Source: Candidatus Doudnabacteria bacterium (GTDB lineage Bacteria; Patescibacteriota; Doudnabacteria; UBA920; O2-02-FULL-48-8). Taken from it: a DNA stretch of 64,000 nt. The stretch spans positions 73,552 through 137,551 of the forward strand of contig JBBCGO010000001.1 of the NCBI GenBank assembly GCA_037200925.1, written 5' to 3'. Positions 1-64,000 of the stretch are shown here, in pieces (within the stretch, counting starts at the first letter, position 1; every line of letters starts with the position of its first letter). The translations under genes were made by a program, and so were the position numbers. Under the pieces are notes generated by a model. It was not told the origin of the DNA, searched no databases, and was given only the letters and a program-made list of their open reading frames with translations.

Positions 1-1121
1 GATTCCGGGTGAATGAAGATGAGTATAAGGTCATGGGACTTGCAGCTTACGGCCAGCCGGTTTTGGTGAACGAGATCCGGAATTTGATCTTTGTCCAATC
101 TGACGGGAGCTTTAAGCTTGATATGGAATATTTTGGGTTTCATAAAGGTTCTAGGATGTGGAGCAAGAAGTTTGAAAGGCTTTTCGGCCCGCCGCGCCTG
201 CCGGACGAAACGGTCAGCGATTTTCACAAGAATTTGTCGGCAAGCGTACAACGGGTGGTTGAAGACGTGTATTTCCTCATCCTCAACCATTTGTATTCGC
301 TAACGCCACAGCCAAATGTCGCCATTGCCGGCGGAGTAGCCTTAAATGCCCTGGCCAACGGCAAGATCTTTTCTCAAACCAAGTTTCAGCAAGTTCATAT
401 TTTTGGCCCAGCCGGCGACAGCGGCGCGGCTTTGGGGGCCGCGTTTTTGGTCCAAAGTCGGCTGGAACAAGGCACGGTTAACAAATTTGCCGGGAGTCTG
501 CTTCTGGGGTCCGCGTATGAAAACGATCAGATCGAAAAAATCTTGCTGAAGAAAAATCTGGCTTATAAACAATTCACTTCGGAAGATCTGCTTTTGGAAA
601 ACCTGGCCGGTTTGCTCCAGGACGGAAGGGTGATCGGCTGGTTCCAGGGCCGGATGGAACTGGGCCCCCGTTCGCTTGGCTCCCGATCCATCCTGGCCAA
701 ACCGAACCCGAAGTCGGTCAAGGAGAAGATGAATCAAATTAAGCGGCGGGAGCAATTTCGCCCGTTCGCGGGCTCGATCCTCAAAGAACAGGCTGCAGAA
801 TTCTTTGAACTGCCTCACTATCAGGAGGATTTTCCATATATGAATTTTTGCTTTCAAGTCAGAGACGATAAGCGGGAAGTTCTGGCGGGAATAGTGCATG
901 CCGACAATTCTTGCCGCATCCAGACCGTCAGCGCGGAAAACGGCGTGTATTACAGATTGCTGAAGAAATTTTACGAGATCAGCGGAATTCCCTGCCTGCT
1001 CAACACCAGCTTTAATTTACAGGGCGAGCCGATCGTGGAAACACCCGAACAGGCGGTGGATGATTTCCTAAGATCGCCCATGGATAATTTGGCGATCGGG
1101 GATTTTCTGATCTCGAAATAA
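1..1121 (+). CDS. Carbamoyltransferase (NodU/CmcH/HypF-like family), C-terminal part; 5' end truncated by the window edge
   Basis: ORF 9..1121 is open back to nt 1 in the same frame. 'YGFHKGSRMWSKKFERLFG' and 'LGPRSLGSRSIL...KRREQFRPFA' match the carbamoyltransferase C-terminal domain. Confidence 0.75.
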   Translation, partial: FRVNEDEYKVMGLAAYGQPVLVNEIRNLIFVQSDGSFKLDMEYFGFHKGSRMWSKKFERLFGPPRLPDETVSDFHKNLSASVQRVVEDVYFLILNHLYSLTPQPNVAIAGGVALNALANGKIFSQTKFQQVHIFGPAGDSGAALGAAFLVQSRLEQGTVNKFAGSLLLGSAYENDQIEKILLKKNLAYKQFTSEDLLLENLAGLLQDGRVIGWFQGRMELGPRSLGSRSILAKPNPKSVKEKMNQIKRREQFRPFAGSILKEQAAEFFELPHYQEDFPYMNFCFQVRDDKREVLAGIVHADNSCRIQTVSAENGVYYRLLKKFYEISGIPCLLNTSFNLQGEPIVETPEQAVDDFLRSPMDNLAIGDFLISK

Positions 1122-1145
1122 AAAACAGTCCAATTTCGGATCTGT

Positions 1146-2105
1146 TTATTTTTTGCAATCTATCAGATTCTGTGTCAGATAATTATATAAATCTTGAGCG
1201 ATTATTTTGCTTCCGGCAGCGTTAGGATGGGGGTCTCCCGGACGAACGATATTATTGTCATCTGTTAGGTTGCCGATCTTATCATCGAAAAATGTATTCT
1301 GTGAAGCACCGGTAAGCCCTTTGATTTTGTTGACATTTTCCGAAGACAGCAGCCCCGGGGAAGTAAAGAAAAGAAGTTTATTATTGAAATATTTCCTGAT
1401 CGACGTCAAAGCATTAATTTCATAATTTTCAATTTCTCCGATATTTTTCTGATTATACTCCTCTCTTTGCGCACGGAAGGCGAGTTGTTCTGGGTTAGGC
1501 GAATAATTTGCCAAATTGTCGTAGTAATCCAGGACATCATAGAACATGTCAGCGTACACGGACAAACTTCTGTCCAGTAAAAACCATGCCACCAGGTCCG
1601 GGTTGTACTTTTGCCCCCGCAGTATATATCTTTCAAGAACGTATCGGGCGTCGTATCCTCCGACCCCGAGATTTATCACTTCGAATTTTTTAATATTTTT
1701 GCATTGCAGATTGCTGTTCAGCATGTCTTCCAGGCGTTCAGAAAAATTATCATTCGTGTCAAGATATAATCCGAATGTCATGGAGTCACCCAGAGTTATA
1801 ATTCTGTATGTCGCCGGGGGTTTTTCTGTGGTATAATCATAACGCTCGTTGAGGGAATCGGAATTAATTGTGTTGGTGGATTCATAATCCAGCCAATCAG
1901 GTTTGTTCTTCAGGCTGACATTCGGCTTTGGCTCATAAAAATGTTTGAGATCGTTGGAAATTGTGAACTGAAAATCCGCTTTATTTAGCGGGTGAACAGT
2001 CGTTTCATGTAAGATTTTTTCGCGTTTAATGTAGTTGAAAGCCAAAAAGACGATAATTAATATTTCAAAAATCACTAAACCTGTAAAGACAGATTTTTGT
2101 TTCAT
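1146..2105 (-). CDS. SGNH/GDSL-family hydrolase, N-terminal membrane anchor (paralog 1)
   Basis: 'RIITLGDSMTFGLY' GDS(L) motif, followed by an N-terminal TM helix. The ORF track extends to 2324, but the ATG at 2105..2103 ('MKQKSVF..') gives a non-overlapping gene. Paralog of 3713..4738. Confidence 0.7.
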   Translation of the reverse strand: MKQKSVFTGLVIFEILIIVFLAFNYIKREKILHETTVHPLNKADFQFTISNDLKHFYEPKPNVSLKNKPDWLDYESTNTINSDSLNERYDYTTEKPPATYRIITLGDSMTFGLYLDTNDNFSERLEDMLNSNLQCKNIKKFEVINLGVGGYDARYVLERYILRGQKYNPDLVAWFLLDRSLSVYADMFYDVLDYYDNLANYSPNPEQLAFRAQREEYNQKNIGEIENYEINALTSIRKYFNNKLLFFTSPGLLSSENVNKIKGLTGASQNTFFDDKIGNLTDDNNIVRPGDPHPNAAGSKIIAQDLYNYLTQNLIDCKK

Positions 2106-2190
2106 ATAAATATAGAATAGGTATAATCTATTTTCATTATAACACAAGCAAAAATATAATTTCGCCGGTATCGCGTTTATAAGACGAAAC

Positions 2191-3708
2191 ATGATCTCCA
2201 AACCTAGTAATAAATTTTTTATAGCCTTGACATTTTTTTTGTCAGGGATATTTTTAATTTTGTTTGTCTTAAACAGCCAGTTCACAAAATACTTGAGCGT
2301 AAAGCATATTAACGTCACGCTCACAAAAGACGGTTTTCAGCCGGGCAAGATCGAGATCAAGCAGGGCGATACCGTGACGTTTGTTTCAGATCTGGACAAG
2401 CCGTTTTGGCCGGCTTCAGACCTTCATCCAACCCATCTTTTGTATCCCGAATTTGACCCCAAACAGCCCATCGAGCCGGGCAAGACCTGGACATTTAAAT
2501 TTGATAAAGCCGGAATATGGACTTACCACAATCATCTCGATCCTGATATATTAGGGACCATCATTGTTCACAGCGCAGGTAACAGTAAAACCGCTAAAAT
2601 AGACCCGTCTTCCTGCGACGGGCTTTCCGATGATGTCGAGAAATTGAAATGCTGGAGCACTTCGCTGAACAATGTATTGGAATATCAGGGGATCGAAGCG
2701 GCCTTCGGCACGCTCGATAGCTGGTTAAAATCAGAGCCCGATTTTGAACCTTATTGCCATACTTTGGTGCATGAGGTCGGCGCTAAGGCTTACGATCTTT
2801 TTTCGGAACATAAGAGCTTTGGACTCACAGACCAGACATCGCTCTGCGGCTACGGATTTTACCATGGATTTACGGAAACCCTGGCTGCTGAGGGCGGCGG
2901 CATTGCTCAGGCCCGGCAGTTTTGTTCTTTCGTTTATGATGAATTGGGAAGTAAATTACCCGGAATTCTCGACCAATGTTACCACGGTTTTGGCCACGGG
3001 TCTGTTGACATCCATAACGAGGGTATTTGGGGGGATGAGATCGCGATGATACAGCCCGCCTTAAAAATGTGCCGCGCCGTGGCAACTGATTCCGAGAAGC
3101 TGTTCCGTTGCGGCACGGGGATGTTTGATTCGATCTCTATAGGTTATTTTACCCATGATTATAATTTAAAAATGAATTCCACAGATCCTTTTTGGCTGTG
3201 CCGGCAGCAGAAAGAGGAAGAATTTAAGCAGTCATGCTACGTGAGTTTGGATCCCGCTCTTTTACTGATGGAAAATATGGATTTTTCTAAAGCGTCCAAA
3301 TTTATTGAAAATATAAAAGAGGATCAACATGCGACTTTGGCCATGGGGAGCCTGGCTTTGCCGGTTTATTGGATCAAGGACAGGTCAGGCCGGGAAGCCG
3401 CCTCAAAAATGGATAATTTTTACCAAACCCAAGGGGTTGCTTCCTGCAGAACCTTGCAGAAACGCTTGATTGAGCCGTGCATAAAAAGCATTGCATATGC
3501 TTTGACAATGGATGAATCGCGCACCAAACAGTACCAGGAAGGACTTAAGTTCTGCCGGAGGACTGATCTGACTTCAGCTGAAAGCGGCGACTGCTTTAAT
3601 ACCGTGATCAGCACCCTTTCAGAGATTTACCCGAAAGATGAATTGGGTGTTATCTGCAATCAAGAATTGAAATCCGAAGATAAAATATATTGTCAGGGGA
3701 AAATTTAG
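2191..3708 (+). CDS. Secreted protein: N-terminal TM/signal, cupredoxin-like beta-sandwich domain, ~340-aa His/Cys-rich domain (paralog 1)
   Basis: 'WPASDLHPTH...YHNHL' cupredoxin-like segment, but no Cys ligand, so not a classical type-1 Cu site. Then 'CHTLVHEVG', 'CGYGFYHGF', 'CYHGFGHGS' and ~16 Cys. Paralogs at 4754..6226, 7278..8468 and 8476..8913. Confidence 0.6.
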   Translation: MISKPSNKFFIALTFFLSGIFLILFVLNSQFTKYLSVKHINVTLTKDGFQPGKIEIKQGDTVTFVSDLDKPFWPASDLHPTHLLYPEFDPKQPIEPGKTWTFKFDKAGIWTYHNHLDPDILGTIIVHSAGNSKTAKIDPSSCDGLSDDVEKLKCWSTSLNNVLEYQGIEAAFGTLDSWLKSEPDFEPYCHTLVHEVGAKAYDLFSEHKSFGLTDQTSLCGYGFYHGFTETLAAEGGGIAQARQFCSFVYDELGSKLPGILDQCYHGFGHGSVDIHNEGIWGDEIAMIQPALKMCRAVATDSEKLFRCGTGMFDSISIGYFTHDYNLKMNSTDPFWLCRQQKEEEFKQSCYVSLDPALLLMENMDFSKASKFIENIKEDQHATLAMGSLALPVYWIKDRSGREAASKMDNFYQTQGVASCRTLQKRLIEPCIKSIAYALTMDESRTKQYQEGLKFCRRTDLTSAESGDCFNTVISTLSEIYPKDELGVICNQELKSEDKIYCQGKI

Positions 3709-3712
3709 CGGA

Positions 3713-4738
3713 TTATTTGCAGGTGATCAATTTATTGGCCAGCAAATAATTCAGCAGATCTTGGGCTATGGCCTTGTGTCCTTCCGGGTTCGGGTGCTGG
3801 TCGGGAAAGACCTTGCCTGCTTTCACCAGATCCAGCGGGCTTTCGTAGAGATAGGTCCCATCACGCGATTTGCTGTAATTTTCCAACAACAACGCGGGAT
3901 TGGTTGTAGTAGATGGGAGCAGGTATTTCGGAGCATAGATCAGCAGATTGTTTTTATATAAGCTGTTAAATTCATTGAAAGCCTGCATGTTGTAGTCGAC
4001 AATTTCCTTCACTGATAATTGTTTGAGGCTGTCTTTGAAAGCCTGATCCCAGACATTAAAAACTTGCGGTTCGATCAGACCACCGCCCAGTTTATTCAGA
4101 TAGTCGTTGACTTTCGGGAGCAGAATTTCGTTAATATAGTCAATATCGTCATACTTTAAGAACCAGATGACCAGATCTGGATCGTATTTTTGTCCCCGAA
4201 GTTTGTACCGCTCTTCCGAATATTTAACATCATATCCCTGAACAGCCAAGTTGATCACTTCAAATTTTTTGTAAGTCGTACAGCCCATGCCGTTTAATTC
4301 ATCTTCCAGGACCTTAGGATAACTCTGTTCATTATTGACGAATAACCCGTACGTGAAAGAATCACCCAGGGTGATAATCCGGAATGTGCCCGGAGGTTTG
4401 TCGGGCGTGTAATCAGTAGTGCCGCGGAGCGTATCGTGGTTTATGTGATAGGTCGGCTTAATTTTCAACCAGTCTGGTACGCCGTTATTTGCCTCGCTAT
4501 CGGCCTTCGGTTCGTAGAAATATTTCAGACTCGATTGGTCGGGAAAAGTTACGCTGCTGCCCGCGATCGTGCTGAAAGAAGGAGTTGACGATAATATTTT
4601 CTTCCTGTGATAATCCGTGACAAGATAAACCACAGCTTCAAGTTCAAGAAGGATTATCAAGATTATAGCAAGGTTTCTGAATTTTCTTTTTGTATCGTTC
4701 ATGCGGCAGGAGGGTTGACTGATGACTTTACTTTTCAT
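3713..4738 (-). CDS. SGNH/GDSL-family hydrolase, membrane anchored (paralog 2)
   Basis: 'RIITLGDSFTYGLF' plus an N-terminal TM. Possible alternative start at 4702 (MNDTKRK). Divergently oriented to 4754..6226, as in the 1146/2191 pair. Confidence 0.7.
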   Translation of the reverse strand: MKSKVISQPSCRMNDTKRKFRNLAIILIILLELEAVVYLVTDYHRKKILSSTPSFSTIAGSSVTFPDQSSLKYFYEPKADSEANNGVPDWLKIKPTYHINHDTLRGTTDYTPDKPPGTFRIITLGDSFTYGLFVNNEQSYPKVLEDELNGMGCTTYKKFEVINLAVQGYDVKYSEERYKLRGQKYDPDLVIWFLKYDDIDYINEILLPKVNDYLNKLGGGLIEPQVFNVWDQAFKDSLKQLSVKEIVDYNMQAFNEFNSLYKNNLLIYAPKYLLPSTTTNPALLLENYSKSRDGTYLYESPLDLVKAGKVFPDQHPNPEGHKAIAQDLLNYLLANKLITCK

Positions 4739-4753
4739 ATTATAGCATAGGAT

Positions 4754-6226
4754 TTGACGCTTCTTCCCATGAAACTAAAACGCTATTATTTTTATTTAGT
4801 CGCAGCCTTGGCTCTTCTGATAGTTGGGTTGATCTTTGTTTATGCCGGTTCTGCCAAAGGCTTGAAGTTAGCTTCAATATTTGAACAGGGCAACCGTTCC
4901 TCGCACACCATCGTGCTTTCCAAGGGCGGCTTCAGTCCCGGCAACCTTACCATAAAAAAAGGGGATTGGGTGACTTTCACCACTACTGCCGGTCAGCAAT
5001 TTTGGCCGGCCTCAGACCCTCACCCTACACACAGCATCTATCCGGATTTTGATCCGAAACGGCCTGTCGATCCGGGTAAATCATGGAGTTTTCAGTTTGA
5101 AAAAGAAGGAACTTTCCCGTATCACGATCACTTTATTCCAAGCCTGGGAGGAACCATTGTCGTCGGCCACGCGAGTGAGATCGGAGAGAATTGCGCTGAA
5201 GATACTCAAAATCAATATTTGTGTTGGTCGAAAATGATCGATGAATCTTTGCGCAATAACGGGCTTAATTCAGCTTTCTCGCTGGTAGAAAACTTATATC
5301 AGACGCAGCCGGCATTTGCCGGCGATTGCCACCTGTTCCTTCACAAGCTGGGACAGGCGGCCTATGAAGAATTTGCAGATAAACAGGACATTGCCTTGAC
5401 CAGCGCGTCCGCCTACTGCGGTTACGGGTTTTATCACGGTTTTATGGAAAGTCTGCTTATGCAGTCGAACAATTATTCTAAGGCTTTGGAGTTTTGCCAA
5501 AAAGTTTCAGCAGAAATGTCGCAATCCTTGTCTGATGCGTGTTATCATGGAGTAGGGCATGGCGCCATGGCCGTGGGCACTATTGACCAAGCGACCTGGG
5601 GCAAGCCCGATTCTTTGGTAAGCAAGGCTTTGGCGATCTGCAATAAAGTGGCAGACTCTTCGGTAAATGTCGCGCGCTGCGCTTCCGGCTCGTTCATGGA
5701 AATTTCAAGTTATTTGTCGGGCAGCCAGTATGGTTTGTCCGCAGACGCAAAAAATCCGCTGAAGATATGCCAAGCTCAAACCGCAGAAGACATAAAAACG
5801 ACCTGCTATGCCCAGATGTATCCTGTTCTGCAGGCAGTGAGCCGCGGGAGCGTGCCCGCTGCGATCAAATATATAGAAGCGATCCCGGAAGATAATTACG
5901 CGGAAGAATCGGTAGAAACCCTTCTCGGGTCCATGGCCGGGATAAACAGCGATCAGTCAAAAAACGTGCAGGCTTGCTCTGCGGCGCAAAAGCGCCTGCA
6001 AGCCAAGTGTATCAGCGGAATTGCCTTAAGCTTTATGCTGAACGGCACACCTAACGAACAGTATAAGCAGGCGGCCGCCTTCTGCAGCACCGGCGGTTTG
6101 ACGGGCATTGAGAGAGATTCGTGTTATGATCTGATCGTAAATGAATCCAAGAATACTTATTCTGGTTCTCAGCTCCAAAATGCCTGCCAATCCCTGCCCA
6201 GTTATTATCAAAAAAAATGTTTGTAA
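4754..6226 (+). CDS. Secreted cupredoxin-like + His/Cys-rich domain protein (paralog 2)
   Basis: 'WPASDPHPTH...YHDHF', then 'CHLFLHKLG', 'CGYGFYHGF', 'CYHGVGHGA'. N-terminal TM helix. Confidence 0.6.
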   Translation: MTLLPMKLKRYYFYLVAALALLIVGLIFVYAGSAKGLKLASIFEQGNRSSHTIVLSKGGFSPGNLTIKKGDWVTFTTTAGQQFWPASDPHPTHSIYPDFDPKRPVDPGKSWSFQFEKEGTFPYHDHFIPSLGGTIVVGHASEIGENCAEDTQNQYLCWSKMIDESLRNNGLNSAFSLVENLYQTQPAFAGDCHLFLHKLGQAAYEEFADKQDIALTSASAYCGYGFYHGFMESLLMQSNNYSKALEFCQKVSAEMSQSLSDACYHGVGHGAMAVGTIDQATWGKPDSLVSKALAICNKVADSSVNVARCASGSFMEISSYLSGSQYGLSADAKNPLKICQAQTAEDIKTTCYAQMYPVLQAVSRGSVPAAIKYIEAIPEDNYAEESVETLLGSMAGINSDQSKNVQACSAAQKRLQAKCISGIALSFMLNGTPNEQYKQAAAFCSTGGLTGIERDSCYDLIVNESKNTYSGSQLQNACQSLPSYYQKKCL

Positions 6227-7281
6227 AAAATAACCGCAAATTTTTTATTATCGCCGTCGCGCTGATCTTATTTTTCCTGGGCGAATTGTTATTTTTGTCA
6301 GGCAAATTCCGGTCCGTCAAACCCGAGGCCAAGCCGGTTGCGGTAAACAGCCCGCCTGCAGATGCCGAAAAAACGGATCAAAGTTTGCAAATTTCCGCAC
6401 TGGAGCAGAAAGTGAAAGACGATCCCAATGATGCGAATTCGTCGAACAACCTGGCCAGTCTATATTTTCAAACCGGAAAATTTGACCAGGCCAAAGATCT
6501 ATATTCTAATGTTCTCAAAATCAATCCGAAAGACGTCGGAGCGATGACCGGTTTGGCGAATGTCCTGCGTTACCGCGGAGAATATGCCGAATCAGAAAAA
6601 TTGTATCTGGAAGCGATAAAAATCGATCCGGGCAATGCCTGGTCATACATTGATTTCGGGAAACTCTATCGTGACTGGAATAAACCGGCCCAAGCCGAAG
6701 CGGTTTTAATGCAAGCCGCGAAACTCAACCCCAAAGATGATAGGATATATTCTTACGGCCTGGGGTTTTTGTACAGAGATGAAGGCCGGCTTCCCGAAGC
6801 GGAAAAAATGTTCAACAAAGCCCTTCAGCTGAACCCGAATGATTATAATTACATGTCCATGGGCGATATTTACCGCGATGAGGGCAAATTTGCGGAATCA
6901 GAAACCATGTTCAAAAAAGCCCTTGAGTTAAATCCCTTGAACGAAGCTTATATGGGTATGGGGTATCTATACCTTCAGGAAGGTAAATTGGATAAAGCTG
7001 AAGAATCTTTTCAAACGTACTTGAAGCTGATCAAGCCGAAAAGCGAGGTCTATGAAGGCTTGGGCTACATCTATATCTCACAGGGCAAGCTTGCCGACGC
7101 GGAGAATGCGTTCAAAAACTCCATTGCAGTCAACCCGCACTTGTTCGGATATTTGGGCTTAGCCAGGGTCTATAATGTTGAAGGCAAGAAAGACGAAGCC
7201 ATACAGGCATTGAAAAAATCCATTGAATTGAATCCGGATGACAAAGCGGGGCCGGCCTTACTTAAACAATTGGAAGGATGA
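6217..7281 (+). CDS. TPR-repeat protein with N-terminal TM helix
   Basis: About eight degenerate 34-aa TPR units ('LASLYFQTGKFDQAKDLYSNVLKINPKD', 'YMGMGYLYLQEGKLDKAEESF'). Start overlaps the upstream stop, and its stop overlaps the next start (ATGA at 7278). Confidence 0.75.
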   Translation: MFVKNNRKFFIIAVALILFFLGELLFLSGKFRSVKPEAKPVAVNSPPADAEKTDQSLQISALEQKVKDDPNDANSSNNLASLYFQTGKFDQAKDLYSNVLKINPKDVGAMTGLANVLRYRGEYAESEKLYLEAIKIDPGNAWSYIDFGKLYRDWNKPAQAEAVLMQAAKLNPKDDRIYSYGLGFLYRDEGRLPEAEKMFNKALQLNPNDYNYMSMGDIYRDEGKFAESETMFKKALELNPLNEAYMGMGYLYLQEGKLDKAEESFQTYLKLIKPKSEVYEGLGYIYISQGKLADAENAFKNSIAVNPHLFGYLGLARVYNVEGKKDEAIQALKKSIELNPDDKAGPALLKQLEG

Positions 7282-8468
7282 GAACTTTAGCCAACAAAAA
7301 TTTTTTTCTTGTTCTCGCTGCCGCGATTTTGCTTGCCGGTTTGATTTTGGTTTTAGCTCATGCCAAAACCAGATCTCTTGCCGCCGGCAAGCAACAAACA
7401 TCTGCTGGGACCGACTGCTCCGCTTCAAACAACCAAGAGCTATGCTGGCAGCAGCAGATGAAACAGACATTGCAATCGCAAGGCCTGCCCGCGGCATTTG
7501 ATATACTGGCAAATCTTTACGACACTGCGCCGGCGTTTGCCTCGCAGTGCCATGCCTTTACCCACGAGCTGGGCCAGGAGGCATATGAAATGTTCGCATC
7601 GCACCAGGACTTCGAGCTTAATTCCAAAACCCAGTATTGCGGTTACGGGTTCTATCACGGTTTTATGGAAACGCTGCTGCAGAGCACAGGCGATGTCAGT
7701 CAGGCGCAGAATTTTTGCGCCTATGTCGGAAAGAAGCTTGCCGGCCAAACGTCCGACGGCGAGGGCGCCTGTTATCACGGCATCGGCCATGGCGCCGTCG
7801 ACGGCACGGATATAAAAGCCTGGGGAAACCCGCAGGCAATGATCGATCCCAGCTTAAAGCTTTGCAAATTTGCTTCCGGCGACAACCAGCAATTTTTATA
7901 CCGCTGCGTGACGGGTGTTTACAATGCTTTGGAAATACTTTCTTCTGACCCCCAGTACAAGCTGACAATGATCCAGAAAAATCCTTTCTGGCTGTGTCCG
8001 AGCCAGCCGGAATTTTATAAAGAACCGTGTTACACGAATATGCTGCCGTCCCTGCTTAGGTTTACAAATAATGACTTGGTGAAATCCGAGAAAATGATAG
8101 AAAAAATTCCTGAACAGACAGCCATAAAAACCACTGTCTCATACAGCCTGTTCCATGAATTTATCCGGCTGAATTTGGAGCGGCCGAATTATAATATAGA
8201 AAATGGCGTGCAGATCTGCCACGGTCTGGCAGACCCTTACCGTCTGTCATGTATCGAAGGCTTGGCCGGCGGACACATGAAATACGGCGATCCCCAACAG
8301 GCGTACGTCAAAGGCCTGGCGTTTTGTAAAATGCCGATCTTGAAAAGCGACGAAGAGGATTCATGCTATAATACAATCCTGACACGCCTGCCGATCTGGT
8401 ATTCTCCGGCAAAATCCGCTGAGATCTGCAGTTCCGTGGATGTAAAATTCCAAACTTACTGCCGATAA
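7278..8468 (+). CDS. Secreted His/Cys-rich domain protein (paralog 3; no fused cupredoxin domain)
   Basis: 'CHAFTHELG', 'CGYGFYHGF', 'CYHGIGHGA'. Same Cys spacing as the C-terminal halves of 2191 and 4754. Confidence 0.6.
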   Translation: MRTLANKNFFLVLAAAILLAGLILVLAHAKTRSLAAGKQQTSAGTDCSASNNQELCWQQQMKQTLQSQGLPAAFDILANLYDTAPAFASQCHAFTHELGQEAYEMFASHQDFELNSKTQYCGYGFYHGFMETLLQSTGDVSQAQNFCAYVGKKLAGQTSDGEGACYHGIGHGAVDGTDIKAWGNPQAMIDPSLKLCKFASGDNQQFLYRCVTGVYNALEILSSDPQYKLTMIQKNPFWLCPSQPEFYKEPCYTNMLPSLLRFTNNDLVKSEKMIEKIPEQTAIKTTVSYSLFHEFIRLNLERPNYNIENGVQICHGLADPYRLSCIEGLAGGHMKYGDPQQAYVKGLAFCKMPILKSDEEDSCYNTILTRLPIWYSPAKSAEICSSVDVKFQTYCR

Positions 8469-8475
8469 ACTTTTT

Positions 8476-8913
8476 ATGAATAAAAAAATAATAATTATTC
8501 TGCTGTGCGTCATTGTGCTTGTTCTGGGAGTCTACGCTTATAAATTAGCTTTCGTAAAGCCGTCTGACGCGGGGACAAGCCAGGCTGACTCAAATTCCGA
8601 ACCGGCTAAGTTTTCGACCCAGGATAAAATATTGCCGACCGATGTCGTCGTGAAAGTGACGGACAACGGTTTTGTGCCGGACTCGGTTACTGTTAAAAAA
8701 GGGACTCCGGTCGTGTGGCTGAACCAGACCAGCAGTTTTGTCTGGCCGGCGTCCGACCCACACCCCCTGCATACGGACTATCCCGGGTTCGATCCGCAGG
8801 AGCCGTTCAAGAATGGCGAAACTTGGGCTTTTACTTTTGACCGCGTGGGAAATTGGGGATACCATAACCACCTGCAGCCCAGCATGAAGGGAACTGTGCA
8901 CGTAACTGAATGA
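8476..8913 (+). CDS. Stand-alone cupredoxin-like domain protein with N-terminal TM
   Basis: 'WPASDPHPLHTDYPGFDPQEP...GNWGYHNHLQPSMKGTVHV' matches the N-terminal domains of 2191 and 4754. Lies immediately downstream of the His/Cys-domain gene, so it looks like a domain split in permuted order. Confidence 0.6.
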   Translation: MNKKIIIILLCVIVLVLGVYAYKLAFVKPSDAGTSQADSNSEPAKFSTQDKILPTDVVVKVTDNGFVPDSVTVKKGTPVVWLNQTSSFVWPASDPHPLHTDYPGFDPQEPFKNGETWAFTFDRVGNWGYHNHLQPSMKGTVHVTE

Positions 8914-8931
8914 TTGCGGTTGATTTTCCTT

Positions 8932-10077
8932 ATGACTTCTAAGCCTCGGTTGAAAATCGGGATTGTCTGCTACCCGTCAGTCGGAGGGAGCGGAATAGTT
9001 GCTACCGACCTTGGCAATCAATTGGCCCTTTTGGGGCACGAAATCCATTTCATCAGCTATGAACGGCCTTTTCGTCTTGGCTCCAATTCCGCAAATGTTT
9101 TTTTTAATCAAGTAAAGATAAATGAATATGAACTGTTTCGCTATCCGGATTACACCCTACCTTTGGCAGTGAAGATCGGAGACATAAGCCAAAAATACAG
9201 CCTTGACATCATCCACGCTCATTATGCAATTCCTCACGCGACTGCCGCTTTGCTGGCAAAAAATATAGTCAGACATTGCAGCCAGCAGAAGCCCAAAGTG
9301 GTAACTACTCTCCACGGCACTGATATTACCCTTTTGGCCCGCGATCCGAACTTGCGTTCGATCATTCAGTATTCGATCGAAGAGTCGGATGGGGTCACTG
9401 CCGTTTCCAACAGCTTGCGCGAAGAAAGCATCAGTCTGCTGGGGATCAAAAAAGCCGTCGAAGTCATTTATAATTTTTATCAGCCCAAGATCCCGGCCAT
9501 ACCGGCAGCGCAAATAAGGAAGGATTTGGGGATCGGAACGGACGAATTTATGGTTATTCACCTTTCCAATCTTCGTCCCGTCAAACGCATTCCGGACCTC
9601 CTGCGAATAGTCGCCGCGTCGAAGCATGTGCGCAAACTGAAGCTGGTGATCTTATCCGGCGGCAATTTTGAGCAATTCCTGCCGCTGGTTGACGAGTTAA
9701 AATTGAAAAACAACATCATTGTCCGCGAAAACATTTTAGATATTGAAAATTATATCAATGCAGCCGATCTGGGCATTTATCCGTCCGAAACGGAAAGCTT
9801 CGGCATGGGTATTTTAGAAACCCTGAGCTTCGGTAAGCCTGTTCTGGCCAGCAATTCAGGAGGCATTCCCGAAGTCATGCAGCACGGCAGAACCGGATAT
9901 CTCTATCCGGTGGGAGATGTCCAATCGTTCACACAAGGCCTTGATGAACTGATCGAAAATCCTCAAGAAAGGCAGAAGATGGGGGAGCGGGGCAAGGTTC
10001 GGGCCCAAAGCTTATTTAATACCGAGAAAATAGTTAAAGAATATTTTGATTTTTATCAAAAAACCCTGAATTCCTAG
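8932..10077 (+). CDS. GT4 glycosyltransferase, BshA-like (N-acetylglucosaminyl-malate synthase family)
   Basis: 'KIGIVCYPSVGGSGIVATDLGNQLALLGHEIHFIS...HAHYAIPHA...VTTLHGTDIT...VTAVS' closely follows the BshA N-terminal consensus. The ORF is open from 8914 (TTG); the ATG at 8932 is preferred. Confidence 0.65.
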   Translation: MTSKPRLKIGIVCYPSVGGSGIVATDLGNQLALLGHEIHFISYERPFRLGSNSANVFFNQVKINEYELFRYPDYTLPLAVKIGDISQKYSLDIIHAHYAIPHATAALLAKNIVRHCSQQKPKVVTTLHGTDITLLARDPNLRSIIQYSIEESDGVTAVSNSLREESISLLGIKKAVEVIYNFYQPKIPAIPAAQIRKDLGIGTDEFMVIHLSNLRPVKRIPDLLRIVAASKHVRKLKLVILSGGNFEQFLPLVDELKLKNNIIVRENILDIENYINAADLGIYPSETESFGMGILETLSFGKPVLASNSGGIPEVMQHGRTGYLYPVGDVQSFTQGLDELIENPQERQKMGERGKVRAQSLFNTEKIVKEYFDFYQKTLNS

Positions 10078-10202
10078 GCATTTTGCTATCATTTGACAAA
10101 TCCGGGCGAAAGGTGTAAATTATTGTGTTATAGTAGAGATATAGGATTCTTCTTTTTCGGTTATTCAGTTATGTATAATTTTTGGCCTCCAAGGAGGATG
10201 CC

Positions 10203-10940
10203 ATGCGACGGTTGATCATCTCGTTCGTGTTTGTGCTTGCGGCACACGCTCACGCGTTCGCCGCGGATCCGCCCGGACCGGTTCAGCAGGCCTACAGCGA
10301 GCGGCAGCTGACCGCAATCGAAGCGGCCATCGGCGATTCTGCTGCCGTGATCTGGCAAGCTGCTAATCAGCAATCGGCCGAGGTCAAGACCAAGCTTGTC
10401 TTGGGACTTGAAACGAACAGGAAGAAGAACGGGTTCGTTCTCCTGGACGGGAACAAGCCGCTGATCGGTCTCTTGCAGCAGCAGTATGACAAACTGAAGC
10501 CAGGGAACCCGCGTCCCGTTGTGATCCATTTGTTCCGTAGCAATTCGGAGCAATTCAACACAATCGGCGACGATGTCTACCTCGATGCCGCCACTGTCAG
10601 AGGACTTTCAGGGATGGCGGGCGGACAACTCGTCCTGCTCGGAATTCTGGCTCATGAAGTCAGCCACGAACCTGCCGACTTCGCGCGAATCCAGCTGTTC
10701 GGATCGCAGAATTTCACGCCGGATCTGAAAAAGATCCTCATACAGCGCCTTGAAAATCGCACAGATGAACGTGCAGTCAAGATGCTGGAAGATGCAGGGC
10801 TTGACCCCGCCGTGATGATCCGCGTTGTTCAGATGCTCATCGAGAGCAATCCGAATGAAGCCACGCGGCTCGCGGCTCGGAAGGGCCGGATCGAAGAAGT
10901 GATCAAAGCCCGCACTGTGGCTACCGCCGGCTCGCGCTAA
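10203..10940 (+). CDS. Secreted HExxH (zincin-like) metallopeptidase-like protein; GC-rich cassette
   Basis: Signal peptide 'MRRLIISFVFVLAAHAHAFA', then 'LAHEVSHE' HExxH. About 58% GC with G/C-ending codons. AAGGAGG sits 5 nt before the ATG; the ORF track starts at 10182. Confidence 0.55.
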   Translation: MRRLIISFVFVLAAHAHAFAADPPGPVQQAYSERQLTAIEAAIGDSAAVIWQAANQQSAEVKTKLVLGLETNRKKNGFVLLDGNKPLIGLLQQQYDKLKPGNPRPVVIHLFRSNSEQFNTIGDDVYLDAATVRGLSGMAGGQLVLLGILAHEVSHEPADFARIQLFGSQNFTPDLKKILIQRLENRTDERAVKMLEDAGLDPAVMIRVVQMLIESNPNEATRLAARKGRIEEVIKARTVATAGSR

Positions 10941-11075
10941 GGTTTGCCTTATGCGATCGGACTTTTTGACTTAGGAGATAGCAGATCAACATCTGCTTCA
11001 CCTGGGTCTTTTTCTTTTACATTTTTTTTAAAATATGTTTTAATAAGCTGGTATTGTAGATAATTAAAAAACCGG

Positions 11076-11561
11076 ATGGGAAACAAAAAAAACCTTACAA
11101 TACTTGCGGTTTTAACGCTAATTTTTGTAACCGGGGTTTATTTGGCTTATAGATATAGGACCCCGGTACACCAGGTTCAAATCGGTCTTTTTGATGAAAC
11201 TGAGTCGCCCGACGCAGCCTATACGATTACTTTCCCTAATGTAACCAGAATGGTTTTTAGCCCCGACCAGAAGCCTTTAAGCGATTTGGTTTATTCCTTG
11301 AATTCCGGGCCCCAATATTTTATTGTTACCTATAATAACGGTAAAAAGGGTGATGAGGTTACTTTCAATGCAATTGGCACGGTAGATGAATTAATGAGTT
11401 TTTATTCAGGTCAAAAAAATTATCAGGTCATAAAAAAATACAGTAATGACAAGCAAGGCTTTGTAGAGTTAATCCAAGGCACGACAAGCATCAGGGTTTT
11501 ACTGATACAGCAAACCCCAGCTACGACGGTAAAAGTTACTATTCAAGGAATAACCAATTGA
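11076..11561 (+). CDS. Small N-terminally anchored membrane protein (module partner 1)
   Basis: N-terminal TM, then a ~130-aa beta-rich domain ending 'TTVKVTIQGITN'. Stop is 1 nt before the next start. Confidence 0.5.
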   Translation: MGNKKNLTILAVLTLIFVTGVYLAYRYRTPVHQVQIGLFDETESPDAAYTITFPNVTRMVFSPDQKPLSDLVYSLNSGPQYFIVTYNNGKKGDEVTFNAIGTVDELMSFYSGQKNYQVIKKYSNDKQGFVELIQGTTSIRVLLIQQTPATTVKVTIQGITN

Positions 11562-11562
11562 T

Positions 11563-13059
11563 ATGAAACGTAACTTATATTATTTATTGGCTTTCTTGTT
11601 CCTGGTTTTTATTGTTTTATCGCCGTCCAAAGAAGCGAAGGCGAACTCCACAACGTGTTACACGGCGGAAGGGACCGGAGGATCCGAGAATTTTTATTGT
11701 ACCCCGGCAAACGGATATACATGTGATTGCGGCGCTAACAGTGCCAGTTGTACCGATAACGGATCATATACTTGGCACGATGCCTATGGGAATTCCGGAA
11801 CTTGCTGGTCGGGATCAACTTGTAGCTGCACCACTACTTCCTATTCTTGTGGGGGCGGATCTACCTGCGATGGTCCTGTAAATGGAACCGGAAACGGCAC
11901 TCCCGGACAGACCGTTTGCGGTACGAACGGATGGACGTACACCTGCACTGCTCCGGGAAGTTGGATCGGGGGGCCGGGTTTTGGAAGTACATGTCCTGCT
12001 TGCTATTCTCAATCATCCTACTACTCTCAATCCAGTTATTACTCCCAATCATCCTACTACTCTCAATCCTCCTACTATTCCCAATCTTCTTATTACTCCC
12101 AAGCAGCCTACTACGCCCAATCAGCATACTACTCTCAGGCAACCTATTATAGTCAAGCAACTTATTACTCCCAAGCCGCCTACTACGCCCAATCAGCATA
12201 CTACTCTCAAGCAACCTATTATAGTCAGGCAACCTACTACTCCCAGGCAGCATATGTAGTAGCTCCCACAGCCCCGACCCTGACCAAAGTGGATAATATC
12301 AATACCGATGCTTCGGTGCCCTGTTCTAAGCTGAAAGTAACCTGGACTGATAACTCCGGCAATGAAACCGGCTTCATAGTCCTGCGATCAACCACATCAG
12401 GCTCAGGGTATGCCAATATCTCAGGCAACCTGCCTGCCCAGAGCGGCACAGGCACCTTTGGCACTTACCTGGATACCCCTCCTTCCACCGGAGTGACCTA
12501 TTTCTATGTGGTCCAGGCCTTCAATGCCGGGGGCAACAGCCAGTCAAACGAGAAGAGCATCATGAACGTTGTCTGTTCTGCCAACTTTGCCAATACAACG
12601 AAGTTTGTCAGTAAGGTCAACGGCAACCCCTATAGTCCCAGCACTTCAGTCAATAACGGGGATACCCTGACCTACCAGATCACCCTGGTCAATTCCGGCC
12701 CTTCTGCAGCCACGGTCAACTACATCTGCGACACTGTCTCTTCCAACCTGACCAATCTTAGGAACCTGACGGTTACAGGCCCGGGCTCTGTTAATGGGGG
12801 ACTGACAGCCAACAGCCCTACCTGCTCCGGTAATTATCTGTTTAACATCTCAGGCAACAAGGATGTGACCAATAACTGGATCATTACCTATGATGCCAAT
12901 GTCAGCACCGCATCCGCCGATATCCAGGAAGTGGTGACCAATACCTTTACCATCCATTACACTGATTCTTCAGCCAAAAGCTTCTCAGGCTCAGCCCCGA
13001 ACATCATTGTCAATTCCTCCACAGGCAAGACCCCGATCATCAGGGAAGTCGGGCCGTAG
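11563..13059 (+). CDS. Secreted Cys-rich protein with (S-Y-Y-S-Q)n pentapeptide tandem repeat, Fn3-like and DUF11-like domains (repeat protein A)
   Basis: Signal/TM, then a Cys/Gly/Thr-rich module. About 17 copies of 'SYYSQ' variants follow, then 'KVTWTDNSGNETGF...YFYVVQAFNAGG' (Fn3-like) and 'GDTLTYQITLVNSG' (DUF11-like). Confidence 0.6.
   Translation: MKRNLYYLLAFLFLVFIVLSPSKEAKANSTTCYTAEGTGGSENFYCTPANGYTCDCGANSASCTDNGSYTWHDAYGNSGTCWSGSTCSCTTTSYSCGGGSTCDGPVNGTGNGTPGQTVCGTNGWTYTCTAPGSWIGGPGFGSTCPACYSQSSYYSQSSYYSQSSYYSQSSYYSQSSYYSQAAYYAQSAYYSQATYYSQATYYSQAAYYAQSAYYSQATYYSQATYYSQAAYVVAPTAPTLTKVDNINTDASVPCSKLKVTWTDNSGNETGFIVLRSTTSGSGYANISGNLPAQSGTGTFGTYLDTPPSTGVTYFYVVQAFNAGGNSQSNEKSIMNVVCSANFANTTKFVSKVNGNPYSPSTSVNNGDTLTYQITLVNSGPSAATVNYICDTVSSNLTNLRNLTVTGPGSVNGGLTANSPTCSGNYLFNISGNKDVTNNWIITYDANVSTASADIQEVVTNTFTIHYTDSSAKSFSGSAPNIIVNSSTGKTPIIREVGP
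11998..12255 (+). repeat. Imperfect 15-bp tandem repeat (~17 units) encoding the SYYSQ pentapeptide array in repeat protein A
   Basis: 'tactactctcaatcc / agttattactcccaatcatcc...' has period 15. Equivalent arrays lie at 13969..14040 and 14167..14395 in protein B and 17646..17873 in protein C. Confidence 0.85.
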
Positions 13060-13105
13060 AAATGTTCGAAAAAGTCTGATAAAATAAATTATAAACACAA
13101 AATTT

Positions 13106-13678
13106 ATGGCAAACAGATATATCGCTTTGATCATAGTTTTGATAGCTCTCGCGATCGGGGGAGTATTCATCGGAGTTGTGTATTGGATCAATTTCCCGGT
13201 CAAAGCTCCTGCAACCGGACAAACAAGCACCACAACAACCAGCGCGTCTGCGGTAAATCCGGCTCCTTCACTCCCTCAAGCAGTCCCTGCCTCAACTCCC
13301 GAAGATTTGCTGAAAGTAATGCGCACGTATGCAAAAATCTCCGTCCCGGAAATTGCCTCGCAAACAGATGCCACAGCCAAGGACATACCCAGTCCCATTG
13401 CCACTTTACTCGGATCACAAACAAACTTAAAGGTAACAGCTGTGAATTATGCGAACAAATCATCCGGGCTTATTATTGAATTTGCAGAGCCGAAAAATGT
13501 TCAGGATACTTTTACCATATTCCGTCACCCCAGCAGCGATTGGAACGTATTGTCGGGAACTAATGCTCCTATGGCCGCTTTAGTTGATCTGGATAATGCC
13601 AATTACTCTGTTGTAATTGAATTGAGCCAAGTTGCGGATACCCAAACAGCGGTAAAGACCTGGGTCATAAAGAAGTAA
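13106..13678 (+). CDS. Small N-terminally anchored membrane protein (module partner 2)
   Basis: TM 'IALIIVLIALAIGGVFIGVVYWI', a Thr/Ser/Pro linker, then a beta-rich domain ending 'TAVKTWVIKK'. Confidence 0.5.
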   Translation: MANRYIALIIVLIALAIGGVFIGVVYWINFPVKAPATGQTSTTTTSASAVNPAPSLPQAVPASTPEDLLKVMRTYAKISVPEIASQTDATAKDIPSPIATLLGSQTNLKVTAVNYANKSSGLIIEFAEPKNVQDTFTIFRHPSSDWNVLSGTNAPMAALVDLDNANYSVVIELSQVADTQTAVKTWVIKK

Positions 13679-13698
13679 TGAATTAAATAAACAACAGT

Positions 13699-15174
13699 TT
13701 GAAACAAATACGCAAACAATTAGTGCTGTATATTGTGCTAGGCCTTGCAACTGCCATGGTATTTTTTGCAGTGCCTCATTCTTCAGCTGATACGATTTGG
13801 TGTTCTACTTTCCAATTTTGCAATGGAGGCGCTTCCTGTGCACCAAATCCATCAATGGCTCCAACCGATTGCCCTTCTACTGGCCATTGTTCAGATAATG
13901 GTTTTTCAATATGCGGCGATTTTCTTTATTGCGATAATGGTAATTATGCCATTTGCGATGCAACATACTCCCAATCCTCCTACTACTCCCAATCCAGTTA
14001 TTACTCCCAGGCAGCCTATTATTCCCAACCATCCTATTATTCTGAACCGCAATATTATCGCTGGCAGGGAGGCGGGGGATGCATATGTATGCCGGCCAAT
14101 CCAGGTGACTGCGTCATAACCAACACTGCAAATTGCACGGTAAACTCTAACTGCGCTGGTCTTCCTGCCTGCTACTCTCAATCCTCCTACTATTCCCAAT
14201 CAGCTTACTACGCCCAATCAGCATATTACTCCCAATCAGCATACTATTCTCAAGCGTCATATGGCGGCGGTTATTCCCAAGCAGCTTACTACGCCCAGTC
14301 TGCATACTATTCTCAGGCAGCCTATGCGGGTTACTCTGAAGCATCCTACTATTCCCAAGCAGCCTACTATGCCCAGGCATCGTATGTCTCTGCTCCAACC
14401 GCTCCTTCAGGCGTGGCTGTGGACAATGGCACTTGCGGCCAATTGACCGTGACCTGGACTGATAATTCCAACAATGAGACCGGTTTTACAATATGGAGAT
14501 CAACCACATCAGGCTCAGGGTATGGCCAGGTCGGCAGCGTAGGCCCTAATATTACGTCATTCCCAGACACCCCTCCTACCCCAGATATGACCTATTATTA
14601 TGTGGTCCAGTCGGTCAATGCCGGAGGAAGCACCCAGTCAGTATTAGAAGCAAGCGCTTACGACAACCCGTGTGTTGCCAATTTATCCGGGACCGCCAAG
14701 GTCTTAACCCAGATCAACGGCGCAGCCTATTCTTCAAGCACTTCCATCAACGCCGGGGACGTGCTGACATACCAGATCACGATCATCAATTCCGGCAATG
14801 CCCCTGCTGATATCACTTTCATCTGCGACACCGTCTCTTCCAACCTGACCAATCTTCGGAACCTGACGGTTACAGGAACCGGCTCTTCGGGTTCAGGTTC
14901 TGCCATAGTATCCAACGGCGGCTGCGGAGCAGGCAGCTACAAGTTCAACGTTACAGGAGCCAAACAGCCCTCTCCTCCTGACCCAGGCAACTGGATAATT
15001 ACCTATGATGCCACAGTCACCCCGGCCAGTGCTGATATCCAGGAAGTGGTGACCAACAGCTTTGTCATCCATTACAACAACAACGGAGCTAAAACCTTTG
15101 CAGGCTCCTCCCCGAGCATCCTCATCAATGCCTCAGCAGGCCAGGCCCCGAACTTCCATGAAGTGACGCCGTAG
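13699..15174 (+). CDS. Secreted Cys-rich SYYSQ-repeat / Fn3-like / DUF11-like protein (repeat protein B)
   Basis: Same architecture as protein A. Its 3' ~1 kb is ~99% identical to 17646..18656. Confidence 0.6.
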   Translation: MKQIRKQLVLYIVLGLATAMVFFAVPHSSADTIWCSTFQFCNGGASCAPNPSMAPTDCPSTGHCSDNGFSICGDFLYCDNGNYAICDATYSQSSYYSQSSYYSQAAYYSQPSYYSEPQYYRWQGGGGCICMPANPGDCVITNTANCTVNSNCAGLPACYSQSSYYSQSAYYAQSAYYSQSAYYSQASYGGGYSQAAYYAQSAYYSQAAYAGYSEASYYSQAAYYAQASYVSAPTAPSGVAVDNGTCGQLTVTWTDNSNNETGFTIWRSTTSGSGYGQVGSVGPNITSFPDTPPTPDMTYYYVVQSVNAGGSTQSVLEASAYDNPCVANLSGTAKVLTQINGAAYSSSTSINAGDVLTYQITIINSGNAPADITFICDTVSSNLTNLRNLTVTGTGSSGSGSAIVSNGGCGAGSYKFNVTGAKQPSPPDPGNWIITYDATVTPASADIQEVVTNSFVIHYNNNGAKTFAGSSPSILINASAGQAPNFHEVTP

Positions 15175-15177
15175 AAT
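14167..15177 (+). repeat. Direct duplication, copy 1 (~1010 bp, ~99% identical to 17646..18656)
   Basis: The antisense ORFs in the track (14147.., 14261.., 14367.., 14727..) are identical to 17643.., 17739.., 17845.., 18205... Only a few substitutions differ, e.g. cctgacccaggc vs ccggaccccggc. Confidence 0.9.
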
Positions 15178-15394
15178 GCTTAGGCGATAAATTTGATTTA
15201 GCGACCAAAGAGCAGCTTAGAGATAGGCCGCTCTTTGTTTTATCCTATTTCTATTGACAGTATCATTATTTGCGAGTAAACTGATATATTACGATACTAA
15301 TACCGTAGCGGCTTGCTCTACTTAAAGAATAGTGTCGCAACCAAGCCTTTCAAAAAAGGTTTAAAGAATTCAATCCGCAGGAGGGTGTGATTTT

Positions 15395-15799
15395 ATGAAG
15401 CGTCTAGTCGCCTTAGCTTTCGGCTCGCTGTTCGTCGCGGCCTGCAGCAAGGAAATGCAGTCGCCCGCAGCTCCCGCCGCGCCTCAGCCGCAGGCCACGG
15501 TCTCTGTGCTTGGCACACTGTCGCTCGTCAGTTGCGATGACGGCGGCCCGGGCCATGGCACTCCCGCCTGCACTTTCTCGGGAATCGTCCGGAACAACGG
15601 ACCGGATTGTGCCGCAGGTATCCAGGGGACCACGACCGTCTTAGTTCAATTTGGCGGCGTGGCTCAGTCATGGAGCGTTAACGCCACGTTGCGGCCTCAA
15701 GAAACGACGCAGTTCACTGTTTTTGGCTTCAGTCAGGGAGAGATCCAAACGGGCAAGCCGGAATCTTCGGCTTCAGCCAGAGGGGTAACCTGCCCGTAG
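15395..15799 (+). CDS. Small lipoprotein (lipobox 'FVAAC'); GC-rich cassette
   Basis: 'MKRLVALAFGSLFVAACSKE', about 62% GC. GGAGGG ribosome-binding site upstream; hairpin plus 'TTTTCTTTTT' downstream. Confidence 0.5.
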   Translation: MKRLVALAFGSLFVAACSKEMQSPAAPAAPQPQATVSVLGTLSLVSCDDGGPGHGTPACTFSGIVRNNGPDCAAGIQGTTTVLVQFGGVAQSWSVNATLRPQETTQFTVFGFSQGEIQTGKPESSASARGVTCP

Positions 15800-15914
15800 C
15801 GAATTCACGCGGAGAGCGTTCATTTTCAAGTGAACCTCTGCCGCGTTTTCTTTTTGCCTGACCTTGCAAATTTTTGTTTTTAATCATGCTATAATTCACT
15901 TGAAGTTTTAATTT

Positions 15915-16628
15915 ATGAAACTAATTCCCAAGCGCTATTTGATAATAGTAAGCATCTTTGTCATCGGAATATTTTTAACCGTTGCAGCTTACAGCACGCT
16001 TCGCTTTCATGAGAAAAATAAAACACCAGTTTCTGCGGACAGCGCAAAGTCTGAACCTATCGTCCGATCACCTCAGGAAATGCTTAAGGAGCTGAGCAGG
16101 AACTCCCCTCAATTAGGAAGTCCAAACGCCCCGATTCAGGTCGTGGAATTTGCGGATTTTCAATGCCCATACTGCGAACAGTTTTATGCCACTGCTTTTA
16201 ATCAGATAAATGATAAGTATGTTAAAACAGGAAAGGTAAAATTTATTTTTGCCGACGCCCCGATCATCGGAGAAGAGTCGACGATCGCGGCCCGCGGAGG
16301 CAAGTGTGCGGATGAGCAGGGAAAATTTTGGGACTATTACAATTATTTGTTTCAGCATCAGAAACCCGAGAATAACGGCAACCTGAGAACATCTAATTTG
16401 AAAAAGATAGCTTTGCAGATCGGTCTCGATGGAGAGCAGTTTGACGCTTGCCTGGATTCGCAAAAATACGCTTCCGAGGTATCTGATGAATTGAAACTTT
16501 TCGGCGTGCTTGGCATTACCGGGACGCCTGGATTTGTCATTAATGATCAGGTAGTATCAGGCTATAAAGCGGGGGTAATTCAGGGGATAATTGATAAAGA
16601 ATTGAAGTCTATCGATCCGAATCCTTGA
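15915..16628 (+). CDS. DsbA/thioredoxin-family thiol:disulfide oxidoreductase, membrane anchored
   Basis: 'VVEFADFQCPYCEQF' CPYC active site, plus an N-terminal TM. Confidence 0.8.
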   Translation: MKLIPKRYLIIVSIFVIGIFLTVAAYSTLRFHEKNKTPVSADSAKSEPIVRSPQEMLKELSRNSPQLGSPNAPIQVVEFADFQCPYCEQFYATAFNQINDKYVKTGKVKFIFADAPIIGEESTIAARGGKCADEQGKFWDYYNYLFQHQKPENNGNLRTSNLKKIALQIGLDGEQFDACLDSQKYASEVSDELKLFGVLGITGTPGFVINDQVVSGYKAGVIQGIIDKELKSIDPNP

Positions 16629-16694
16629 CATTTGCCTGATTTGTTTTTTTATTGTATATTAAATTTGCTGTAATACCCCAAAAAATGAAATAAA

Positions 16695-17252
16695 ATGAAT
16701 AAAGCAGTCAAATGGGTTCTTATTGTAATCTTGATTTTGGGTGTAATAATCAGTGCTGGGTTCCTTGCAGTGAAATACTGGCCTAAGAATACCAATTCTC
16801 AGGCGAACATTCTTCAAAGAGAACAAGCAGCGGATGCCTATGTTCCAAGCAAAGACCCGGCAGCTGATCTGGCGGCAGACAAACAGAAACTTCTTAAGCT
16901 CGCTACGTTAAATTTTCTGGCGATTGATACGTCTGAGGTTTCCGATGTGCCTTCGGATCTGAATTTTTTGAAGATAAAGGATGCCACAAATTTAGTATCA
17001 AATAAAGTCAGCTACACTGACGGTTCAAATGGATTTTTGATAACAATGGATCTGGATTATCCTCTGTTTTCCGCCTATCAGACCGAAGCCAGGAGCATAC
17101 ACTATGAACAAGGCTGGAGCCAGATTTATGGAGCTATCACTAATACATTTGCTTTGCTGGAAGCAAAAAATAATACCAATCAGATCCAGATCAGGTTTAC
17201 AAGATTATCAACCGAACTTACAACCGTCGAGATTAAAGTACTGACGAAATGA
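16695..17252 (+). CDS. Small N-terminally anchored membrane protein (module partner 3)
   Basis: TM 'WVLIVILILGVIISAGFLAV', beta-rich domain ending 'TTVEIKVLTK'. Its stop overlaps the next start (ATGA). Confidence 0.5.
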   Translation: MNKAVKWVLIVILILGVIISAGFLAVKYWPKNTNSQANILQREQAADAYVPSKDPAADLAADKQKLLKLATLNFLAIDTSEVSDVPSDLNFLKIKDATNLVSNKVSYTDGSNGFLITMDLDYPLFSAYQTEARSIHYEQGWSQIYGAITNTFALLEAKNNTNQIQIRFTRLSTELTTVEIKVLTK

Positions 17253-18652
17253 CAATATCAAACAAATTTTTATTCATAATTATTATTTTGGCGAGTGTTG
17301 GGGCTCTGTTTGTTACTGTAAAAATTAGCAATGCACAGACTTGTTGGACTTATGGCTGTGATGGGGTGAGTGGTGAATGCAGGGTTGCCGGCAATACTTG
17401 CGGGGGCGGACAGACTTGTGTGGATCAAGGTTTTGTAACTTGCCCTGCGGGCGGGTGCGGCGAATCTTTTAGCTGCGTGACTTCTTATTCCCAATCATCC
17501 TATGTATACAACACCCCCTACTCTGAACCGCAATATTTTCGGTGTTCAGGGAGCGCACAAAGCGTATGCATTCCGGCTAATCCCGGCGACTGCACCATAG
17601 GTAATACTGCAAATTGTTCAGTAAATAATAACTGCAGCCCTATTACCTGCTACTCTCAATCCTCCTACTATTCCCAATCAGCTTACTACGCCCAATCAGC
17701 ATATTACTCCCAATCAGCATACTATTCTCAAGCGTCATATGGCGGCGGTTATTCCCAAGCAGCTTACTACGCCCAGTCTGCATACTATTCTCAGGCAGCC
17801 TATGCGGGTTACTCTGAAGCATCCTACTATTCCCAAGCAGCCTACTATGCCCAGGCATCGTATGTCTCTGCTCCAACCGCTCCTTCAGGCGTGGCTGTGG
17901 ACAATGGCACTTGCGGCCAATTGACCGTGACCTGGACTGATAATTCCAACAATGAGACCGGTTTTACAATATGGAGATCAACCACATCAGGCTCAGGGTA
18001 TGGCCAGGTCGGCAGCGTAGGCCCTAATATTACGTCATTCCCAGACACCCCTCCTACCCCAGATATGACCTATTATTATGTGGTCCAGTCGGTCAATGCC
18101 GGAGGAAGCACCCAGTCAGTATTAGAAGCAAGCGCTTACGACAACCCGTGTGTTGCCAATTTATCCGGGACCGCCAAGGTCTTAACCCAGATCAACGGCG
18201 CAGCCTATTCTTCAAGCACTTCCATCAACGCCGGGGACGTGCTGACATACCAGATCACGATCATCAATTCCGGCAATGCCCCTGCTGATATCACTTTCAT
18301 CTGCGACACCGTCTCTTCCAACCTGACCAATCTTCGGAACCTGACGGTTACAGGAACCGGCTCTTCGGGTTCAGGTTCTGCCATAGTATCCAACGGCGGC
18401 TGCGGAGCAGGCAGCTACAAGTTCAACGTTACAGGAGCCAAACAGCCCTCTCCTCCGGACCCCGGCAACTGGATAATTACCTATGATGCCACAGTCACCC
18501 CGGCCAGTGCTGATATCCAGGAAGTGGTGACCAACAGCTTTGTCATCCATTACAACAACAACGGAGCTAAAACCTTTGCAGGCTCCTCCCCGAGCATCCT
18601 CATCAATGCCTCAGCAGGCCAGGCCCCGAACTTCCATGAAGTGACGCCGTAG
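17249..18652 (+). CDS. Secreted Cys-rich SYYSQ-repeat / Fn3-like / DUF11-like protein (repeat protein C)
   Basis: Divergent Cys-rich N-terminus. From 'CYSQSSYYSQSAYY' to the stop it is ~99% identical at the nt level to protein B. Confidence 0.6.
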   Translation: MTISNKFLFIIIILASVGALFVTVKISNAQTCWTYGCDGVSGECRVAGNTCGGGQTCVDQGFVTCPAGGCGESFSCVTSYSQSSYVYNTPYSEPQYFRCSGSAQSVCIPANPGDCTIGNTANCSVNNNCSPITCYSQSSYYSQSAYYAQSAYYSQSAYYSQASYGGGYSQAAYYAQSAYYSQAAYAGYSEASYYSQAAYYAQASYVSAPTAPSGVAVDNGTCGQLTVTWTDNSNNETGFTIWRSTTSGSGYGQVGSVGPNITSFPDTPPTPDMTYYYVVQSVNAGGSTQSVLEASAYDNPCVANLSGTAKVLTQINGAAYSSSTSINAGDVLTYQITIINSGNAPADITFICDTVSSNLTNLRNLTVTGTGSSGSGSAIVSNGGCGAGSYKFNVTGAKQPSPPDPGNWIITYDATVTPASADIQEVVTNSFVIHYNNNGAKTFAGSSPSILINASAGQAPNFHEVTP

Positions 18653-18656
18653 AACC
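17646..18656 (+). repeat. Direct duplication, copy 2
   Basis: See copy 1. The 5' boundary falls inside the 15-bp repeat array; the 3' boundary is just past the stop codon. Confidence 0.9.
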
Positions 18657-18671
18657 TCGGTTTTGCAGGGG

Positions 18672-18700
18672 TTGACTTGTCCCTGATTACGGTTTATGAT
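18672..18700 (+). promoter_or_regulatory. Sigma70-like promoter (TTGACT-17-TATGAT) followed by an ~80-nt 5' UTR upstream of the RRM protein gene
   Basis: TTGACT 18672..18677, 17-nt spacer, TATGAT 18695..18700. Confidence 0.45.
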
Positions 18701-18784
18701 GACCACGTTTCCTTTAGTCGAGGGGAAGCTAATTAAAACATAGGGTGCTGAATAGGTTTCCCTTTGTTTGAAGGTTCATATAAA

Positions 18785-19135
18785 ATGGGTAAGAAATTGT
18801 TTGTCGGAGGCCTGCCTTACACCACAACCAGCGACGATCTGAAGAATCATTTCGCCGCAGCGGGAAATGTGGTTACAGCGCAAGTCATTACCGACAAGTT
18901 CTCCGGCCGATCCAAAGGATTTGGATTCGTGGAGATGTCATCCGACGACGAAGCAGCCAAGGCGATTGAAATGTTCAACGGCACTGACTTCGGCGGACGC
19001 TCTTTGGCTGTAAACGAAGCAAGGCCAAAGACCGAAGGCGATCGCGGAGGCAGTCGCGGCGGATTCGGCGGCGGACGCGGCGGCAGTGACCGCGGCGGGT
19101 ACGGCGGTGGCGGCGGTCGAAGAGACAGCTATTAA
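18785..19135 (+). CDS. Glycine-rich RNA-binding protein, single RRM
   Basis: RNP-2 'LFVGGL', RNP-1 'KGFGFVEM', C-terminal 'GGSRGGFGGGRGGSDRGGYGGGGG'. GAAGG ribosome-binding site before the ATG at 18785; the ORF track starts at 18764. Confidence 0.85.
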   Translation: MGKKLFVGGLPYTTTSDDLKNHFAAAGNVVTAQVITDKFSGRSKGFGFVEMSSDDEAAKAIEMFNGTDFGGRSLAVNEARPKTEGDRGGSRGGFGGGRGGSDRGGYGGGGGRRDSY

Positions 19136-19152
19136 AAGCGAAAATGGAAAAA

Positions 19153-19180
19153 ATCCCGGTTTGTCCGGGGTTTTTATTTT
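19153..19180 (+). terminator. Rho-independent terminator
   Basis: 'cccggtttgtccgggg' hairpin followed by 'tttttattttt'. Confidence 0.7.
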
Positions 19181-19214
19181 TATGTGAAAAATGTTATAAT
19201 ATTCATACAAAAGT

Positions 19215-20636
19215 ATGAAAAAATCTGAATTAGTTTTCAATTTAATCTCGATCTTGTCGGATATTATTATGGTGCTATTGGCCGGGATCATTGCGTTTTA
19301 TTTGCGCCTGCAGTTGGAAAGCTTGCGTCCGATCTTGTACGTTTTATCATTATCTTCATATCTGAAAGTTTTATTTCTCATCACCCCGGTGATTATTCTT
19401 TTAATGGCCTTGGCCGGGCTGTACAATCTTACGGGCACAAGACGGATATCATCTGAACTGCTGAAGATCATTTTGGTGATCTCTTCCGTGCTGTTAGTGG
19501 TGGTGATCTTATTTTTCTTTAATCAAAGCGTTTTTCCGTCCCGCCTGATCATCCTGCTGACGTGGATTTTGACGATAGTACTGATCAGTTTTGGCAGAAT
19601 AATCTTGAGGCTTATCCAGATCCGTATGCTGAGGCGGGGTGTAGGTTTGCACCGCCTGGTGGTACTGGGGGCAGCTGACCAAACATACGAATTGGTAGTG
19701 GAAATTTCTTCGCGGCCCGAGCTGGGGTTTAGAATTGTCGGGAAACTTGATACCGGCCAATCGGTTGATGATCTGATCGACCGGTTGAGGCATATCAGAG
19801 AGAATTCCGGTATAGACGGGCTTTTGCAATCTGATCCGTTTTTGGACCAGGAGGTCGGACGTAAGATCCTGCAATTCTGCCGCGACTACGGCATCAGATT
19901 TAATTTCGTGCCGAACCTGTTCGAAACCTCTACGGCCAATATCGCTGTGGAAACTATTTCCGGCATTCCGGTCATCGCACTGAAGGGAACCCCGCTGGAG
20001 GGCTGGGGTATGGTTGTCAAAAGATTAGTTGATATAATAGTATCTTTGCTGGGCTTGATCATCTTAAGTCCTGTATTTTTGCTGGTGGCGGTCGCGATCA
20101 AACTTAACTCCAAAGGCCCGGTGTTTTTTCACCAGCTCAGAGCTGCGGGTTTGGGCGAATTTGAATTTTATAAATTCCGGTCAATGCATCATGAAATGAG
20201 CGAAGGGACAGAGTCGGGAGATAAACTTCGCGAAGAGCTGGAAAAGCACAATGCGCGCATCGGGCCGTACGTTAAGATCAAGAACGATCCGCGCGTGACT
20301 TCCGTCGGCAGATTCCTGCGCAAGACCAAGCTCGATGAGATGCCGGCGCTCTGGCATATCCTGCGCGGACAAATGAGCCTGGTGGGCCCCCGGGTTCACA
20401 TGGTCAAAGAAGTTGACCATTTCCGGAATGAGTATAAGAAGTTGTTTATCATCAAGCCCGGAGCCACTGGACTTACCCAGATCACTCAAGCCACGGACAA
20501 CCCGGAAATATCCTGGGAAGACGAGATCAAGTTGGACGAGTTTTACATAGAAAACTGGTCCATTTGGCTTGATCTGTATATCATCTTCAAAACTTTTTTA
20601 ATTTTGCTTGGCCGTAAACCCAAGGTTGATTATTGA
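19215..20636 (+). CDS. Polyprenyl-phosphate sugar phosphotransferase (bacterial sugar transferase, WbaP/CpsE-like)
   Basis: Multi-TM N-terminus. C-terminal '[25 protein letters not shown]...KFRSM...[20 protein letters not shown]' matches the Bac_transf domain. Confidence 0.85.
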
Positions 20637-21751
20637 TGAAGATAGCTCTAGTTCATGAATTTTTGAATCAGCTTGGCGGCGCGGAGAGAGTTCTGCAGAA
20701 TTTTTTAGAAATCTGGCCGGAGGCAGAAGTGCATGTGATCTTGTATGACAGGGAAAAAACACAAGGCCAATTTGAGGGTTATAAAAAAAAGGTCTCCTGG
20801 CTGAATACTCTTCCGGGAGTAAAAAAACACCCGAGATTGTTCTTGCCGCTGATGCCGGGAGCGATTGAAAGTTTCAGCTTTGATGATTACGATCTGGTCT
20901 TGTCTGATTCGTCTTCGTTTGCCAAAGGGATACACACGGACAAATTGCACATATGCTATTGTCACGCGCCCACGCGATATCTCTGGACTGTTCGTGAATA
21001 TATTGATAAACAAAAATATCCTAGATTTTTGAAGTTTTTGGGAAAAATTTATTTGAAGCGGCTGCGCAAATGGGATTTGAAAGCCGCCCAGCGGGCTGAT
21101 TTTTTTATCGCCAATTCCGTAAATATCCAAGATCATATTAAGAAATTTTACCAGCGCGAATCGATCGTCATTCCGCCCCCGGTCGATACAGAAGTATTTT
21201 TTCCGGATGGGCCAAAGCAAGATTACTTTTTTACCGCCTCCAGACTTGAGCTCTATAAGAGAGTTGACGTGATTATTGAAGCATTTAATCACTTGGGCTG
21301 GCCTCTCAAGATCGCGGGGAGGGGTACGGACCTAAACAGACTAAAAGCTTTGGCCAAACCGAATGTTCAGTTCGTTGGCGCGGTTTCGGATGCCGATCTG
21401 AGCAAATTGTATTCTCAAGCCAAAGCGTTTGTGTTTGCGGCGGAGGAAGACGCCGGAATTATGGTGGTGGAAGCGCAAGCCTGCGGGACCCCGGTTATAG
21501 CTTTTGGAAAAGGAGGAGTTTTGGAAACAGTTAAACAGGGGATTACCGGAGAATTTTTTGATGAACAGACTGCCGGGTCTTTGGAGAAAGTTTTGAAAGA
21601 TTTTAATCCCGCAAATTACGATCCGCAAGTCATCCGGGAACACGCAGAAAAGTATGACAAGAAAATCTTCCAGGAAAAGATCAGGAGTTTTGTGGAGGAA
21701 AAATACGGGGAATTTGCGAGGAGCAAAGCGACGAAGCAATCTAATCAGTAG
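20633..21751 (+). CDS. Glycosyltransferase, GT4 (group 1) family
   Basis: '[19 protein letters not shown]' N-terminus and GT-B C-terminal 'AAEEDAGIMVVEAQACGTPVIAF'. Overlaps the upstream stop. Confidence 0.75.
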   Translation: MMKIALVHEFLNQLGGAERVLQNFLEIWPEAEVHVILYDREKTQGQFEGYKKKVSWLNTLPGVKKHPRLFLPLMPGAIESFSFDDYDLVLSDSSSFAKGIHTDKLHICYCHAPTRYLWTVREYIDKQKYPRFLKFLGKIYLKRLRKWDLKAAQRADFFIANSVNIQDHIKKFYQRESIVIPPPVDTEVFFPDGPKQDYFFTASRLELYKRVDVIIEAFNHLGWPLKIAGRGTDLNRLKALAKPNVQFVGAVSDADLSKLYSQAKAFVFAAEEDAGIMVVEAQACGTPVIAFGKGGVLETVKQGITGEFFDEQTAGSLEKVLKDFNPANYDPQVIREHAEKYDKKIFQEKIRSFVEEKYGEFARSKATKQSNQ

Positions 21752-21798
21752 AATAGACTGCCACGCGGCCTTTGGCCGCTCGCAGATTCGATATATTT

Positions 21799-22908
21799 AT
21801 GAAAATAGGACTTGATTTGCGCATGGCCGGCGGGGGATCGGGGATCGACCGCTACATCACCGAACTGTCACATGAAATTTTGAGGCAAGATAAAACTAAT
21901 CAATATGTTTTGTTTTTTAGGGGAGCCGATAAATCAGCTGAGTTCGCGCAATATAATCAAAAGATCGTCATCACAGATATCCCACACTATTCTTTTGCTG
22001 AACAACTTCGTCTTCCCGGAATTATAAATAAAGAAAATCTGGACTTGGTTCACTTTCCGCATTTCAATGTCCCGATCTTCTACCGCAGGCCGTTTATCGT
22101 GACTATCCATGACCTGACGCATACCTTGTTTCCCGGCAGAAAAAGATCTCATATTTTTCACCGTCTGGCATATAATATCGTTTTCCGAAATGCCCTTAAA
22201 AATTCAAAAAAGATCATAGCAGTTTCTAATGCCACAAAACAGGCGATCGTCGGGCGATTTCAAATCAATCCCGAAAAGATCCAGGTTATTTATGAAGGAT
22301 TCAACCAGGCTTATAAAATGATGGATAAAATTGAGGCATTTGCCCAAGTATCGAAAAGTTTTGGCGTTACCAAACCGTATATATTGTATGCGGGCGTCTG
22401 GCGCAGGTATAAAAATCTGCCGATGCTGGCAAATGCTTTTGACAAATTGATCGACAAGGGTTTGGACATTGAGCTCGTGCTCGTAGGGGAGCAGGACCCG
22501 TTTTACCCTGAGATTAAGGACCAAATTTTTAACATTAAGAATCATACCCGCATCAAAGTTTTGGGAAGAGTAAGCGATGAAGATCTGGCAAAACTTTATA
22601 ATGGGACTACTTTATTTGTTCTGCCGTCCCTGATCGAAGGATTTGGTTTAACTGCGCTTGAAGCCGCGGCGTGCGGGGTGCCTGTTGCCTGTTCGGATAT
22701 TCCCACAATGCGGGAAATAATGGGGCAGGGCGCGGAATATTTTGACCCCAATAATCTGGATAACATGACGGAAGTGCTGTTAAATCTGCTTAACGACGCC
22801 AAAAGGCTGGAAGAACTGGCGAATTTGGCATTGGGCCGTTCCAAACACTTCAGCTGGAAGCAGGCAGCGGAGCAGACCATCAGCGTTTATGAAAAGTGCT
22901 ATCTATAA
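21799..22908 (+). CDS. Glycosyltransferase, GT4 (group 1) family
   Basis: 'MKIGLDLRMAGGGSGIDRY...', C-terminal 'EGFGLTALEAAACGVPVACSDIPTMREI' (EX7E-like). ATG at 21799; the ORF track starts at 21772. Confidence 0.75.
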   Translation: MKIGLDLRMAGGGSGIDRYITELSHEILRQDKTNQYVLFFRGADKSAEFAQYNQKIVITDIPHYSFAEQLRLPGIINKENLDLVHFPHFNVPIFYRRPFIVTIHDLTHTLFPGRKRSHIFHRLAYNIVFRNALKNSKKIIAVSNATKQAIVGRFQINPEKIQVIYEGFNQAYKMMDKIEAFAQVSKSFGVTKPYILYAGVWRRYKNLPMLANAFDKLIDKGLDIELVLVGEQDPFYPEIKDQIFNIKNHTRIKVLGRVSDEDLAKLYNGTTLFVLPSLIEGFGLTALEAAACGVPVACSDIPTMREIMGQGAEYFDPNNLDNMTEVLLNLLNDAKRLEELANLALGRSKHFSWKQAAEQTISVYEKCYL

Positions 22909-22913
22909 CTAAT

Positions 22914-24011
22914 ATGAAAATATTACTTGCAGGCGGCGGCTCTGGAGGCCCGGTAACACCGGTGCTTGCGGTCGCGCTTGAGATCAGAAAACTTAAGCCC
23001 AAAACCGAATTTTTATTTGTCGGAACAAAAAAAGGCCCGGAACGCGCCATGGTTGAGCCGACAGGCATCCCATTTGTTTCAATTCCTGCGGCCCGCTGGC
23101 GCAGGTTTTATAGCATAAAGAATTTATTCGCGCCTTTTGTTTTGCTGTCCGGATTTCTACACTCGCTTACAATTGTCCGCAAATTCCGTCCTGATGTCGT
23201 GTTTGCGGCCGGATCTTTCGTCAGCGTGCCGGTTTGCTGGGCCGCAAAACTCTACGGAGCCAAAATCGCAATTCATCAGCAGGATGCCCGTATCGGCTTG
23301 GCCAACAAACTTATAGCGCCCGTGTCTGACCAGATCACCACGGCTTTCGAGAAAACCAGCAAGGATTTTTATTCTGGGTCGGGATTGGGAAAAAATTTAA
23401 AGCCCGCGGCCCAATGGATCGGCAATCCTGTGCGGCCGGATCTGTTCAGTCATGCGGCTGATGCAAAAAAGTTTTTTAATCTTCACGAAAAATTGCCGGT
23501 ACTTCTGGTCTTGGGCGGAGCGACAGGATCTGCGCAGATAAACCGGCTCCTCGGGGAAATTCTGCCCGATCTGGTCAAGGCGCACCAAGTTGTCCATCAG
23601 ACTGGCGCCGGCAAAAATAATTTAGCTTTCTCGGATAAAAACTACCATCCCTTTGAATTAATTCCGTTCCCGGAATATGCGGCGATTTTAAAGCTGGCGC
23701 ACATAGTCATTGCCCGCGCCGGCTTGTCCACCATTGCTGAACTCTCAGCACTTCGAAAAACTGCGATTATCATTCCCATGCCTAACACTCATCAGGAGGA
23801 TAATGCTAGAATATTAGAAGAGGCGCACGCCGCAGTGGTCCTGACCGGCTCAGAGGCTACCGTTGAAAATTTGTTTCGCGTAGTCAACGGACTGAAATTC
23901 AACATAAAAAGAACCGAATTGCTGAGTAAAAATATTTCCGGTCTCATCCCTCCCGACGCCGCAATTAACCTGGCCAGGATCGTTATCAGAGAAGCCCATG
24001 CCGACAACTAG
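22914..24011 (+). CDS. murG: MurG, UDP-GlcNAc:lipid I N-acetylglucosaminyltransferase
   Basis: 'MKILLAGGGSGGPVTPVLAVALEI' and C-terminal 'ARAGLSTIAELSALRKTAIIIP'. Confidence 0.85.
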   Translation: MKILLAGGGSGGPVTPVLAVALEIRKLKPKTEFLFVGTKKGPERAMVEPTGIPFVSIPAARWRRFYSIKNLFAPFVLLSGFLHSLTIVRKFRPDVVFAAGSFVSVPVCWAAKLYGAKIAIHQQDARIGLANKLIAPVSDQITTAFEKTSKDFYSGSGLGKNLKPAAQWIGNPVRPDLFSHAADAKKFFNLHEKLPVLLVLGGATGSAQINRLLGEILPDLVKAHQVVHQTGAGKNNLAFSDKNYHPFELIPFPEYAAILKLAHIVIARAGLSTIAELSALRKTAIIIPMPNTHQEDNARILEEAHAAVVLTGSEATVENLFRVVNGLKFNIKRTELLSKNISGLIPPDAAINLARIVIREAHADN

Positions 24012-24999
24012 ACCGACAATTGGGATTGCTTTATCAGGCGCTTCAGGCAGGGCGATTGCTCACATTGCCGTGCTGGAAGTTTTGCGGGAGAACGATATCC
24101 CTGTCGATATTCTGGTGGGCTGTTCGTCGGGCGCCATAATCGCCGCAAGTTTTGCCGTCGGGACAATGGAAACGCTCAAGACTTTCATGTACCAGCTGAC
24201 CTTTCCCAAGATGCTGCGGATGTGGTCGGCAAGAAAAGCCAGGGGAGGGATCTTCCATCTGAGAACGGACAAAATGGACGAAACTTTGAACAGCATTACT
24301 CACAACCTTCGTTTTGAGGATATTGATTATCCGAAACTCGGATTTGTCGCAACCGACATCAACACCGGAAAATTGATCACCCTGAAACGCGGCAGCATCA
24401 ACAAGGCTTTCAAGGCAAGCGTCGCAGTTCCCGGGCTTTTTGAACCAGTGATCTGGGAAAAAAAAGTTCTGGTTGACGGTGGACTCGTCAATATCGTGCC
24501 CACTCTTCCGGCAAAAGAGATGGGGGCAGATATCGTGATCGGGGTGAATTTGGCTGCGACAAAGTTCATTTATGAAAAAAAGATGCCGATCTGGCGCGGC
24601 TACCGATTCCTGACCCGGTTTACGGGTTTGCAGTTCATCAGGGAGAAGATCCTCCCAAAATTATCGCCGCGCCTGCTGTTCCGGATAGACAGCCAATCCG
24701 ATATTTTGGAGCCGGAAGATATCGAAATTCCGGGCGTTATGTCGGTGTTGTCCAAGGCGATTGAGCACTCCTTCCGGATCGAAGAGCTGTGGGACGAATC
24801 CCATGTCGCATGCGACCTGATGCTTGAGCCTGTGGTCAAGCATTACGGCAAAACCGAATTCAACAGTTTGGAGAAGATCTACCATGAAGGCCGCAGATCC
24901 GCGCTGGCAGCGATCCCGGCAATAAAAAAGCTGATAAAAAATTATGATCCGGATAAGGCAAAAAAATATAAAACTGTATCCCTGGCCCATGACAATTGA
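23998..24999 (+). CDS. Patatin-like phospholipase
   Basis: 'GIALSGASGRAIAHIAVLEVL' oxyanion region, GxSxG 'GCSSGA', 'VDGGLVNIVP' DGG motif. Confidence 0.8.
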   Translation: MPTTRPTIGIALSGASGRAIAHIAVLEVLRENDIPVDILVGCSSGAIIAASFAVGTMETLKTFMYQLTFPKMLRMWSARKARGGIFHLRTDKMDETLNSITHNLRFEDIDYPKLGFVATDINTGKLITLKRGSINKAFKASVAVPGLFEPVIWEKKVLVDGGLVNIVPTLPAKEMGADIVIGVNLAATKFIYEKKMPIWRGYRFLTRFTGLQFIREKILPKLSPRLLFRIDSQSDILEPEDIEIPGVMSVLSKAIEHSFRIEELWDESHVACDLMLEPVVKHYGKTEFNSLEKIYHEGRRSALAAIPAIKKLIKNYDPDKAKKYKTVSLAHDN

Positions 25000-26395
25000 A
25001 CAGGCGAAAAATATTTATTGTTTGGGAATCGGCGGCATCGGGGTCTCGGGTTTGGCGCGGCTGCTTTTGAGCATGGGCAAGAATGTTTCCGGCTCTGATA
25101 TCAAAGAATCGGAGATCACAAAAAATCTGGAAAAATTGGGAATCAAGATTTACATCGGCCAAAGCGAGCAGGATCTGGTTGCGGCAAACCCTGACCTGAT
25201 AATATATTCGTCGGCTGTGGCTGACTTTCATTGGCCGGCAAGCATCGCCAAGCTTAGCCAAGCCCAAGCTGTGGGCGAATTAATGTCAGACAAGTACGGC
25301 ATTGGTATTACCGGCACGAACGGCAAATCCACAACCTCGGCGATCCTGGGCCTGATCTTGGACTACGCCCAACTTGATCCGACTGTCTTGATCGGTTCCA
25401 TGCTTTCTCCTAAGAACGAAACGGAGAAATTCAAGGCCAATGCCCGTTTGGGCGGGGGCAAACCCGCCCGACTGAACGATGTCAGTCGTTCGGGCGGGTA
25501 CTTTGTTGCGGAATCGGATGAATATGCGCGCAAAATGCTGGAGAATAAGCCGAAAATGATCATTATCACGAATATTGCGGAAGATCATCTGGATTACTAT
25601 AAAGGTCTGCAGGATATCAAGCAGGCTTTTTCGGAATACATCAGCTCTTTGCCTGACGACGGGATCCTGATCTACAATGCGGACGATCATAATACGGTTG
25701 AGATCTGCCAGCATGCGGCACGCCATAAATTTACTTTCGGCATTCATCATTATGCGGATCTGCAGGCTTTGAATCCCAGAACAGAGAGCGGAACCCAGAT
25801 ATTCGACCTGCATTTGGATGACGAAAAGATCGGGACATTTAAATTGCATGTCCCGGGTTTATTTAATATTTCCAATGCCTTGGGCGCTGTTCTGGCCGCA
25901 ATTAAACTGGGAGTTAAAACTGAGGTCATACAAAAAACTTTGGAAGAATATGCCGGCATCTGGCGCCGGTTTGAGATCGTGGGCAAGCTTTCTGGCAAGC
26001 CCGTAATTTCCGATTATGCCCACCACCCGGCGGGAGTTGCTGCCACAATTGAGGCGGCTAAGCAGTTTTATCCCGGTAAAAAAGTTTTAGCGGTCTTCCA
26101 ACCCCATCACCGCAACCGCACCCGTGAATTGTTCGGCGAATTTATTGAATCCCTGGTCATGGCTGATGAGCTGATCCTACCTGAGATCTTTGACGTGGCC
26201 GGCCGCGAGCATGGTGAAGATGTCAGTTCGTTCCAGTTGGCCGCGGAGTTGAAAAAAAGAGGCGTTACTGCGACCTTTGCGAAAGATTTGTCAAAAACGG
26301 AAAGCTTGATCCGTGAAAAGGCGAAAAATTTTGATGTTATTCTTTTGATGGGAGCAGGGGATATAGACAACTTGGCGAGGAAGCTGGTAAAATAA
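24989..26395 (+). CDS. murC: MurC, UDP-N-acetylmuramate--L-alanine ligase
   Basis: 'LGIGGIGVSGLARLL', 'GITGTNGKSTTSA' P-loop, Mur ligase middle and C-terminal domains. The ORF is open from 24944; ATG 'MTIEQ' at 24989. Confidence 0.85.
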   Translation: MTIEQAKNIYCLGIGGIGVSGLARLLLSMGKNVSGSDIKESEITKNLEKLGIKIYIGQSEQDLVAANPDLIIYSSAVADFHWPASIAKLSQAQAVGELMSDKYGIGITGTNGKSTTSAILGLILDYAQLDPTVLIGSMLSPKNETEKFKANARLGGGKPARLNDVSRSGGYFVAESDEYARKMLENKPKMIIITNIAEDHLDYYKGLQDIKQAFSEYISSLPDDGILIYNADDHNTVEICQHAARHKFTFGIHHYADLQALNPRTESGTQIFDLHLDDEKIGTFKLHVPGLFNISNALGAVLAAIKLGVKTEVIQKTLEEYAGIWRRFEIVGKLSGKPVISDYAHHPAGVAATIEAAKQFYPGKKVLAVFQPHHRNRTRELFGEFIESLVMADELILPEIFDVAGREHGEDVSSFQLAAELKKRGVTATFAKDLSKTESLIREKAKNFDVILLMGAGDIDNLARKLVK

Positions 26396-26403
26396 AATAG
26401 CAT

Positions 26404-26721
26404 ATGCTAGAGACTATAGAAAGACCTTCTGAAGAACTCGAAATTTCCGGTCCGGAAAAGACCCAGTCTTTTAGAGAACTTGAAATTACCCCTAAAATAC
26501 AAAAGATCTTAGTAGAAAAATCCAAAAAATACGGCATTGATTTTTTTGATCTCGACGATCCTGTGCAGGAACCTTTAAGAAATTTGTATTTCAGCCTGCC
26601 CGGCCAGATCTCATCCGGCTCAAAGCATATTGATGACATAGATAATGAGATCGAAAAAGCAATAGAGCAAGTAAAAGCAGCCAAAGAAAAATCAGAAGAA
26701 GAGAAAAAATTTCTACATTAA
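26404..26721 (+). CDS. Hypothetical acidic protein
   Basis: 105-aa ORF; no recognisable motif. Confidence 0.35.
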   Translation: MLETIERPSEELEISGPEKTQSFRELEITPKIQKILVEKSKKYGIDFFDLDDPVQEPLRNLYFSLPGQISSGSKHIDDIDNEIEKAIEQVKAAKEKSEEEKKFLH

Positions 26722-26731
26722 TGCAACCCAT

Positions 26732-27067
26732 ATGAATATTGCGATCAAAGCAACAAATTTGGACCTGACTCCCTCTATCAAAGAATATGTGGAAGAAAAA
26801 GTCGGCGCGTTAGACAAGTTTATCAGCGTTCTGGAAGGAAAGGTTGAACTTGAACGCGACCGCCACCACCACAGCGGAGAAGTTTTCCGCGCCGAGATCA
26901 TGCTGGTAATGAGCGGCAAACTTATGCGGGCTGATGCCGAGGCAGAAGACATTTATGCCGCGGTTGATCTGGTCATACCGAAATTGAAAGAGCAGATCAG
27001 CAAGTTCAAGGATAAGAAAACTACTCTGTTCCGCCGCGGCGGACGCACTGCGAAGAAAAAAATATAA
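26732..27067 (+). CDS. hpf: Ribosome hibernation promoting factor (RaiA/HPF/YfiA family)
   Basis: 'MNIAIKATNLDLTPSIKEYVEEKVGALDKF...EVFRAEIML' is the typical HPF fold sequence. Confidence 0.8.
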   Translation: MNIAIKATNLDLTPSIKEYVEEKVGALDKFISVLEGKVELERDRHHHSGEVFRAEIMLVMSGKLMRADAEAEDIYAAVDLVIPKLKEQISKFKDKKTTLFRRGGRTAKKKI

Positions 27068-27075
27068 AAAAGTCC

Positions 27076-27103
27076 TTGACAAGCTTTGTAATTGCTTTAC
27101 AAT
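27076..27103 (+). promoter_or_regulatory. Candidate sigma70 promoter (TTGACA-16-TACAAT) upstream of the decarboxylase gene
   Basis: TTGACA 27076..27081, TACAAT 27098..27103. Confidence 0.4.
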
Positions 27104-27140
27104 TAACTTGAAATAATTTTTCTGAAAATCTTTCACTGAA

Positions 27141-28517
27141 TTGAACACGAAGAAAAATAACTTCAAGAAATTTTGGAAGCTTGGAGTCGAAGAGTATAAT
27201 ACTCAACCTTTTGACATCACGTCGGACGGGAAGCTGGTCGTCAAAGAAGGAAATTACCAGTACAATATTTTCGACCTTATAAAAAAATACGGTTCGCCTC
27301 TTGAAATTGTCTTTCCGTACATTCTGGAGAACCGCGTGCGGGACTTGATCGATATTTTTAACGCCTACATCAAGCTGCATGGCTACAAGGGCCGGTTTTA
27401 TTACCACTACGCCATGAAGGTCAATCAGAACAAAGAGTTCGTCCTGCCGGTGGTGTCTGAAGGCGGGCACTTTGACGTGGCCTCAGTCAATGAACTATGG
27501 CTGGTCAAGCGAATGCTGGAACAGGAGAAGTTCAATCCCAAGATCAGAGTTATCTGCAACGGCCCGAAAAATGAGCCTTATATCAAGCTTATCGAGGAGC
27601 TGAAGGCCAAGGGCCTCACCGTGATCCCGATCATTGAGGATTATAAGGAGCTAGAGCGGCTGAAAAAATTCAAGGGAGAAACGGGGATCCGCGTCAATAT
27701 GAATGTTAAGGTCAAATCCCACTGGGATAAAAGATTTAACCGTTACGGCTTCCATGAAGATGAGATCCTGAAGATTGGCAAGATCAGGAATTTAAGCGTT
27801 CTGCACTATCATATTTCCTCGCAGATCGAGCGGGTTGACGGTCTGGTCCACCCGTTCAAGCGCGCTCTGGAAATTTACAAGGAACTGAAAAAGACCAATC
27901 CGGGACTGGATACGATCGATATGGGCGGCGGCGCCGGCGTGCCATACGAGAAGAAAGGCAAGTTTTACTCGGCAAAGACCGCGATCAACCAGATCGTCCG
28001 CAGCGCCAAGAAATTCTGCGACAAAAATAATCTTAAACACCCGAACCTGATAGTGGAATGGGGCAGATACGTGGCCGCTCCCGCGCAAATTACAATTTAT
28101 AAGATCATATCCGAAAAGCCCGTGGCCGAAGGCGCCAAGCGCAAATGGTACGTCATTGACGGCAGTTTTATGAACGACCTGCTGGATACCTGGGCGATCA
28201 AACAGAAATGGCATGTCACCCCGGTCAACTACATGAAATCAACCAAACTGCAGTCCGTTTGGTTTGCGGGTTCCTCCTGTGATTCTGACGACAAATATAC
28301 CGCCGGGGGCGGCAATATTTTCATGCCACGGATGGAAGATCTGAACGGCGAGGAATTATATGTCGCGTTTTATGACTCAGGCGCATATCAGGATCCGCTG
28401 GCCTCACATCATTGCCTGCTTTCATCTCCGGCCAAGATCATTTGCCAGAACGGAGAAATCAAACTCGCCCGCCGCCGGGAAACTTCGGAAGAAGTCGGAA
28501 AACAATTCGGATGGTGA
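27141..28517 (+). CDS. PLP-dependent decarboxylase, Orn/DAP/Arg decarboxylase family 2; arginine decarboxylase is likely given its neighbours
   Basis: 'HYAMKVNQNKEFV...EGGHFDVASVNEL' contains the PLP-lysine region; 'DMGGGAGVPYE', 'CDSDD'. TTG start, uncertain. Confidence 0.65.
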   Translation: MNTKKNNFKKFWKLGVEEYNTQPFDITSDGKLVVKEGNYQYNIFDLIKKYGSPLEIVFPYILENRVRDLIDIFNAYIKLHGYKGRFYYHYAMKVNQNKEFVLPVVSEGGHFDVASVNELWLVKRMLEQEKFNPKIRVICNGPKNEPYIKLIEELKAKGLTVIPIIEDYKELERLKKFKGETGIRVNMNVKVKSHWDKRFNRYGFHEDEILKIGKIRNLSVLHYHISSQIERVDGLVHPFKRALEIYKELKKTNPGLDTIDMGGGAGVPYEKKGKFYSAKTAINQIVRSAKKFCDKNNLKHPNLIVEWGRYVAAPAQITIYKIISEKPVAEGAKRKWYVIDGSFMNDLLDTWAIKQKWHVTPVNYMKSTKLQSVWFAGSSCDSDDKYTAGGGNIFMPRMEDLNGEELYVAFYDSGAYQDPLASHHCLLSSPAKIICQNGEIKLARRRETSEEVGKQFGW

Positions 28518-28664
28518 GGGAGGGCGCTCGGGCACGCTTCGAAAAGACGCAAAAATTTCATTAAAATTTTTGCTAAGTGCTCGGCCGTTGATACGGCCTC
28601 ACAATTCTTTTGCAAAGCGTGCCCTCGCTAATCAATTAAAAATGTATATAATTAACTTAAATCT

Positions 28665-29633
28665 ATGGGAACAATAAAAGATTTTATCAAACATCATTAC
28701 CGCCATTTCAATTCGGCTGTTGTGATCGACGCGGCTGAGGCTTATGACAAACATTTAAAAAACGGCGGCAAGATGTTTTTGGCCATGGGCGGCGCTATGA
28801 GCACGGCTGAACTGGGATTGTCTTTGGCCGAAATGATACGCCAGAATAAGATCCACGCCGTCTCAACTTCCGCTAACAATCTTGAAGAAGATATTTTTAA
28901 CTTAGTCGCGCACGATCACTATAAGCGCGTGCCTAATTACCGCGACCTTACCCCTGCCGATGAAGTGGATCTGCTGAACAACCATCTTAACCGCGTAACC
29001 GACACATGTATTCCTGAAGAGGAGGCAATGCGCCGGATCGAACGGCATGTTTTGAAATTCTGGCAGAAAGCCGATAAGGCCAATGAGCGGTACATGCCAT
29101 ATGAATATATGTATCAGCTGATCAAGAGCGGGGTTTTGAAGGAGTATTACCAGATCGATCCCAAAGATTCCTGGGTTTTGGCGGCATGCGAAAAAAATAT
29201 TCCGATCTTTACACCCGGCTGGGAAGATTCAACTTTGGGCAATATTTTTGTGGCTAATGTGATACGAAAAGACGTATCTAATTTCCAGGTGGTGAAGTCA
29301 GGTATGGAACAAATGGCTTTTTTGATCGATTGGTATAAGGAAAATTCCAAAAATAGCTCAATCGGCTTTTTCCAGATCGGCGGCGGTATCGCCGGCGACT
29401 TTCCGATCTGCGTCGTACCTCTCATCCAGCAGGATCTCAAGGAAGACTGCAAGCTCTGGGGTTATTTTTGCCAGATATCGGATTCCACGACTTCTTACGG
29501 TTCATACTCCGGTGCCGTGCCAAACGAGAAAATCACTTGGGGAAAATTGGATGTAACTACGCCCAGATTTGTGATAGAGTCAGACGCTACAATTGTGGCG
29601 CCATTGATATTTGCATATGTACTTAATCAATAA
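28665..29633 (+). CDS. Deoxyhypusine synthase-like protein (DHS/homospermidine synthase family)
   Basis: 'KMFLAMGGAMSTAELG', 'IFTPGWEDSTLG' and 'IGGGIAGDF' match the DHS family. Confidence 0.7.
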   Translation: MGTIKDFIKHHYRHFNSAVVIDAAEAYDKHLKNGGKMFLAMGGAMSTAELGLSLAEMIRQNKIHAVSTSANNLEEDIFNLVAHDHYKRVPNYRDLTPADEVDLLNNHLNRVTDTCIPEEEAMRRIERHVLKFWQKADKANERYMPYEYMYQLIKSGVLKEYYQIDPKDSWVLAACEKNIPIFTPGWEDSTLGNIFVANVIRKDVSNFQVVKSGMEQMAFLIDWYKENSKNSSIGFFQIGGGIAGDFPICVVPLIQQDLKEDCKLWGYFCQISDSTTSYGSYSGAVPNEKITWGKLDVTTPRFVIESDATIVAPLIFAYVLNQ

Positions 29634-29721
29634 CGCCCCCGGCGCTGATGCGCCACCCCCTCTTAAATTAAGAGGGGGTGAATTAGCCAAAGCGTTAGCG
29701 GGGGAGTTATTTCCTTAGAAT

Positions 29722-30639
29722 ATGTTTGACCCCAAAAAGCCATATGAACCAAAGCCATTTTTGGACATCTTCAACCTCGGCATCAAACCCGAGGTTACTT
29801 TTGAGTCCTCAGATGCCGTTATCGTACCTTTCGGATATGAAGGCACTGTGACTTTTGGGCATGGCACAGACAAGGGACCAGCAGGATTGATCGAAGCTTC
29901 CCTCCAGGTCGAGACTTTTGACGACGAGTTGCTGGATGATGTACAGGATCACATCAGAATTTGGACAACGCAGCAGCCGGAACTGCCTAAGGAGCCAGAA
30001 GAAGCGTGCAAGTTTTTGAAAAGTATTGTTGAAAATATCATCGAGCAAAAGAAACTGCCGGTGGTTGTGGGTGGGGAACACAGCATCAGTTTTGGTTTTG
30101 CCCAGGCTTTGAACGAGCATTACAAAGATGTTTCGGTTCTGGTTTTTGATTCGCATTTGGATCTTGGCGACAGGTGGTCGCCGAAACCTTTTACTCATGC
30201 GGCTTGGCTAAAATATTCTCTGGATTTGCCGAATATTAAAAAAGCCACATTGGTCGGCATCCGGAATTTTAATAAACTTGAATATGAATTTTGGCAGAAC
30301 CATCCCGAACGCGTGAAAGTTTTCCTGGCAAGGGACCGTAAGAACTGGAAGATCGACGAGATCGTCGATAGCTTAGGCGAAAATGTATATTTAAGTTTTG
30401 ATATTGATGCTTTTGACGCGAGCATGATCCCGTCCACCGGGACGCCTGAACCCGGGGGACCTGCGTGGGACGAAATTCTGCCGATAATCAAAGCAGTAGC
30501 TCAGAAGAAAAATATCATAGGGATTGATCTGGTGGAATTGGCGCCGATAAAAGAACTTCAAGCGCCGGACTTCATGGCTGCCAAGCTTTTGATGAAAATG
30601 ATCTTATACAAATTCAAGGCGAAAGCGCTGAAAGCATAA
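29722..30639 (+). CDS. speB: Agmatinase/arginase-family ureohydrolase
   Basis: 'VVVGGEHSIS', 'VLVFDSHLDL' and 'SFDIDAFDASMIPSTGTPEPGG' Mn-binding motifs. Confidence 0.75.
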   Translation: MFDPKKPYEPKPFLDIFNLGIKPEVTFESSDAVIVPFGYEGTVTFGHGTDKGPAGLIEASLQVETFDDELLDDVQDHIRIWTTQQPELPKEPEEACKFLKSIVENIIEQKKLPVVVGGEHSISFGFAQALNEHYKDVSVLVFDSHLDLGDRWSPKPFTHAAWLKYSLDLPNIKKATLVGIRNFNKLEYEFWQNHPERVKVFLARDRKNWKIDEIVDSLGENVYLSFDIDAFDASMIPSTGTPEPGGPAWDEILPIIKAVAQKKNIIGIDLVELAPIKELQAPDFMAAKLLMKMILYKFKAKALKA

Positions 30640-30643
30640 ACTT

Positions 30644-30967
30644 TTGGAGGAAACTAAGATGGCGGATGAAACCACCCAATCCGCATCGGATTGGTCGCGC
30701 AATCAGATACTCTGGTATCTGAAATACGTGAAAGCCGAGTATTTTTTGCTTACCAACGAGAACGAGTCCCGGAAGTACGGGGATGCTCAAAAGGCCCTTG
30801 AAGCCGGAGATCCAACTCCCGCCAAAGAGCTGCTGATACGAGACCGCGAGATCTGGTTCAAATGGGGCGAGACCATGCCCATCACCTGCCCTCACAAGGA
30901 GAGCCAGAAGAAGGATATTGACGGACATATTCGGCAGTTTGACAACTGGCTTGAGGCATTAGGTTAG
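30644..30967 (+). CDS. Hypothetical protein; GC-rich cassette
   Basis: About 52% GC. GGAGGA sits 8 nt before the ATG, with 'agccttttctttttgc' downstream. Confidence 0.4.
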   Translation: MEETKMADETTQSASDWSRNQILWYLKYVKAEYFLLTNENESRKYGDAQKALEAGDPTPAKELLIRDREIWFKWGETMPITCPHKESQKKDIDGHIRQFDNWLEALG

Positions 30968-31071
30968 GACGCTTGTCTTAGCCTTTTCTTTTTGCAATTC
31001 TTCTTATTGACAAAATCATATAAAAGGGGTTATATCTTAATATCCGACAAACCCGAATGGGGGATAGCAAC

Positions 31072-31324
31072 CATGGCAAATGAACGGATGCTTCGAGACC
31101 GTGTACCTCTTAGCGCAGAGGAGAGATCTGTCCTGGTGGGATGGCTGCGCTATCAGGCGAGCCAACGCGATTTAAATAAGCAATTTCTTGACTGCAGACT
31201 GATCGAAGAGAACGCCAAAATATTGGAGGAAGATGGCTTTGTAACCAATGTGATTATTGAGTTGATGGTTGCGGAGGCTAAAAAACTCAACCAATGGATT
31301 GAGAAATTTTCCCTGCCGAGATGA
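31072..31324 (+). CDS. Hypothetical protein
   Basis: The ORF is open from 30992; the ATG at 31072 (MANERML) is preceded by GGGGGA. Followed by 'cggccttttctttttggccgg'. Confidence 0.35.
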
Positions 31325-31380
31325 TTTTTGTTTCGGCCTTTTCTTTTTGGCCGGAATTTAGTATAATAAAGCAGATTTTT

Positions 31381-34008
31381 ATGTCTTTTTTATCCAATCT
31401 ATTCTCATCTTCGAATGAAACGGTGGTCAGGCAGCTCGGCAAAAAAGTTGCCGAGATAAACTCGCTTGAAAAAGAATTTGAAGGCAAGTCGCAAAGCGAC
31501 TTGCAAACTCTAACAGCTAAGTGGAAATCCGACTTGGCGCCTTTAGATTTGGAACAAACCAAAGAGTATCTCGGAAAGATATTGCCTGAGGCTTTTGCTT
31601 CCGTGCGTGAGGCGGCCAAAAGAACGATTGGCCAGAGGCATTATGACGTGCAACTTCTTGGCGGCATGGTTCTGCATCAAGGCTCAATAGCTGAAATGCG
31701 AACCGGTGAAGGAAAAACCCTGGTTGCGACCCTGCCTTTATATTTGAACGCTTTGGCCGGACGCGGCGCGCATCTGATCACAGTTAACGATTACCTGGCC
31801 CGCTGGCAGGCATCGTGGATGGGCCAGATCTACCATTATTTGGGATTATCCGTGGCCTCAATTCAGCATGAGCAGGCATTTTTGTATGATCCGGGTTATG
31901 CCCCGGAAGAGGAAGAGATCAAGCAGATCGAATCCAAGGTCCAGGGTTTGGTTTTGGATGTCAAACACATGCGGCCTATTCCGAGGCGCCAGGCGTATGC
32001 TTCGGACATCACCTACGGCACGAATAATGAATACGGATTTGATTATTTGCGCGATAATATGGTTTGGGACAAGAACCAGATGGTTCAGCGGGACCTGTTT
32101 TATGCCATTGTGGACGAGGTTGATTCCATTTTGATAGACGAGGCGCGCACGCCTTTGATAATCTCTGCGCCCGATACGGACCCGACCGATAAATACCTGG
32201 AATTTGCCAGGGCTGCGAATAAACTTGTCAAAGATGAGGATTATACAGTAGATGAAAAACACAAGGCTGTGATGATAAATGACAAAGGGATTTCCAGCCT
32301 TGAAAAAATTTTGAATGTTCCAAATCTTTACAATGATGTTGCGCTCGTGCATCACAACGAAAACGCTTTGCGCGCCAAAGAGCTTTTCAAAAGGGACCAG
32401 CAGTATGTGGTCAAAAGCGGTGAAATAATCATTGTAGACGAGTTTACCGGCCGCATGATGTACGGCCGCAGATATTCCGAGGGTCTGCACCAGGCGATCG
32501 AAGCCAAAGAAGCCGCGGTTTACCGCCAGCCTGTGAAGATCCAGCAGGAAAGCAAGACCTTGGCCACAATTACGTTCCAAAATCTGTTCCGTTTATATCA
32601 CAAACTGGCGGGCATGACCGGTACTGCAGAAACTGAAGCTGAGGAGTTCCACAAAATTTACACTTTAGAAGTGGTGCAGATCCCGACCAACCAGCCCATG
32701 GTCAGAAAAGATTCGCCGGATCAGGTTTATAAGAACGTGGAAGGAAAATTCACCGCGCTTATCAGAACTATTAAAGAACTGCATGAAAAGGGCCGGCCGA
32801 TGCTGATCGGTACGATCTCAATTGAGAAGAACGAGATGATGTCCGAGCTTCTAACCCAGGCGGGAGTGCCGCACGAAACCCTGAATGCAAAAAATAACGA
32901 CCGCGAGGCGCATATTATCGCGCAGGCGGGGCGCTTGGGCGCAGTCACCCTGGCCACGAACATTGCAGGAAGAGGAGTTGACATTATTTTGGGCGGAAGC
33001 ATTCCGGATCCTGTTGAGCAGGAAAAAGTGAAAGAACTCGGCGGCCTGTTTGTCATCGGTACTGAGCGCCATGAATCGCGCCGTATTGATAACCAGCTGC
33101 GCGGACGCGCAGGGAGGCAGGGAGATCCCGGTGCTTCGCAATTTTTTCTTTCTTTGGAAGACGACCTGATGCGCTTGTTCGGCGGCGAGCGGGTGCAGAA
33201 AATGATGGAAACTCTGGGCATTCCGGATGACCAGCCCATAGAACATGGGATTATTTCCAAATCCATTGAATCGGCCCAGCGCAAGATCGAAGGGTTGAAC
33301 TTTGACACCCGCAAACATGTTTTGGAATACGACGATGTCATGAACAAGCAGCGGACAGTGATCTACGGCAAGCGAAAAGAAATTTTGGATCGCACGGAAC
33401 CTTTATCTGAAGATATTCTGGGCATGATAGAAAAAGAAATTACGAACGTTGTTAATTTCGCATTGGCGCAGGAAGATGTGAATTTAGAGGAGCTGCATAA
33501 AGAAATTTCGGGATTTTTGCCGCTGCAGCAAACGGACATCATTGATTCGCATGATGCGATCGAACTGGTCAATCACTTTGTAGAAATCGCAGAGCGCGAA
33601 TACAAAGCCAAAGAACAGAAGGTCGGACGCGAAGTTCTGAACAATATGGAAAAATTGGTGTACCTGCGTTCAATTGATACTCTGTGGCAGGAACATTTGG
33701 ATACAGTGGAGCATTTGCGCGATTCGGTCAGACTCCGCGGTTATGGCCAGAGAGATCCATTGCAGGAATTCAAAAATGAGGGCTATCAGATTTTCCAAAG
33801 GTTGCTGGAAGAGATCAATAAGCAAATTGTTTTTACTATTTTCAGAATTGATGTCGTGCCACAGCAGGCGCCGGTGATCCGGCTAGATCCTTCGCAAAAA
33901 GAAATCGGGCGCAACGACCCTTGTCCATGCGGAAGCGGCAAAAAATGGAAAAAATGCGGCCTTTTAAACACGCCCGAGCATCAAAGATTGATGGCGCAAA
34001 AGACATAA
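31381..34008 (+). CDS. secA: SecA preprotein translocase ATPase
   Basis: 'LGGMVLHQGSIAEMRTGEGKTLVATLP', 'DEVDSILIDEARTPLIIS', C-terminal Zn finger 'CPCGSGKKWKKCG'. The ORF is open from 31321; ATG 'MSFLSNLF' at 31381. Confidence 0.95.
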   Translation: MSFLSNLFSSSNETVVRQLGKKVAEINSLEKEFEGKSQSDLQTLTAKWKSDLAPLDLEQTKEYLGKILPEAFASVREAAKRTIGQRHYDVQLLGGMVLHQGSIAEMRTGEGKTLVATLPLYLNALAGRGAHLITVNDYLARWQASWMGQIYHYLGLSVASIQHEQAFLYDPGYAPEEEEIKQIESKVQGLVLDVKHMRPIPRRQAYASDITYGTNNEYGFDYLRDNMVWDKNQMVQRDLFYAIVDEVDSILIDEARTPLIISAPDTDPTDKYLEFARAANKLVKDEDYTVDEKHKAVMINDKGISSLEKILNVPNLYNDVALVHHNENALRAKELFKRDQQYVVKSGEIIIVDEFTGRMMYGRRYSEGLHQAIEAKEAAVYRQPVKIQQESKTLATITFQNLFRLYHKLAGMTGTAETEAEEFHKIYTLEVVQIPTNQPMVRKDSPDQVYKNVEGKFTALIRTIKELHEKGRPMLIGTISIEKNEMMSELLTQAGVPHETLNAKNNDREAHIIAQAGRLGAVTLATNIAGRGVDIILGGSIPDPVEQEKVKELGGLFVIGTERHESRRIDNQLRGRAGRQGDPGASQFFLSLEDDLMRLFGGERVQKMMETLGIPDDQPIEHGIISKSIESAQRKIEGLNFDTRKHVLEYDDVMNKQRTVIYGKRKEILDRTEPLSEDILGMIEKEITNVVNFALAQEDVNLEELHKEISGFLPLQQTDIIDSHDAIELVNHFVEIAEREYKAKEQKVGREVLNNMEKLVYLRSIDTLWQEHLDTVEHLRDSVRLRGYGQRDPLQEFKNEGYQIFQRLLEEINKQIVFTIFRIDVVPQQAPVIRLDPSQKEIGRNDPCPCGSGKKWKKCGLLNTPEHQRLMAQKT

Positions 34009-34022
34009 AAAAAGAGCCCTTC

Positions 34023-34337
34023 TCAAGTTGAGTCGGGCTTTGCAAGCAGGGCTCCGCACCATGGGCAAAACGGCGCGTCCCAGCTGGCTCGGACAGCGGG
34101 AGTCGGAAAAAATCCGTTATGCTCCGGTTCGCGGCACGAAGCTTTGATTTCCTCCGGGGTCAAACCGAATACTGCCTTGAACTTTTCTCGGTCTAAGAAT
34201 GCATTCGGCTCTCCGCATTCCTCGCAAAACGGGGAAATACTTCCATCAACGATCTGATGTCCGCATTTGATGCAGACTGCCAGATCCTTCCGGAAGTGGC
34301 GCTTAGTTTCGCCTAAAGGATCGTCTATCTGCGTCAT
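34023..34337 (-). CDS. Small zinc-ribbon protein
   Basis: 'CIKCGHQ...CEECGEP' and 'CPWCGAL' Cys pairs. Confidence 0.4.
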   Translation of the reverse strand: MTQIDDPLGETKRHFRKDLAVCIKCGHQIVDGSISPFCEECGEPNAFLDREKFKAVFGLTPEEIKASCREPEHNGFFPTPAVRASWDAPFCPWCGALLAKPDST

Positions 34338-34398
34338 TTATTATTCCTCCTCAACTAAAGAGTTTATCAAAGAATCATAAACAAGTCAACAGGTTTTT

Positions 34399-34974
34399 AT
34401 GAAAAACAAAACAATATTTTTGATTATTGGATTGCTGGCGCTTGTGTTTCTGATCTCGCAAAGTCACATCAAATCACCAAAAGCGATAATTACAGGTGAA
34501 AACTATGACACAAGCATCAAAACTATTCCCGGCGAACCGATAAAAGTAGATCACGTCATTGACGGGGATACAATAGTTTTTATCAACGGCGATCATTTGC
34601 GGTATGTGGGCGTGGACACGCCCGAAGAGTTTGACCAGCGAAAACCCGTGCAATGTTTTGCCAAACAAGCTGCGGAAAAAAATAAAGAACTGGTGGAAGG
34701 CAAAACGATCAAGTTCTACAAAGATGTTGATGATATGGACCAGTACGGCCGGTGGCTGGGATTCGTATATCTTGAGGACGGAACATTTGTGAATATGGAA
34801 TTGGTCAAACAGGGTTACGCCTTTGCATATCCGTATCCTCCTGATGTTTCCAAATCGGAAGAGTTTGCCGCTGCGGAATCTTATGCAAGGACCAATAAAT
34901 TGGGGTTGTGGAACGGCCAATGCACAATCTCAAAGCTGTCCACAGGCCGCGAGCAGACGAATCCTGCGCAATAG
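34399..34974 (+). CDS. Secreted thermonuclease (staphylococcal nuclease-like, SNase)
   Basis: 'VIDGDTIVF...LRYVGVDTPE', 'YGRWLGFVY', 'NMELVKQGYA' SNase motifs. N-terminal TM/signal. Confidence 0.8.
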   Translation: MKNKTIFLIIGLLALVFLISQSHIKSPKAIITGENYDTSIKTIPGEPIKVDHVIDGDTIVFINGDHLRYVGVDTPEEFDQRKPVQCFAKQAAEKNKELVEGKTIKFYKDVDDMDQYGRWLGFVYLEDGTFVNMELVKQGYAFAYPYPPDVSKSEEFAAAESYARTNKLGLWNGQCTISKLSTGREQTNPAQ

Positions 34975-35100
34975 TGTATAATTAATCCAACAACTGAATA
35001 TATATCAAGAGTGGCGGTGAAAGCTCTGGCTTTATGACCCGCCCGGCAACCCTCAACAAGAGAAGGTGCCAATTCCAGCCTCTAACGAGGAAAGATAATA

Positions 35101-35130
35101 AAAAAACTTTCCTTCCGGAAGGTTTTTTTG
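35101..35130. terminator. Bidirectional rho-independent terminator between convergent genes
   Basis: 'aaaaaaactttCCTTCCGGAAGGttttttt': a perfect 12-bp palindrome flanked by A and T tracts. Confidence 0.8.
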
Positions 35131-35147
35131 TAAAAAAAGAAGCCTCG

Positions 35148-35534
35148 CTAGCGCGGGCTTGGTTTGAGGGGCACAGGGTCAACCAGTTGTTTTACGCAGT
35201 TGATCGCTGCTCCGTACTCGGCAAAAATTTCCTTAGGCAGCGCCTTGACCTTTTTTTTCAGGTCTTCCTGAACCGCTTGAGAGTTGGCGACGAAGACCAA
35301 AGGCTTGTGCATGTTCGCGAACACCGATTTGGTCTGGATCATGAACTCGCACGTATCCCGTTCAAACCGTTCCAGATGGGTCAGGTCGAACACAACAATG
35401 TTGAGCTTTTGGATAAAGCCAGGACGAAGCCCGAAGGTCAGCAGACCGATCTCTTGTTCGCTCATGGATTCGCCGATAATGATCTTGAGCATGCGAGCCT
35501 TAGGCCAGTCGCCGTTGTTCACTGAAATCGACAT
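35148..35534 (-). CDS. STAS-domain protein (anti-sigma-factor-antagonist-like)
   Basis: 'FDLTHLERFERDTCEFMIQTKSVFANMHKPLVFVANSQAVQEDLKK' fits a STAS core. AAGGAG ribosome-binding site before the ATG at 35534; the ORF track extends to 35558. Confidence 0.45.
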   Translation of the reverse strand: MSISVNNGDWPKARMLKIIIGESMSEQEIGLLTFGLRPGFIQKLNIVVFDLTHLERFERDTCEFMIQTKSVFANMHKPLVFVANSQAVQEDLKKKVKALPKEIFAEYGAAINCVKQLVDPVPLKPSPR

Positions 35535-35608
35535 AGGGGCTCCTTGGGGAAATCGCAATTCCTCCTTGCGATATTCAAGCAGTTTAGCGTTTAATCAACA
35601 CTACGTCA

Positions 35609-36547
35609 ATGCTTAAAACAGCCGAATTTGTCAGTCCCAAACACCCGGATAAAGTCTGCGATTTCATCGCAGATTCGATTTTGGACGCGTATCTTAAAGA
35701 TGACAAGGAAAGCCGGGTGGCGATCGAGGTCATGGGCGGTCATAAATTGATCACGATAAACGGGGAAGTCACTTCGCTGTCAAAACCAGATCTTGAAAAA
35801 TTGGTGCAAAATATTGTCGGCCTTGATTACAGGATCATCATCAATTTAACAATGCAAAGCGCGCAGATCGCCCAAGGAGTCGACATTGGAGGAGCAGGCG
35901 ACCAAGGTATTATGAAAGGGTATGCTACTAGCGAAACTCCGGCATACCTCCCGCTTGAATTCACTCTGGCCAGGGATCTTTGTAAAAAAATTTACGAAGT
36001 GTATCCGTATGACGGGAAAACGCAAGTGACGATCGAAAATGGGAATGTGGTCACCGTTGTGGCCAGTTTTCAAAATACAAAAAATGTCGAACTTTTAAAA
36101 CTTGTGCGGAATAATATGGAAGCCCGCGAGTATTTGATAAACCCGGCAGGAGAATGGACGCAAGGCGGATTCGATGCAGATACGGGTCTTTCAGGCAGAA
36201 AACTGATCATTGATAATTATGGGCCTGAGATACCAATCGGAGGAGGATCGTTTTCCGGCAAGGATTATACAAAAGTAGACAGGTCGGGCGCATATATGGC
36301 GCGCAAGATCGCTGTAGAGCTTATAAAGGATCGGAAAGCCAAGGAGGTTTATACTAAACTGGCATATGCTATAGGCAAAAGAGAGCCTGTCATGGCAGTG
36401 GCTATTATAGACGGCAAGGAAGAAGGAATTGTGGGCTTTGACCTGAGTCCTACCGGGATACGCCAATATCTTAAATTAGACCAAGTAAAATTTGCCGATA
36501 CGGCTACATGGGGCCATTTCGGACGAGGGTTTCCTTGGGATAAATAA
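35609..36547 (+). CDS. metK: S-adenosylmethionine synthetase, compact 312-aa form
   Basis: 'SPKHPDKVCDFIADSILDA', 'GAGDQGIMKGYATSET', 'GGGSFSGKDYTKVDRSGAYMAR', 'GHFGRGFPW' all align to MetK. About 70 aa shorter than the E. coli enzyme, distributed over all three domains. Confidence 0.85.
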   Translation: MLKTAEFVSPKHPDKVCDFIADSILDAYLKDDKESRVAIEVMGGHKLITINGEVTSLSKPDLEKLVQNIVGLDYRIIINLTMQSAQIAQGVDIGGAGDQGIMKGYATSETPAYLPLEFTLARDLCKKIYEVYPYDGKTQVTIENGNVVTVVASFQNTKNVELLKLVRNNMEAREYLINPAGEWTQGGFDADTGLSGRKLIIDNYGPEIPIGGGSFSGKDYTKVDRSGAYMARKIAVELIKDRKAKEVYTKLAYAIGKREPVMAVAIIDGKEEGIVGFDLSPTGIRQYLKLDQVKFADTATWGHFGRGFPWDK

Positions 36548-36563
36548 ATGGTATTATAATGAC

Positions 36564-36698
36564 ATGATCCGGAAACGAGGCAGCATCTATGTCATCCTTT
36601 CAAAAAAGACGCACAAGGTGCTGGGAAAATTCAAGACCAGGAAAGCCGCTCTTGCGCGATTGCGCCAGATTGAATTTTTTAAACATTTCAAGAAATAG
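36564..36698 (+). CDS. Hypothetical small basic protein
   Basis: 45-aa ORF 'MIRKRGSIYVILSKK...' inside ORF 36492..36698. Weak. Confidence 0.2.
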   Translation: MIRKRGSIYVILSKKTHKVLGKFKTRKAALARLRQIEFFKHFKK

Positions 36699-36719
36699 AA
36701 TAAAAAACTGGAGGACCTT

Positions 36720-37127
36720 ATGGATAGGACCGCAAGGCGCGCGTTTCGGATCCTCGGCATCGTTCTGCTGGCGCTCGGGCTGACAGACATTCTGCGGGCG
36801 CTGATCGCGCACAGCTTGGGATTCTCCACGCCGGAGTACGATGTCGCGGTAATGCTCATAGTCGCAGGGTTGTTCATGCTGAACTGGAAGAAAGAGGCGG
36901 CTATGACGGCGATCATGTTGCTCGCAGGCGCCTATCTGCTGACGGGAACTGTTTGGCCGAAGCTCAACTGGTCGGTTGTCATTCTATCAACAATATTTCT
37001 GATCCTGATGTTCTCTGACCGCTACGACGTCTGGGATTCGGACCAGAGGATCGGTCGGATGAACAATCCCCCGCAAGCCGATCCCGATCGTGACGGAATA
37101 TACTCGGAATATCCCGGATCGCAATAA
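36720..37127 (+). CDS. Hypothetical 4-TM membrane protein; GC-rich cassette
   Basis: About 56% GC. GGAGGA sits 6 nt before the ATG. Four hydrophobic helices. Confidence 0.45.
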   Translation: MDRTARRAFRILGIVLLALGLTDILRALIAHSLGFSTPEYDVAVMLIVAGLFMLNWKKEAAMTAIMLLAGAYLLTGTVWPKLNWSVVILSTIFLILMFSDRYDVWDSDQRIGRMNNPPQADPDRDGIYSEYPGSQ

Positions 37128-37140
37128 TCAGGAGGTAGTC

Positions 37141-37350
37141 ATGATCCTAAGACTTCTCCGATGGGTCAGTTTAACGATTTTTGACCGCGACAGATCGCAT
37201 TATGAAGGAGAGGACTATCCTCACCCTTCCGCGCCAGTCAGACGATCCCGTGTATGGCCGCATGGTTTATCAGAGGATCTGGATGAGCACGGTTCTCCGT
37301 CTGACCAGCGCAGACTGCGCTTTGACGATGCCGGCAGGCCCAAGTGGTAG
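37141..37350 (+). CDS. Hypothetical small hydrophilic protein; GC-rich cassette, coupled to 36720
   Basis: AGGAGG sits 5 nt before ATG 37141. Followed by 'cgcgcttttctttttgg'. Part of ORF 37090..37350. Confidence 0.4.
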   Translation: MILRLLRWVSLTIFDRDRSHYEGEDYPHPSAPVRRSRVWPHGLSEDLDEHGSPSDQRRLRFDDAGRPKW

Positions 37351-37405
37351 CGTGAACCTTTCGTTCGCGCTTTTCTTTTTGGTTAATTTGTGGGAAAATA
37401 TAGCC

Positions 37406-37978
37406 ATGAAAATAATCCTCGGTTCAGGATCGCCAAGACGCCAAGAAATATTGAAAAATTGGGGTTATAATTTTGACGTCAGGATCCCACAGATCGATGA
37501 AAGATCAATCAGATCCGATGATTTCAAGTCTTTACCGGTTTTAATAGCTAGGAGCAAATCGGAAAATTTGAGAGAAAAAATCACCGAGCCTGCGATCTTA
37601 ATTACTTGCGATACGGTTGTTGTTCATGACGGCAAGCTCTATGAAAAGCCGCTGAGTGATGACGAGGCCCGGTCTTTTTTACTGTCCTACGGCAGCACAC
37701 CTGCGGAAGTGATATCCGGCGTAGTAGTTATGAATACCGAGAACAAAAAAATCGCGGAAGGAGTGGATTCGGCAAAAGTATATTTTTTGAAAATCCCGCT
37801 CAGTTTGATCGAAGAGATGATTTTGCTGGGGAAGGTTTTCGACTGGGCCGGCGCTTTCCATCCGGCCGATCCTGCTATCAAGCCGTACATAGCATATATT
37901 GAGGGCGAAAAAGATACGGTCATGGGATTGCCTGGATTTTTGACCAGGCGGCTGATCGACGAGGTTTCAAATGGATAA
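37406..37978 (+). CDS. maf: Maf-family nucleoside triphosphate pyrophosphatase
   Basis: 'MKIILGSGSPRRQEIL' Maf N-terminus. The ORF track starts at 37181; the internal ATG at 37406 is preferred. Confidence 0.8.
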   Translation: MKIILGSGSPRRQEILKNWGYNFDVRIPQIDERSIRSDDFKSLPVLIARSKSENLREKITEPAILITCDTVVVHDGKLYEKPLSDDEARSFLLSYGSTPAEVISGVVVMNTENKKIAEGVDSAKVYFLKIPLSLIEEMILLGKVFDWAGAFHPADPAIKPYIAYIEGEKDTVMGLPGFLTRRLIDEVSNG

Positions 37979-38468
37979 AAAACAGATCGTCGTGGCTGTG
38001 TCCGGCGGATTTGATCCGATACATCCGGGACACATCCGAATGTTCAAGGAAGCCAAAGCCTTGGGCGACAAATTGGTGGTAATTCTGAATAATGACAATT
38101 GGCTTTTGAAAAAGAAAAAATTTAATTTTATGTCCCAGAAAGAACGGAAAGAAGTTATCGAAGCGATCAAATACGTGGACGAGGTTTTAATTTCGAAGCA
38201 CAAGTTTGATACGGACGATATGAGCGTCAGTGAAGAATTGCGGACGATCAAGCCCGATATATTTGCCAACGGGGGCGACCGCAATCCTGCGGACGCAAGG
38301 AAAAAGAATTCTTCTTTGAGCAGGGATCTGGCCGTATGCTTAAGATACGGCATCAAGATGGTCTACAATGTCGGCGCCGGCGGGAAGATCCAGTCCAGCT
38401 CAATGCTGGTGGATAAAGCGATGAGGACTGCGCCCCGCAAGGTGGACGTGAAAATCAGGAAAAAATAA
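37971..38468 (+). CDS. Cytidylyltransferase-family nucleotidyltransferase (TagD / RfaE-domain-II-like)
   Basis: 'GGFDPIHPGHIRMFKEAKALGDKLVVIL' (H/T)xGH motif, 'RYVDEV'-like 'KYVDEVLI'. Confidence 0.65.
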   Translation: MDKKQIVVAVSGGFDPIHPGHIRMFKEAKALGDKLVVILNNDNWLLKKKKFNFMSQKERKEVIEAIKYVDEVLISKHKFDTDDMSVSEELRTIKPDIFANGGDRNPADARKKNSSLSRDLAVCLRYGIKMVYNVGAGGKIQSSSMLVDKAMRTAPRKVDVKIRKK

Positions 38469-38540
38469 TCATTTTACGCGGGTCTTGTATTCGCTCAGTA
38501 AATTTATTATAATTCAGCTTGAGGAAACACCTCTTTTTTA

Positions 38541-39893
38541 ATGTCAAAACGTAGATTATACCTAACTTTTCTGGCGATCTTACTTCTGGCTGCAGGCGCG
38601 GTTTATTTGGATTTGCCGCAGGGAAGCAAGATCAATCTCAAACCGATAAAGATCAACTATAACCAGCAGTTCAAGCTCAAATTGGGTTTGGACCTGCAAG
38701 GCGGTACGCATTTGGTCTATGAAGGCGACCTTACGAACATCCCTCCTGAAGCGCAAAGCGATGCCATGAACTCGGCGCGAGATGTTATCGAACGGAGAGT
38801 AAATGCATTCGGGGTGTCTGAGCCTTTGGTCCAGGTTTCGGGAAACAACCGCCTGATAGTGGAATTGCCCGGGGTCAAGGACATCAACCAGGCCATCTCG
38901 CTCATCGGCCAAACTCCGTTTCTTGAATTCAGGGAAGAAAATCCCAATCCGCCGGCAGTGAAGCCCGACGCCAACGGCCAGGTGAACATTTCGGCTGATG
39001 ATGCCTTCAAACCAACCGGACTTTCCGGCAAACAGTTCAAGCGCGCAACATTGGAATTTGACCAGCGCACCGGCTTGCCGCAGGTGGCTTTGCAGTTTGA
39101 CGCGGAAGGCACAAAATTGTTTGCGGATATCACGACCCGCGATGTCGGCAAAAGGATCGCTATTTTTCTGGACGGAGAGATCTTATCGGCGCCGACGGTC
39201 AATACGCCGATCACCGACGGTCAGGCGATAATCACAGGACAATATACAGTTCAGGAAGCTAAAGACCTTGTGACAAGGCTTAACGCCGGCGCTTTGCCCG
39301 TTCCGATCAAACTCATCTCCCAGGAAAACGTCGGCGCCACGTTAGGTTTGCAGTCTGTGGAAAAAAGCGTGGAAGCAGGCTTGATCGGTTTCGCCATCGT
39401 GGCTTTGTTCATGATCATCTATTACCGGCTGCCAGGTGTTTTGGCGGTCATCGCTTTGTCTATTTATACGGCTTTAAGTTTGGCGATCTTCAAACTGTTC
39501 GGCATCACCATAACTCTTGCCGGCATCGCCGGGTTTATTTTGTCGGTTGGTATGGCCGTGGATGCCAATATTTTGATCTTTGAGCGCATGAAAGAAGAGC
39601 TGCGAAAAGGGAAAACCCTCCAGCAGTCGGTGGAAGACGGGTTTAACCGGGCCTGGCTGTCAGTGCGCGATTCTAATTTTTCCAGTTTGATCACGACTTT
39701 CATCCTGGGTTATTTCGGTTCCAGCATCATCCGGGGGTTCGCCATCACGCTGGCCATCGGCATCCTTGTTTCCATGTTCACAGCCATAACCGTGACCAGG
39801 ACCTTCTTAAGGATGCTGGTCGGCCACAATATTCTGGTCAAACACGGCTTATACGGCGTACGCACCATGGCTGAGGAGAAACCCAATGCTTAA
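38541..39893 (+). CDS. secD: SecD protein-export membrane protein
   Basis: 'LGLDLQGGTHLVYE', the periplasmic domain and C-terminal 6-TM 'SVGMAVDANILIFERMKEE'. Confidence 0.9.
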   Translation: MSKRRLYLTFLAILLLAAGAVYLDLPQGSKINLKPIKINYNQQFKLKLGLDLQGGTHLVYEGDLTNIPPEAQSDAMNSARDVIERRVNAFGVSEPLVQVSGNNRLIVELPGVKDINQAISLIGQTPFLEFREENPNPPAVKPDANGQVNISADDAFKPTGLSGKQFKRATLEFDQRTGLPQVALQFDAEGTKLFADITTRDVGKRIAIFLDGEILSAPTVNTPITDGQAIITGQYTVQEAKDLVTRLNAGALPVPIKLISQENVGATLGLQSVEKSVEAGLIGFAIVALFMIIYYRLPGVLAVIALSIYTALSLAIFKLFGITITLAGIAGFILSVGMAVDANILIFERMKEELRKGKTLQQSVEDGFNRAWLSVRDSNFSSLITTFILGYFGSSIIRGFAITLAIGILVSMFTAITVTRTFLRMLVGHNILVKHGLYGVRTMAEEKPNA

Positions 39894-40786
39894 CATAATG
39901 AAATATTACAAATTCTGGTTCGCAGTCTCCGCAATACTTTTATTGGCCGGCATTGTGTCTTTGGTGATGTTCCGCCTCAAGCCGGGTATCGATTTTACCG
40001 GCGGTGCCTTAACCCAGATCCAATTTCCGGGGGCTGTTCCGCAGTCTTCAGAAATACAATCAGTTCTCCAAAGCTCTTTTCCCGATGCCCAGATCCAGCC
40101 CGCCAGCGGCAACCAGGTGATCATCCGGACCGGACCGCAAGACCAAACGCAGCATGCCGCATTTATGAAAGCTCTGACCGATAAATTCGGCGCTGTGACA
40201 GAACAGCAATTCACTTCCATCGGCCCAATAATCGGCAAAGAGCTGCGCTCGCAGGCCTTCGTGCAGTTGCTTTTGGTCTCGTTGGGGATCATTTTCTATA
40301 TTGCCTATGCTTTCCGCAAGGTTACCAAACCTGTCTCGTCCTGGCGTTTTGGGATTGCGGCCGTCATTGCTCTTCTGCATGACCTGTTCATCGTGCTCGG
40401 CGCTTTCTCCATCCTGGGACATTTTAAGGGAATTGAAGTTGACAGCCTGTTTGTTACTGCCATGCTGACGGTTTTGGGTTTTTCCGTTCACGATACGATC
40501 GTTGTATTTGACCGGATCCGCGAAAATTTGCGCATACGGGCCGGGCAGTCATTGTCCGAGATCATCAACAACAGCATCAATCAAACTCTTGTCCGTTCTA
40601 TCAATACTTCACTGACGGTTATTTTTGTTCTTCTGTCGCTGTTCCTGTTCGGGGGGCAGCAGCATCCATATCTTTGTATTGGCCTTGCTGATAGGCATCA
40701 TTGCCGGGACCTATTCATCCATATTTATTGCCAGTCCGATCCTGATCGTCTGGCATAATTGGGAAGTCAGGCGTTCGTCCCGTTAA
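39886..40786 (+). CDS. secF: SecF protein-export membrane protein. C-terminus restored by removing one G from the G6 run at 40653..40658; this is an apparent +1 frameshift.
   Basis: The ORF 39886..40758 ends in an out-of-frame tail 'GGQQHPYLCIGLADRHH'. The +1 frame reads 'GGSSIHIFVLALLIGIIAGTYSSIFIASPILIVWHNWEVRRSSR*', a canonical SecF C-terminus. Confidence 0.8.
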
Positions 40787-40799
40787 AGCATAGATAACT

Positions 40800-40831
40800 A
40801 AAACCGCTCCGAGCAACTGAGCGGTTTTTAT
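40800..40831 (+). terminator. Rho-independent terminator after secDF
   Basis: 'aaaaccgctccgagcaactgagcggttttt'. Confidence 0.75.
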
Positions 40832-40876
40832 TATTTTGCTGAATTTATTTCAAAAAAACAAATTAGAACATAATCC

Positions 40877-40905
40877 TTGACAGAATTGAAATTTTGTGCT
40901 ATACT
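40877..40905 (+). promoter_or_regulatory. Near-consensus sigma70 promoter (TTGACA-17-TATACT)
   Basis: TTGACA 40877..40882, 17-nt spacer, TATACT 40900..40905, 17 nt upstream of ATG 40923. Confidence 0.65.
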
Positions 40906-40922
40906 ATTTTTAATACAATTCT

Positions 40923-42080
40923 ATGTCAGATAAAGACACTAACAACCCGACGAGTTCCCATCCGCCTGCCGGACAAACAGGTATTTTGGATCAGATAATG
41001 GGGACCAAGACCCAGAACAGCTTGAATGATTTTCAGCCTGTTTCTTTGGTGAATGAGCTTATGGGCTCGTTAAAGGAGCGCGATAAGGAAATTTTAAGCA
41101 AACGTTTTGGCCTTTCCGGCTCGGAAATTGAGACCCTGGAAGCTATCGGCAAGAAACATAACCTGACCCGGGAACGCGTGCGTCAGATAGAAAAAGACTC
41201 TTTAAATACGCTAAAGAAAAAGCACCAGGGCGCCCACGAAAAAGCCCTGCAGCTGATCTTTGAAACCATCACGGAGCACGGCAACTTCATGAGCGAAGAA
41301 CTGTTGATGCAGATAATCCTTCAGAACAAGCCTGATCAGGAAGAAATGAATGCAGTTAAGTTTTTGCTCTATCTCGGCGAACAGTTCCAAAATTTTAAAG
41401 AATCACCGGAATTTTTTGAATCCTGGTATATCATCGGTTTTGATTTTGCCAAACTCGACCGGATCATAAAAGAATATACGGCAATTCTGGAGTCCGAGGG
41501 CCATGTTTTGACGGAGCTGTCTTTGCATCAGCGGTTCAAGCAGACCTCTTATTTTAAAGAACATGAGTTGGAATTGAATGACCGCGTTCTGCACAGCTAT
41601 CTGAATGCTTCCAAAGCCATCCAGATCAATCCTTTCGACGAGATCGGACTGAAACATTGGAGTGACGTTAAGCCCCGCGACGTTGGGGATAAAGCCTATC
41701 TGGTGATGAGGCATCATAAAAAACCCGAGCATTATTCCGTCATCACTAAGCTTATCAATGACAATAAATTTGACAACAGGGTGGCTTACCAGGAAACCGT
41801 GCATAATGAACTGATCAAAGACATCCGTTTTGTCCTGATCGGGAGGGGGATATATGCGCTTTCGGAATGGGGTTATACTAAGGGAGTCGTGGCGGATGTC
41901 ATCCGTGAGATCCTAAAATCTTTTGGCCGGCCGCTGACCCGGGATGAGATCATAACCGAGGTCATGAAGCGCCGTTTGGTGAAACGAAACACAATTTTGG
42001 TGGGCCTATCTAATCGGAAAAATTTCCAAAAGGTCGGCAAAGATAAATATGCATTGTCCCAAGGAGAACCAGTGAATTAA
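40923..42080 (+). CDS. Sigma-70 region-4 (HTH) domain protein with a ~260-aa C-terminal domain of unknown function
   Basis: 'ILSKRFGLSG...TLEAIGKKHNLTRERVRQIEKDSLNTLKK' matches region 4.2. No region 2 or 3 is present. Confidence 0.6.
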   Translation: MSDKDTNNPTSSHPPAGQTGILDQIMGTKTQNSLNDFQPVSLVNELMGSLKERDKEILSKRFGLSGSEIETLEAIGKKHNLTRERVRQIEKDSLNTLKKKHQGAHEKALQLIFETITEHGNFMSEELLMQIILQNKPDQEEMNAVKFLLYLGEQFQNFKESPEFFESWYIIGFDFAKLDRIIKEYTAILESEGHVLTELSLHQRFKQTSYFKEHELELNDRVLHSYLNASKAIQINPFDEIGLKHWSDVKPRDVGDKAYLVMRHHKKPEHYSVITKLINDNKFDNRVAYQETVHNELIKDIRFVLIGRGIYALSEWGYTKGVVADVIREILKSFGRPLTRDEIITEVMKRRLVKRNTILVGLSNRKNFQKVGKDKYALSQGEPVN

Positions 42081-43405
42081 TGTCAGTTTTAGGCGATTTT
42101 TTCCATTATTTGATAGATGTTGTTTTAATAAACTACTATGGGTGGACCCTGTTTGCGGGTTTGCTGTTCTGGATGATTTTTTATTTGAAGAGGGAAGAGA
42201 ACAACCACGTCTATCTGTCCGGGATCGAATGGGTTTTTTTGGAGGTAAAAATTGACGAGCTGAACGAAAAATCTCCTTTGGCCATGGAACAGATTTTTAC
42301 TGCCCTGCATGCGATCCATCAAAATTTTACGTTCGGCGAGAGGTTCAACGGCAGGTCCGTGCTCAATGTTTCCTGCGAAATTGTCAGTTTAGGCGGCAAG
42401 GTTTCTTTCATTTTTAGAATTCCCGCGCGCTTCCGCAATTTATTGGAAAGCGCGATCTTTGCCCAGTATCCGAAAGCGGAAGTTTTCGAGACTGAAGATT
42501 ATCTCCGCAACTTGCCTCACGATTATGACCCCAAGCACGCGGATTTTGATTTTTGGGGTACGGAGTGGCTGAAAAAGAAGGACAACGCTTATCCGATCAG
42601 GACTTATATGCTGGACTCTTCGTTCGAACATGGAGCTCAAGAAACGTTCATTGATCCGCTTTCCAATGTCATTGAAGTTATGAGCAACCTTCAGCCTTAT
42701 GAATTGTTGGTTTTTCAGCTCGTAATCAAACCCGTCGATGATTCTTGGAAAGAACACACAAAACATCTGGTGGACAAATTGAAAGGCGTTCCGGAAAAGC
42801 ATGGAGATGATTGGGTTTTCAGGATCATGCATTTCATTCCTGATCTGCTGGCCCGGATTTTAGTCGGGATAGTGTCGGGCCCCGAGGAAGGACACACAGC
42901 TCCTGTCAAGGTCCAGGAAGAGCCTCCAACCTTGATGATACACAAAACCGACGTGGAGAAGAGCGTGATCAATGCCATCGAGCATGCCGTCTCAAAGATC
43001 GGCTATGAAGTCCGCATCAGGACATTTTATCTGGCTCCCAAAGATAAGATCAACAAAGCCGTGAGAATACCTGAGATAGTCGGCGCGTTCCGGAATTTCG
43101 ACGAAGTGAATCTGAACGGTTTTAAGCCGGATATCGGCCACAGCTGGACAGAAGGGCCGAGTTATAAACTTTCGGAAAGGCTGGAGAGGCCGTATGTCGA
43201 AGCTAGCAAACTGACCCGGAAAAGACACATGCTGCACTGGATAACCTCGCGCAGCCATTGGCGCGGAGTGGGCAAGGTCATCATGAATACCGAGGAGCTG
43301 GCCACGATCTTCCATTTCCCGCAAGTGCCTCATACCCGCATTTCGCAGATGGAAAGAGTGCAAACGGTTAAATCAGCGCCTCCGATGGATTTACCAATAG
43401 GATAA
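42080..43405 (+). CDS. Membrane-anchored protein of unknown function (partner of the downstream ATPase)
   Basis: N-terminal TM 'WTLFAGLLFWMIFYL'. ATG overlaps the upstream stop (TAATG). The stop is 10 nt before the next start. Confidence 0.45.
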   Translation: MSVLGDFFHYLIDVVLINYYGWTLFAGLLFWMIFYLKREENNHVYLSGIEWVFLEVKIDELNEKSPLAMEQIFTALHAIHQNFTFGERFNGRSVLNVSCEIVSLGGKVSFIFRIPARFRNLLESAIFAQYPKAEVFETEDYLRNLPHDYDPKHADFDFWGTEWLKKKDNAYPIRTYMLDSSFEHGAQETFIDPLSNVIEVMSNLQPYELLVFQLVIKPVDDSWKEHTKHLVDKLKGVPEKHGDDWVFRIMHFIPDLLARILVGIVSGPEEGHTAPVKVQEEPPTLMIHKTDVEKSVINAIEHAVSKIGYEVRIRTFYLAPKDKINKAVRIPEIVGAFRNFDEVNLNGFKPDIGHSWTEGPSYKLSERLERPYVEASKLTRKRHMLHWITSRSHWRGVGKVIMNTEELATIFHFPQVPHTRISQMERVQTVKSAPPMDLPIG

Positions 43406-43414
43406 AATAAAAAA

Positions 43415-45244
43415 ATGAACGACGATAACGATATAACTTTATTTGCAAAAACGAATTTCCGGAACCGGGAAGTGTCTTTCGGCATACGCCGTGATGACCG
43501 CAGACGCCATATGTACATCATCGGGAAGACCGGTATGGGTAAAACTACGCTCATTGAAAATATGGTCATCCAGGACATTCAGGCCGGCCATGGCGTGGCC
43601 TTTGTGGACCCGCACGGAGACTCTATAGAGAAGATCCTGAATTATGTCCCGTCAAACCGGGTAAATGACGTGGTGTATCTCAATCCGGCAGACAGCGATT
43701 TTCCGATCGCATTCAATCCGCTGGAATCGGTTGATCCCAAATACAAGCATTTGGTGGCTTCAGGGTTGATGGGCGTATTCACGAAGATCTGGGCCGGGGT
43801 CTGGTCCGCTCGTATGGAATACATTTTGAACAATACTATTTTGGCCCTGCTTGATTCTCAGGGCAGCACTCTGCTCGGTATCGCCCGCATGCTGGTGAAC
43901 AAAACTTACCGTAAACGGATAGTTGATAACATCAAGGACCCGGTGGTCAAGTCTTTCTGGGTTGATGAATTTGCCAACTACAACGACAAATTCCGTAACG
44001 AAGCCATAGCTCCGATCCAGAACAAAGTCGGGCAGTTCTTGTCTTCCGCAATCATCCGCAATATTGTCGGCCAGACAAAAAGCTCAATTGATCTGCGGGA
44101 GATCATGGATAAGAAAAAGATCTTTCTCATCAACCTGTCCAAAGGGCGCATCGGCGAAGACAACTCAGCTTTATTGGGCGCGATGATCATCACAAAGATC
44201 CAGCTGGCCGCCATGAGCCGCGTGGACATTCCGGAAGAAGAGCGGGAAGATTTTTATCTGTACGTCGATGAATTTCAGAATTTTGCCACTGAATCGTTTG
44301 CCAATATTTTGTCCGAGGCGCGCAAATACCGACTGAACCTGATCGTCGCGCACCAATATATCGGGCAGCTGGTCCAGGGCAAGGACACAGTGGTCCGCGA
44401 TGCTATTTTCGGCAACGTCGGAACCCTGGTCTGTTTCCGGGTCGGCGCTGATGATTCGGAATTTTTGGAAAAAGAATTTGAGCCGACCTATATGATGCAC
44501 GATCTGGTCAACCTGACCAAATATCATGTTTATCTCAAACTTATGATCAACGGCGTGTCCTCAACTCCTTTTTCGGCTACGACCTTGGCGCCAATTGCCG
44601 AATCAACCGGTAATGAGGAAAAAGTCATCAATGTTTCGCGCGAGCGCTATGCCAACAAGCGGGAAACAGTTGAAGAAAAGATCAACAGATGGATGGGTTC
44701 GGAATTCCATGTGGCTGCTGCGGAAGCCGAGAGCAGCGCCGTGGAGCAAGAAGATTTGCAGGAAAATCTGCGCTATCATGAAAAAATGGCCACTCAGCCG
44801 ACTCCGCCGCAGGTCAGGCCCGCTGTGCAGCAACAGGCAAGTCCGATCGTCCAGACTCCGGTCAGAACCGAGCGAAGGCAGGAAGAGCGCCACGATGAAA
44901 GAAGGCAATTTGAGCGACGCACAAGGCAGGTAGATTCACACCCAAACAGGCGCGCGTCCGATAAAAAACCTGTAAACCCGGTTTGGGATACCGTAAATAA
45001 GATAACGGCCGAGAAAGTGACTGAGCGAGTGGAGAAAGCAACTTCAGCTATTGCAAATTTAAGCAAATCTTTGGAGCAGTCTCTGAATAGGAACCAACCA
45101 ACGCCTCAAAACACTGCGCCAAAACCTGAATCCTTGCCCCAACCGCCGAAACAGCAAGCACCTAAAGTCCAAGAAGAAACTCCAAAACCGACACTCCAGG
45201 TACAATCCGGAACCATAAAACCCGGTGATAAGATCCAATTCTAG
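43415..45244 (+). CDS. VirD4/TraG/TrwB-like (type IV coupling protein family) P-loop ATPase with a disordered C-terminal tail
   Basis: Walker A 'IIGKTGMGKTT' followed by 'VAFVDPHGD'. Walker B 'LYVDEFQNF'. 'RKYRLNLIVAHQYIGQL' is the TraG-D_C-like motif. C-terminal ~160 aa are Pro/Gln/Arg-rich. Confidence 0.65.
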   Translation: MNDDNDITLFAKTNFRNREVSFGIRRDDRRRHMYIIGKTGMGKTTLIENMVIQDIQAGHGVAFVDPHGDSIEKILNYVPSNRVNDVVYLNPADSDFPIAFNPLESVDPKYKHLVASGLMGVFTKIWAGVWSARMEYILNNTILALLDSQGSTLLGIARMLVNKTYRKRIVDNIKDPVVKSFWVDEFANYNDKFRNEAIAPIQNKVGQFLSSAIIRNIVGQTKSSIDLREIMDKKKIFLINLSKGRIGEDNSALLGAMIITKIQLAAMSRVDIPEEEREDFYLYVDEFQNFATESFANILSEARKYRLNLIVAHQYIGQLVQGKDTVVRDAIFGNVGTLVCFRVGADDSEFLEKEFEPTYMMHDLVNLTKYHVYLKLMINGVSSTPFSATTLAPIAESTGNEEKVINVSRERYANKRETVEEKINRWMGSEFHVAAAEAESSAVEQEDLQENLRYHEKMATQPTPPQVRPAVQQQASPIVQTPVRTERRQEERHDERRQFERRTRQVDSHPNRRASDKKPVNPVWDTVNKITAEKVTERVEKATSAIANLSKSLEQSLNRNQPTPQNTAPKPESLPQPPKQQAPKVQEETPKPTLQVQSGTIKPGDKIQF

Positions 45245-45269
45245 TTGTGGATAAATCGAATTTTGTAGA

Positions 45270-45300
45270 AAACAAGCCGACAAAAAGTCGGCTTGTTTTA
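45270..45300 (+). terminator. Rho-independent terminator
   Basis: 'aaaacaagccgacaaaaagtcggcttgtttt'. Confidence 0.75.
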
Positions 45301-45382
45301 GCAATAGATTGACTGTTGTAGGTAAAATTTTGACCAACCTGGTAAATACAAATAGGATGTAAAAGCAATTAATCGGAAATTT

Positions 45383-46138
45383 ATGGAATTAAACAATCTT
45401 TTGGAAGAATTCGGTTTATCCGACAAAGAGACAAACGTTTATCTCGCGCTTCTGGAATTAGGACCGGCCCCGGCCAGGGTGGTTGCCCGCAAATCCGGCG
45501 TAAACAGGGGGACTGCCTATGATATCCTTAAAAAATTAGTGGATTTGGGCTTGGTCAGTTTTTATAGGAAGGGCAAACAGCACTTTGCAGCCGAACCGCC
45601 GGAACGCCTGGTGGAAGCCGTGGAGGACAAACAAACCCGGCTGCAAAGGCTGAAGGTCAGCATTTCCGAAAAACTGCCTGAGCTCAAGACCATGTTCGTG
45701 GCCCAAGGGGGCCGCCCGACGATCCGGGTCTACGAGGGGTTCAAAGGGGTTAAAAAAATACTGGAGGATGTGCTCAATACGTTAGGCGAGGCAGCGGAAA
45801 AGGAATATGTTGTGTATTCCGCAGCCACGGCTAAAGACCGTAAGAGCATTTACCAGGAGTTCCCGGCGTTCAACCAAAGAAGGGTAGAAAAGGGCATCCG
45901 TGTCCGCACTATCTCTCTTGGTGAGGGCGGCTTCCTTTCGGGCCTGGATGAACGCAAGTGGCTGAGTGGAGGTCGCAATCGCACAACAGCCACTCACGAG
46001 TTGATCTACGGAGGCAAGATCGCGCACATTGGCCTAGACTCTTCCGAGATAGCTTTCGGTGTGATTGTCGAAAATCGCGACATTTATTTCACACAGAAGC
46101 AGATCTTCGAAAGTTTGTGGGGCAAGCTTAAGAGCTAA
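45383..46138 (+). CDS. TrmB-family transcriptional regulator
   Basis: 'LSDKETNVYLALLELGPAPARVVARKSGVNRGTAYDILKKLVDLGLV' is the TrmB N-terminal wHTH. Confidence 0.7.
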   Translation: MELNNLLEEFGLSDKETNVYLALLELGPAPARVVARKSGVNRGTAYDILKKLVDLGLVSFYRKGKQHFAAEPPERLVEAVEDKQTRLQRLKVSISEKLPELKTMFVAQGGRPTIRVYEGFKGVKKILEDVLNTLGEAAEKEYVVYSAATAKDRKSIYQEFPAFNQRRVEKGIRVRTISLGEGGFLSGLDERKWLSGGRNRTTATHELIYGGKIAHIGLDSSEIAFGVIVENRDIYFTQKQIFESLWGKLKS

Positions 46139-46156
46139 AAATTTCGCGGAGGAACA

Positions 46157-46435
46157 ATGAGGCAGCAAAACGACCAGAAAGCGCTGGTTAAGAAGGCTGT
46201 GGTAGCGAGTCACTTGGAGTTTTTTTCCTTGAGCGATTCACCGTCGGCGCCGTTGACCCAAGACGCAGTCAATCTGCATTTTGAGACGTGCTCAAACTGC
46301 TTTGCGCAGTTTCAGCATCTCGAAGCCCTCGGATTCAGCCCGCAGACCAGATACGAGCGCAGGATCATGGCGCGCGTTTCTATCCTAGAACATCGCCCGA
46401 ACGTCGGTTTGCATGAGCTTCTGGAGTCTACATAA
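46157..46435 (+). CDS. Hypothetical protein; GC-rich cassette
   Basis: About 52% GC. GGAGGA sits 5 nt before the ATG. Followed by 'ctgccttctttttttgcc'. Confidence 0.35.
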   Translation: MRQQNDQKALVKKAVVASHLEFFSLSDSPSAPLTQDAVNLHFETCSNCFAQFQHLEALGFSPQTRYERRIMARVSILEHRPNVGLHELLEST

Positions 46436-46517
46436 GATCCAGGCAGAGCGCACATCTTTAAAAAAGGTACGCTGCTCTGCCTTCTTTTTTTGCCTATTTT
46501 TTGATATACTTTCATGC

Positions 46518-47579
46518 ATGAATGACAAGAAAAAAACAGTTGTAGTGGGAATGAGCGGGGGAGTGGATTCTTCTGTTACAGCAGCTTTGCTGAAAGAGCA
46601 AGGCTTTGATGTGATCGGCGTGTTTATGAAAAATTGGTCGGAAGATTTTGGCGATCACGGCTGCACCTGGGCCGAGGATTCGGAAGATGCCAGAAAAGTG
46701 GCGCAAATTCTGAACATTCCGTTTTATATCTGGAATTTTGAGAAAGAATATTATGACAAAGTTGTAGAGTATTTTTTCCGCGAGTATGCGGCTGGGCGCA
46801 CGCCGAACCCGGACGTGATGTGCAACACTGAGATTAAATTCAAGGTTTTTCTGGAAAAAGCGCTGAGTTTGGGAGCAGATCATGTCGCAACAGGACACTA
46901 TGCCCGTATTGAAAGGGGAAAGCTTTTGAAGGGGATTGACCTTTCAAAAGATCAAAGCTATTTTCTCTATACCTTGAAACGATCACAGCTTGAAAAGATC
47001 ATGTTCCCGATAGGGCACTTGAAAAAGTCAGAAGTGCGCCTGCTGGCAAAAAAGTTTAACTTGCCGAATGCCGAGAAAAAAGATTCGCAAGGCATTTGTT
47101 TTATTGGGAAGATCAACGTCACGGAATTTTTGAAAGCTCACGTGAAAGCTGAGGTTGGCGAGATCGTAACGGCTACGGGAAAGGTTTTGGGAAGTCATGA
47201 CGGATTGCCCTATTACACCATCGGCCAGCGCGAAGGCATGAAACTCGGCGGTTCGGGACCTTATTATGTAGTGAGCAAAGATTTTAGCGCGAACCGGTTG
47301 GTAGTAACAAATGATAAACAGGATGAACAGCTATGGAAAAAAAGCTTTACAGTTTCAGAATTATCATGGGTGAACACCAGTCCTGATCTTCCATTGCATA
47401 CAGGTGTGACGATCCGGTATCACCACCCGGAATATTCGGCTAAGCTGGAACAGATATCAGGTAACAAATTGAAAGTAATTTTTGATCAGCCGCAAAGAGC
47501 CATAACGCCGGGACAGTCAGCCGTAATTTACCAAGGAGAAGAGTTGCTTGGCGGCGGCATCATAGAACAGATTTTTTAA
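46518..47579 (+). CDS. mnmA: MnmA/TrmU tRNA 2-thiouridylase
   Basis: 'VVVGMSGGVDSSV' PP-loop, 'CNTEIKF', 'GADHVATGHYARI'. The ORF track starts at 46413; ATG 'MNDKKK' at 46518. Confidence 0.85.
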   Translation: MNDKKKTVVVGMSGGVDSSVTAALLKEQGFDVIGVFMKNWSEDFGDHGCTWAEDSEDARKVAQILNIPFYIWNFEKEYYDKVVEYFFREYAAGRTPNPDVMCNTEIKFKVFLEKALSLGADHVATGHYARIERGKLLKGIDLSKDQSYFLYTLKRSQLEKIMFPIGHLKKSEVRLLAKKFNLPNAEKKDSQGICFIGKINVTEFLKAHVKAEVGEIVTATGKVLGSHDGLPYYTIGQREGMKLGGSGPYYVVSKDFSANRLVVTNDKQDEQLWKKSFTVSELSWVNTSPDLPLHTGVTIRYHHPEYSAKLEQISGNKLKVIFDQPQRAITPGQSAVIYQGEELLGGGIIEQIF

Positions 47580-47603
47580 AGTTACACAAAATTTTGGCAT
47601 AAA

Positions 47604-47646
47604 AAAAGAAGAGGTTGACAAGTAGTGGGACTTGTCCGCCTCTTCT
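47604..47646. terminator. Bidirectional terminator between mnmA (+) and the minus-strand GC-rich gene
   Basis: 'aaaaaaagaagaggttgacaagtagtgggacttgtccgcctcttct': nested hairpins with an A-tract on the plus side and a T-tract on the minus side. Confidence 0.55.
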
Positions 47647-48076
47647 ACACGATCATTTCTTCCGGTTCATCTTCAGGTTCGAGATTGTCTACTCCATCTT
47701 CGAACGGAAAGCCCATGAACGGCTGAAGATCCGCGATCATGGACACGTGCTCGAGAACCCAGCCGTTGTAGATGACGAAGATATAGACCTCCGGGCAGCT
47801 GGGATCCTCTTGAAGAAAAGAAACTTGGACATGCTTCTGCCAGTTCCGGAAACCGGAACCCGGTTTGCAGAAATCGCGGCTATCCACGCCTTCGCTGAAC
47901 ACGATCAATCGACATTGATCGCCGCTGCGAAGGGTGACGGCCGGATGCAGTCTTCCTGCATCATCCATGACGAGGTCAAGGTAGCGGGACGTGTGGGGCT
48001 TGGGCTCAATGCCAAAGTCGCAGTCGTCAGCAGAGAGTACCGTCTGACACTGACTCAACGTTAACCGTTGCCTCAT
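47645..48076 (-). CDS. Hypothetical acidic protein; GC-rich cassette
   Basis: About 57% GC. GGAGGG sits 5 nt before ATG (MRQRL) at 48076; the ORF track extends to 48082. Confidence 0.4.
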   Translation of the reverse strand: MRQRLTLSQCQTVLSADDCDFGIEPKPHTSRYLDLVMDDAGRLHPAVTLRSGDQCRLIVFSEGVDSRDFCKPGSGFRNWQKHVQVSFLQEDPSCPEVYIFVIYNGWVLEHVSMIADLQPFMGFPFEDGVDNLEPEDEPEEMIV

Positions 48077-48163
48077 TATCACCCTCCTGGGTAATTACGG
48101 GAACGAAAACAATTGCTACAAGTATAGCCTAAATATAAAAATCTTCCAAAACGAGCAAACGGA

Positions 48164-50185
48164 TCAGGCCAAAAAACTGATTATAAGAAGAGCCACGATA
48201 TTGATGATCTTGATCATGGGGTTGATGGCAGGGCCTGCAGTATCTTTGTAAGGATCGCCGACAGTATCACCCGTGACCGCGGCTTGATGCGCCAAAGAGT
48301 TCTTGCCGCCGTAATTGCCTTCTTCAATATATTTTTTTGCATTATCCCAAGCCGCCCCGCCGGAGGTCATGGAGATAGCCACGAACAGGCCGGTAATGAT
48401 CGAGCCGACCAGTACGCCTCCCAATGCTTTGGCGCCCAAGAACGGGATTATGCCGACCAGGATCGGCACCACAACCGGCAATAAAGCAGGCACGATCATT
48501 TCTTTAATAGCAGCCTTGGTCACGATGTCGACAGCTTTGCCGTAATCGGGTTTGGCCGTGCCGGCCATGATGCCGGGAATTTCCTTGAACTGTCTGCGGA
48601 CCTCTTCCACTACGGCGTGTCCCGCTTTACCTACTGCCTGCATGGCCATGGAAGCGAACAGGTACGGCAGCAAGGCCCCGATGATCAATCCGGCCAAAAC
48701 TTTTACGTCAGACAGATCAAACGTCAGATGTTTGCCAAGAGCATTTAACTCTTCCGTGTAAGAAGCGAATAATACGACTGCGGCCAATCCCGCTGATGCG
48801 ATCGCATAACCCTTGGTCACAGCCTTGGTCGTATTGCCCACCGCATCCAAAGCATCAGTTGATTCGCGTACAGATTCCGGCAGGCCCGCCATTTCCGCAA
48901 TGCCGCCCGCATTGTCCGTGATGGGTCCGAAAGCGTCAATCGCTACGATAATGCCGGCCATGGAGAGCATGGAAACCACGGCGATGGCTGTGCCGTAAAT
49001 ACTGGAGCCGGGAAGGCCATCGAGCCCGCCAAAGTGATAAGAAAGCAAGATCCCGCTGATGATTGCAAGCACCGGCAGCGCCGTGGCTTGCATGGATACA
49101 GCCAGGCCCGTGATTATATTCGTGCCGTGCCCTGTTGTTGAGGCTTCGGCAATTGACCGGACGGGCTTGAATTTTTTTGACGTGTAATATTCGGTTATCA
49201 GGACCATGGCCGCGGTAACTCCCAAGCCGACTAGAGTTGAATAAAAAAAGCCTTTGCTGAAAAGCGGAATGAACAGGCTTTTGGTGACCCAGTAAAATCC
49301 GAGCGCCGCCAGAATAGCGGATACTGCCAGGCCCTTATAAAGCGCAGTCATGATGGCTTTGTCCACAAGCCGGACAAAGAATGTGCCGATAATGGAAGCA
49401 AAGATCGATACGGCGCCCAGTGCCAGAGGATAAAGAATGAAAAGAGAGTTGCCTTTAAATATAATGTTGCCCAAAAGCATGGCCGCGATGGTGGTCACGG
49501 CGTAGGTTTCAAACAGGTCCGCGGCCATGCCGGCATCATCCCCGACATTGTCGCCGACATTGTCCGCGATCACCGCAGGATTCCTGGGGTCATCTTCCGG
49601 AATGCCGGCTTCAATTTTTCCGACCAGATCAGCCCCGACATCCGCGCCTTTGGTAAAGATCCCTCCGCCAAGCCGGGCAAACACTGAGATCAGGCTCGCT
49701 CCAAAAGCCAGGCCGACCAGGGATTTGATGTCCCCTGTAAATTTATAAAATAAGGTCACTGCCAAAAGCCCTAAGCCCACAACAAAAAATCCCGTGACCG
49801 CCCCTCCTTTGAAAGCCAGCGAGAAAGCAGGCTCTAGCCCGGACTTGGCCGCTTCGGCTGTGCGGACATTGGCTCTCACGGCCACGAACATTCCGATAAA
49901 CCCGGCGCATGCCGAGGCTATCGCTCCGACTGCGAATCCTTCCGCGGAATGAACACCCAGATATTTCCAGATTATCAGATCCAGGACCACTGCCACCACT
50001 GCCACAGTCGAATATTGGCGGAAGAGAAATGCATTTGCGCCTTCCTGGATGGCGGCTGCGATCTCCTGCATTTTTTTATCGCCCGTAGGTTTTCCCAGGA
50101 CCCAATAAGTGATGATCAGTCCGTAAGCAATTGCAGCCAACCCCGCGACGACCGAAAGCATGAAAATACTTGATTCTGAGAGCAT
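48164..50185 (-). CDS. hppA: Membrane-bound H+/Na+-translocating pyrophosphatase (V-PPase)
   Basis: '[18 protein letters not shown]', '[26 protein letters not shown]'. About 16 TM helices. Confidence 0.9.
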
Positions 50186-50218
50186 AGTAAAAAGATATTA
50201 AGTGTTAAACCTTAGCAA

Positions 50219-50488
50219 TTATAGCATGCCCTGAAACTTTTCGGCCAGAAGTTTCTTAAGCTTTTCCTGCGCTTCCTGGTGGGCTTCCTTGATATTTTTT
50301 TCTATTTCCGGATGATGCAGATCTATTTCCTGGGAGATGTCGACCTTGATAAGTTCATGATTGCCGTTTAAGGTCACGCTGAAAAAGCCGTCTTTTGAAG
50401 AGCCTGTGACTTGTTCAAAAGCCATTTGTTTTTGGATCTCCTGCGCCTGCTTCCGCAGATTATACAGGTCTTTCAGCTGGTCAAACAT
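50219..50488 (-). CDS. ybaB: YbaB/EbfC nucleoid-associated protein
   Basis: 'MFDQLKDLYNLRKQAQEIQKQM...TGSSKDGFFSVTLNGNHELIKVDI'. Confidence 0.8.
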   Translation of the reverse strand: MFDQLKDLYNLRKQAQEIQKQMAFEQVTGSSKDGFFSVTLNGNHELIKVDISQEIDLHHPEIEKNIKEAHQEAQEKLKKLLAEKFQGML

Positions 50489-50568
50489 GCGCTGATTATA
50501 GCACGTTGATTTGCCATCCCAAATCCTCTATAGTGTGGACAAGGAGCGGCAGTCAAGGGAGGAATGTT

Positions 50569-50772
50569 ATGAACGGATTGTTTGCGGAACAAGCCCCTGT
50601 GCAGACGTCGGGTCAATGGAAGCGGATCGCGCTTACAGTCGTGCTGATCGTCATCATCGCAGGGCTGATGCTTTGGCTGGCTCTGGGGAACAGGGCGTCC
50701 AGCCAATCCAGCTCGCCGCAGAAGGCACCATCACCAAGCAGCGCGATCTTCTCACTGCCGTTCAACACCTGA
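50569..50772 (+). CDS. Hypothetical small single-TM protein; GC-rich cassette
   Basis: GGGAGG sits 7 nt before ATG 50569. About 58% GC. Followed by 'gcgctttttcttttt'. Inside ORF 50506..50772. Confidence 0.4.
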   Translation: MNGLFAEQAPVQTSGQWKRIALTVVLIVIIAGLMLWLALGNRASSQSSSPQKAPSPSSAIFSLPFNT

Positions 50773-50858
50773 AATTTCAGCCACGCAAGTGCAAGGTTGC
50801 CTGACCTGTGCGCTTTTTCTTTTTAATTCTATTCACCGGGTTGTGCTAAACTTAGGTT

Positions 50859-51560
50859 ATGGACTATAAAAAAGTCAGCATAATCATCCCGGTTTACAAT
50901 GAGCGCGCGACGGTCCAAATAGTTCTCGATCAGGTTAAAGCCGTTTCAATCGGCAATATGGAAAAAGAGATCATTTTAGTGGACGACCATTCTACTGACG
51001 GTACGACTGAGCTTTTAAAAAATTTGAATGACCCGCAAATAATAGTATTCACGCATGAAATAAATCTCGGAAAAGGCGGGGCACTCCACACGGGTTTTAA
51101 GCAAGCCTCAGGGGATATTGTGGTAATCCAGGATGCCGATCTGGAGTATGATGCCAGCGAAATAGAAAAAGTAATAGCGCCTTTTTTGGAACAGAATGCC
51201 CATGTGGTTTACGGCTCCCGGTATCTTGAAAAGCAAGGGTTAAGTTTTTGGCACAGTTTTTTTAACAGAATATTTACCGGGTTTTCCAACCGGTTGACAG
51301 GCCAGAACCTGACGGATATCATGACTTGCTACAAAGCCTTCAACCGGCAGGCGCTGAGCTCTGTAGTTGACAAACTGGAATCAAAACGATTCGGGTTTGA
51401 GCCTGAGGTCACAGCCAAACTACATCGGGCCGGGTTTACTATCATTGAAGTGCCGGTCTCATATCGGCCGAGATCGCGCGGAGAAGGCAAGCATATGAAT
51501 TTTAAAGGCCAGGTAGAGTCGTTATGGGCCTTGGTCAAGTACTCACTATTAAAGAAATAA
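50859..51560 (+). CDS. GT2 glycosyltransferase, polyprenyl-phosphate glycosyl synthase type (DPM1/GtrB-like)
   Basis: 'VSIIIPVYNERATV', 'LVDDHSTDGT', 'VVIQDADLEYD'. Confidence 0.8.
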   Translation: MDYKKVSIIIPVYNERATVQIVLDQVKAVSIGNMEKEIILVDDHSTDGTTELLKNLNDPQIIVFTHEINLGKGGALHTGFKQASGDIVVIQDADLEYDASEIEKVIAPFLEQNAHVVYGSRYLEKQGLSFWHSFFNRIFTGFSNRLTGQNLTDIMTCYKAFNRQALSSVVDKLESKRFGFEPEVTAKLHRAGFTIIEVPVSYRPRSRGEGKHMNFKGQVESLWALVKYSLLKK

Positions 51561-51616
51561 TATGACTGAAATATTTTCCAGAAAAAAATATTATTATTGC
51601 CGCGGTTATTATACTC

Positions 51617-52225
51617 GTGGTATTAGCTGCAGTGTTTTTCAGATCCCAGATGGTTCCGTCGTCAGTAGTTTTGCAAGTACCGTTTACACCGCAGGCTCCT
51701 ACGGACAATTGGAGCCGGAACGAAGACTGCGAAGAAGCCAGCGTTACCATGGCCAATGCATATCTTAATGGTCAGACTCAAGACCAGATGTCGGCGGACG
51801 ACGCCCAGAATGCCATAAATCAGCTCAAGAATTGGGAAAATATCAATGCAGGCTATAATATGAACACTGGGGCTGATGCCACGACGCATATGGCGCAAGG
51901 TGCCTTTGGGATATTAGTCACGCCTATTCTAAATTACTCAGAGCAGGATTTAAAAAAAGCGCTGGCTGAAAAGCACGTGGTTTTATTGCCGCTGAACGCT
52001 AAAATATTAAATCCGGCAAAGTACAATGACAATGGCCCTTTGTATCATATGATCGTGGTCCGCGGCTATAATGAAAAAGAGTTCATTGTTAATGATCCGG
52101 GAACCAATTCGGGCGACGGTAATACGTATACATTTGATACTTTAAAAAAAGCTTCGGCAGACTGGGATCAGGCAGCCAAGGCTATGGATCCCAACAGAAA
52201 AGTCGCGCTGATATTATCTAAGTAA
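51617..52225 (+). CDS. Peptidase_C39-like (papain-fold) domain protein, probably membrane anchored
   Basis: 'QAPTDNWSRNEDCEEASVTMANAYL' resembles the C39_2 Cys region; 'YHMIVVRGYN' is the His region. Removing one A from the A7 run at 51582..51588 joins ATG 51562 in frame and gives an N-terminal TM 'IIIAAVIILVVLAAVFF'. Confidence 0.5.
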   Translation: MVLAAVFFRSQMVPSSVVLQVPFTPQAPTDNWSRNEDCEEASVTMANAYLNGQTQDQMSADDAQNAINQLKNWENINAGYNMNTGADATTHMAQGAFGILVTPILNYSEQDLKKALAEKHVVLLPLNAKILNPAKYNDNGPLYHMIVVRGYNEKEFIVNDPGTNSGDGNTYTFDTLKKASADWDQAAKAMDPNRKVALILSK

Positions 52226-52228
52226 CAG

Positions 52229-52257
52229 GTTGAAAACTTGGCCTAAAAATGATAAAA
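52229..52257 (+). promoter_or_regulatory. Promoter of tRNA-Gln (TTGAAA-17-TAAAAT)
   Basis: TTGAAA 52229..52234 and TAAAAT 52252..52257, 12 nt before the tRNA 5' end. Confidence 0.5.
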
Positions 52258-52269
52258 TAAAAAAAACTG

Positions 52270-52343
52270 TGGGGAGTAGCCAAGTGGTAAGGCAATGGAC
52301 TCTGAATCCATCATCGAAGGTCCGAATCCTTCCTCCCCAGCCA
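52270..52343 (+). tRNA. tRNA-Gln (anticodon CUG), CCA encoded
   Basis: 'TGGGGAG...CTCCCCA' acceptor stem with U1-A72, as in E. coli tRNA-Gln. D-arm 'GCCAAGTGGTAAGGC', anticodon loop 'CTCTGAA', T-arm 'GAAGGTCCGAATCCTTC', then GCCA. Confidence 0.85.
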
Positions 52344-52411
52344 AAAAAACCAAAGAAAAATGAAAATCATCGCAGGACAATTCGTTCCCAAAGATCTGCC
52401 TAAAAGACGCG

Positions 52412-52810
52412 ATGTTATTTTTCTTGGCGCGAGGTCTTCTAGAGCCAGAGAAAATTATAATACTACTGCTGCGGATTTTGTTCTGCAAAACTGGATCCGG
52501 AAATATTTTAAAAAATCCGGTGTTTGTGACTGACATGATCAAAACCAAAGGCAGAGCCGGCAAACGTTTCAGAGAATGGGAAAAAGATGCAACGTTCAAA
52601 AACATTCTTCTAAAAGAACTTAAAACTATAAACCCGCACATTATTGTCGTCATGAACCGTAAGGCTGAGGAAATATTAAAAAATGACCCGTTATTTTTAA
52701 AGTACAAAAAACGGGTCCGATCAATTTATCCGCCATATTATGTTGCGCGGTGGAATAAATTCAGGGATTGGGATTCTCAATTTAAAAATATTGTAAAAGC
52801 CTTAAAGTGA
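52412..52810 (+). CDS. Hypothetical protein, possibly 5'-extended to ATG 52360 across an A6 run
   Basis: The frame from ATG 52360 ('MKIIAGQFVPKDLPKRRDVIFLGARSS...') stops at 52524. Deleting one A at 52493..52498 fuses it to this ORF ('...YFKNPVFVTDMIKTKGRAGKRF...'). No family recognised. Confidence 0.3.
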   Translation: MLFFLARGLLEPEKIIILLLRILFCKTGSGNILKNPVFVTDMIKTKGRAGKRFREWEKDATFKNILLKELKTINPHIIVVMNRKAEEILKNDPLFLKYKKRVRSIYPPYYVARWNKFRDWDSQFKNIVKALK

Positions 52811-52847
52811 AACTATTTTTTGCTTTAGTCGTATAATTAATAAAACA

Positions 52848-53315
52848 ATGAAAAAATATCTGATTTCGATTGCCGTGGTTCTGATTTTTGGGTTCTATGT
52901 CGCCTACGAGAGAGGCGTTTTTAAAAGAAATGATAACAATATAGCGGTTTATCCTGATCCGGTAAGCCAGGTTCCGCCCGCTCCGGCACCCTCTCCGACA
53001 CCTGCACCAACCCCGACGCCGGTGGCGTCAGGGCAGTATAAGGATGGAGAATATACAGGTAATGTAGCTGACGCGTTTTACGGCCCTTTGCAGGTTAAAG
53101 CTGTAATCAGCGGCGGTAAGATCACTGATGTGCAATTTTTGCAGTATCCGAATGATAGGCCTGAATCAATCCAGGTCAATACTGCTTCTAACCCGATACT
53201 TAAGAAGGAAGCGATCGCAACCCAAAGCGCGAAAGTAGATATTGTGTCCGGAGCCACGCAAAGCAGCGAAGCGTTTCAGCAATCACTGGCTGCAGCGCTG
53301 GGTCAGGCCAAATAG
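52848..53315 (+). CDS. Membrane-anchored FMN-binding domain protein (flavinylation substrate)
   Basis: N-terminal TM, a Pro/Thr/Ala linker, and FMN_bind domain 'GEYTG...LQVKAVISGGKITDVQFL...DIVSGATQSSEAF' with the [S/T]GA[S/T] flavinylation motif. Confidence 0.75.
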   Translation: MKKYLISIAVVLIFGFYVAYERGVFKRNDNNIAVYPDPVSQVPPAPAPSPTPAPTPTPVASGQYKDGEYTGNVADAFYGPLQVKAVISGGKITDVQFLQYPNDRPESIQVNTASNPILKKEAIATQSAKVDIVSGATQSSEAFQQSLAAALGQAK

Positions 53316-53318
53316 CGC

Positions 53319-54047
53319 ATGAAACAAACGAAGATAATAATGGGCATGCCGGTTACGGTTGAAATAATCGATGATAAAGACCCGGAAGTTTTAGGCCGGG
53401 TTTTTGATTATTTTACCGAAGTTGATGAAAGGTTCAGTACCTATAAAAAGGAAAGCGAAATCAGCAGGCTCAACTGCGGCGAAATTGCGCTTGCTGACGC
53501 AAGCGGAGAAATGAAGACCGTATTTGAACTGGCGGAAAAAACAAAAAATGAAACTCGCGGATATTTTGACATTAGAAAACCGGACGGCAATTTCGATCCA
53601 TCCGGACTTGTCAAAGGCTGGGCGATCAATAATGCCGCAAAATTATTAGACCGGGAGGGAGTTAAAGAATTTTATGTTGAAGCCGGCGGCGACATCCAAA
53701 CCGCGGGCAAGATCTGGAAAATCGGGATTAAAAATCCGTTCAATCAAAAAGAAATTATCAAAGTTGTTCATCTGCGCGGCCAAGGGATAGCAACATCGGG
53801 GTCATACGAGCGCGGGAACCATATTTACAACCCTCACCAAAAAGGGCAAAATATTGACGAGATCGTCAGTTTAACTGTCATCGGACCGAATGTGTATGAA
53901 GCCGACCGGTTTGCCACAGCCGCGTTTGCAATGGGCAGGGACGGGATTATCTTCATCGAAAACCTTTCCGGGTTTGAAGCATACATGGTAGATAAAAAAG
54001 GGATCGGTACAGAGACAAGCGGGTTTGGAAAGTATACAAATGCTTAA
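53319..54047 (+). CDS. apbE: ApbE-family FAD:protein FMN transferase, short form
   Basis: 'MGMPVTVEIIDDKD', 'SEISRLN', 'FDPSGLVKGWAINNAAKLL', 'VEAGGDIQTAGK'. Confidence 0.75.
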   Translation: MKQTKIIMGMPVTVEIIDDKDPEVLGRVFDYFTEVDERFSTYKKESEISRLNCGEIALADASGEMKTVFELAEKTKNETRGYFDIRKPDGNFDPSGLVKGWAINNAAKLLDREGVKEFYVEAGGDIQTAGKIWKIGIKNPFNQKEIIKVVHLRGQGIATSGSYERGNHIYNPHQKGQNIDEIVSLTVIGPNVYEADRFATAAFAMGRDGIIFIENLSGFEAYMVDKKGIGTETSGFGKYTNA

Positions 54048-55542
54048 TTTCATAGATAACTATCTGAACAAGATCACGATGTACCGTCTGGTGCTGTATT
54101 TTTTGGCGGCACTTATGATCTGGGCTATCGGTCTTTGTTTTTTTGGTGTTCTGGCGTTCAAACCACTTGATCTTATTTTTTCAGCCGTTATTTTGATAGC
54201 GGCCTCGTGGATAGCCAACGCCCTGTTCGCCGCGGCTTTTAAAGTTCCTGCCAACGTTGAATCAGATTATATTACAGCTCTGATTTTAGCGCTGATCATC
54301 ACACCGCCGTCAGCCACCGGCTCTCATTATTTTTCGGGATTGGCTTTTCTGATCGCAGCAGCTGTGCTGGCGCAGGCTTCCAAGTATATTTTGGCTTACA
54401 AGGCAAAACATATTTTTAACCCGGCGGCATTTGCTCTGGTCGTAACCGCATTTACTATCAACCAGTCGCCCAGCTGGTGGATCGGAACGCTTTGGATGCT
54501 GCCGGTGGTGCTGATCGGCGGGCTTTTGGTCGCGCGAAAGATCCAAAGGTTTGACCTGGTTCTAAGTTTCCTGGTCATGGCTCTAGTTTCAATTATTGCC
54601 CTGTCTCCCTCCAAATCAGATCCGGTATTTTTGGTTCGCAAGATCCTTGTTGATTCACCGATCGTGTTTTTTGCCTTTATCATGCTGACCGAGCCTGTCA
54701 CAACACCGCCGACCATGAGGCGGAGGATCTTTTATGGCGCATTCGTCGGGTTGCTGTTCGGCCCTTCGGTCCACATCGGCAATATTTACTCCACGCCTGA
54801 GCTTGCGTTAGTGGTGGGAAATGTTTTTGCTTATATTCTGAGCCCAAAAGTAAAGCACCTTCTAACCCTTAAATCTAAAGAAGCCGTTGGTGCGGATACT
54901 TATGACCTCGTCTTCCAATCCAAACACCCGATGAAATTTGAGCCGGGCCAGTATCTGGAATGGACCGTCGGCCATAAAAAACCCGACAATCGGGGCAACC
55001 GCAGATACTTTACTATCGCCTCGTCGCCTACGGAACCGGAAGTGCATCTTGGCGTAAAATTTTATCCTCAAGCAAGCAGCTTTAAACGAACTTTGTTCGA
55101 TCTGCCTGCCGGCAGCCATGTTCTGGCCGGTCAACTAGCAGGTGATTTTACCTTGCCCCAAGATCAGGCGAGAAAACTGGCTTTTATCGCAGGAGGCATA
55201 GGCATCACGCCTTTTAGGAGCATGGTCAAATACCTGTCGGATAAAAATGAAAAGCGCGACATTGTCCTGTTCTATTCGAACAAAACCGAGGGAGAGGTCG
55301 CGTATAAGGACGTTTTATCGGCAGCTTCCGAAAAGATAAACTTGAAAACGATCTACCTGATAACGGAAAAAACAGGCTATTTGACTGCTGAAAAGATCAG
55401 GGCGGAAGCGCCGGATTTTTTTGACCGGACTTTTTATGTTTCCGGCCCGCGCGGCATGGTCCGGGCTTTTGAAAAGACCTTAAATGATATGGGCATTCCC
55501 AGAACGCAGATCAAGACAGACTTTTTCCCGGGTTTTGTTTGA
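54025..55542 (+). CDS. Polytopic membrane protein fused to an FNR-like FAD/NAD(P)-binding oxidoreductase domain
   Basis: An ~8-TM N-terminal half, then 'RYFTIASSP' (RxYS FAD motif), 'AFIAGGIGITPFRSM' (NAD(P) GxGxxP) and 'FYVSGPRGMV'. Confidence 0.65.
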   Translation: MESIQMLNFIDNYLNKITMYRLVLYFLAALMIWAIGLCFFGVLAFKPLDLIFSAVILIAASWIANALFAAAFKVPANVESDYITALILALIITPPSATGSHYFSGLAFLIAAAVLAQASKYILAYKAKHIFNPAAFALVVTAFTINQSPSWWIGTLWMLPVVLIGGLLVARKIQRFDLVLSFLVMALVSIIALSPSKSDPVFLVRKILVDSPIVFFAFIMLTEPVTTPPTMRRRIFYGAFVGLLFGPSVHIGNIYSTPELALVVGNVFAYILSPKVKHLLTLKSKEAVGADTYDLVFQSKHPMKFEPGQYLEWTVGHKKPDNRGNRRYFTIASSPTEPEVHLGVKFYPQASSFKRTLFDLPAGSHVLAGQLAGDFTLPQDQARKLAFIAGGIGITPFRSMVKYLSDKNEKRDIVLFYSNKTEGEVAYKDVLSAASEKINLKTIYLITEKTGYLTAEKIRAEAPDFFDRTFYVSGPRGMVRAFEKTLNDMGIPRTQIKTDFFPGFV

Positions 55543-55614
55543 GGGTTGTGGATAAAATCCGTTTGACTCAGAAACCATTTTTGCTAGTATAGGGCATAAT
55601 TAAGAAAGAAATCT

Positions 55615-56629
55615 ATGCCAAAAATAATGGCGGAATATATCTGGGTTGACGGGGGAAAACCGACGGCCAGCCTGCGCTCAAAGACAAAAATTTTGGATTA
55701 TGAGGTCAGGATCTTATCTGACGCACCGGACTGGGGATTTGACGGCTCTTCCACTATGCAGGCCGAAGGCCCACAACAGCGATTGCGCACTGAAGCCCGT
55801 GTTCTTTGTCCCTGACCCGATCCGCGGTGCGCCGCACGTTTTGGTTTTATGCGAAGTTTTTGAAGCAAGCGGCATGGCGCATCCGAGCAATACCCGTGCG
55901 AGACTTCGAACTCTCGCAGAAACATACAAAGACCTGGAACCGTGGTTTGGCATAGAACAGGAATACACTTTATTTAAAAACGAGCGACCGCTGGGATTTC
56001 CCAAGGATGGGTTTCCTGCTCCACAAGGGCCATACTATTGCGGCGTCGGTGCGGAAAAGATCTTCGGCAGGGGATTGATAGAGGACCATATGGGCGTTTG
56101 CATAAGAGCCGGCCTTCAGATCTGTGGCATCAATGCCGAAGTTATGCCGGGGCAATGGGAATTTCAAATAGGTCCGTTGGGCTCTCTGGCGGTTTCAGAT
56201 CACATGATGGTCGCCCGATGGCTTTTGGAAAGGCTGGGGGAGAACTACGGCATTGCGGTTTCTTTTTCACCCAAACCGGTCTTGGGCGACTGGAACGGTG
56301 CCGGGGGCTCACGTAAATTTTTCCACCAAGGCCATGCGAGCGCCGGGAGGAATAGAAGCCGTCAAAGAAGCCTGCGAGAAACTGAAATTGAAGCATACCG
56401 AGCATATTGCCGTTTACGGGGGCGGGAAATGGACACCAGGCTGACCGGAAAGCACGAAACCGCAAACATCAACGAATTTCGATATGGCGTTTCTGATCGC
56501 GGAGCATCGATCAGAATTCCCATGTCCACCGCCAACAATAAATCCGGCTATTTGGAGGACAGAAGGCCTGCCGCAAACATGGACCCTTATCAGGTTACGG
56601 CACGGTTGATCGAAACCGTTGCCGGCTGA
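55615..56629 (+). pseudogene. glnA: Type II (eukaryote-like) glutamine synthetase, disrupted by three homopolymer frameshifts
   Basis: 'MAEYIWVDGG', 'WGFDGSSTMQAEG', 'LVLCEVF', 'FGIEQEYTLF', 'GPYYCGVG', 'NAEVMPGQWEFQIGP', '[10 protein letters not shown]', '[28 protein letters not shown]' and 'YLEDRRPAANMDPY' are spread over three frames. The shifts are at CCC 55770..55772 (+1), G5 56303..56307 (+1) and AAA 56427..56429 (-1). Confidence 0.8.
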
Positions 56630-56644
56630 TGGGGAAATCTCAAA

Positions 56645-56668
56645 GTCGCCTAGTAGGCGGCTTTTTGG
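56645..56668 (+). terminator. Rho-independent terminator after the GS locus
   Basis: 'cgcctagtaggcggcttttt'. Confidence 0.5.
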
Positions 56669-56707
56669 TATGATTATGTATATCGCAAGCGTAAGTATTT
56701 GAAACTC

Positions 56708-57085
56708 ATGAAAGAAGACAAACTGGCCAAAGAACTGGAAACTTACAGGCAATTGGCCAAAAATGATAAAAAGATCGATGTTGCAAGCCTGGCGATAAGC
56801 GCCATGCTGCAGCAGGAATCCAACCGTGCTCACCGCTTAAAGAAAAGCGCTGGGCTTATCTGATCTCCATCGGCGTGCCGCCGTTTGGGCCTGTTCTTTG
56901 CCTTTAAGTTCTATTTCAGCGGCAAGGACGACGGGGAACAAGCCGCCTGGATCTGCGCGTTGCTGACAGCCGTGTCGCTTCTGTCATTTGTGCTGATCGG
57001 CAAGATCCTTTTATCATCAAGCGGCACAAATGTAAACCAGATCACGCCGTCGCTCATTCCGCAACTGCAGCAGATTACGAACTAG
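56708..57085 (+). pseudogene. Possible small membrane protein (TM2-domain-like), interrupted by an in-frame stop or two frameshifts
   Basis: ATG 56708 runs to TGA 56863. ORF 56885..57085 is in the same frame. The intervening +1 frame reads 'KEKRWAYLISIGVPPFGPV'. The downstream 'FKFYFSGK...AAWICALLTAVSLLSFVLIGKIL' resembles a TM2 domain. Weak. Confidence 0.25.
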
Positions 57086-57337
57086 CACTTCCATTTCTAA
57101 ATCGAAACTACCTAAAAACCCCGTCATAGGCGGGGTTTTTAGCAAAAAGGTTGACGTTTCCATTGTATGTAGGCAACACTCCTAATTAATTTATTAGGCC
57201 AAAGGCCTAGCCGGCCTGCTGGCTGGTTGCTACGAGGAAACGCATACTTGCGCTACTTCATTTAGCATCCTTATATCTCTCCCTTCAAAGTTATCTTAAT
57301 ACCAGGCTATTAATTGTCAATTAGTACGAATGCACAA

Positions 57338-58725
57338 CTAGTAAGAATCCCGGTCATTGCGATAACTGATACGGTTCGAGTCAAAAGGCTTCCGGTGATT
57401 GGCATCAAAACCCTGGTCCTGCGGCGCTCCCGGCTTGTGCGCGGAAACTGCTCGCGTTGTTTGAAGCGGCTTTTGGATTTTCTGCCTCCTGAGGGGAAAT
57501 TGCCTTGGCCTGTCGCTTCTTGGGAAGCGTTCATTCCTCTGCTGGGTTTGCCGCACATAACCGTGCCTTGGCTGTTCGGGCTGCGTAAACCCTGTTGCCA
57601 GGTCCGGGGATTGTTTTACGGGCAGATTGATCTTGATCAGGCGCTCAATGGACCGAACATCCTGCCTCTGGTCGGGAGTGGCAAACGACACAGCTTTGCC
57701 CGACATTCCTGCTCTGGCCGTTCGGCCGATGCGGGTGCACATAGTCCTCCGGATTTTCCGGCAGGTCATAATTGATAACCAGTTCAATTCCGGTGACATC
57801 AATGCCGCGCGCTGCAATGTCTGTGGCGACGAGAACTCTATGCCGGCCGATCTTAAATCCCTCCAAAGCTTCCTTTCGCTGGCCCAAAGATCGGTTTGAA
57901 TGGATCTCTGATGCGGTATGCCCCATATTTCTTACGGCATGCGCGATCTTTTTTGCGCCGTATTTCGTCCGGGTAAAGATCAGCACCGAACCTTTATGTT
58001 CAGCCCAGAACTTTGGCAAGCAACGCCAGTTTTTTTTCGCGGTTAACAAAAAATACTTCTTGGGTCACATCGCTCGCAGTGGATCCGGCGGGGGCGACTT
58101 CAATCCTTATCGGAAGAGACATGTATGTTGTGGCGATCCGCACGATCGGATCAGGCATGGTGGCGGAGAACAGCATGGTCTGGCGCACCTTCGGGACCTT
58201 TGCCAGAATTTTCCGGATCTGCGGCTCAAAGCCCATATCCAGCATTCGGTCAGCCTCATCCAGGACCAGAATTGAAACGTTTGACAGATCTAGCGTGCGC
58301 TGTTCCAGATGGTCGTTCAACCGCCCCGGCGTGCCGATGACGATATGAGGGTTCTGCCTTAGCGCGCGGATCTGGCGGTTTATAGGTTCGCCGCCGATGA
58401 GCACTGCGGTTTTAAGCCCGAGCGAACGGCCGATCTTTTGTAATGCTTCGTCCACCTGGATGGCCAGTTCACGGGTCGGCAAAATAACCAGACCGCGGCC
58501 TTTATGCTGGACCAGCCGCTGGATCATAGGAATACCAAAAGCCAGGGTCTTGCCGGTCCCTGTTTGAGCAATGCCCATGACATCCTTGCCTGCGATCGCG
58601 ATCGGTATTGATTGATGCTGGATCGGAGTCGGGGTAATAAATTTTAATTGCGCTAAAATCTCCAGAAGCTTAGGCGCAATTCCTAAGCCTTCAAATGAGG
58701 TAGTCTGCAACGCTTGAGCGTTCAT
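57338..58725 (-). CDS. DEAD-box ATP-dependent RNA helicase (RhlE/DeaD-like); the reading frame is broken twice at homopolymers
   Basis: Q motif, 'AQTGTGKT', 'PTRELA', 'DEAD', 'SAT' in ORF 58000..58725. 'VLIFTRTKYG...ARGID' is in ORF 57645..58049. 'RIGRTARAG' is in ORF 57338..57817. Shifts are at plus-strand CCC 58003..58005 and GGG 57733..57735. Confidence 0.8.
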
Positions 58726-58846
58726 AAAAAAATTCTTGACCCGAGCTCCAATGGGTCAAGAAAGACAATATTGGTTTCGAGTCGGTATAAATTGAATGAC
58801 AACTAATTTTAACTTTTTTTGGCCGTTTTGTCAATACTTTGATAAA

Positions 58847-60622
58847 ATGGCTAATATGGAACGAAATCAAAAATCTCTCGCGGTAGTAATCCTGATGCTT
58901 ATCTTCACTGTTTGGTTTTTGCATAACACCAAATTGGATTTTCATTTGATCTTCCAAAAAGACCTTCTGGCGCAGGATGAGTCTTCCAATTCCGTGGTCG
59001 AAGCCAACATTACGCGCAAATTTTTTCCGCCCATGGTTCGGGTCAATCCGCTGAATGAACAGCAGGGGAACTGGATGGAAGGACCTTACTGGCAGCATAT
59101 CCCGCCCCTGTTTGCATATGTGCCTTATTTATTTTTTAAACTTGACGGGCAGGTGACGATAGAGGTCAAAAGATTATCTTATGCGTTTGTAGTTTTGCTC
59201 ACAGGCTTTTTGTTCATCTGGAGCATTTATCGGTTCAAAAAAAGTTTGCTCGCAGCCGGGGCTGCAGCCTTGGCAGCATTTTTTTGGATCAGCACGCCTT
59301 TCACGCAGGAACTGATCACAGGTTATGCATTTGGGGTGTCAGATATTGTTTTGGCGTTCACCGCAGTCTGCGGATTTTCTGCAGTTCTTTGGTATCTGGA
59401 AAGAGAGCGGGAAGAACGCATTAATTATCCTTTTTGGAAACTAGCTGCTATCGGTTTGATCGTTGCTTTGCCGATCATGGCCAAAAACATACTTGGGGCA
59501 ATACCGGGCGCCGCATTTTTTGGCTTGCTTTTGTGGGATAGGAAAATGATCGACAAAAAAGTTCTTGCTGCAGCCGGCTCGTTTCTGGTTTTTTTGGCGC
59601 TTTATTTTCTGCCCCTATATTTCGCCTCGCCGCAAACTTTCAAAATAGAATTCTTAGTTTCATTCCTGCATTTCAAGCAGTTGGAAGGATGGGGCAGGCC
59701 CTGGCATTGGTATGTGACGAATTATCTGCCGCAAAGATACTTGGGGCGCTGGACATGGGTTTATTATCTTGGGCTGATGCTTGGAGTGATCTTAAATTAT
59801 AAATTTGAAATTATAGATCGCAAAGACAGGATTCTTCTCTGGCTGTCCGGCGGCTGGTTTATTTGGAATTTAGTCGCAATTTCCTTGGTCACGTCCAAAG
59901 TCCCGAATTTTATTTACCAAAGCTATTTGTTCAGTTTATTTTTTGTAATTTACGCCATACTCGCATTTGCGAGGAGGGCAGCGACGCGGCAATCGGCTCT
60001 CGGCAGGATAGAGGGAGCTCCGCAGTTTAGACTGCCACGCCTCGCAAGCGAGGCTCGCAGATTCGTAAACAAAGCGATAGTCGCTGGTTTGATTTTATCA
60101 ATGCTTGCAACCGCCTATGAAAGCGTCAGATTTATCCAGCAATTCAAGGTACAGCGCGCGCAAGCCTACGATTATCAGACCGAGCACGAGAAATTTTATC
60201 AAACCGCGGAAGAACTGCGGACTATGGGATTGAACACAAAGGATTTAATTATCGTCCGCGTTTCTGACAATGATTGCTGGTTCCGCTACTATCCGCTGTT
60301 TTTGACAGGCACAGAGTCAAAAACTCTGCTTGAGATGAATTTTGGTTATGATCCCGATGCCATCAAGCAGCAATATTCGCGCATGTTTTTTGTGGAAAAT
60401 AAATCAGAGCCCGACTTTAACGAAAACCGCCGGATAGAATTAGCCGATTATTCGCTGCTTGAATTTGATCTGGGCCAGCTGAACCCCGGCCAAATAAAAG
60501 CATTGGTTGATTCATTTGTCAGTTTTCATGCTCAGGACATCCAGCAGGATATTTTACGCATAAAAAAAGACAAGACCTCTTGCCAGTGGCTGGTTCCTGA
60601 TCCGATATTGAACGCCCCGTGA
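58847..60622 (+). CDS. GT-C fold glycosyltransferase (GT39/GT83, PMT/ArnT-like), ~12 TM
   Basis: First-loop acidic motif 'QDESSNSVVEAN', then 'GNWMEGPYWQHIPPLFAYVPY', characteristic of PMT_2/ArnT-like enzymes. Large C-terminal soluble domain. Start 58847 or 58856; the ORF track starts at 58796. Confidence 0.6.
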   Translation: MANMERNQKSLAVVILMLIFTVWFLHNTKLDFHLIFQKDLLAQDESSNSVVEANITRKFFPPMVRVNPLNEQQGNWMEGPYWQHIPPLFAYVPYLFFKLDGQVTIEVKRLSYAFVVLLTGFLFIWSIYRFKKSLLAAGAAALAAFFWISTPFTQELITGYAFGVSDIVLAFTAVCGFSAVLWYLEREREERINYPFWKLAAIGLIVALPIMAKNILGAIPGAAFFGLLLWDRKMIDKKVLAAAGSFLVFLALYFLPLYFASPQTFKIEFLVSFLHFKQLEGWGRPWHWYVTNYLPQRYLGRWTWVYYLGLMLGVILNYKFEIIDRKDRILLWLSGGWFIWNLVAISLVTSKVPNFIYQSYLFSLFFVIYAILAFARRAATRQSALGRIEGAPQFRLPRLASEARRFVNKAIVAGLILSMLATAYESVRFIQQFKVQRAQAYDYQTEHEKFYQTAEELRTMGLNTKDLIIVRVSDNDCWFRYYPLFLTGTESKTLLEMNFGYDPDAIKQQYSRMFFVENKSEPDFNENRRIELADYSLLEFDLGQLNPGQIKALVDSFVSFHAQDIQQDILRIKKDKTSCQWLVPDPILNAP

Positions 60623-60623
60623 T

Positions 60624-60893
60624 CTATTCTTCAGTAACCTTATCGATAAAGCAATATTTCCAATGCTCTCCCGGCTGAAATGACCTGATCACCGGGTGTT
60701 TGGTTTTTTGGAAATGCTTGGTCGCGTGCTTGTTTTTTGACTGGTCACAGCAGCCGACATGGCCGCAAGTCAGGCAAAGCCGCAGATGAACCCATTCATC
60801 CCCGGATTTGAGGCATTCCTCACATCCTTCGGGAGTTTTGGGAACAACATCGTCGTTTGCAACCTCCAGATGTTTGCAAGTATCCATAATCAT
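60624..60893 (-). CDS. UBP-type zinc-finger (zf-UBP) protein
   Basis: 'CKHLEV...CEECLKSGDEWVHLRLCLTCGHVGCCDQSKNKHATKHFQKTKHPV' follows the zf-UBP Cys/His pattern. Confidence 0.65.
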   Translation of the reverse strand: MIMDTCKHLEVANDDVVPKTPEGCEECLKSGDEWVHLRLCLTCGHVGCCDQSKNKHATKHFQKTKHPVIRSFQPGEHWKYCFIDKVTEE

Positions 60894-60960
60894 TGCTTTT
60901 ACTTGGAATTTTGTTTAAAAATCCAATTGATTTCTTACAGGATTATTTTAGCATAATATT

Positions 60961-61146
60961 ATGGCAAAGTACGGAAAAAAAGCCCAACAAAAAGTCAAGC
61001 GCGCCATCCATGAATTCAAAAGAGGCGAGCTTGAATCCGGAGTGTCGGGAAGAAAAGTAAAAAGCCGAAAGCAGGCGATCGCTATCGGTCTTTCTGAGGC
61101 GCGAAAAAGAGGAGCAAAAGTTCCCGCGCCAAAATCCCGCGGTTAG
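60961..61146 (+). CDS. Small conserved basic protein of unknown function
   Basis: 'MAKYGKKAQQKVKRAIHEFKRGELESG...KQAIAIGLSEARKRGAKVP' belongs to a widespread small-protein family. Confidence 0.5.
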   Translation: MAKYGKKAQQKVKRAIHEFKRGELESGVSGRKVKSRKQAIAIGLSEARKRGAKVPAPKSRG

Positions 61147-61231
61147 ACATTTCCGAATATCCTCAAGCATTGTTGACGCTGCTTGGGTCAACTGCTATAT
61201 TTTGCGTGAAAGCTTTTTGAGGGAGGGCGGC

Positions 61232-61426
61232 ATGGCACAGATGCACTCGCCATTTCAAAACAAAGGAAGGATTAAGAAAGGCACGCCAAAAAAAACAAGC
61301 TCAAGGCCGCCCCATCAGCAGTCCCGGCGGCCGGATCAGCGAGGGTATGCTGCAGATCGAAGAGCCAACTGCGCGTCCCCCAGCCGCGGGAAGCACCAGA
61401 TGCTTCGAAAAGCTTCAGCCGCGTAG
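61232..61426 (+). CDS. Hypothetical very basic 64-aa protein; GC-rich cassette
   Basis: GGAGGG sits 4 nt before ATG 61232. About 60% GC. A terminator follows directly. Inside ORF 61202..61426. Confidence 0.3.
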   Translation: MAQMHSPFQNKGRIKKGTPKKTSSRPPHQQSRRPDQRGYAADRRANCASPSRGKHQMLRKASAA

Positions 61427-61496
61427 CACATGTTCACACAGGCGGCGGAGTGCGGTAACTTTTCGAGCCGCAGGAGAGCGGAAACACATAACAACC

Positions 61497-61528
61497 AGGC
61501 ATCCGGCGCTATCGGATGCTTTTTCTTT
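61497..61528 (+). terminator. Rho-independent terminator with a C-interrupted T-tract
   Basis: 'gcatccggcgctatcggatgctttttcttttt'. Confidence 0.7.
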
Positions 61529-61562
61529 TTGCTATAATCACAAAGCAATTAATCATATTCTT

Positions 61563-62321
61563 ATGGAAACTAATATCAAACCATGGCTTTGGCAGACTTT
61601 AGCGGTTTTATTGAGCTTGTTTTTGGCTTTAATCGTCGTGGATAAACTTTATGCTGTTTATCAGGATTTTCATCCCTCCGTTTCGAAAAATACGATCTCT
61701 ATGGCCGCGGACGGAAAGGCTTCGGCAGCGCCTGACCTGGCCACGATCAATATCGGGGTTATTTCCAGCGGTTCAACCGCCAAGCAAGTGCAGGATGATA
61801 TGACCGCGAAAGCGAACAGCATCACGGATTTCGCAAAACAGCAGGGGATCGATCCAAAAGACATCACAACTTCCAATTTCAGCGTTTCTCCGACCTATGA
61901 TTATCAGAACGGTAAAAATACGATCAACGGCTATCAGGGCAACCAGAGCATCACCGTGAAGGTCCACGGAGTGGACAAATCTACCGATACGCTGAGCAAG
62001 ATCTTGGGTGGGGCTGCGACCAATGGCAGTAATCAGATCCAGGGCGTATCGTTCAGTTTTGAAGATCCGGATAACCTGAAACAGCAGGCCCGCCTTATGG
62101 CAGTGGCTAAAGCCAGGGCGAATGCCCAGGACTTGGCTTCGGCCTCCGGGTTAACGCTGGGGAAAGTTATCAGCATCTCGGAAGGCAGTTCAAATATCCC
62201 GGGCCCGATCCCGTACGGCATAAGCCCGGGAGTAGCTGCTGATGTCAAATCATTGCCTACGATCGAGCCCGGCAGCCAGGATGTAACAGTTACCGTAAAT
62301 GTTACGTTTGAAATAAAATAA
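61563..62321 (+). CDS. SIMPL-domain (DUF541) protein with signal anchor
   Basis: 'ATINIGVISSGSTAKQVQDDMTAKANSITDFAK...NGYQGNQSITVKV...LMAVAKARANAQDLA' matches the SIMPL family. The ORF track starts at 61347; ATG 'METNIKPW' at 61563. Confidence 0.7.
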   Translation: METNIKPWLWQTLAVLLSLFLALIVVDKLYAVYQDFHPSVSKNTISMAADGKASAAPDLATINIGVISSGSTAKQVQDDMTAKANSITDFAKQQGIDPKDITTSNFSVSPTYDYQNGKNTINGYQGNQSITVKVHGVDKSTDTLSKILGGAATNGSNQIQGVSFSFEDPDNLKQQARLMAVAKARANAQDLASASGLTLGKVISISEGSSNIPGPIPYGISPGVAADVKSLPTIEPGSQDVTVTVNVTFEIK

Positions 62322-62333
62322 TTAACTGGATTT

Positions 62334-62486
62334 ATGGAAAAACATTATGTCTGTCCGGTTTGCGGCGGTGTATCATCTACGCCCAAGAATTGTGATACCC
62401 AGGGCTGCTCCTTAAAAGGACAACCCATGAGGCTTTGCACTTGCACGGACGGCAAGCATGAAGCCGTTATCAGCGACCAGCTTTAG
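62334..62486 (+). CDS. Small Cys-rich (zinc-ribbon-like) protein, 50 aa
   Basis: 'MEKHYVCPVCGGVSSTPKNCDTQGCSLKGQPMRLCTCTDGKHE'. Not in the ORF track because it is under 60 aa. Confidence 0.3.
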   Translation: MEKHYVCPVCGGVSSTPKNCDTQGCSLKGQPMRLCTCTDGKHEAVISDQL

Positions 62487-62488
62487 GC

Positions 62489-63046
62489 ATGGAGAATCGG
62501 GAAATTGAGGTTAAATTTTTAGAGATCGACAAAGCTGTTTTGATTGAAAGACTTTTGGATTTGGGATCTCAAGACCTGGGCGAGGAGCTAATTACCGAGC
62601 AGATCTTTTATGACAAGGAAAAAAAATGGATCAGTGAACATAAGTTTATCCGCATCCGCACAACCGGCAAGGGAATTTTTCTTACATATAAGCACAAGGA
62701 AGACAGGACTGCCACAGGCACTCTTGAGATAGAATTTCAAATAAATGAGCCGGGGAAAGCCTCTGCTTTTTTGACAGCGTTGGATCTGGTCATGTTCAGA
62801 ACCCAGGAAAAAAAAAGGCACAAATTCAAGCTTGGAGATATAACCGTCGATATCGACACATGGCCTAAAATCCCGACGTATGTGGAGCTTGAGGGCCCTA
62901 CAGAGGAGGCAATCATGGATGCATCAAAAAAATTAGGCTTTGATTGGAGCAAAGGAGTTTTCGGCACCGCCGCGTACATAATCGAAGAGGTTTACAATAT
63001 ACCGGTTCGTCAGCTGCGTTATTTTACTTTTGACCGCACGGAATAA
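62489..63046 (+). CDS. CYTH-domain protein (CyaB/ThTPase-like triphosphate tunnel metalloenzyme)
   Basis: N-terminal 'EIEVKFL' ExExK motif, plus an acidic 'VELEGP' segment. Confidence 0.7.
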   Translation: MENREIEVKFLEIDKAVLIERLLDLGSQDLGEELITEQIFYDKEKKWISEHKFIRIRTTGKGIFLTYKHKEDRTATGTLEIEFQINEPGKASAFLTALDLVMFRTQEKKRHKFKLGDITVDIDTWPKIPTYVELEGPTEEAIMDASKKLGFDWSKGVFGTAAYIIEEVYNIPVRQLRYFTFDRTE

Positions 63047-63089
63047 AAAAAAGCGCGAGCTTTATGCTCAGCGCTTCTTAAGTATTATG

Positions 63090-63357
63090 AAGCATTTTGC
63101 TATAAGGATTTACGGCCAAGTGCAGGGGATAAATTTTCGTTGGAACGCCCGGAAGCAGGCGGAAAAATTAAAGATCACCGGCTATGTCAAAAACCTGCCG
63201 GACGGCTCAGTTTTGCTGGAAGCGGAAGGAGAGCCGGCAGGCCTCGCAGAACTGGTTAAATGGTGCAAAAAAGGCCCTTGGCTGGCAAAAGTGGGGGTCT
63301 GTGGAGGTTGTTGAAGGGCCGATCCTGGGTTATAATAATTTTGAAATTAAATCTTGA
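63090..63357 (+). CDS. acyP: Acylphosphatase; C-terminus restored by removing one G from the G5 run at 63293..63297
   Basis: 'IYGQVQGINFRWNARKQAEKLKITGYVKNLPDGSVLLEAEG'. The as-given frame ends 'KVGVCGGC*'. The corrected frame gives 'KVGSVEVVEGPILGYNNFEIKS*', a typical acylphosphatase C-terminus. Confidence 0.75.
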
Positions 63358-63359
63358 AC

Positions 63360-63769
63360 ATGAAACAAAACATCAAAAGGCCTATTTATTTGATCGCGTT
63401 CACTTTTTTGGGATTTTTGCTGGGATTATTGATCGAAGCCATAGTCGAGTTTTATTATACAACCCTGCTCTTGGCGGACTTCAACCGCTACAGCTTTGGT
63501 TTGAGCTGGGCGGATCTGACCCAGATCCGGGATTTTTTTGCGGTGCTGGTCTTCCTCGCAAGCGCTTGGTGGGGATACCGCGCAGGCATATATTGGTGGC
63601 ATCAAATTTACGAACTAAATAAGTACGGGAGCAAGCAATGGTTTAAAAGGGACTACACGAAAAAACTGGGTTTGGTTTACGTGATCGCGATAATCGCGGC
63701 AATCCTTTTCGTTTATGTAAGCTCAAACAGCGAACTTACAGGAAATAATCCCGCTAAATATATCAACAA
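63360..63769 (+). CDS. Hypothetical 4-TM membrane protein
   Basis: ATG 63360 (MKQNIKRPIY). The ORF track runs to 63833, overlapping the next gene by 60 nt, so the true 3' end is uncertain. Confidence 0.4.
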
Positions 63770-64000
63770 CCATGAAAATCACCAGCACTTCGTTTACCGA
63801 GGGGGGCAATATTCCCGAAAAATATACCTGTAAAAATCCCAATCCTGTCAATCCGGAATTGAAATTTTCCGGGGTGCCGCTTGAGACGAAAAGTCTGGCT
63901 TTGGTCCTGCATGATCCTGATGCGCCGGTAGCCGGCGGATTTACGCACTGGGTAGTTTATGACATGCCGCCCCAGACCCGGATGATCGCGGAAAATTCCG
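63770..64000 (+). CDS. YbhB/YbcL (PEBP-family) protein, 3' end truncated by the window edge
   Basis: 'MKITSTSFTEGGNIPEKYTC...LALVLHDPDAPVAGGFTHWVVYDMPP' carries the PEBP signature DPDAP...HW. Confidence 0.75.

Follow-up and report, generated by a model that had tools for sequence, protein, structure and literature searches.

The near-identical 3' halves of genes B and C, two neighbouring genes in the 64-kb window of Candidatus Doudnabacteria DNA analysed here, are best explained by recent gene conversion within one genome between old tandem paralogues, a reading to which we assign a probability of roughly 85%. Synonymous divergence between B and C falls in one step at the edge of a 1-kb tract, the two genes align as homologues over their whole length, from signal peptide to stop codon, and both copies of the tract are real. 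The features of the locus are as follows, with all coordinates given as positions within the window.

11076–11561, + strand: partner gene a (161 aa), with an N-terminal membrane anchor
11563–13059, + strand: gene A (498 aa), third tandem paralogue, defined by open reading frame and alignment
12003–12251, + strand: the lone long Tyr-rich array of A, about 13 copies of 18-nt units
13106–13678, + strand: partner gene b (190 aa), with an N-terminal anchor, upstream of B and outside the tract
13699–15174, + strand: gene B (491 aa), defined by open reading frame and alignment
13965–14039, + strand: array 1 of B, 18-nt units, outside the tract and diverged from the matching remnant in C
14168–15176, + strand: tract copy 1, the 3' 1007 nt of B and 2 nt past its stop codon
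14172–14386, + strand: array 2 of B, 18-nt units coding YYSQ[SA][SA], entirely within the tract
14979–14985, + strand: the sole two differences between the tract copies, at synonymous third positions
15395–15799, + strand: small predicted lipoprotein gene (N-terminus ...LFVAACS), in the unique spacer between the copies
15915–16628, + strand: DsbA-like thioredoxin gene (Pfam Thioredoxin_4 5e-32, DSBA 3e-17), in the unique spacer
16695–17252, + strand: partner gene c (185 aa), with an N-terminal anchor
17249–18652, + strand: gene C (467 aa), architecture as in B, defined by open reading frame and alignment
17646–18654, + strand: tract copy 2, the 3' 1007 nt of C and 2 nt past its stop codon
17650–17864, + strand: array 2 of C, with no differences from that of B

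Partner gene a ends 1 nt ahead of the start of A, and the stop codon of partner gene c overlaps the start of C (ATGA). A promoter and terminator scan around the genes performed no better than on shuffled sequence.

A step in divergence within two paralogous genes

Aligned without gaps at an offset of 3478, the two tract copies agree at 1007 of 1009 bases (99.8%), confirming the near-identity of about 1 kb that a first-pass annotation had described, with coordinates right to within 1 nt. The only mismatches, T/G at 14979 and A/C at 14985, are exactly those in the example it had quoted (cctgacccaggc versus ccggaccccggc), and as both are synonymous third-codon positions, the B and C proteins are identical over their C-terminal 336 residues. 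Similarity drops to background level on both sides of the tract. The coding sequence 5' of it (469 and 397 nt) is 54% identical with 72 gap columns, a mismatch density sharply different from that of the tract (Fisher exact p ~6e-113), and the 300 nt downstream of the two copies are 39% identical; as had been noted, the identity ends just past the stop codon, 2 nt after it.

Nei-Gojobori estimates place this step in the silent sites. The 5' parts of B and C have a dS of ~1.45 and a dN of 0.69, with 40% amino-acid identity over 133 aligned codons, bearing out the strong divergence claimed for them, and the 3' parts have a dS of 0.00–0.01 over 334 codons (no differences in the 72 codons of array 2; dS 0.01 and dN 0 in the Fn3 and DUF11-like part). 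We rejected selective constraint on the protein as the cause of the identity because the silent sites are identical as well. An unconverted baseline is provided by A, whose matching 3' parts differ from those of B and C with a dS of 0.82–0.91 (56% amino-acid identity and dS 0.82 in the Fn3 and DUF11-like part). Partner genes b and c share only 23% amino-acid and 44% nucleotide identity, and the lipoprotein and DsbA-like genes between the copies are unrelated. Judged against A and the partner genes, the tract became identical long after the genes had duplicated, in keeping with the earlier proposal of a recent conversion limited to the 3' halves rather than a whole-gene duplication. Gene A itself had gone unmentioned in that proposal.

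The first-pass annotation had allowed for segmental duplication as an alternative. In the form considered here, illegitimate recombination would have placed a copy of the 3' half of B (or C) behind a different 5' gene fragment that already existed, yielding a chimeric gene with no overwriting of a homologous 3' half. The tract does start at a boundary between domain and linker and end no more than 2 nt past the stop codon, and relatives that carry the C-terminal module on unrelated N-terminal parts indicate that module shuffling occurs. Yet the 5' parts of B and C are homologous throughout, with 73% nucleotide identity and one codon indel in the 117 nt directly before the breakpoint, so the simplest history is one of two complete paralogues. 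Array 1 and a Cys-rich insert (PANPGDC...) are common to B and C and absent from A; this shared insert and the whole-length homology imply that each gene owned a homologous 3' half before the event, which disfavours duplication with fusion. Moreover, within 10 kb we found neither a further duplicated flank nor a target duplication nor any gene of a mobile element, and the terminal CCGTAGAA is common to A as well as to B and C. We consider this alternative improbable.

A duplication of the whole cassette followed by accelerated or targeted 5' diversification, whether through strong positive selection or through the action of a diversity-generating retroelement, is the least credible explanation: such systems do yield a variable head on a constant stalk, but here the 5' halves are saturated at silent sites and carry many indels, partner genes b and c and the genes of the spacer are either of the same age or unrelated, and a retroelement or targeted hypermutation is rejected by substitutions spread evenly across all twelve base changes rather than adenine-specific ones and by the lack of a reverse transcriptase or recombinase among the Pfam-annotated genes within 10 kb.

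Gene conversion also has to account for the edges of the tract. A Cys precedes the first unit of array 2, and the 5' edge falls at base two of the codon preceding this Cys, 4 nt ahead of the unit; the whole of array 2 is thus inside the tract and the breakpoint lies at its 5' edge, not inside the array as had been described, and the repeat unit is 18 nt (the hexapeptide YYSQ[SA][SA]) rather than 15 bp. The longest exact match between A and B, 30 nt long (A 12057–12086, B from 14172), comprises the first two units of array 2 and sits at this same edge, 4 nt inside the tract start, making the array a plausible crossover site. The suggested nucleation of the exchange in the array thus gains in plausibility, short of proof. 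At the 3' edge, we infer from the shared terminal bases that the tract ends where homology ends. A point against conversion is that, for the tract to reach the last homologous base, several successive events would be required, or else resolution within a handful of conserved terminal bases.

On the gene conversion reading, B and C, with A as a third member, are old tandem paralogues for secreted adhesin- or pilin-like proteins, and a recent homologous recombination within the chromosome, probably of the RecA type, would have replaced the 3'-terminal 1 kb of one gene with that of the other, non-reciprocally. Long exact matches supplied by the 18-nt array may have mediated the 5' crossover. The overwritten part would run from the Tyr-rich linker array through the Fn3 and DUF11-like Ig domains to the conserved C-terminal tail, and neither the Cys-rich N-terminal parts nor the partner and spacer genes would have been altered. 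The outcome would be concerted evolution, and the resulting family one of variable N-terminal heads on a homogenised stalk or anchor module. Neither a recA gene nor a RecA Walker-A motif occurs within the 64-kb window. Donor and recipient are not distinguishable, as no outgroup orthologue was found. The mechanism is of a known kind, and the locus is an unexceptional example that shows it very cleanly; our literature search for gene conversion among bacteria of the Candidate Phyla Radiation found no paper.

Both copies of the tract in independent assemblies

Assembly errors classically arise at near-identical repeats such as these 1-kb copies, a risk the first-pass annotation had raised, and the contig derives from a metagenome co-assembly of four samples, so that an assembler or polishing step might have collapsed one 3' half or copied it to the other locus, or joined strains into a chimera. 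However, the 964-kb source contig was assembled with hifiasm-meta from PacBio HiFi reads averaging 18.3 kb (PMC11613949), against a span of 4.5 kb for the whole two-copy structure, and the copies retain their two differences. Three independently assembled contigs (L102, L103 and L105) are 100% identical to the window and end 30 nt into the copies. Two of them, Logan contigs from a k-mer assembly of HiFi run SRR28211699, bear on the junctions: L102 (window 15147–17675) consists of exactly the unique spacer and 30 nt of each copy, its end at 17675 reproducing the 5' junction of copy 2, and L105 (window 13032–14197) stops exactly 30 nt into copy 1. Both entry junctions and one of the exits are thus recovered in independently assembled contigs, in the k-mer contig pattern expected of a true two-copy repeat.

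A short-read assembly, GCA_015689235.1, holds one contig with A, b and the 5' 331 aa of B and another with the DsbA-like gene, c and the 5' 148 aa of C, so that ~550 nt of the tract follow the 5' half of B in the first and ~46 nt follow that of C in the second; the gene order is that of the window, and the contigs break within the repeat. The assembly concern is largely answered by the HiFi source and these reproduced junctions, and we regard an assembly error as very unlikely. The 1-kb direct repeats do have practical consequences: short-read assemblies break there, and 3.5 kb could be deleted or duplicated between them.

Architecture and relatives of the encoded proteins

In protein B, a signal peptide is followed by a Cys-rich N-terminal part, the short Tyr-rich array 1, the PANPGDC insert, the Tyr-rich array 2, an Fn3 domain, a DUF11/CLIPPER-like Ig domain and a tail ending ...NFHEVTP-COOH. 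Its matches to Pfam fn3, DUF11 and DUF7927 and to NCBIfam TIGR01451 and TIGR04226 are all sub-threshold. Scores for DUF11 are 17.6–18.7 bits against a cut-off of 24.6, and those for DUF7927 18–21 bits against a cut-off of 31 (29.4 for the protein of relative L085); for TIGR01451, with a threshold of 24, A scores 25.5 and B 22.1. The DUF11-like profile matched nothing when the PDB was searched by sequence. An AF2 model of B is beta-rich over residues 234–487 (pLDDT 60–87) and of low confidence in its N-terminal half, and its best Foldseek matches are Gram-positive shaft pilins and MSCRAMM adhesins (SpaD, BcpA, PilA, ACE). A candidate isopeptide triad (K334, D377 and N477 in B numbering) is kept in 7 of 9 family members, the Lys being absent in L090 and L093. 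All family members end in ...[FI]xEVxP, with no hydrophobic segment and no LPXTG or other known sorting signal, and a sortase-dependent pilin was rejected on the lack of an LPXTG-type motif and hydrophobic segment at any member's C-terminus. We flag the proteins as a small unannotated family with an invariant C-terminal EVxP end.

Searches for relatives returned few full matches. A word-indexed homologue search with full-length B gave mostly Fn3 and Tyr-rich low-complexity matches, with P0001 the only true family member, and an exhaustive profile search mainly giant multi-Fn3 proteins, with the full module only in P0001 and P0159. Scanning contigs with the Fn3 pattern W[TN]DNS[NG]NE yielded 80 unrelated Fn3 proteins and no orthologous Doudnabacteria locus; no orthologous locus of a close relative was found, the sole relatives being 41–48% identical. 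Mosaicism similar to that of B and C recurs among them: in relative L084, paralogue c1 is closest to paralogue c2 in the Fn3 domain (71–83% nucleotide identity) and to the L085 gene in the DUF11-like domain (65–83%). The C-terminal module is also found on unrelated proteins of 381–1040 aa. Lipoprotein-like genes adjoin family members in relatives L084, L085 and L087.

Known systems of concerted evolution and surface adhesion

Patescibacteria combine tiny genomes with a presumed dependence on attachment to other cells, and to our knowledge barely anything is known of how their surface proteins diversify and are maintained. Gene conversion in bacterial genomes was reportedly treated by Santoyo and Romero in 2005. 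If our reading is correct, the locus is a clean, assembly-verified case of ordinary homologous gene conversion acting on adhesin-like paralogues of Patescibacteria. A more far-reaching possibility, which we consider doubtful, is that the three cassettes form a working recombination-based system for varying host or substrate attachment. The Tyr-rich 18-nt array may then be a built-in recombination joint of an epibiotic Patescibacterium, at which Cys-rich heads may be repeatedly re-fitted onto a homogenised Fn3, DUF11-like and EVxP-COOH module, and this module may be one for surface anchoring or sorting, of a kind not described before, which the small membrane-anchored partner encoded alongside would recognise. 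The mosaic paralogues of L084 and L085 and the module on unrelated proteins fit such a system and do not demonstrate it.

Among duplicated bacterial genes, tufA and tufB undergo concerted evolution in which whole genes are homogenised. The near-identity of B and C likewise includes silent sites and stops at the limits of homology, but it covers only the 3' two-thirds of the genes. At the protein level, DUF11 (CLIPPER) and DUF7927 are CnaA-like isopeptide stalk domains of fibrillar adhesins and Gram-positive pilins (PMC12617251), with which the family shares its layout: a signal peptide, then a head at the N-terminus, a repetitive linker and stalk domains of Ig-like type. It differs from Gram-positive pilins in its invariant ...EVxP-COOH end in place of LPXTG and in having one C-terminal DUF11-like domain, below Pfam gathering thresholds, rather than tandem stalk repeats.

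The closest parallel is with babA/babB and homA/homB of Helicobacter pylori, paralogous surface adhesin genes of one genome. Within a strain their 3' segments are kept alike, and the 5' segments, which bind the ligand, stay divergent (Pride & Blaser 2002, as covered in the review PMC3960876); the review also describes intragenomic, probably RecA-dependent recombination leading to chimeric genes. The H. pylori proteins are Hop-family outer-membrane beta-barrels, whereas B and C, from a Patescibacterium, carry an unrelated module of Fn3 and DUF11-like domains; the bab genes are at dispersed loci, but B and C lie in tandem, 3.5 kb apart; and conversion has been observed there experimentally and across strains, whereas here it is read from one genome. 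Conversion at the Doudnabacteria locus would thus follow the babA/babB logic of Helicobacter, holding a stalk or anchor module uniform as the heads diverge.

Organization of the adhesin-like gene cluster

The cluster contains three tandem adhesin-like paralogues, rather than two, which we term A, B and C, each with a small partner gene (a, b or c) directly upstream:

11076-11561: partner gene a, small N-terminally anchored protein, upstream of A
11563-13059: gene A, tandem paralogue
13106-13678: partner gene b, small N-terminally anchored protein, upstream of B
13699-15174: gene B, tandem paralogue
16695-17252: partner gene c, small N-terminally anchored protein, upstream of C
17249-18652: gene C, tandem paralogue

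Two genes, one for a small lipoprotein and one for a DsbA-like thioredoxin (15915-16628), occupy a unique spacer between B and c. The stop of c and the start of C have 4 nt in common (ATGA, 17249-17252) and a ends 1 nt before the start of A (11561-11563), spacing that suggests that partner and large protein are translationally coupled; b and B lie 20 nt apart. Elsewhere in the window, a SAM riboswitch (34999-35100, +; 57 bits, over the gathering cutoff) and a tRNA gene (52270-52340, +) are unrelated to the tract described below.

All three large proteins consist, in order, of a signal peptide, a Cys-rich N-terminal part, Tyr/Ser/Gln-rich arrays, an Fn3 domain, a DUF11/DUF7927-like Ig domain and a short C-terminal tail ending in EV[TG]P. 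The array unit, described in the first-pass annotation as 15 bp, proved to be 18 nt, encoding the hexapeptide YYSQ[SA][SA] (Tandem Repeats Finder and repeat families). Arrays of the YYSQSS type, whose composition is reminiscent of SYGQ-rich low-complexity domains, also occur in the otherwise unrelated metagenomic proteins P0019, P0022 and P0027, one of which has a Hint/intein-like C-terminal region. The diverged N-terminal parts (11563-12000, 13699-14167 and 17249-17645) contain about 10-20 Cys and, together with the DsbA-like gene within the cluster, suggest extracellular heads with disulfide bonds.

Domain matches fell under curated thresholds, with TIGR01451 for A as the sole exception. An AlphaFold model of B, confident for residues 234-487 only, is all-beta in this region, and a Foldseek comparison with the PDB ranked Gram-positive shaft pilins (SpaD, BcpA, PilA), MSCRAMM adhesins and tandem Fn3 proteins highest. 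Fibrillar adhesins carry DUF11, DUF7927 and DUF7619 as CnaA-like stalk domains, in which a Lys-Asp-Asn isopeptide bond is frequent (PMC12617251). Candidate residues for such a triad (K334, D377 and N477 in B) are kept in 7/9 family members, which is only suggestive of a CnaA-like isopeptide triad.

Near-identity of the B and C 3' halves and its origin

Repeat finding and base-by-base comparison revealed only 2 mismatches in 1009 nt between 14168-15176 and 17646-18654 (offset 3478), bearing out a near-identity previously put at about 99%, and the last 336 residues of the B and C proteins are identical. Both mismatches, at 14979 and 14985, are those already cited in the first-pass annotation; they occupy third-codon positions and are synonymous. 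They are also symmetric, one per arm of a 4+3+4 mini-palindrome, turning CCTG-ACC-CAGG (14976-14986) into CCGG-ACC-CCGG (18454-18464), paired changes that could be a single event or chance. The coding sequence 5' of the tract is, as also claimed, strongly diverged, with 54% aligned identity and many gaps (Fisher p ~6e-113 for mismatch density, 5' part vs tract), and the 300 nt 3' of the tract fall to a background level of 39%.

B and C can be aligned from signal peptide to stop, and have in common an insert (array-1 and PANPGDC...NTANC) that is absent from A, identifying them as sister paralogues. Nei-Gojobori estimates nonetheless differ sharply along the two genes:

Divergence between B and C by gene part
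5' part, 133 codons: dS about 1.45, dN 0.69, 40% amino-acid identity
Array 2 (Tyr-rich 18-nt repeats within the tract), 72 codons: 0 differences
Fn3 and DUF11-like part, 262 codons: dS 0.01, dN 0

The corresponding 3' regions of A differ from those of B and C with a dS of 0.82-0.91, and partner genes b and c share 23% identity at the protein level and 44% at the DNA level. The contrast in silent divergence supports gene conversion, one of the two readings already proposed from the sequence: a recent non-reciprocal replacement in which one 3' half would have been overwritten by the other.

The 3' identity could also have come from a partial duplicate attached by illegitimate recombination, but B and C are homologous up to the breakpoint itself (73% over the last 117 nt), making this account less parsimonious. 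Recent duplication of the whole cassette (the first-pass annotation had set aside a whole-gene duplication) is ruled out by saturated silent divergence in N-terminal halves that are far from equally identical, by indels and by the old flanks. Selective constraint is ruled out as the source of the identity, since silent sites are identical too, and a diversity-generating retroelement by a 5' substitution spectrum that is even across all bases and by the lack of a reverse transcriptase or recombinase among the annotated genes within 10 kb. With whole-cassette duplication, constraint and a retroelement excluded, gene conversion remains as the best-supported explanation.

Tract boundaries and reality of both copies

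The tract starts at the middle base of the codon before the Cys residue ahead of the first repeat unit, such that array 2 lies wholly inside it and the visible breakpoint is at the array's 5' edge, not within the array as first described. A and B share no exact match longer than the 30 nt CTACTCTCAATCCTCCTACTATTCCCAATC (A 12057 / B 14172), which comprises the first units of array 2 and lies 4 nt inside the tract; between the B and C 5' parts, the longest such match is 16 nt. The array is the longest perfect homology on offer between the paralogues, and is therefore a plausible site for the 5' crossover, which would have occurred within array 2, in sequence whose pre-event state has been lost. 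At the 3' end, all three genes close with CCGTAGAA, indicating that the 2 nt of identity past the stop (2-3 nt in the first description) are old shared sequence and that the tract reaches the end of homology. Other bacterial gene pairs under concerted evolution likewise have tracts that run to the limit of homology.

The two copies had been flagged as possibly collapsed or chimeric. The repeat does break k-mer and short-read contigs, but several observations argue against an artefact. The whole structure, at 4.5 kb, is short enough to be spanned by the HiFi reads of the source, which average 18.3 kb, and the two differences between copies are kept, which speaks against collapse. Identical proteins occur on contig JBBCBH010000057.1 (964 kb) of GCA_037975565.1, where neighbouring proteins carry the label Candidatus Doudnabacteria. 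Three independent Logan contigs of the locus are each 100% identical to the window. Two come from HiFi run SRR28211699: L102 (15147-17675) holds the unique spacer and exactly 30 nt of each copy, and L105 (13032-14197) stops 30 nt into copy 1. A true two-copy repeat breaks contigs of a de Bruijn graph k-1 bases inside the repeat, and breaks 30 nt inside the copies thus form the pattern of a genuine two-copy repeat. The third, L103, from an Illumina run (15798-17617), ends 29 nt short of the tract instead of reaching 30 nt into it, which could reflect coverage or a strain variant. According to its gene tables alone, a separate short-read assembly (GCA_015689235.1) has one contig that carries A and b and runs into B as far as residue 331, and a second that carries the DsbA-like gene and c and runs into C as far as residue 148.

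Relatives of the C-terminal module and known systems

The family of proteins carrying the C-terminal module of A, B and C is rare. A search of 1.84 billion representative proteins gave, among the 150 best matches listed, just two that cover the complete module, P0001 and P0159, and a metagenome scan found 11 loci with family members.

C-terminal module (Fn3 + DUF11/CLIPPER-like + ...[FI]xEVxP-COOH)
12260-13059: in A
14395-15174: in B
17873-18652: in C
Metagenome loci L083-L094: in the family relatives

At all scan loci the protein terminates with Fn3, the DUF11-like domain and the ...[FI]xEVxP-COOH tail, whose E, V and P do not vary across 9 sequences. Module-bearing proteins span 381-1040 aa on Patescibacteria-like metagenome contigs, with unrelated N-terminal parts of 120 to 780 residues (YEYQ or PSYPSY arrays, poly-Pro/Cys repeats or multi-domain regions), and their genes usually lie next to one for a small lipoprotein and one for an N-terminally anchored protein of ~185 aa. 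This unannotated module may serve in surface anchoring or sorting.

One locus, L084, encodes two tandem paralogues (59-1180 and 2415-3992), termed c1 and c2. The linker and Fn3 region of c1 is nearest c2 (71-83% nt), whereas its DUF11-like domain is nearest a gene of L085 (2066-3400) from the same metagenome (65-83% vs 44-61%), mosaicism that points to older recombination at an inter-domain boundary. These mosaics imply that exchange at domain or linker boundaries is recurrent in the family, supporting recombination as its normal evolutionary mode. A more novel but unlikely reading would have the array act as a recombination joint for adhesin variation and the EVxP module as a new anchoring device.

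The A, B and C proteins resemble fibrillar adhesins or pilins, but have no LPXTG signal and score below Pfam thresholds, and are therefore not assigned to these families. The closest parallel to B/C is Helicobacter pylori babA/babB and homA/homB, for which PMC3960876, citing Pride & Blaser 2002, describes within-strain concerted 3' evolution by intragenomic gene conversion, probably RecA-dependent, and divergent 5' adhesin segments. B and C likewise have homogenised 3' and divergent 5' segments, but their proteins are unrelated to those of H. pylori, the host is a Patescibacterium and the event is inferred from one genome. A literature search for gene conversion in Patescibacteria turned up no paper. 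The mechanism itself is already known, and the B/C pair is a clean, well verified example.

Follow-up and report, generated by a model that had tools for sequence, protein, structure and literature searches.

In this Candidatus Doudnabacteria locus, three co-directional genes (A, B and C) are bracketed by two hairpin terminators, within an analysed stretch of DNA of 64,000 nt (the window):

38541..39893, + strand: secD, a conserved syntenic neighbour (Pfam SecD_1st, SecDF_P1_head and SecD_SecF_C)
39886..40786, + strand: secF, a conserved syntenic neighbour (Pfam SecD_SecF_C)
40800..40828, + strand: upstream terminator-like hairpin that closes secF (10-bp stem, -13.4 kcal/mol, z -3.9)
40877..40905, + strand: sigma-70-type promoter, TTGACA-17-TATACT with a TG extension (11/12 match)
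40923..42080, + strand: gene A, sigma-region-4 / HARE-HTH DNA-binding protein of 385 aa (Pfam)
42080..43405, + strand: gene B, DUF8128 protein (PF26449) of 441 aa (Pfam; phrog_5156; AF2; Foldseek)
43415..45244, + strand: gene C, T4CP-like ATPase of 609 aa (Pfam; PDB sequence and fold matches)
45269..45299, + strand: downstream terminator-like hairpin that closes the operon (13-bp stem, -22.7 kcal/mol, z -7.8)

The sequence-only reading had placed three ORFs of 385, 441 and 609 aa behind a near-consensus promoter, with terminators at 40800 and 45270. The ORF coordinates were confirmed exactly, the promoter is the top-scoring site in the region, and both terminators fold as strong hairpins. As a class, promoter-like sites are only mildly enriched in the region (13 versus 7.0 +/- 2.6 in shuffles). 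The upstream hairpin is followed by a U-rich tract, UAUUAUUUU. A consensus terminator scan listed neither flanking hairpin, because the loop is too long in one and the T-run lies inside the stem in the other, whereas folding rates both as strong. Genes A and B share a single base (TAATG), and an AAGGAG Shine-Dalgarno sequence lies 12 nt 5' of the B start. The GC content of the module is that of its flanks, and the genes surrounding it are housekeeping genes. In this assembly, the 3' end of secF is frameshifted (a G6 run versus G5 in an independent assembly); its proper C-terminus is read in a different frame, which runs to the stop at 40784-40786.

Gene C had been read as a VirD4/TraG-like ATPase, and both sequence and fold bear this out, placing it with TrwB, Cag-beta and DotL, ahead of HerA and VirB4. 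It matches TrwB_AAD_bind (8.5e-13), TraG-D_C and T4SS-DNA_transf in Pfam, and TraD and CD1115 VirD4-like in NCBIfam. Among solved structures, the closest in sequence are TrwB (1e-7) and DotL (6e-6), and the fold ranking is led by TrwB (5e-7), Cag-beta (1e-6) and DotL (1e-6), followed by HerA (4e-6) and VirB4-CTD (3e-3). All four motifs named in the earlier reading are present, with invariance judged across 46 divergent homologues, and its Pro/Gln-rich tail is found as well:

43523..43546, + strand: Walker A, GKTGMGKT, C aa 37-44 (G37, G40, G42 and K43 invariant)
43607..43621, + strand: DPHGD, C aa 65-69 (D65, P66, H67 and G68 invariant)
44255..44278, + strand: Walker B, YLYVDEFQ, C aa 281-288 (D285, E286, F287 and Q288 invariant)
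44348..44371, + strand: AHQYIGQL, C aa 312-319 (Q314, Y315 and Q318 invariant)
44705..45241, + strand: disordered Pro/Gln/Glu-rich tail, C aa 431-609, ending ..KPGDKIQF (composition)

DPHGD aligns with DPNGD of TrwB, Walker B aligns with the TrwB Walker B region, and AHQYIGQL falls inside the Pfam TraG-D_C match (aa 281-351). Q makes up 12% of the tail, P 11% and E 10%; among 48 complete C tails from divergent loci, 14 have a terminal ..PG[DEQ]x[IV]xF-type motif and 18 an alternative ..L[KR]xxLEE[ST].. motif. The mean column identity of C is 71% (46 divergent loci), versus 33% for the B family alignment, which consists mostly of cluster representatives. The model of C is of low confidence (pLDDT 60.6), and is worst in a putative all-alpha insertion. 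We consider it well supported that C is a P-loop motor of the TrwB/VirD4 type, for which a helical insertion is predicted and whose long disordered tail ends in a conserved, proposed docking peptide.

Gene B had been described as a membrane anchor supplied to the ATPase by a separate gene. The N-terminal TM helix and the separate gene both stand, but the description understates B, which also contains a large folded DUF8128 domain and corresponds to the N-terminal half of a two-domain protein:

42107..42187, + strand: single hydrophobic TM helix, B aa ~10-36 (sequence; long N-terminal helix in the model)
43277..43402, + strand: conserved C-terminal peptide (NTEELATIFHFP...PP.DLP), B aa 400-441 (invariant residues)

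The folded domain beyond the TM helix spans roughly 400 aa (AF2 pLDDT of the B model, 80.8), and it is predicted to be cytoplasmic because K/R residues follow the TM helix (positive-inside rule) and because it is fused to a cytoplasmic ATPase in relatives. In a Foldseek comparison of the B model with the PDB, the 13 best matches were all TrwK/VirB4 chains, with E-values of 8e-5 to 1.4e-3 and a probability of at least 0.98, but with TM-scores of only 0.30-0.35. The model also matched phage G gp156 (7e-17) and the VirB4-like gp155 (6e-7). We searched for a sequence-profile signal between B and VirB4 and found none, so that the link is one of fold alone; the predicted fold of the cytoplasmic domain appears to match TrwK/VirB4. 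In the C-terminal peptide, A408, H412, P414, P435 and P439 are invariant (61 sequences), and aa 418-441 are modelled as disordered (pLDDT below 50). This peptide occupies the position of the ATPase junction in fused relatives, and phage G gp156 carries a resembling motif ahead of its ATPase.

B and C match different parts of phrog_5156 (824 positions), at 71-201 and 395-809, respectively. Likewise, the B profile hits the N-terminal halves and the C profile the C-terminal halves of fused phage and plasmid proteins, namely phage G gp156, phage SP8 QPX71692 and WP_128472464 from a B. licheniformis plasmid. Thus, one chain carries both B and C in Bacillus phages and a Bacillus plasmid, and apparently also in Saccharibacteria. 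WP_128472464 has genes for Replic_Relax, TcpC and an AAA_10 VirB4-like protein as its neighbours. Replic_Relax (PF13814) is listed as the MOB_C relaxase family (PMC5357655); in the Bacillus plasmid, the fused protein has a relaxase gene of MOB_C type at its side, within a conjugation cluster. In this lineage, a T4CP typically has an HTH DNA-binding or DNA-processing protein as its partner. It is well supported that B and C together are one T4CP of the type found in monoderm conjugative elements, split into two genes, with B as the detached N-terminal half that comprises the TM helix and a cytoplasmic domain of predicted VirB4-like fold.

For gene A, a sigma region 4.2 had been given as the only recognisable part. 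Region 4 was confirmed (Pfam Sigma70_r4, 8.5e-12), and a Pfam and NCBIfam profile search found no sigma region 2 in the product, but two HARE-HTH stretches are present as well (3.6e-10). No nuclease or relaxase domain was found in A:

41043..41237, + strand: sigma region 4 (4.1 and 4.2), A aa 41-105 (alignment to SigA, RpoD and RpoS)
41688..41879, + strand: first HARE-HTH winged helix, A aa 256-319 (Pfam and TIGR04567 stretches)
41886..42077, + strand: second HARE-HTH winged helix, A aa 322-385 (best Pfam stretch aa 322-363)

Region 4 aligns without gaps to that of SigA, RpoD and RpoS, and the -35 recognition helix, LTRERVRQIE, is intact and corresponds to those of RpoS and SigA; across 50 homologues, TRERvRQiE is at least 90% conserved, with v and i at least 60%. 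The first HARE-HTH is the most conserved part of A (mean column identity 0.70, and 0.52 in the second). It is well supported that A is a DNA-binding partner whose primary-sigma-type region 4 can read a -35-like TTGACA element, and region 4 possibly also binds the RNA polymerase beta-flap. The RNAP delta subunit has the HARE-HTH fold; A weakly matches TIGR04567, and some sources annotate it as a delta subunit.

We also analyzed gene order in 80 divergent metagenomic loci (B 28-40% identical, apart from one closer locus at 68%). The three genes proved to be syntenic in distant relatives: A is upstream of B in 52 of 60 evaluable loci and C downstream in 60 of 67, and the expected place lacks A in 8/60 and C in 7/67. 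The order A-B-C usually comes directly after secD-secF in the divergent loci, with SecF immediately upstream of the module in 37 of 51 evaluable loci and directly abutting B where A is absent; mnmA is the sole other conserved neighbour in the 80 loci. It is well supported that A-B-C is a chromosomal core module of the ultra-small Patescibacteria, vertically inherited and phylum-wide. Neither this core status nor the fixed position next to secDF figured in the sequence-only reading.

This neighbourhood, together with the presence of the effector-translocating T4CPs DotL and Cag-beta, which have protein substrates, among the best fold matches of C, could indicate that the module serves protein export or membrane biogenesis with SecDF, C being a T4CP-type unfoldase or coupling ATPase for proteins and not DNA. 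However, a strong terminator and a separate promoter divide secDF from the operon here, A is a DNA-binding protein, and neither 'SecD' nor 'SecF' turns up as a term in the supplementary tables on Southlakia, whose genome does have the module. The adjacency may be mere inherited gene order, and we regard this explanation as very unlikely.

Published Southlakia Tn-seq data also bear on A. SEML1_0294, the A homologue, is essential, whereas the adjoining SEML1_0293 is non-essential, with only about a 4-fold drop in reads over passages; both are flagged core and Patescibacteria-enriched. SEML1_0293 (921 aa) carries its T4CP domain at 402-719, implying that B and C are fused in it. Therefore, A cannot be an adaptor of B-C only. 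A might instead be an essential RNA-polymerase-associated transcription factor, its sigma-region-4 module and delta-like HARE-HTH binding -35-like elements and/or the beta-flap, while B-C acts without it and their co-transcription is regulatory or historical. The recognition helix shared with primary sigma factors, the delta-like features and the loci with B-C but no A directly upstream, or with A-B but no C, fit this idea. However, A directly precedes B in most loci, also in Saccharibacteria, the two are translationally coupled here, and T4CPs of this lineage typically have a DNA-binding or DNA-processing partner. An essential role of A is, moreover, compatible with a second role alongside B-C, and we consider this explanation unlikely, if still a serious one.

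VirD4-like T4CPs have been reported in 2,918 of 3,035 Patescibacteria genomes, with only 148 of 5,713 copies near virB4, and the T4SS clusters of the phylum are mostly without relaxases (PMC12102498). T4CP-like genes occur in more genomes than VirB4 (96% versus 80%; PMC12102498), so that the motor is kept by some lineages, at the least, that have no T4SS. The Southlakia T4SS has no recognisable coupling and relaxase proteins (PMC10633639). This T4SS is essential and SEML1_0293 is not, so that any T4SS service would be a dispensable function.

We also considered B-C as a DNA-import motor in natural transformation, which would replace a ComFA-type ATPase alongside ComEC and type IV pili while A deals with the incoming DNA. 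Saccharibacteria are naturally competent via ComEC, no ATPase motor is named among the com components given as conserved in CPR (ComEC, DprA and ComFC), and SEML1_0293 is dispensable for growth, as are com genes. In addition, dprA (SEML1_0298) lies five genes from the module in Southlakia, and C weakly matches CedD, named a DNA-translocating ATPase in NCBIfam (1.5e-6). However, no com or pilus gene was found within +/-7 kb in any of the 80 loci, and the module has no T4SS genes nearby there either. Here, in agreement with the earlier reading, the +/-10 kb around the module and ten further large ORFs scanned in the window contain no gene for a T4SS, a relaxase or a pilus; com genes are likewise missing from the +/-10 kb. 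Known T4CPs export, and the near-housekeeping conservation of C would be unusual for an accessory competence factor; import thus seems quite unlikely.

C also matches PADLOC mad8 (1.3e-17), HerA and DndH, its relatives are common on phages and plasmids, A matches the sigma region of MzaA (PADLOC), and HARE-HTH is known in restriction and defence contexts (Pfam description). These matches would suit an anti-phage defence system or a mobile-element remnant in which HARE-HTH senses foreign DNA and is coupled to a HerA/T4CP-like ATPase. However, this is extremely improbable, given the fixed chromosomal site beside secDF in housekeeping surroundings, the near-universal T4CP family, the high identity of C across lineages, the core flag, the unchanged GC content and the finding of no nuclease, methylase, integrase or other MADS or Mza gene adjacent to the module.

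The explanation that we tentatively prefer, at somewhat less than an even chance, is that the module is a coupling ATPase of monoderm type, domesticated and split into two genes, together with an adaptor that binds DNA. The identity of the module is well supported; we infer its substrate and conduit, as well as its link to DNA or a T4SS. The earlier proposal of a minimal device for DNA uptake or transfer is unproven. The operon encodes no channel, and A is essential but the ATPase gene is not, which a simple one-machine model does not predict; a DNA-transfer model also leaves the conserved secDF adjacency unexplained. Of the relatives that can be characterised, the nearest are coupling proteins from conjugation clusters of monoderms, which suggests that the module works with a conduit encoded elsewhere. 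In the coupling-ATPase explanation, a C ring would be tethered to the membrane on B, and A would mark a DNA or nucleoprotein substrate and then be captured, for which the peptide at the end of the C tail is a plausible candidate, in parallel with the F plasmid, where the TraD tail captures TraM. In Bacillus plasmids and SPO1-like phages, a MOB_C relaxase lies next to the fused B-C, and A would take that place here. ATP hydrolysis would feed the substrate to a conduit encoded elsewhere, most plausibly the Patescibacterial T4SS, which has its own cluster without a coupling protein or relaxase, and A must, in addition, fulfil a separate essential function, probably in transcription.

Three consecutive open reading frames, here called A, B and C, were found on the forward strand, with the lengths and within the span that the sequence-only reading had given. 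They stand behind the near-consensus promoter that it had named, which proved to be the best site of the region.

Features of the operon (window coordinates)
40800-40828, + strand: upstream terminator hairpin (-13.4 kcal/mol, z -3.9)
40877-40905, + strand: promoter TTGACA-17-TATACT with TG extension (11/12 match, top-scoring site of the region)
40923-42080, + strand: A, open reading frame of 385 aa
42080-43405, + strand: B, open reading frame of 441 aa
43415-45244, + strand: C, open reading frame of 609 aa
44705-45241, + strand: disordered tail of C, 179 aa, Q/P/E-rich, from composition
45269-45299, + strand: downstream terminator hairpin (-22.7 kcal/mol, z -7.8)

A terminator scan flagged neither of the two bounding terminators (read at 40800 and 45270), though both fold as strong hairpins. 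A and B overlap in TAATG, preceded by an AAGGAG Shine-Dalgarno sequence, and B and C are separated by 9 nt. All three proteins are 100% identical to proteins of the Candidatus Doudnabacteria MAG GCA_037975565.1 (964-kb contig). The upstream neighbours are housekeeping genes (secA, metK, maf, secD and secF), while a TrmB-like regulator, mnmA and an H+-pyrophosphatase lie downstream, and the GC content is flat over the region. Ten more large ORFs of the window were scanned; those matching a family were envelope-glycan and metabolic genes, and five had no match. Genes for a type IV secretion system (T4SS), a relaxase or a pilus were found neither within 10 kb on either side of the operon nor among these ten ORFs, in agreement with the earlier reading.

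We also observed that this assembly has a frameshift close to the 3' end of secF (window 40646-40786). Where it reads G6 (~40651-40656), a separate Logan assembly of this organism has G5, and the canonical SecF C-terminus (..IAGTYSSIFIASPILIVWHNWEVRRSSR) lies in another frame, ending at the stop codon at 40784-40786; the frameshift is probably a homopolymer assembly error. On the other side, the TrmB-family HTH regulator gene (window 45383-46138) lies directly past the operon terminator and has a weak promoter-like site of its own, TTGACC-17-TAGGAT, at 45330-45358. No conservation of this gene was found in related loci, and mnmA comes after it.

C carries the marks of a type IV coupling protein (T4CP). 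Three Pfam models scored above their cut-offs, namely TrwB_AAD_bind (aa 27-344; 8.5e-13, 48.4 bits, cut-off 20.5), TraG-D_C (29.3 bits, cut-off 22) and T4SS-DNA_transf (28.2 bits, cut-off 20.1), and in NCBIfam, TraD and the CD1115 VirD4-like family were matched in part. The motifs originally read in C were all present, in the T4CP-type order of Walker A followed by DPxGD, Walker B and a TraG-D_C region. They are invariant among 46 divergent homologues, and C aligns to TrwB over the Walker A-DPxGD stretch as well as around Walker B. A profile search of the PDB returned TrwB (1e-7), DotL (6e-6) and HerA (0.011). We also built an AF2 model of the core (pLDDT 60.6, pTM 0.69) from a shallow alignment (78-96% identity), which served for fold ranking only; on this model, Foldseek ranked TrwB (5e-7), Cag-beta (1e-6), DotL (1e-6) and HerA (4e-6) ahead of the VirB4 C-terminal domain (2.7e-3). 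VirB4-type ATPase domains stayed under the cut-off in C (AAA_10 0.027, P-loop_TraG 0.0046), Pfam and NCBIfam gave no FtsK_SpoIIIE domain, and no FtsK chain was among the listed PDB sequence or fold matches. The proposal of a T4CP-like ATPase therefore held, since sequence, and the fold ranking of a model with pLDDT 60.6, both place C nearer to T4CPs than to any of HerA, VirB4 and FtsK.

Like TrwB of R388, VirD4/Cag-beta, TraD of F and DotL, C is a P-loop motor of the FtsK-HerA superfamily, and it shares with them the DPxGD motif after Walker A, a Walker B of the form hhhhDE and the TraG-D_C region. Helices that may form an all-alpha insertion of the kind seen in those proteins are predicted at aa 108-217, between the two Walker motifs, where pLDDT is <50, and the disordered C-terminal tail may likewise end in a docking peptide. 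In F, the TraD tail binds TraM. The tail of C differs in length between lineages; it ends in ..PG[DEQ]x[IV]xF in 14 of 48 complete tails and in ..L[KR]xxLEE[ST].. (longer form ..VDxxxL[KR]xxLEE[ST]..) in 18 of them, which suggests lineage-specific docking partners. The two peptides are mutually exclusive among the tails of the window and of the divergent loci L010-L088, and an NPxW motif is internal to the Doudnabacteria tails.

C begins ~30 residues ahead of Walker A and has no hydrophobic segment, so it lacks the N-terminal TM domain that T4CPs have in the same polypeptide. C is a T4CP by sequence, motif and fold, and it departs from that class in having neither a TM segment in cis nor an association with a T4SS or a relaxase. 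T4CPs are hexameric, DNA-stimulated ATPases that bind substrate or relaxosome, as C may be. Unlike plasmid T4CPs, C is core-chromosomal, has no T4SS or relaxase nearby and is far more conserved; the mean column identity of its core is 71% across 46 loci, against 33% for the family alignment of B.

The membrane anchor had been thought to come from a separate gene. This is partly right: C is without a TM segment, and B has a single N-terminal hydrophobic helix followed by K/R residues. B has, in addition, a domain of ~400 aa and is fused to C in relatives. In precomputed annotation, the identical protein P0001 and almost all homologues are placed in Pfam DUF8128 (PF26449), a family of about 1,560 clusters at 50% identity, although our local Pfam copy gave no match; no mention of DUF8128 was found in the literature searched. 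The AF2 model of B (pLDDT 80.8, pTM 0.75) consists of repeated alpha/beta units, and its 13 top PDB fold hits are without exception TrwK/VirB4 chains from the R388 T4SS (TM 0.30-0.35, E 8e-5 to 1.4e-3, probability at least 0.98). Among viral proteins, it matched gp156 of phage G (7e-17), a 913-aa phage JL protein and the VirB4-like gp155 (6e-7). No sequence match to VirB4 was obtained when B, as a single sequence or as a profile, was searched against the PDB, and hhalign comparisons of the B profile with F TraC and with phage G gp155 were not significant. The modelled likeness of B to VirB4 is therefore one of fold only, at TM 0.30-0.35. B-C, that is, B and C taken as one protein, was also considered as a VirB4 and rejected because its ATPase half is of the T4CP type, nearer to T4CPs than to the VirB4 C-terminal domain; nor are virB3, virB6 or virB8 genes adjacent here. 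Compared with the simple two-helix TM domain of the known T4CPs, the N-terminal partner of C would thus be a VirB4-like domain of ~400 aa.

The relationship between B and C became clear from phages and plasmids. In PHROG 5156 (824 positions), B matches positions 71-201 and C matches 395-809. The B and C profiles likewise match the N- and C-terminal halves, respectively, of three single proteins: WP_128472464 (885 aa) of the Bacillus licheniformis plasmid NZ_CP035190 (B 1.6e-20, C 3.4e-50), phage G gp156 (825 aa; 3.7e-20, 1.9e-57) and SP8 QPX71692 (906 aa; 6.4e-10, 8.2e-29). Only PHROGs, the C query, profiles and folds brought out the link between B and phages; nothing was returned by a tblastn search of phage genomes with B or by an IMG/VR scan with the B profile. 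On NZ_CP035190, genes for Replic_Relax, TcpC and a VirB4-like AAA_10 protein come after the fused gene, forming a monoderm conjugation cluster with it, and SP8 has the same pair of fused ATPase and Replic_Relax. Replic_Relax (PF13814) is catalogued as the MOB_C relaxase family in PMC5357655 and among the PD-(D/E)XK families in PMC3424549. Homologues of C were also found on 324 plasmid records from Streptomyces, Bacillus, Staphylococcus, Clostridium, haloarchaea and Sulfolobus. A class of monoderm, archaeal and phage elements therefore has a protein of the B-C type as its coupling protein, and the Doudnabacteria version of it is split. Such a split versus fused relationship is Rosetta-stone evidence that B and C act together.

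The fused proteins of the Bacillus elements keep the domain order of B-C and, like it, are paired with an HTH-containing DNA-binding protein. However, they are one polypeptide rather than two genes, and their partner is a downstream Replic_Relax/MOB_C-type protein with a PD-(D/E)XK nuclease domain, whereas the partner here lies upstream and is a sigma-4/HARE-HTH protein without a nuclease. The Bacillus elements are also mobile, the plasmid copy stands beside TcpC and VirB4 genes, and identity to C is only 24-29%.

Several further arrangements were seen outside Patescibacteria. In phage G (L007:2220-6362), gp155 and gp156 are adjacent ATPase genes, both with a B-fold (DUF8128-like) N-terminal domain; gp155 is of the VirB4/TraG-P-loop type and gp156 of the T4CP type, making a VirB4/T4CP-like pair in a jumbo phage. 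In SP8 (L008:3747-7284), the 906-aa fused ATPase is directly followed by the Replic_Relax gene, as in the Bacillus conjugative plasmid, and other SPO1-like lytic phages carry a B-C-type ATPase too. Of the C homologues found among the collected plasmids, the nearest is a 395-aa protein of the alphaproteobacterial plasmid NZ_CP081110 from Sulfitobacter mediterraneus (L090:6986-8173; 38.6% identity, C profile E 1.8e-120), which has neither the N-terminal domain nor the tail and has a transposase and an IS91 family transposase gene just downstream. This bare motor may reflect horizontal transfer.

A had been described as a protein whose only recognisable part is a sigma-70 region 4 and which has no region 2. 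Region 4 is indeed present (Sigma70_r4, aa 47-99, 44.9 bits, cut-off 24.1) and no Sigma70_r2 or r3 match was obtained, but A also contains two HARE-HTH stretches (aa ~256-319 and 322-363), the first of which is its best-conserved segment. No gaps are needed to align region 4 (4.1/4.2) with SigA, RpoD and RpoS, whose recognition helix is the same as the LTRERVRQIE of A; apart from V and I, the residues of TRERvRQiE are at least 90% conserved among 50 divergent homologues. The E. coli sigma-70 counterpart of this helix comprises the -35-contacting residues R584, E585, R586, R588 and Q589. Because A has no region 2 or 3, it cannot open promoters as a sigma factor does, and we rejected this identity; all hits to NCBIfam sigma models are confined to the last ~60 residues of the models and score far under the cut-offs. 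HARE-HTH, in a single copy, is the N-terminal domain of the RNAP delta subunit (RpoE of Firmicutes), which we also considered and rejected, since the delta model TIGR04567 gave 24.1 bits (cut-off 42), both HARE-HTH copies of A are C-terminal and A has no acidic C-terminal tail. A degenerate MOB_C relaxase was likewise rejected, as the A profile misses Replic_Relax proteins and the published parse of the Southlakia counterpart SEML1_0294 consists of helical and winged-helix domains only.

The unit is widely conserved. A single-sequence scan of genome contigs with B found only four close Doudnabacteria loci, while a profile scan of metagenome contigs found 80 loci, in all but one of which (68%) B is 28-40% identical. 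The expected synteny in relatives was borne out, with A directly upstream of B in 52 of 60 evaluable loci and C directly downstream in 60 of 67; the complete A-B-C order was present in 39 of 53, and SecF immediately upstream in 37 of 51. In loci without A, SecF abuts B directly. Clustering of neighbouring ORFs gave mnmA as the sole other conserved neighbour, recurring 3-8 kb downstream of B in 14 loci. The module shows phylum-wide synteny and strong purifying selection. In a six-locus subgroup (L052, L056, L065, L072, L075 and L077; for example, L056:8380-12080), A and B are kept, and the place of C is taken by genes for a GT4 glycosyltransferase and then a DUF4012 protein; outside its sigma region, A diverges more in these loci.

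These surroundings bear on three other explanations. One is a defence system or a mobile element, and only single-domain matches to defence proteins were obtained (mad8 1.3e-17; MzaA, via sigma region 4 only); the conservation of the module and its conserved housekeeping neighbours argue against it, and we rejected this explanation as highly improbable. Another is an import motor for competence; no competence, pilus, T4SS or relaxase gene was found within 7 kb on either side of the module in the 80 related loci, and we regard this role as unlikely. A role in protein export together with SecDF would fit the neighbouring secDF, an adjacency that our proposed mechanism leaves unexplained; we consider this role slightly less likely still.

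T4CP-like genes have been surveyed across the phylum. VirD4-like T4CPs number 5,713 in 2,918 of 3,035 Patescibacteria genomes, with only 148 of the 5,713 copies near virB4; VirB4 occurs in 2,417 genomes and relaxases are rare, and exaptation of the T4CPs "cannot be ruled out" according to the authors (PMC12102498). In Southlakia epibionticum (Saccharibacteria), SEML1_0294 contains Sigma70_r4 and HARE-HTH, with one tri-helical and three winged domains, and is essential, core and Patescibacteria-enriched; the adjacent SEML1_0293 (921 aa, T4CP domain 402-719) is also core and Patescibacteria-enriched and is non-essential, its normalised reads dropping from 5817 to 2940 to 1372 (PMC10633639). This is the same gene pair in the same order, with B and C apparently fused, but the neighbours differ (Cas9, topA and dprA, and no secDF term in the tables). 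The Southlakia T4SS cluster is essential and "lacks recognizable coupling and relaxase proteins", and a canonical FtsK (SEML1_0096) is present and essential (PMC10633639), so that B-C as a substitute for FtsK was rejected. A second T4CP-like protein, SEML1_0142 (1019 aa), annotated 'TraM recognition domain', has its P-loop domain at aa 381-800 past a long N-terminal region and is essential, core and Patescibacteria-enriched (PMC10633639, Tables S1 and S2); it could be the protein that actually couples to the T4SS, or else a paralogue of B-C. The A/B/C module is discussed in neither paper, and no mention of HARE-HTH was found among the papers listed for it together with Patescibacteria.

B-C belongs to the T4CP class and is paired with an HTH DNA-binding protein. 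We propose that C would sit as a ring on B at the membrane, that A would bring a DNA or nucleoprotein substrate and dock on the tail of C, and that the substrate would be handed to a conduit encoded elsewhere, most plausibly the T4SS. The module would then resemble FtsK/SpoIIIE in being a membrane-tethered, predicted ring translocase of the same superfamily with a long Pro/Gln-rich linker, while A would supply the winged-helix DNA recognition and C, unlike FtsK/SpoIIIE, has no FtsK_SpoIIIE domain. Conjugative systems require VirB4 for building the pilus and the T4CP for substrate transfer only. Such a division of labour could explain how the T4SS can be essential and the T4CP dispensable. As its Southlakia counterpart is essential, A must have a further role, probably in transcription. 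One could go further and take A for a transcription factor independent of B-C; this would fit its sigma-type recognition helix, whereas its place directly upstream of B in most loci speaks against it. We find this less probable than not, though it deserves serious attention. Another proposal, which we offer only as an improbable one, is a hitherto unrecognised, conjugation-independent machine specific to Patescibacteria, in which A would bind -35-type promoter DNA, the RNAP flap or both and tether them to a membrane-anchored B-C hybrid motor (T4CP-type ATPase, VirB4-like N-terminal domain) encoded beside SecDF, thereby coupling transcription or the chromosome to membrane translocation. If this were true, its outputs might be co-transcriptional targeting, or nucleic acid exported to the host cell or imported from it.

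The genes A, B and C are already annotated and counted in surveys. Relative to the literature searched, what is new is the split architecture, the predicted VirB4-like fold of DUF8128, the kinship with the fused T4CPs that Bacillus phages and plasmids carry, the fixed sigma-region-4/HARE-HTH partner and the secDF-A-B-C array. A large part of bacterial diversity belongs to the Patescibacteria, which live attached to host cells and are unable to synthesise nucleotides. In the only species so far tested, their T4SS proved essential, and yet it has no coupling protein or relaxase, while ~96% of genomes carry "orphan" T4CP-like genes. The orphan T4CP can now be given an architecture, that of a split T4CP with a modelled VirB4-like N-terminal domain, and an origin, as it is descended from or kin to monoderm conjugation systems. 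It also has a fixed partner, which is essential in Southlakia, and a fixed place by secDF. The B-C architecture may bear on the divergence of VirB4 and VirD4, and a vague annotation is turned into hypotheses that are testable in a genetically tractable organism.

Follow-up and report, generated by a model that had tools for sequence, protein, structure and literature searches.

The locus described here is a member of the NQR/RNF-like flavin system already published for ultra-small (CPR) bacteria. It lies at positions 52848-55542 of the window, the whole 64-kb stretch of DNA that was analyzed, and is a conserved operon of three genes encoding an anchored FMN_bind protein, a short ApbE-family flavin transferase, and a membrane protein fused to an FNR-like reductase. 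The membrane part of this fusion, described in the original prediction as a domain of unrecognised family, is an NqrB/RnfD homologue. The system is probably a two-subunit, all-flavin transmembrane electron conduit together with its maturation enzyme.

A conserved operon of three genes

Analysis of the plus strand revealed three adjacent co-directional open reading frames, at 52848-53315 (155 aa), 53319-54047 (242 aa) and 54025/54040-55542 (505/500 aa), each located where the original prediction had placed it and each carrying the Pfam domain claimed for it. The FMN_bind gene ends in TAG and is followed, after a gap of 3 nt, by the ATG of the ApbE gene; the ATG of the fusion gene at 54040 overlaps the end of the ApbE gene, including its stop, by 8 nt. 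The fusion gene has both the FMN_bind and the ApbE gene directly upstream on the same strand. We also examined the co-occurrence of the trio, as had been suggested, in the 25 species-level loci with enough upstream sequence. The order FMN_bind, ApbE, fusion was kept in 19 of the 25, as well as in L002 and L006, and the arrangement is thus no chance adjacency. The flanking genes differed between loci and were unrelated.

A search for a fourth conserved gene across 36 loci gave best candidates in 8/36 and 6/36, none of them in this window, and the same comparison found no acceptor gene conserved beside the operon. Cupredoxin was considered as a conserved acceptor and rejected, as only two of the 25 loci (L025 and L035) had one directly after the fusion gene; the three cupredoxin-like genes of the window lie 44-50 kb from the operon. 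The FMN_bind and ApbE genes of the window share a reading frame and are separated by the TAG and one codon. Read-through or recoding into a single fusion was rejected because the frame relation varies across loci (start offsets of 0 mod 3 in L002, L006 and L011; 2 mod 3 in L009, L010 and L014) and the stop is TAG, not TGA. Promoter and terminator scans gave counts within shuffle expectation, no FMN riboswitch or other cis-RNA was found at the operon, and an NCBIfam search returned sub-threshold matches only, with no named equivalog.

Domains and conserved residues of the three proteins

The first gene (52848-53315, plus strand) encodes an NqrC/RnfG-family protein and predicted ApbE substrate, with the FMN_bind domain at residues 78-151 (PF04205, E = 2.1e-9, 38.3 bits against a cutoff of 22) and a weak match to the PplA family. 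Its N-terminus consists of MKK and approximately 18-20 hydrophobic residues (KD 1.9), compatible with a signal anchor, and is joined to the domain by a Pro-rich linker. The flavinylation motif S134-G135-A136-T137 (53247-53258, plus strand) was read from the sequence in the context VDIVSGATQSS, and both motif and Pfam family agreed with what had been predicted. The segment D131-I-V-S-G-A-T137 fits the D-x-x-[st]-g-A-[ST] motif of ApbE substrates; among FMN_bind relatives of solved structure the closest is 8p2a, whose SGAT aligned with it. T137, 18 residues from the C-terminus, is the predicted site of FMN phosphoester attachment. All 22 FMN_bind homologues carried an N-terminal anchor and [ST]GA[ST] at the same position; homologues devoid of a modifiable Thr/Ser, named beforehand as evidence against the module, were not seen.

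The second gene (53319-54047, plus strand) encodes a short ApbE, as proposed (PF02424, E = 3.8e-39), a member of the FAD:protein FMN transferase family for which Mg2+-dependent transfer of FMN from FAD to a target Thr/Ser is predicted from sequence. It aligned to the E. coli and Salmonella ApbE structures (E = 1e-16 to 1e-18), core motifs included. The core motifs aligned with E. coli ApbE (TSGSY, H-x-x-[ND]-P and EAD..T) were kept in 104-120 of 120 homologues; among the 120 closest, 119-120 had TSGxY and H..[ND]P. Seven residues of the open reading frame precede MGMP, the first beta-strand motif, and an in-frame TAG lies 2 codons upstream of its start. In public gene models the start is placed 7-9 codons further in, and for this reason an exact-match lookup of the 242-aa protein gave no match. 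A lipoprotein or secretion signal is typical of the ApbE family, albeit not universal. No signal peptide, lipobox or hydrophobic leader was present in the window ApbE, and a hydrophobic leader was absent from all 120 of its closest homologues; the 'extracytosolic flavinylation' of the original prediction is therefore an assumption. A uniformly leaderless ApbE set against an apparently exported substrate poses a testable question, namely where and how the covalent FMN is acquired. The leaderless short ApbE is a point not raised in the available portions of the published accounts of the system (Méheust 2021; Huang 2024).

The third gene encodes the fusion. When the full-length protein was used for a Foldseek search, the FNR module dominated the matches (flavohemoglobin, the SpNOX dehydrogenase domain and NqrF), which were uninformative on the membrane domain; residues 1-275 were therefore modelled alone. 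The resulting AF2 model (pLDDT 89.3) contained about ten helices in the membrane, including short ones, in place of the approximately eight proposed earlier, and its top 15 Foldseek matches in the PDB were all RnfD or NqrB (prob 1.0), the best being 9eri_D, 8rbq_D and 7zc6_D (TMq 0.65-0.68). An unrelated transporter, the outcome that would have spoken against the module, did not appear. The membrane domain (residues 1-270; 54040-54849, plus strand) also matched PF03116 (NQR2_RnfD_RnfE) at residues 158-272 with 33.2 bits against a gathering cutoff of 27.7, and its family profile matched RnfD 8ahx_D (E = 1.7e-4) and NqrB.

Alignment with NqrB revealed that residues 193-272 of NqrB, including T236, correspond to approximately 32 positions in the membrane domain, such that the NqrB-type flavinylation loop is deleted. 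The sequence at the junction is INQSPSWW, and any [ST]GA[ST] occurred in only one of 120 fusion proteins. The riboflavin ligands of NqrB, T162 and D346 (Hau 2023), aligned with invariant T79 and E218; N127/A129 were tentatively mapped to NqrB N203/A205 via the FNPA motif common to the RnfD alignment rather than by direct alignment with NqrB. In Nqr, an outer-face loop of NqrB (P376) makes contact with NqrC; the corresponding position here is N248, and the C-terminal FNR domain would therefore lie on the cytoplasmic side.

The FNR-like FAD/NAD(P)H-binding domain (residues 273-500; 54856-55542, plus strand) was identified by PF00175 NAD_binding_1 (E = 1.9e-11, 45 bits against a cutoff of 22, residues 387-483), by PDB profile matches that included flavohemoglobin and NqrF (approximately 1e-16), and by Foldseek. 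PF00970 FAD_binding_6 scored 20.6 bits, just below its cutoff, and the ferric-reductase NAD-binding family PF08030 matched weakly (20.3 bits); PF01794, the bis-haem ferric-reductase-type transmembrane domain, had no match in the fusion protein. The motifs RRYFTIAS, GGIGITP and C-terminal DFFPGF were kept in 99-120 of 120 homologues. Sequence and PF00175 thus bore out the FNR-like domain with GGIGITP; its FAD motif had been given as RxYS, and the sequence reads RRYFT.

Relationship to the NQR/RNF-like system and to other systems

The NQR/RNF-like system is defined (Méheust 2021) by an N-terminal PF03116 and a C-terminal PF00175 in one protein, encoded no more than five genes from an ApbE and/or FMN_bind gene. 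In the window fusion both families scored above cutoff, and both partner genes adjoin it. Given that the membrane domain is an NqrB/RnfD homologue, the locus therefore falls within this operational definition, and the third gene, previously called atypical, is the NqrB/RnfD-NqrF fusion by which a described system is defined. The deleted loop corresponds to a further trait of the system, an NqrB/RnfD-type subunit without the conserved flavinylated Thr (Huang 2024). The system is known from Actinobacteria and CPR and has the same fusion, adjacent FMN_bind and ApbE genes, loss of the flavinylation site, CPR range and absence of other Nqr/Rnf subunits as the window locus, which showed no structural difference from it (Méheust 2021; Huang 2024). 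No experimental work on any member was found in the literature. In metagenomes the family comprises at least 7,900 sequences, and 399-849 clusters at 50% identity, far beyond the 127 genomes of the first report (Méheust 2021).

We also examined the surroundings of the operon for other subunits. No canonical Nqr/Rnf subunit, the NqrD/E or RnfA/E pair included, and no cytochrome or quinone enzyme was identified among the scanned likely genes of the 64-kb window, and the precomputed annotation at ±6 kb contained no other Nqr/Rnf Pfam family. The locus is not a canonical six-subunit Na+-NQR or Rnf (NqrA-F or RnfA-E,G). The earlier statement that NqrA-F and RnfA-G are missing was upheld for these other subunits; it was partly wrong, because the trio itself is homologous to NqrB/RnfD, to the NqrC/RnfG family and to the FAD/NAD module of NqrF.

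Comparison with the Na+-NQR of V. cholerae revealed a common NqrB fold, in which T162, D346, E157 and F338 correspond to T79, E218, E74 and F210, an FMN_bind protein in the NqrC Pfam family, and an FNR module resembling the FAD/NADH domain of NqrF. In contrast to Na+-NQR, the window locus lacks NqrA, NqrD and NqrE as well as a 2Fe-2S ferredoxin domain, and a quinone partner is not evident; its NqrB-like domain lacks covalent FMN, with a loop of approximately 48 residues deleted, and is fused straight to the FNR domain. Electrons are proposed to flow outward through this domain, whereas in Nqr they flow inward to quinone. The Rnf complexes of A. woodii, A. vinelandii and C. tetanomorphum (RnfD/RnfG) provided the best structural matches of the membrane domain, and RnfD has the FNPA and M-x-T-[DE]-P motifs in common with it; unlike Rnf, the locus has no RnfA/B/C/E, no ferredoxin- or Fe-S-dependent chemistry and no RnfD flavinylation site. 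In the flavin-based extracellular electron transfer (EET) system of Listeria (Ndh2, PplA, FmnB), an ApbE-type enzyme likewise flavinylates an anchored extracytosolic FMN_bind protein, which hands electrons to external acceptors. That system uses a type-II NADH dehydrogenase and the quinone pool; the window fusion is a single protein predicted to bridge the membrane by means of flavins. FmnB is secreted as a lipoprotein, unlike the leaderless window ApbE. NOX and ferric reductases such as S. pneumoniae SpNOX likewise conduct electrons across the membrane and have an FNR-type NAD(P)H dehydrogenase domain at the C-terminus; however, the NOX membrane domain is a six-helix bis-haem domain and that of the window has the RnfD/NqrB fold and is predicted to hold flavin. 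The likeness of the membrane parts is analogy, not homology.

Predicted electron route and alternative readings

To our knowledge, CPR/Patescibacteria have no haem, quinones or respiratory complexes, and the NQR/RNF-like system is among very few membrane redox modules in these bacteria. The analysis showed domain identities, fold, conserved motifs and residues, and synteny; for cofactor content, donor specificity, direction of electron flow, acceptor and membrane topology we infer the following. NAD(P)H would be oxidised at the cytoplasmic FNR-like domain carrying FAD, and electrons would pass from this FAD to a non-covalent flavin in the membrane domain, held at the equivalent of the NqrB riboflavin site (T79, N127/A129 and E218), and on to FMN that the anchored FMN_bind subunit holds covalently at T137. 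Docking at the outer face, the subunit would substitute for the lost NqrB-type covalent FMN and pass electrons to an extracytosolic acceptor encoded outside the operon. ApbE would attach the FMN, with FAD as the source. Such a conduit would need no haem, Fe-S cluster or quinone, and in a genome-reduced fermenter its likely role would be reductant disposal or the reduction of external substrates. In Huang 2024, an AF-multimer model of the Ktedonobacter racemifer complex places the FMN_bind-type subunit outside, and the NqrC/RnfG-like subunit docks on the NqrB/RnfD-like one, which brings its covalent FMN close to the site of the non-covalent flavin. For the window proteins, the conserved riboflavin-site residues and NqrC-contact loop lend such docking indirect support. 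The minimal NAD(P)H-to-flavin electron-export chain of the original prediction matches the published one (Méheust 2021; Huang 2024), and synteny and conserved residues are consistent with it. Should the prediction hold, no simpler transmembrane electron wire made of flavins alone would be known, and the conduit would be a candidate means for episymbionts to shed reductant or reduce external substrates.

Two alternatives keep this conduit and assign it a particular acceptor. It could act as a NOX-like NAD(P)H oxidase, a flavin-based counterpart of the haem NADPH oxidases. Its exposed covalent FMN would then donate electrons to O2, or to a quinone or flavin supplied by the host, to balance redox state or protect against oxygen. 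SpNOX, which has the parallel arrangement of transmembrane conduit and C-terminal FNR, was among the top structural matches of the full model, and the soluble three-FMN-binding protein of Streptomyces azureus is reported to have a redox potential of -184 mV and dioxygen as acceptor (ApbE review); 8p2a is taken, from the available part of its source, as a domain of that protein. An MsrB-like gene was located near the trio in 3 loci. However, the argument is purely one of analogy, no oxidative-stress gene was consistently linked across 36 loci, and the reaction of flavin with O2 may be incidental; we consider an oxidase unlikely. An assimilatory reductase of ferric iron or another metal, reducing extracellular Fe(III) for uptake, is likewise improbable. 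The weak PF08030 match of the FNR domain would suit it, as would a predicted regulator near the trio in 3 loci, possibly Fur-like as judged by eye rather than by a family-library scan. The VIT1 ferrous-iron transporter occurred in 6 of 127 NQR/RNF-like clusters, only about 5% of those published (Méheust 2021), but neither VIT1 nor another iron transporter was found among the scanned window genes, and no iron-related gene recurred across the 36 loci compared.

Other readings depart from the electron-exporting conduit itself. The FMN_bind protein and ApbE could both sit at the cytoplasmic face, making the complex an intracellular or membrane-facing NAD(P)H:flavin oxidoreductase with no electron export. 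The lack of a leader in every ApbE homologue examined fits this reading, cytosolic ApbEs with cytoplasmic substrates are known, for example in K. pneumoniae (ApbE review), and the anchor of the window FMN_bind protein has an ambiguous charge pattern, with 2 K/R at its N-side and 3 at its C-side. We nevertheless regard it as very unlikely: the K/R bias across 22 homologues favours N-in/C-out, S/T/P-rich linkers follow the anchor, the FNR domain is on the opposite side of the membrane from the NqrC-contact surface of NqrB and the vacated FMN pocket, which both belong to the outer face, and the published model places the subunit outside. A redox-driven Na+ or H+ pump, or its gradient-driven reverse, working through a retained NqrB-type channel, is just as unlikely. 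The ion path of Nqr lies in NqrB (Hau 2023), and the cytoplasmic entry acid E157 and gate residue F338 of NqrB align with invariant E74 and F210. However, the conserved residues also serve the riboflavin site or the structure. The periplasmic exit acid of NqrB (E273/E274) is matched by T150 and its E144 by N60, I or V takes the place of the second gate residue F342, and D52 has no alignment. Coupling in Nqr involves large movements of NqrC between NqrD/E and NqrB (Hau 2023), and NqrD/E are absent here. The proton-pumping PPase of the original prediction, which would suit a pump, is present 2.7 kb upstream (48164-50185, minus strand; PF03030); its supposed tie to the trio did not hold, the gene being a neighbour in flanks that vary by locus, with no conserved association.

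Least probable, and only remotely so, is a self-sufficient two-subunit flavin-only energy converter in which outward electron flow from NAD(P)H through the NqrB-type domain drives Na+ or H+ export through the retained channel (E74 and F210) and the FMN subunit is flavinylated before export. Flavinylation in the cytoplasm by a dedicated leaderless ApbE would remove the need to export FAD. CPR bacteria are usually regarded as strict fermenters, and were this reading true they would gain a respiratory-like, flavin-only coupling site.

An NqrB/RnfD-like fusion protein in a three-gene operon

The operon at 52848-55542 comprised three co-directional ORFs encoding an FMN_bind protein (52848-53315; 155 aa; Pfam FMN_bind, E = 2.1e-9), an ApbE (53319-54047; 242 aa; Pfam ApbE, E = 3.8e-39) and a membrane-reductase fusion protein (54025/54040-55542; 505 aa from a TTG or 500 aa from an ATG start). 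The ApbE ORF started three bases beyond the TAG stop of the FMN_bind ORF, and the fusion-gene ATG at 54040 gave an 8-nt overlap up to the TAA of the ApbE ORF. A tRNA was located upstream (52270-52340). Searches of the operon for cis-acting RNAs, including riboswitches, found none, and a promoter and terminator scan gave background levels only.

The original prediction had placed the membrane domain of the fusion protein in an unrecognised family; our analyses instead identified it as NqrB/RnfD. Pfam NQR2_RnfD_RnfE (PF03116) matched at 33.2 bits, exceeding its 27.7-bit cutoff, and a 24-member family profile matched Azotobacter vinelandii RnfD (8ahx_D, E = 1.7e-4) and, as two collinear segments, Vibrio cholerae NqrB. 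An AlphaFold2 model of residues 1-275 was confident (pLDDT 89.3, pTM 0.88), and when it was searched against the PDB with Foldseek, RnfD and NqrB chains made up all of the 15 best matches (probability 1.00, TMq 0.55-0.68), with the first match after these at E ~0.4. NAD_binding_1 was also matched (E = 1.9e-11), FAD_binding_6 fell slightly below its cutoff (20.6 versus 21.1 bits), and all NCBIfam matches, RsxD, RnfD, NqrB and NqrF models among them, were sub-threshold. In the full-length model (pLDDT 85.8) a C-terminal FNR module was visible, resembling flavohemoglobin, the SpNOX dehydrogenase domain and NqrF.

Among 120 homologues of the fusion protein, RRYF[TS] was present in 120, GGIG[IV]TP in 117 and DFFPGF in 99; just 1/120 family members carried [ST]GA[ST]. 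Functional NqrB residues (Hau et al. 2023) were mapped through a profile-based alignment, with numbering confirmed by a G141A mutant chain. The riboflavin ligands T162 and D346 corresponded to invariant T79 and E218, the cytoplasmic channel-entry acid E157 to invariant E74, and the gate residue F338 to invariant F210. The second gate Phe, F342, was not kept (I/V214), the periplasmic-exit acid E273/E274 was not conserved (T150), and the acid at E144 was lost (N60). About 32 positions corresponded to NqrB residues 193-272, T236 included. The FNPA motif N127-P128-A129 is common to RnfD and probably corresponds to NqrB N203-A205. NqrB P376, which touches NqrC on the periplasmic face (Hau et al. 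2023), aligned to the loop around N248, so that the final helix would run inward and place the FNR domain in the cytoplasm.

Conservation of the operon and the published system

Database searching gave the fusion protein at least 7,900 relatives, the best 120 of which were 471-561 aa long and 55-100% identical, with PF00175 annotated on nearly all and PF03116 on most; the named closest homologues belonged to Patescibacteria/CPR lineages. The membrane domain alone retrieved 1,801, 849 and 399 clusters (50% identity) at E ≤ 1e-3, 1e-10 and 1e-30, respectively. One-genome-per-species contigs yielded 33 loci with a relative, 25 of them having at least 1.5 kb upstream. The order FMN_bind, ApbE, fusion was kept in 19/25, and the three-gene arrangement is real and non-random. 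Two loci had neither upstream partner, and four (L029, L030, L031 and L035) encoded a divergent anchored protein (170-190 aa) and a leaderless 288-290-aa ApbE, 27-29% identical to the window ApbE. The anchored protein matched FMN_bind weakly in L031 and not in L029 or L035, the three loci scanned.

Flanking genes varied between loci, and a search across 36 loci for a consistently linked fourth family found none (best 8/36). The neighbours that recurred did so weakly: a ~147-aa anchored Gly/Gln-rich protein (8/36; L009:2381-2824 and seven others), an ECF-type sigma factor with a putative anti-sigma partner downstream (6/36; L017:6542-7611 and five others) and an ABC ATPase (6/36); none of these was found in the window. 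A membrane-anchored cupredoxin lay directly downstream of the fusion gene in two loci of the 25, which are related to each other (L025:6026-6526 and L035:6517-7005), the L035 copy having a classical C...H...M blue-copper site; it may be a lineage-specific electron acceptor.

Méheust et al. (2021) define 'NQR/RNF-like systems' as flavinylation gene clusters with a PF03116-PF00175 fusion, a definition that covers the window locus. The third gene, originally considered atypical, is the defining mark of a system already known, if uncharacterised, and the original interpretation is in essence a hypothesis already published. In the Ktedonobacter racemifer complex modelled by Huang et al. (2024), the flavinylation site is gone from the NqrB/RnfD-like subunit, and the docked NqrC/RnfG-like subunit puts its covalent FMN near the non-covalent flavin site. 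A full-text literature search on the system found no further paper and no biochemistry. The system is of interest for how large its family is among CPR, for the leaderless ApbE and for being experimentally uncharacterised.

The FMN_bind subunit and a leaderless ApbE

All 22 FMN_bind homologues had an MKK start with a hydrophobic anchor, and all kept [ST]GA[ST] ~20 residues before the C-terminus (S134-G-A-T137 in the window), the candidate modifiable Ser/Thr being retained throughout. The closest solved relative, 8p2a, is probably a domain from the multi-flavinylated protein of S. azureus (BBA Adv. 2023).

Catalytic-type motifs were kept in ApbE and its homologues. An in-frame TAG two codons ahead of the ATG blocked upstream extension of the ORF, and the first β-strand motif (MGMP) lay only 7 residues after its start. 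The 120 closest homologues were 232-268 aa long; none (0/120) had a hydrophobic leader, and 111 of the 114 with an MG[MT] motif had it 0-10 residues from the N-terminus. Cytosolic ApbEs are known, but serve cytoplasmic substrates (ApbE literature). A 7-residue tag can serve as an ApbE substrate and is modified best when it sits at an end of the protein (ApbE literature), so it is conceivable, as speculation, that the C-terminal SGAT motif is modified in the cytoplasm before translocation, which would also spare exporting FAD. The Méheust et al. (2021) filter asked for only one signal peptide per cluster and does not address the point; the leaderless ApbE stands as a puzzling feature of the system.

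Proposed electron path and genomic surroundings

With moderate confidence, we consider the most likely path to be one in which NAD(P)H would pass electrons to FAD in the FNR domain, FAD would hand them to a non-covalent flavin in the NqrB-riboflavin-like site, and this flavin would reduce the covalent FMN of the outer subunit, which would deliver them to an external acceptor that the operon does not encode. Other readings are rivals or more specific versions of this path. The conduit could reduce ferric iron or another metal, as a VIT1 link in 6/127 published clusters suggests (Méheust et al. 2021), but the window locus has no such link; NOX-like reduction of O2 or a quinone is another candidate terminal step. 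Partial conservation of the NqrB channel residues is consistent with ion pumping through a retained channel, whereas the absence of NqrD/E argues against it. The ApbE without a leader would also fit a system lying wholly on the cytoplasmic face.

The other likely window genes scanned had cell-envelope, Sec, polyamine and housekeeping functions, and no further Nqr/Rnf subunit, cytochrome or quinone enzyme was found among them. The H+-PPase gene linked to the chain in the original prediction is real, but its nearness to the trio was not conserved in other loci. In a paralogous cluster of membrane-anchored proteins (2191-3708, 4754-6226, 7278-8468 and 8476-8913, all +), a Cys-rich C-terminal domain lacking a Pfam match was fused to a cupredoxin-like domain at the N-terminus (PF13473), which had His-rich WPASDPHPTH...YHNH motifs but lacked the type-1 Cu cysteine; one copy had the cupredoxin-like domain alone and one the C-terminal domain alone. 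GDSL/SGNH-like genes (1146-2324 and 3713-4738, both -) interleaved with this cluster, whose members are related (E ~1e-17) to the product of the gene that follows the fusion gene in L025. An unlinked DsbA/thioredoxin-like protein (15915-16628, +; PF13462, E = 5e-32) is likely another extracytosolic redox protein. A small cytidylyltransferase-like protein (37971-38468, +; weak FAD_syn match, E = 3.8e-4) might be an FMN adenylyltransferase supplying ApbE with FAD, or an unrelated nucleotidyltransferase. A SAM-I riboswitch (34999-35100, +; 57 bits) preceded a SAM synthetase gene (35609-36547, +), with a 163-aa ORF lacking a Pfam match between them (35034-35525). Just downstream of the operon, a glutamine synthetase gene (55615-56629, +) appeared split over two reading frames (N-terminus at 55615-55815, remainder at 55646-56629; NCBI calls the Gln-synt_C part only), an apparent frameshift, pseudogene or assembly error. 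Less than 3 kb away, a DEAD-box helicase (57338-58725, -) occupied three overlapping ORFs (58000-58725, 57645-58049 and 57338-57817), a second apparent frameshift cluster that points to gene decay or to indel errors in this region.

Follow-up and report, generated by a model that had tools for sequence, protein, structure and literature searches.

Does the glutamine synthetase gene of this Doudnabacteria genome encode an intact enzyme, or is it a gene in decay? The coding region as deposited lies at positions 55615–56629 (forward strand) of the 64,000-nucleotide stretch of DNA analysed here, which is referred to below as the window. It runs for 1015 nt from an ATG at 55615 to a TGA ending at 56629, and the sequence blocks of a type II glutamine synthetase (GSII) are all present in it, spread over three reading frames. 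A sequence-only reading of the window had left two alternatives, a decaying pseudogene or an intact gene masked by errors in sequencing. The comparisons presented here strongly favour the latter: the frameshifts are very probably residual PacBio HiFi read errors that have survived in an unpolished hifiasm-meta contig, with glnII itself being intact.

Identity and architecture of the glnII product

When the three frames are stitched together, the resulting protein matches the Pfam domains Gln-synt_N and Gln-synt_C (PF03951 and PF00120). Against NF041605, the NCBIfam equivalog model for GlnII, for which the curated cutoff is 500 bits, it scores 517.6 bits (E = 1e-155), with the match spanning model positions 3–329 of 333. 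The corrected product, of 336 aa plus stop, scores 521.9 bits and is above the cutoff, while the 309-aa glutamine synthetase ORF of the deposited record reaches 398.5 bits and falls below it. The models for GSI and GSIII give only 60 and 42 bits, respectively. GSI proteins are approximately 470 aa in length, and GSII polypeptides are shorter than those of either GSI or GSIII; in the present protein an N-terminal beta-grasp domain and a C-terminal catalytic domain are found within 336 aa, compared with an expected length of approximately 330–370 aa. The assignment to the type II glutamine synthetases, which had already been proposed in the sequence-only reading, is borne out by the two Pfam domains and by the above-cutoff match over nearly the whole of NF041605, and on these matches the locus is identified as GlnII.

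Over its whole length, the corrected protein (P0001) aligns with GSII proteins of solved structure, giving 445 bits for PDB ID 4BAX and 398 bits for yeast Gln1 (PDB ID 3FKY). The closest of the solved structures is 4BAX, which is 61.6% identical to P0001, with all of the conserved active-site blocks aligned; in a neighbour-joining tree, 4BAX groups with the Streptomyces GlnII. The blocks FGIEQEY, NAEVMPGQWEFQ, GDWNGAGAH, RLTGxHET, RGASIRIP and EDRRPxAN are conserved without gaps between P0001, 4BAX and 3FKY. These blocks are presumably the metal-, ATP- and glutamate-binding elements of the enzyme. Type II glutamine synthetases are decamers built from two pentameric rings.

The eukaryotic GSIIs (yeast Gln1, 3FKY; maize GS1a, 2D3A; human GLUL, 2OJW and 2QC8) belong to the same family and have the same motif blocks, with scores of 380–398 bits and, for the yeast protein, 53% identity to the window GSII. 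The window protein is shorter than these, being without their N-terminal extension of approximately 20–40 residues, and it groups with the prokaryotic GSIIs, not with yeast. The term ‘eukaryote-type’ is a historical label and says nothing of origin. Comparison with bacterial GlnII shows no difference of kind: the 336-aa size class, the Gln-synt_N plus Gln-synt_C architecture and the full-length match above the NF041605 cutoff are all shared, and the window protein is located in a Patescibacteria sub-cluster whose members are 61–81% identical to one another. GlnII is an already well-known enzyme, and there is no new gene here. Family membership indicates that its role is most likely the ATP-dependent amidation of glutamate to glutamine. 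With high confidence, glnII may be regarded as an intact gene, and the ATP-dependent glutamate-ammonia ligase that it encodes in this deadwood Doudnabacteria (Patescibacteria/CPR) bacterium is presumably functional.

Extra bases in glnII and its surroundings

The best database match to the stitched protein is P0001, which is uninterrupted over 336 aa, is 99% identical and is encoded on a 22.8-kb contig denoted L001. This contig and a second one, L088, are Logan k-mer assembly contigs of the HiFi run SRR28211699; they share HiFi reads with the deposited co-assembly and are therefore an independent consensus of the same sequencing. Logan drops k-mers with a single occurrence, in which case the L001 version would have two or more reads behind each of its bases. 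A third contig, L089, is an Illumina contig from sample 57 (SRR10968259).

Alignment with L001 reveals four frameshifts in glnII, all of them +1 and each caused by one extra base (positions on the forward strand). The first switch is due to an extra C in the CCC run at 55770–55772 (true CC). The second, inside the GDWNGAGAHVNFS motif, is due to an extra G in the G5 run at 56303–56307 (true G4), and the third to an extra G in another G5 run, at 56418–56422 (true G4). The fourth is an extra G in the GG at 56431–56432 (true G), where the corrected 17-residue peptide fits the family motif. Upon deletion of 55770, 56303, 56418 and 56431 the coding region takes its true length of 1011 nt, the DNA becomes identical to positions 444–1454 of L001, and the protein becomes identical to P0001.

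Three homopolymer frameshifts had been proposed earlier for this gene. Those at the CCC of 55770 and the G5 of 56303 are found at exactly these sites; the third, which had been placed at the AAA of 56427, and the count of three are not upheld. The DNA alignment shows in this region two one-base insertions (56418 and 56431) that lie 13 nt apart and together look like a single frame switch. The loss of one base from a run of A or G near 56,427 (the AAA at 56427–56429 or the GGG at 56424–56426) was also considered and was rejected, as the alignment gives two insertions instead.

From position 45700 to 64000 the window is base-for-base identical to contig JBBCBH010000057.1 (964,444 bp) of assembly GCA_037975565.1, in whose gene table the genes are split just as they are in the window and the 309-aa glutamine synthetase fragment (P0029) is listed. 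The part of the window from 38 to 64 kb corresponds to approximately 342–372 kb of this contig, in reverse orientation. The JBBCBH record is a hifiasm-meta r058 co-assembly of HiFi runs SRR28211698–701, with no polishing described (PMC11613949). The MAG 3_UBA920 (Patescibacteria; Doudnabacteria; UBA920; O2-02-FULL-48-8; 2-01-FULL-45-18 in the GTDB taxonomy) consists of a single contig of 964,444 bp, with a GC content of 47.29% and a CheckM2 completeness of 97%; it was found only in sample 57, at a coverage of 8.35x (PMC11613949, Table S8). The CPR affiliation presumed in the sequence-only reading is thus correct.

Comparison of the window with L001 and L088 together covers 25.6 kb of aligned sequence, in which there are 0 substitutions and 19 single-base indels. 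From position 55172 onward, 11,459 columns aligned with L001 contain 16 single-base indels and no substitutions, while the alignment of 38163–52343 with L088 contains three single-base insertions and, again, no substitutions. The segment 47811–51108 is identical to the Illumina contig L089; no Illumina contig spanning the glutamine synthetase gene was recovered. At 18 of the 19 indels the extra base is in the window, where it lengthens a run of the same nucleotide. Several of the insertions extend runs with a true length of only 1–2 nt, which is not the textbook long-homopolymer pattern. An exact look-up of the ApbE protein encoded upstream of glnII finds it on record only in the NCBI contig, so that the independent comparison is confined to positions 38,163–52,343 and 55,172 onward of the window. 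Exact look-ups of two further proteins, from the 505-aa RnfD/FNR-like ORF and from an 896-aa ORF, gave no match; the called starts probably differ.

Thirteen of the single-base indels are packed into a 2.2-kb cluster of local consensus errors (55770–58004), which corresponds to 5.8 indels per kb, compared with 0.26 per kb over the remainder of the aligned sequence (Poisson P ~2e-8). The cluster is situated directly downstream of the stretch 52,344–55,171, in which the Logan contigs break.

The cluster extends beyond glnII into two neighbouring genes. A gene for a 124-aa protein (56708–57085, forward strand) is split by three spurious bases, at 56824, 56833 and 56887; the same gene is intact in L001 and also in the relatives L083 and L086. 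A DEAD-box RNA helicase (57338–58725, reverse strand), which has 461 aa when intact, appears in the window as three ORFs by way of four indels, at 57439 (a deletion), 57493, 57733 and 58004. Intergenic DNA is affected as well, with insertions at 57144, 57199 and 52259, the last of these sitting 11 nt upstream of tRNA-Gln. Elsewhere in the window, insertions alter SecF (40651; 286 aa in the window vs 295), a C39-like peptidase (51582; 191 aa vs 220), an acylphosphatase (63293; 57 aa vs 78) and a PBP-family gene (63756; 157 + 146 aa vs 283), and an Asp/Glu racemase beyond the end of the window (at ~64,690 in extended coordinates) is likewise restored by correction. For every affected gene a full-length ORF is present in the alternative assembly. 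In relatives at 77–80% identity, the corresponding ORFs measure 336 aa for GSII, 124 aa for its neighbour and 460 aa for the helicase.

Explanations for the frameshifts

The combination of 0 substitutions with 19 indels points to an assembly artefact, since strain divergence would bring substitutions. The Logan contigs break between 52,343 and 55,172, beside the clustered indels and in a genome of 8x depth, from which we infer a local trough in coverage. At a mean genome depth of only ~8x, such a trough would leave the read correction of hifiasm-meta short of support, and the contig around glnII would then derive from a single poorly corrected read, or from very few, with the raw errors retained. 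An error rate such as that of the cluster, approximately 0.6%, would be expected of a read close to the HiFi quality threshold. The independent assembly of the same reads, in which the extra bases are absent, supports the earlier suggestion that sequencing errors mask an intact gene.

Indel errors that fragment genes in long-read assemblies have been described (PMC12007338, PMC11392814), and the errors in HiFi contigs that are fixed by metaMDBG polishing are mostly homopolymer errors (PMC11392814). The present case is like these in featuring single-base indels at nucleotide runs, several adjacent pseudogenized genes, no substitutions, low coverage and an unpolished assembly. It differs from the usual pattern in that the reads are HiFi and not nanopore, 13 of the indels fall close together, within 2.2 kb, nearly all are insertions, and several are at true runs of 1–2 nt.

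It could be proposed instead that glnII is a true pseudogene, inactivated together with its neighbours by slippage in a real and possibly minority strain, with the Logan contig representing an intact majority strain. The frameshifts do stand in the deposited contig, slippage at nucleotide runs is a real mode of mutation, and gene loss occurs in reduced genomes. However, true divergence yields far more substitutions than indels, whereas the 25.6 kb compared, in which the intact allele of glnII is included, has indels and no substitutions at all; moreover, the indels are one-sided, with 18 of the 19 being insertions. The same type of defect affects at least seven unrelated genes, including those for the DEAD-box helicase and SecF, and the packing of 13 indels into 2.2 kb, the coverage of only 8.35x and the unpolished assembler output also argue against this explanation. 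In a pseudogene the disruptions would be carried by the bulk of the reads; the independent assembly of the same HiFi run lacks all four insertions in glnII. Relaxed selection is not apparent either, as no stop codon remains after correction and the allele is otherwise unchanged. A decaying pseudogene, the other alternative raised from the sequence, is therefore extremely unlikely.

Less probable still is that the frameshifted molecule is real and derives from a minority deadwood lineage that has accumulated many one-base insertions, for instance a cell line prone to slippage or deficient in repair. If so, glnII, the helicase and their neighbours would be inactivated in some cells, with the majority allele remaining intact. 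Programmed recoding or phase variation (ribosomal frameshifting, transcriptional slippage, or on/off switching at runs), to which the position of the switches at short one-nucleotide runs might point, is hardly conceivable: recoding would have to take place four times in a single gene, each time by +1, with comparable events in the neighbouring genes and in intergenic DNA (57144, 57199), the true runs, of only 1–4 nt, do not reach the length of those in known contingency loci, an uninterrupted version exists in the same read set, and 28 of 28 translated homologous loci are uninterrupted.

Residual read errors, the explanation preferred here, have consequences for the use of the record. A single-contig MAG, ‘nearly finished’ by its label and with a CheckM2 completeness of 97%, contains indel errors in local bursts, and such errors break at least seven genes in the ~23 kb of the window compared. 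Because the deposited glutamine synthetase ORF is under the family cutoff (398.5 vs 500 bits), an annotation that relies on thresholds could overlook the organism's ammonium assimilation. Until the reads have been consulted, any other gene in the window or in the assembly that looks frameshifted or like a pseudogene is best regarded as an artefact. The locus is chiefly of value as a warning about the assembly; it offers little new biology, intact GlnII being common in Patescibacteria records.

Distribution, origin and neighbourhood of glnII

The presence of GSII had been regarded as unusual for a CPR genome, a view that is contradicted by full-length GSIIs, at 61–81% identity, in records of Saccharibacteria, Uhrbacteria, Magasanikbacteria, Staskawiczbacteria, Pacebacteria and Liptonbacteria. 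Full-length homologues in the database number in the thousands, those with names including Pacebacteria, Liptonbacteria, Uhrbacteria and Magasanikbacteria. Among the best 80 loci in GTDB species representatives are those of Saccharibacteria, Uhrbacteria, Magasanikbacteria, Staskawiczbacteria and other Patescibacteria, as well as Marinimicrobia, Binatia, Acidobacteriota, Myxococcota, Actinomycetes and Thermoplasmatota. Judged by these database matches, GSII is common in Patescibacteria. A search of the literature on glutamine synthetase or GSII in CPR/Patescibacteria found nothing specific.

The GC content of glnII (52.8%) is indeed above that of the window (47.2%; z = 1.84, top 3% of 1-kb windows), as had been noted from the sequence, but the acquisition that this was taken to imply is not supported. 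A recent horizontal transfer of GSII into the CPR genome would be in keeping with the elevated GC and with the patchy occurrence of GSII across bacterial phyla, many of which show much the same identity (61–69%) to the window protein. Against it, the GC3 of glnII is 0.55, which is ordinary within the range of 0.43–0.68 for the genes of the window, and other conserved genes of the window are as GC-rich, with 53.0% for both the H+-PPase and the DEAD-box helicase; the GC excess of glnII is attributed to amino-acid composition. Synteny is also conserved: a relative in which GSII is only 80% identical has the same upstream order of H+-PPase, GT2, FMN_bind, ApbE, RnfD/FNR-like protein and GSII, and has the 124-aa gene and the helicase downstream as well. 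In a rough neighbour-joining tree, rooted on yeast and without bootstrap, the window GSII nests with those of Saccharibacteria, Uhrbacteria and Magasanikbacteria in a Patescibacteria cluster. Codon-position composition, gene order and phylogenetic placement thus give no indication of recent transfer, which is considered very unlikely.

Upstream of glnII, a sigma-70-like promoter match (55563–55590, forward strand; TTGACT, a 16-nt spacer and TG-TAGTAT) lies 25 nt upstream of the start codon; it agrees with the consensus and no more, such matches being no more numerous than expected from shuffled sequence. Just past the stop codon there is a hairpin followed by a short T run, resembling an intrinsic terminator (56642–56664, forward strand; MFE -15.4 kcal/mol, z = -2.9), which was not listed by a simple terminator scan after glnII. 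The promoter-like site and the candidate terminator hairpin suggest that glnII may be monocistronic.

The region directly upstream of glnII (53319–55542) encodes an ApbE flavin transferase and then a 505-aa protein in which an NqrB/RnfD-like membrane domain is fused to an FNR-like FAD/NAD-binding domain. These two genes are preceded by one for an FMN_bind protein, and the 80%-identical relative has the same cluster. Upstream of the FMN_bind gene, at 52360–52810, there are two overlapping small ORFs of 57 aa and 94 aa that look like a split gene; the relative has a single FMN_bind protein of 236 aa at their position.

Two further features were observed elsewhere in the window. In the region 34999–36547, a SAM riboswitch (RF00162, 57 bits) is located approximately 500 nt upstream of a metK ORF. 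At only 312 aa, this ORF spans positions 2–366 of the 377 in the model, yet its score of 239.5 bits is below the cutoff of 309.4; either this MetK is a shortened Patescibacteria form or assembly errors affect this stretch too. Finally, three paralogous genes of approximately 470–500 aa are found at 11554–13056, 13687–15171 and 17237–18649. Their C-termini are near-identical (…NASAGQAPNFHEVTP), and each of the three is preceded by a smaller gene.
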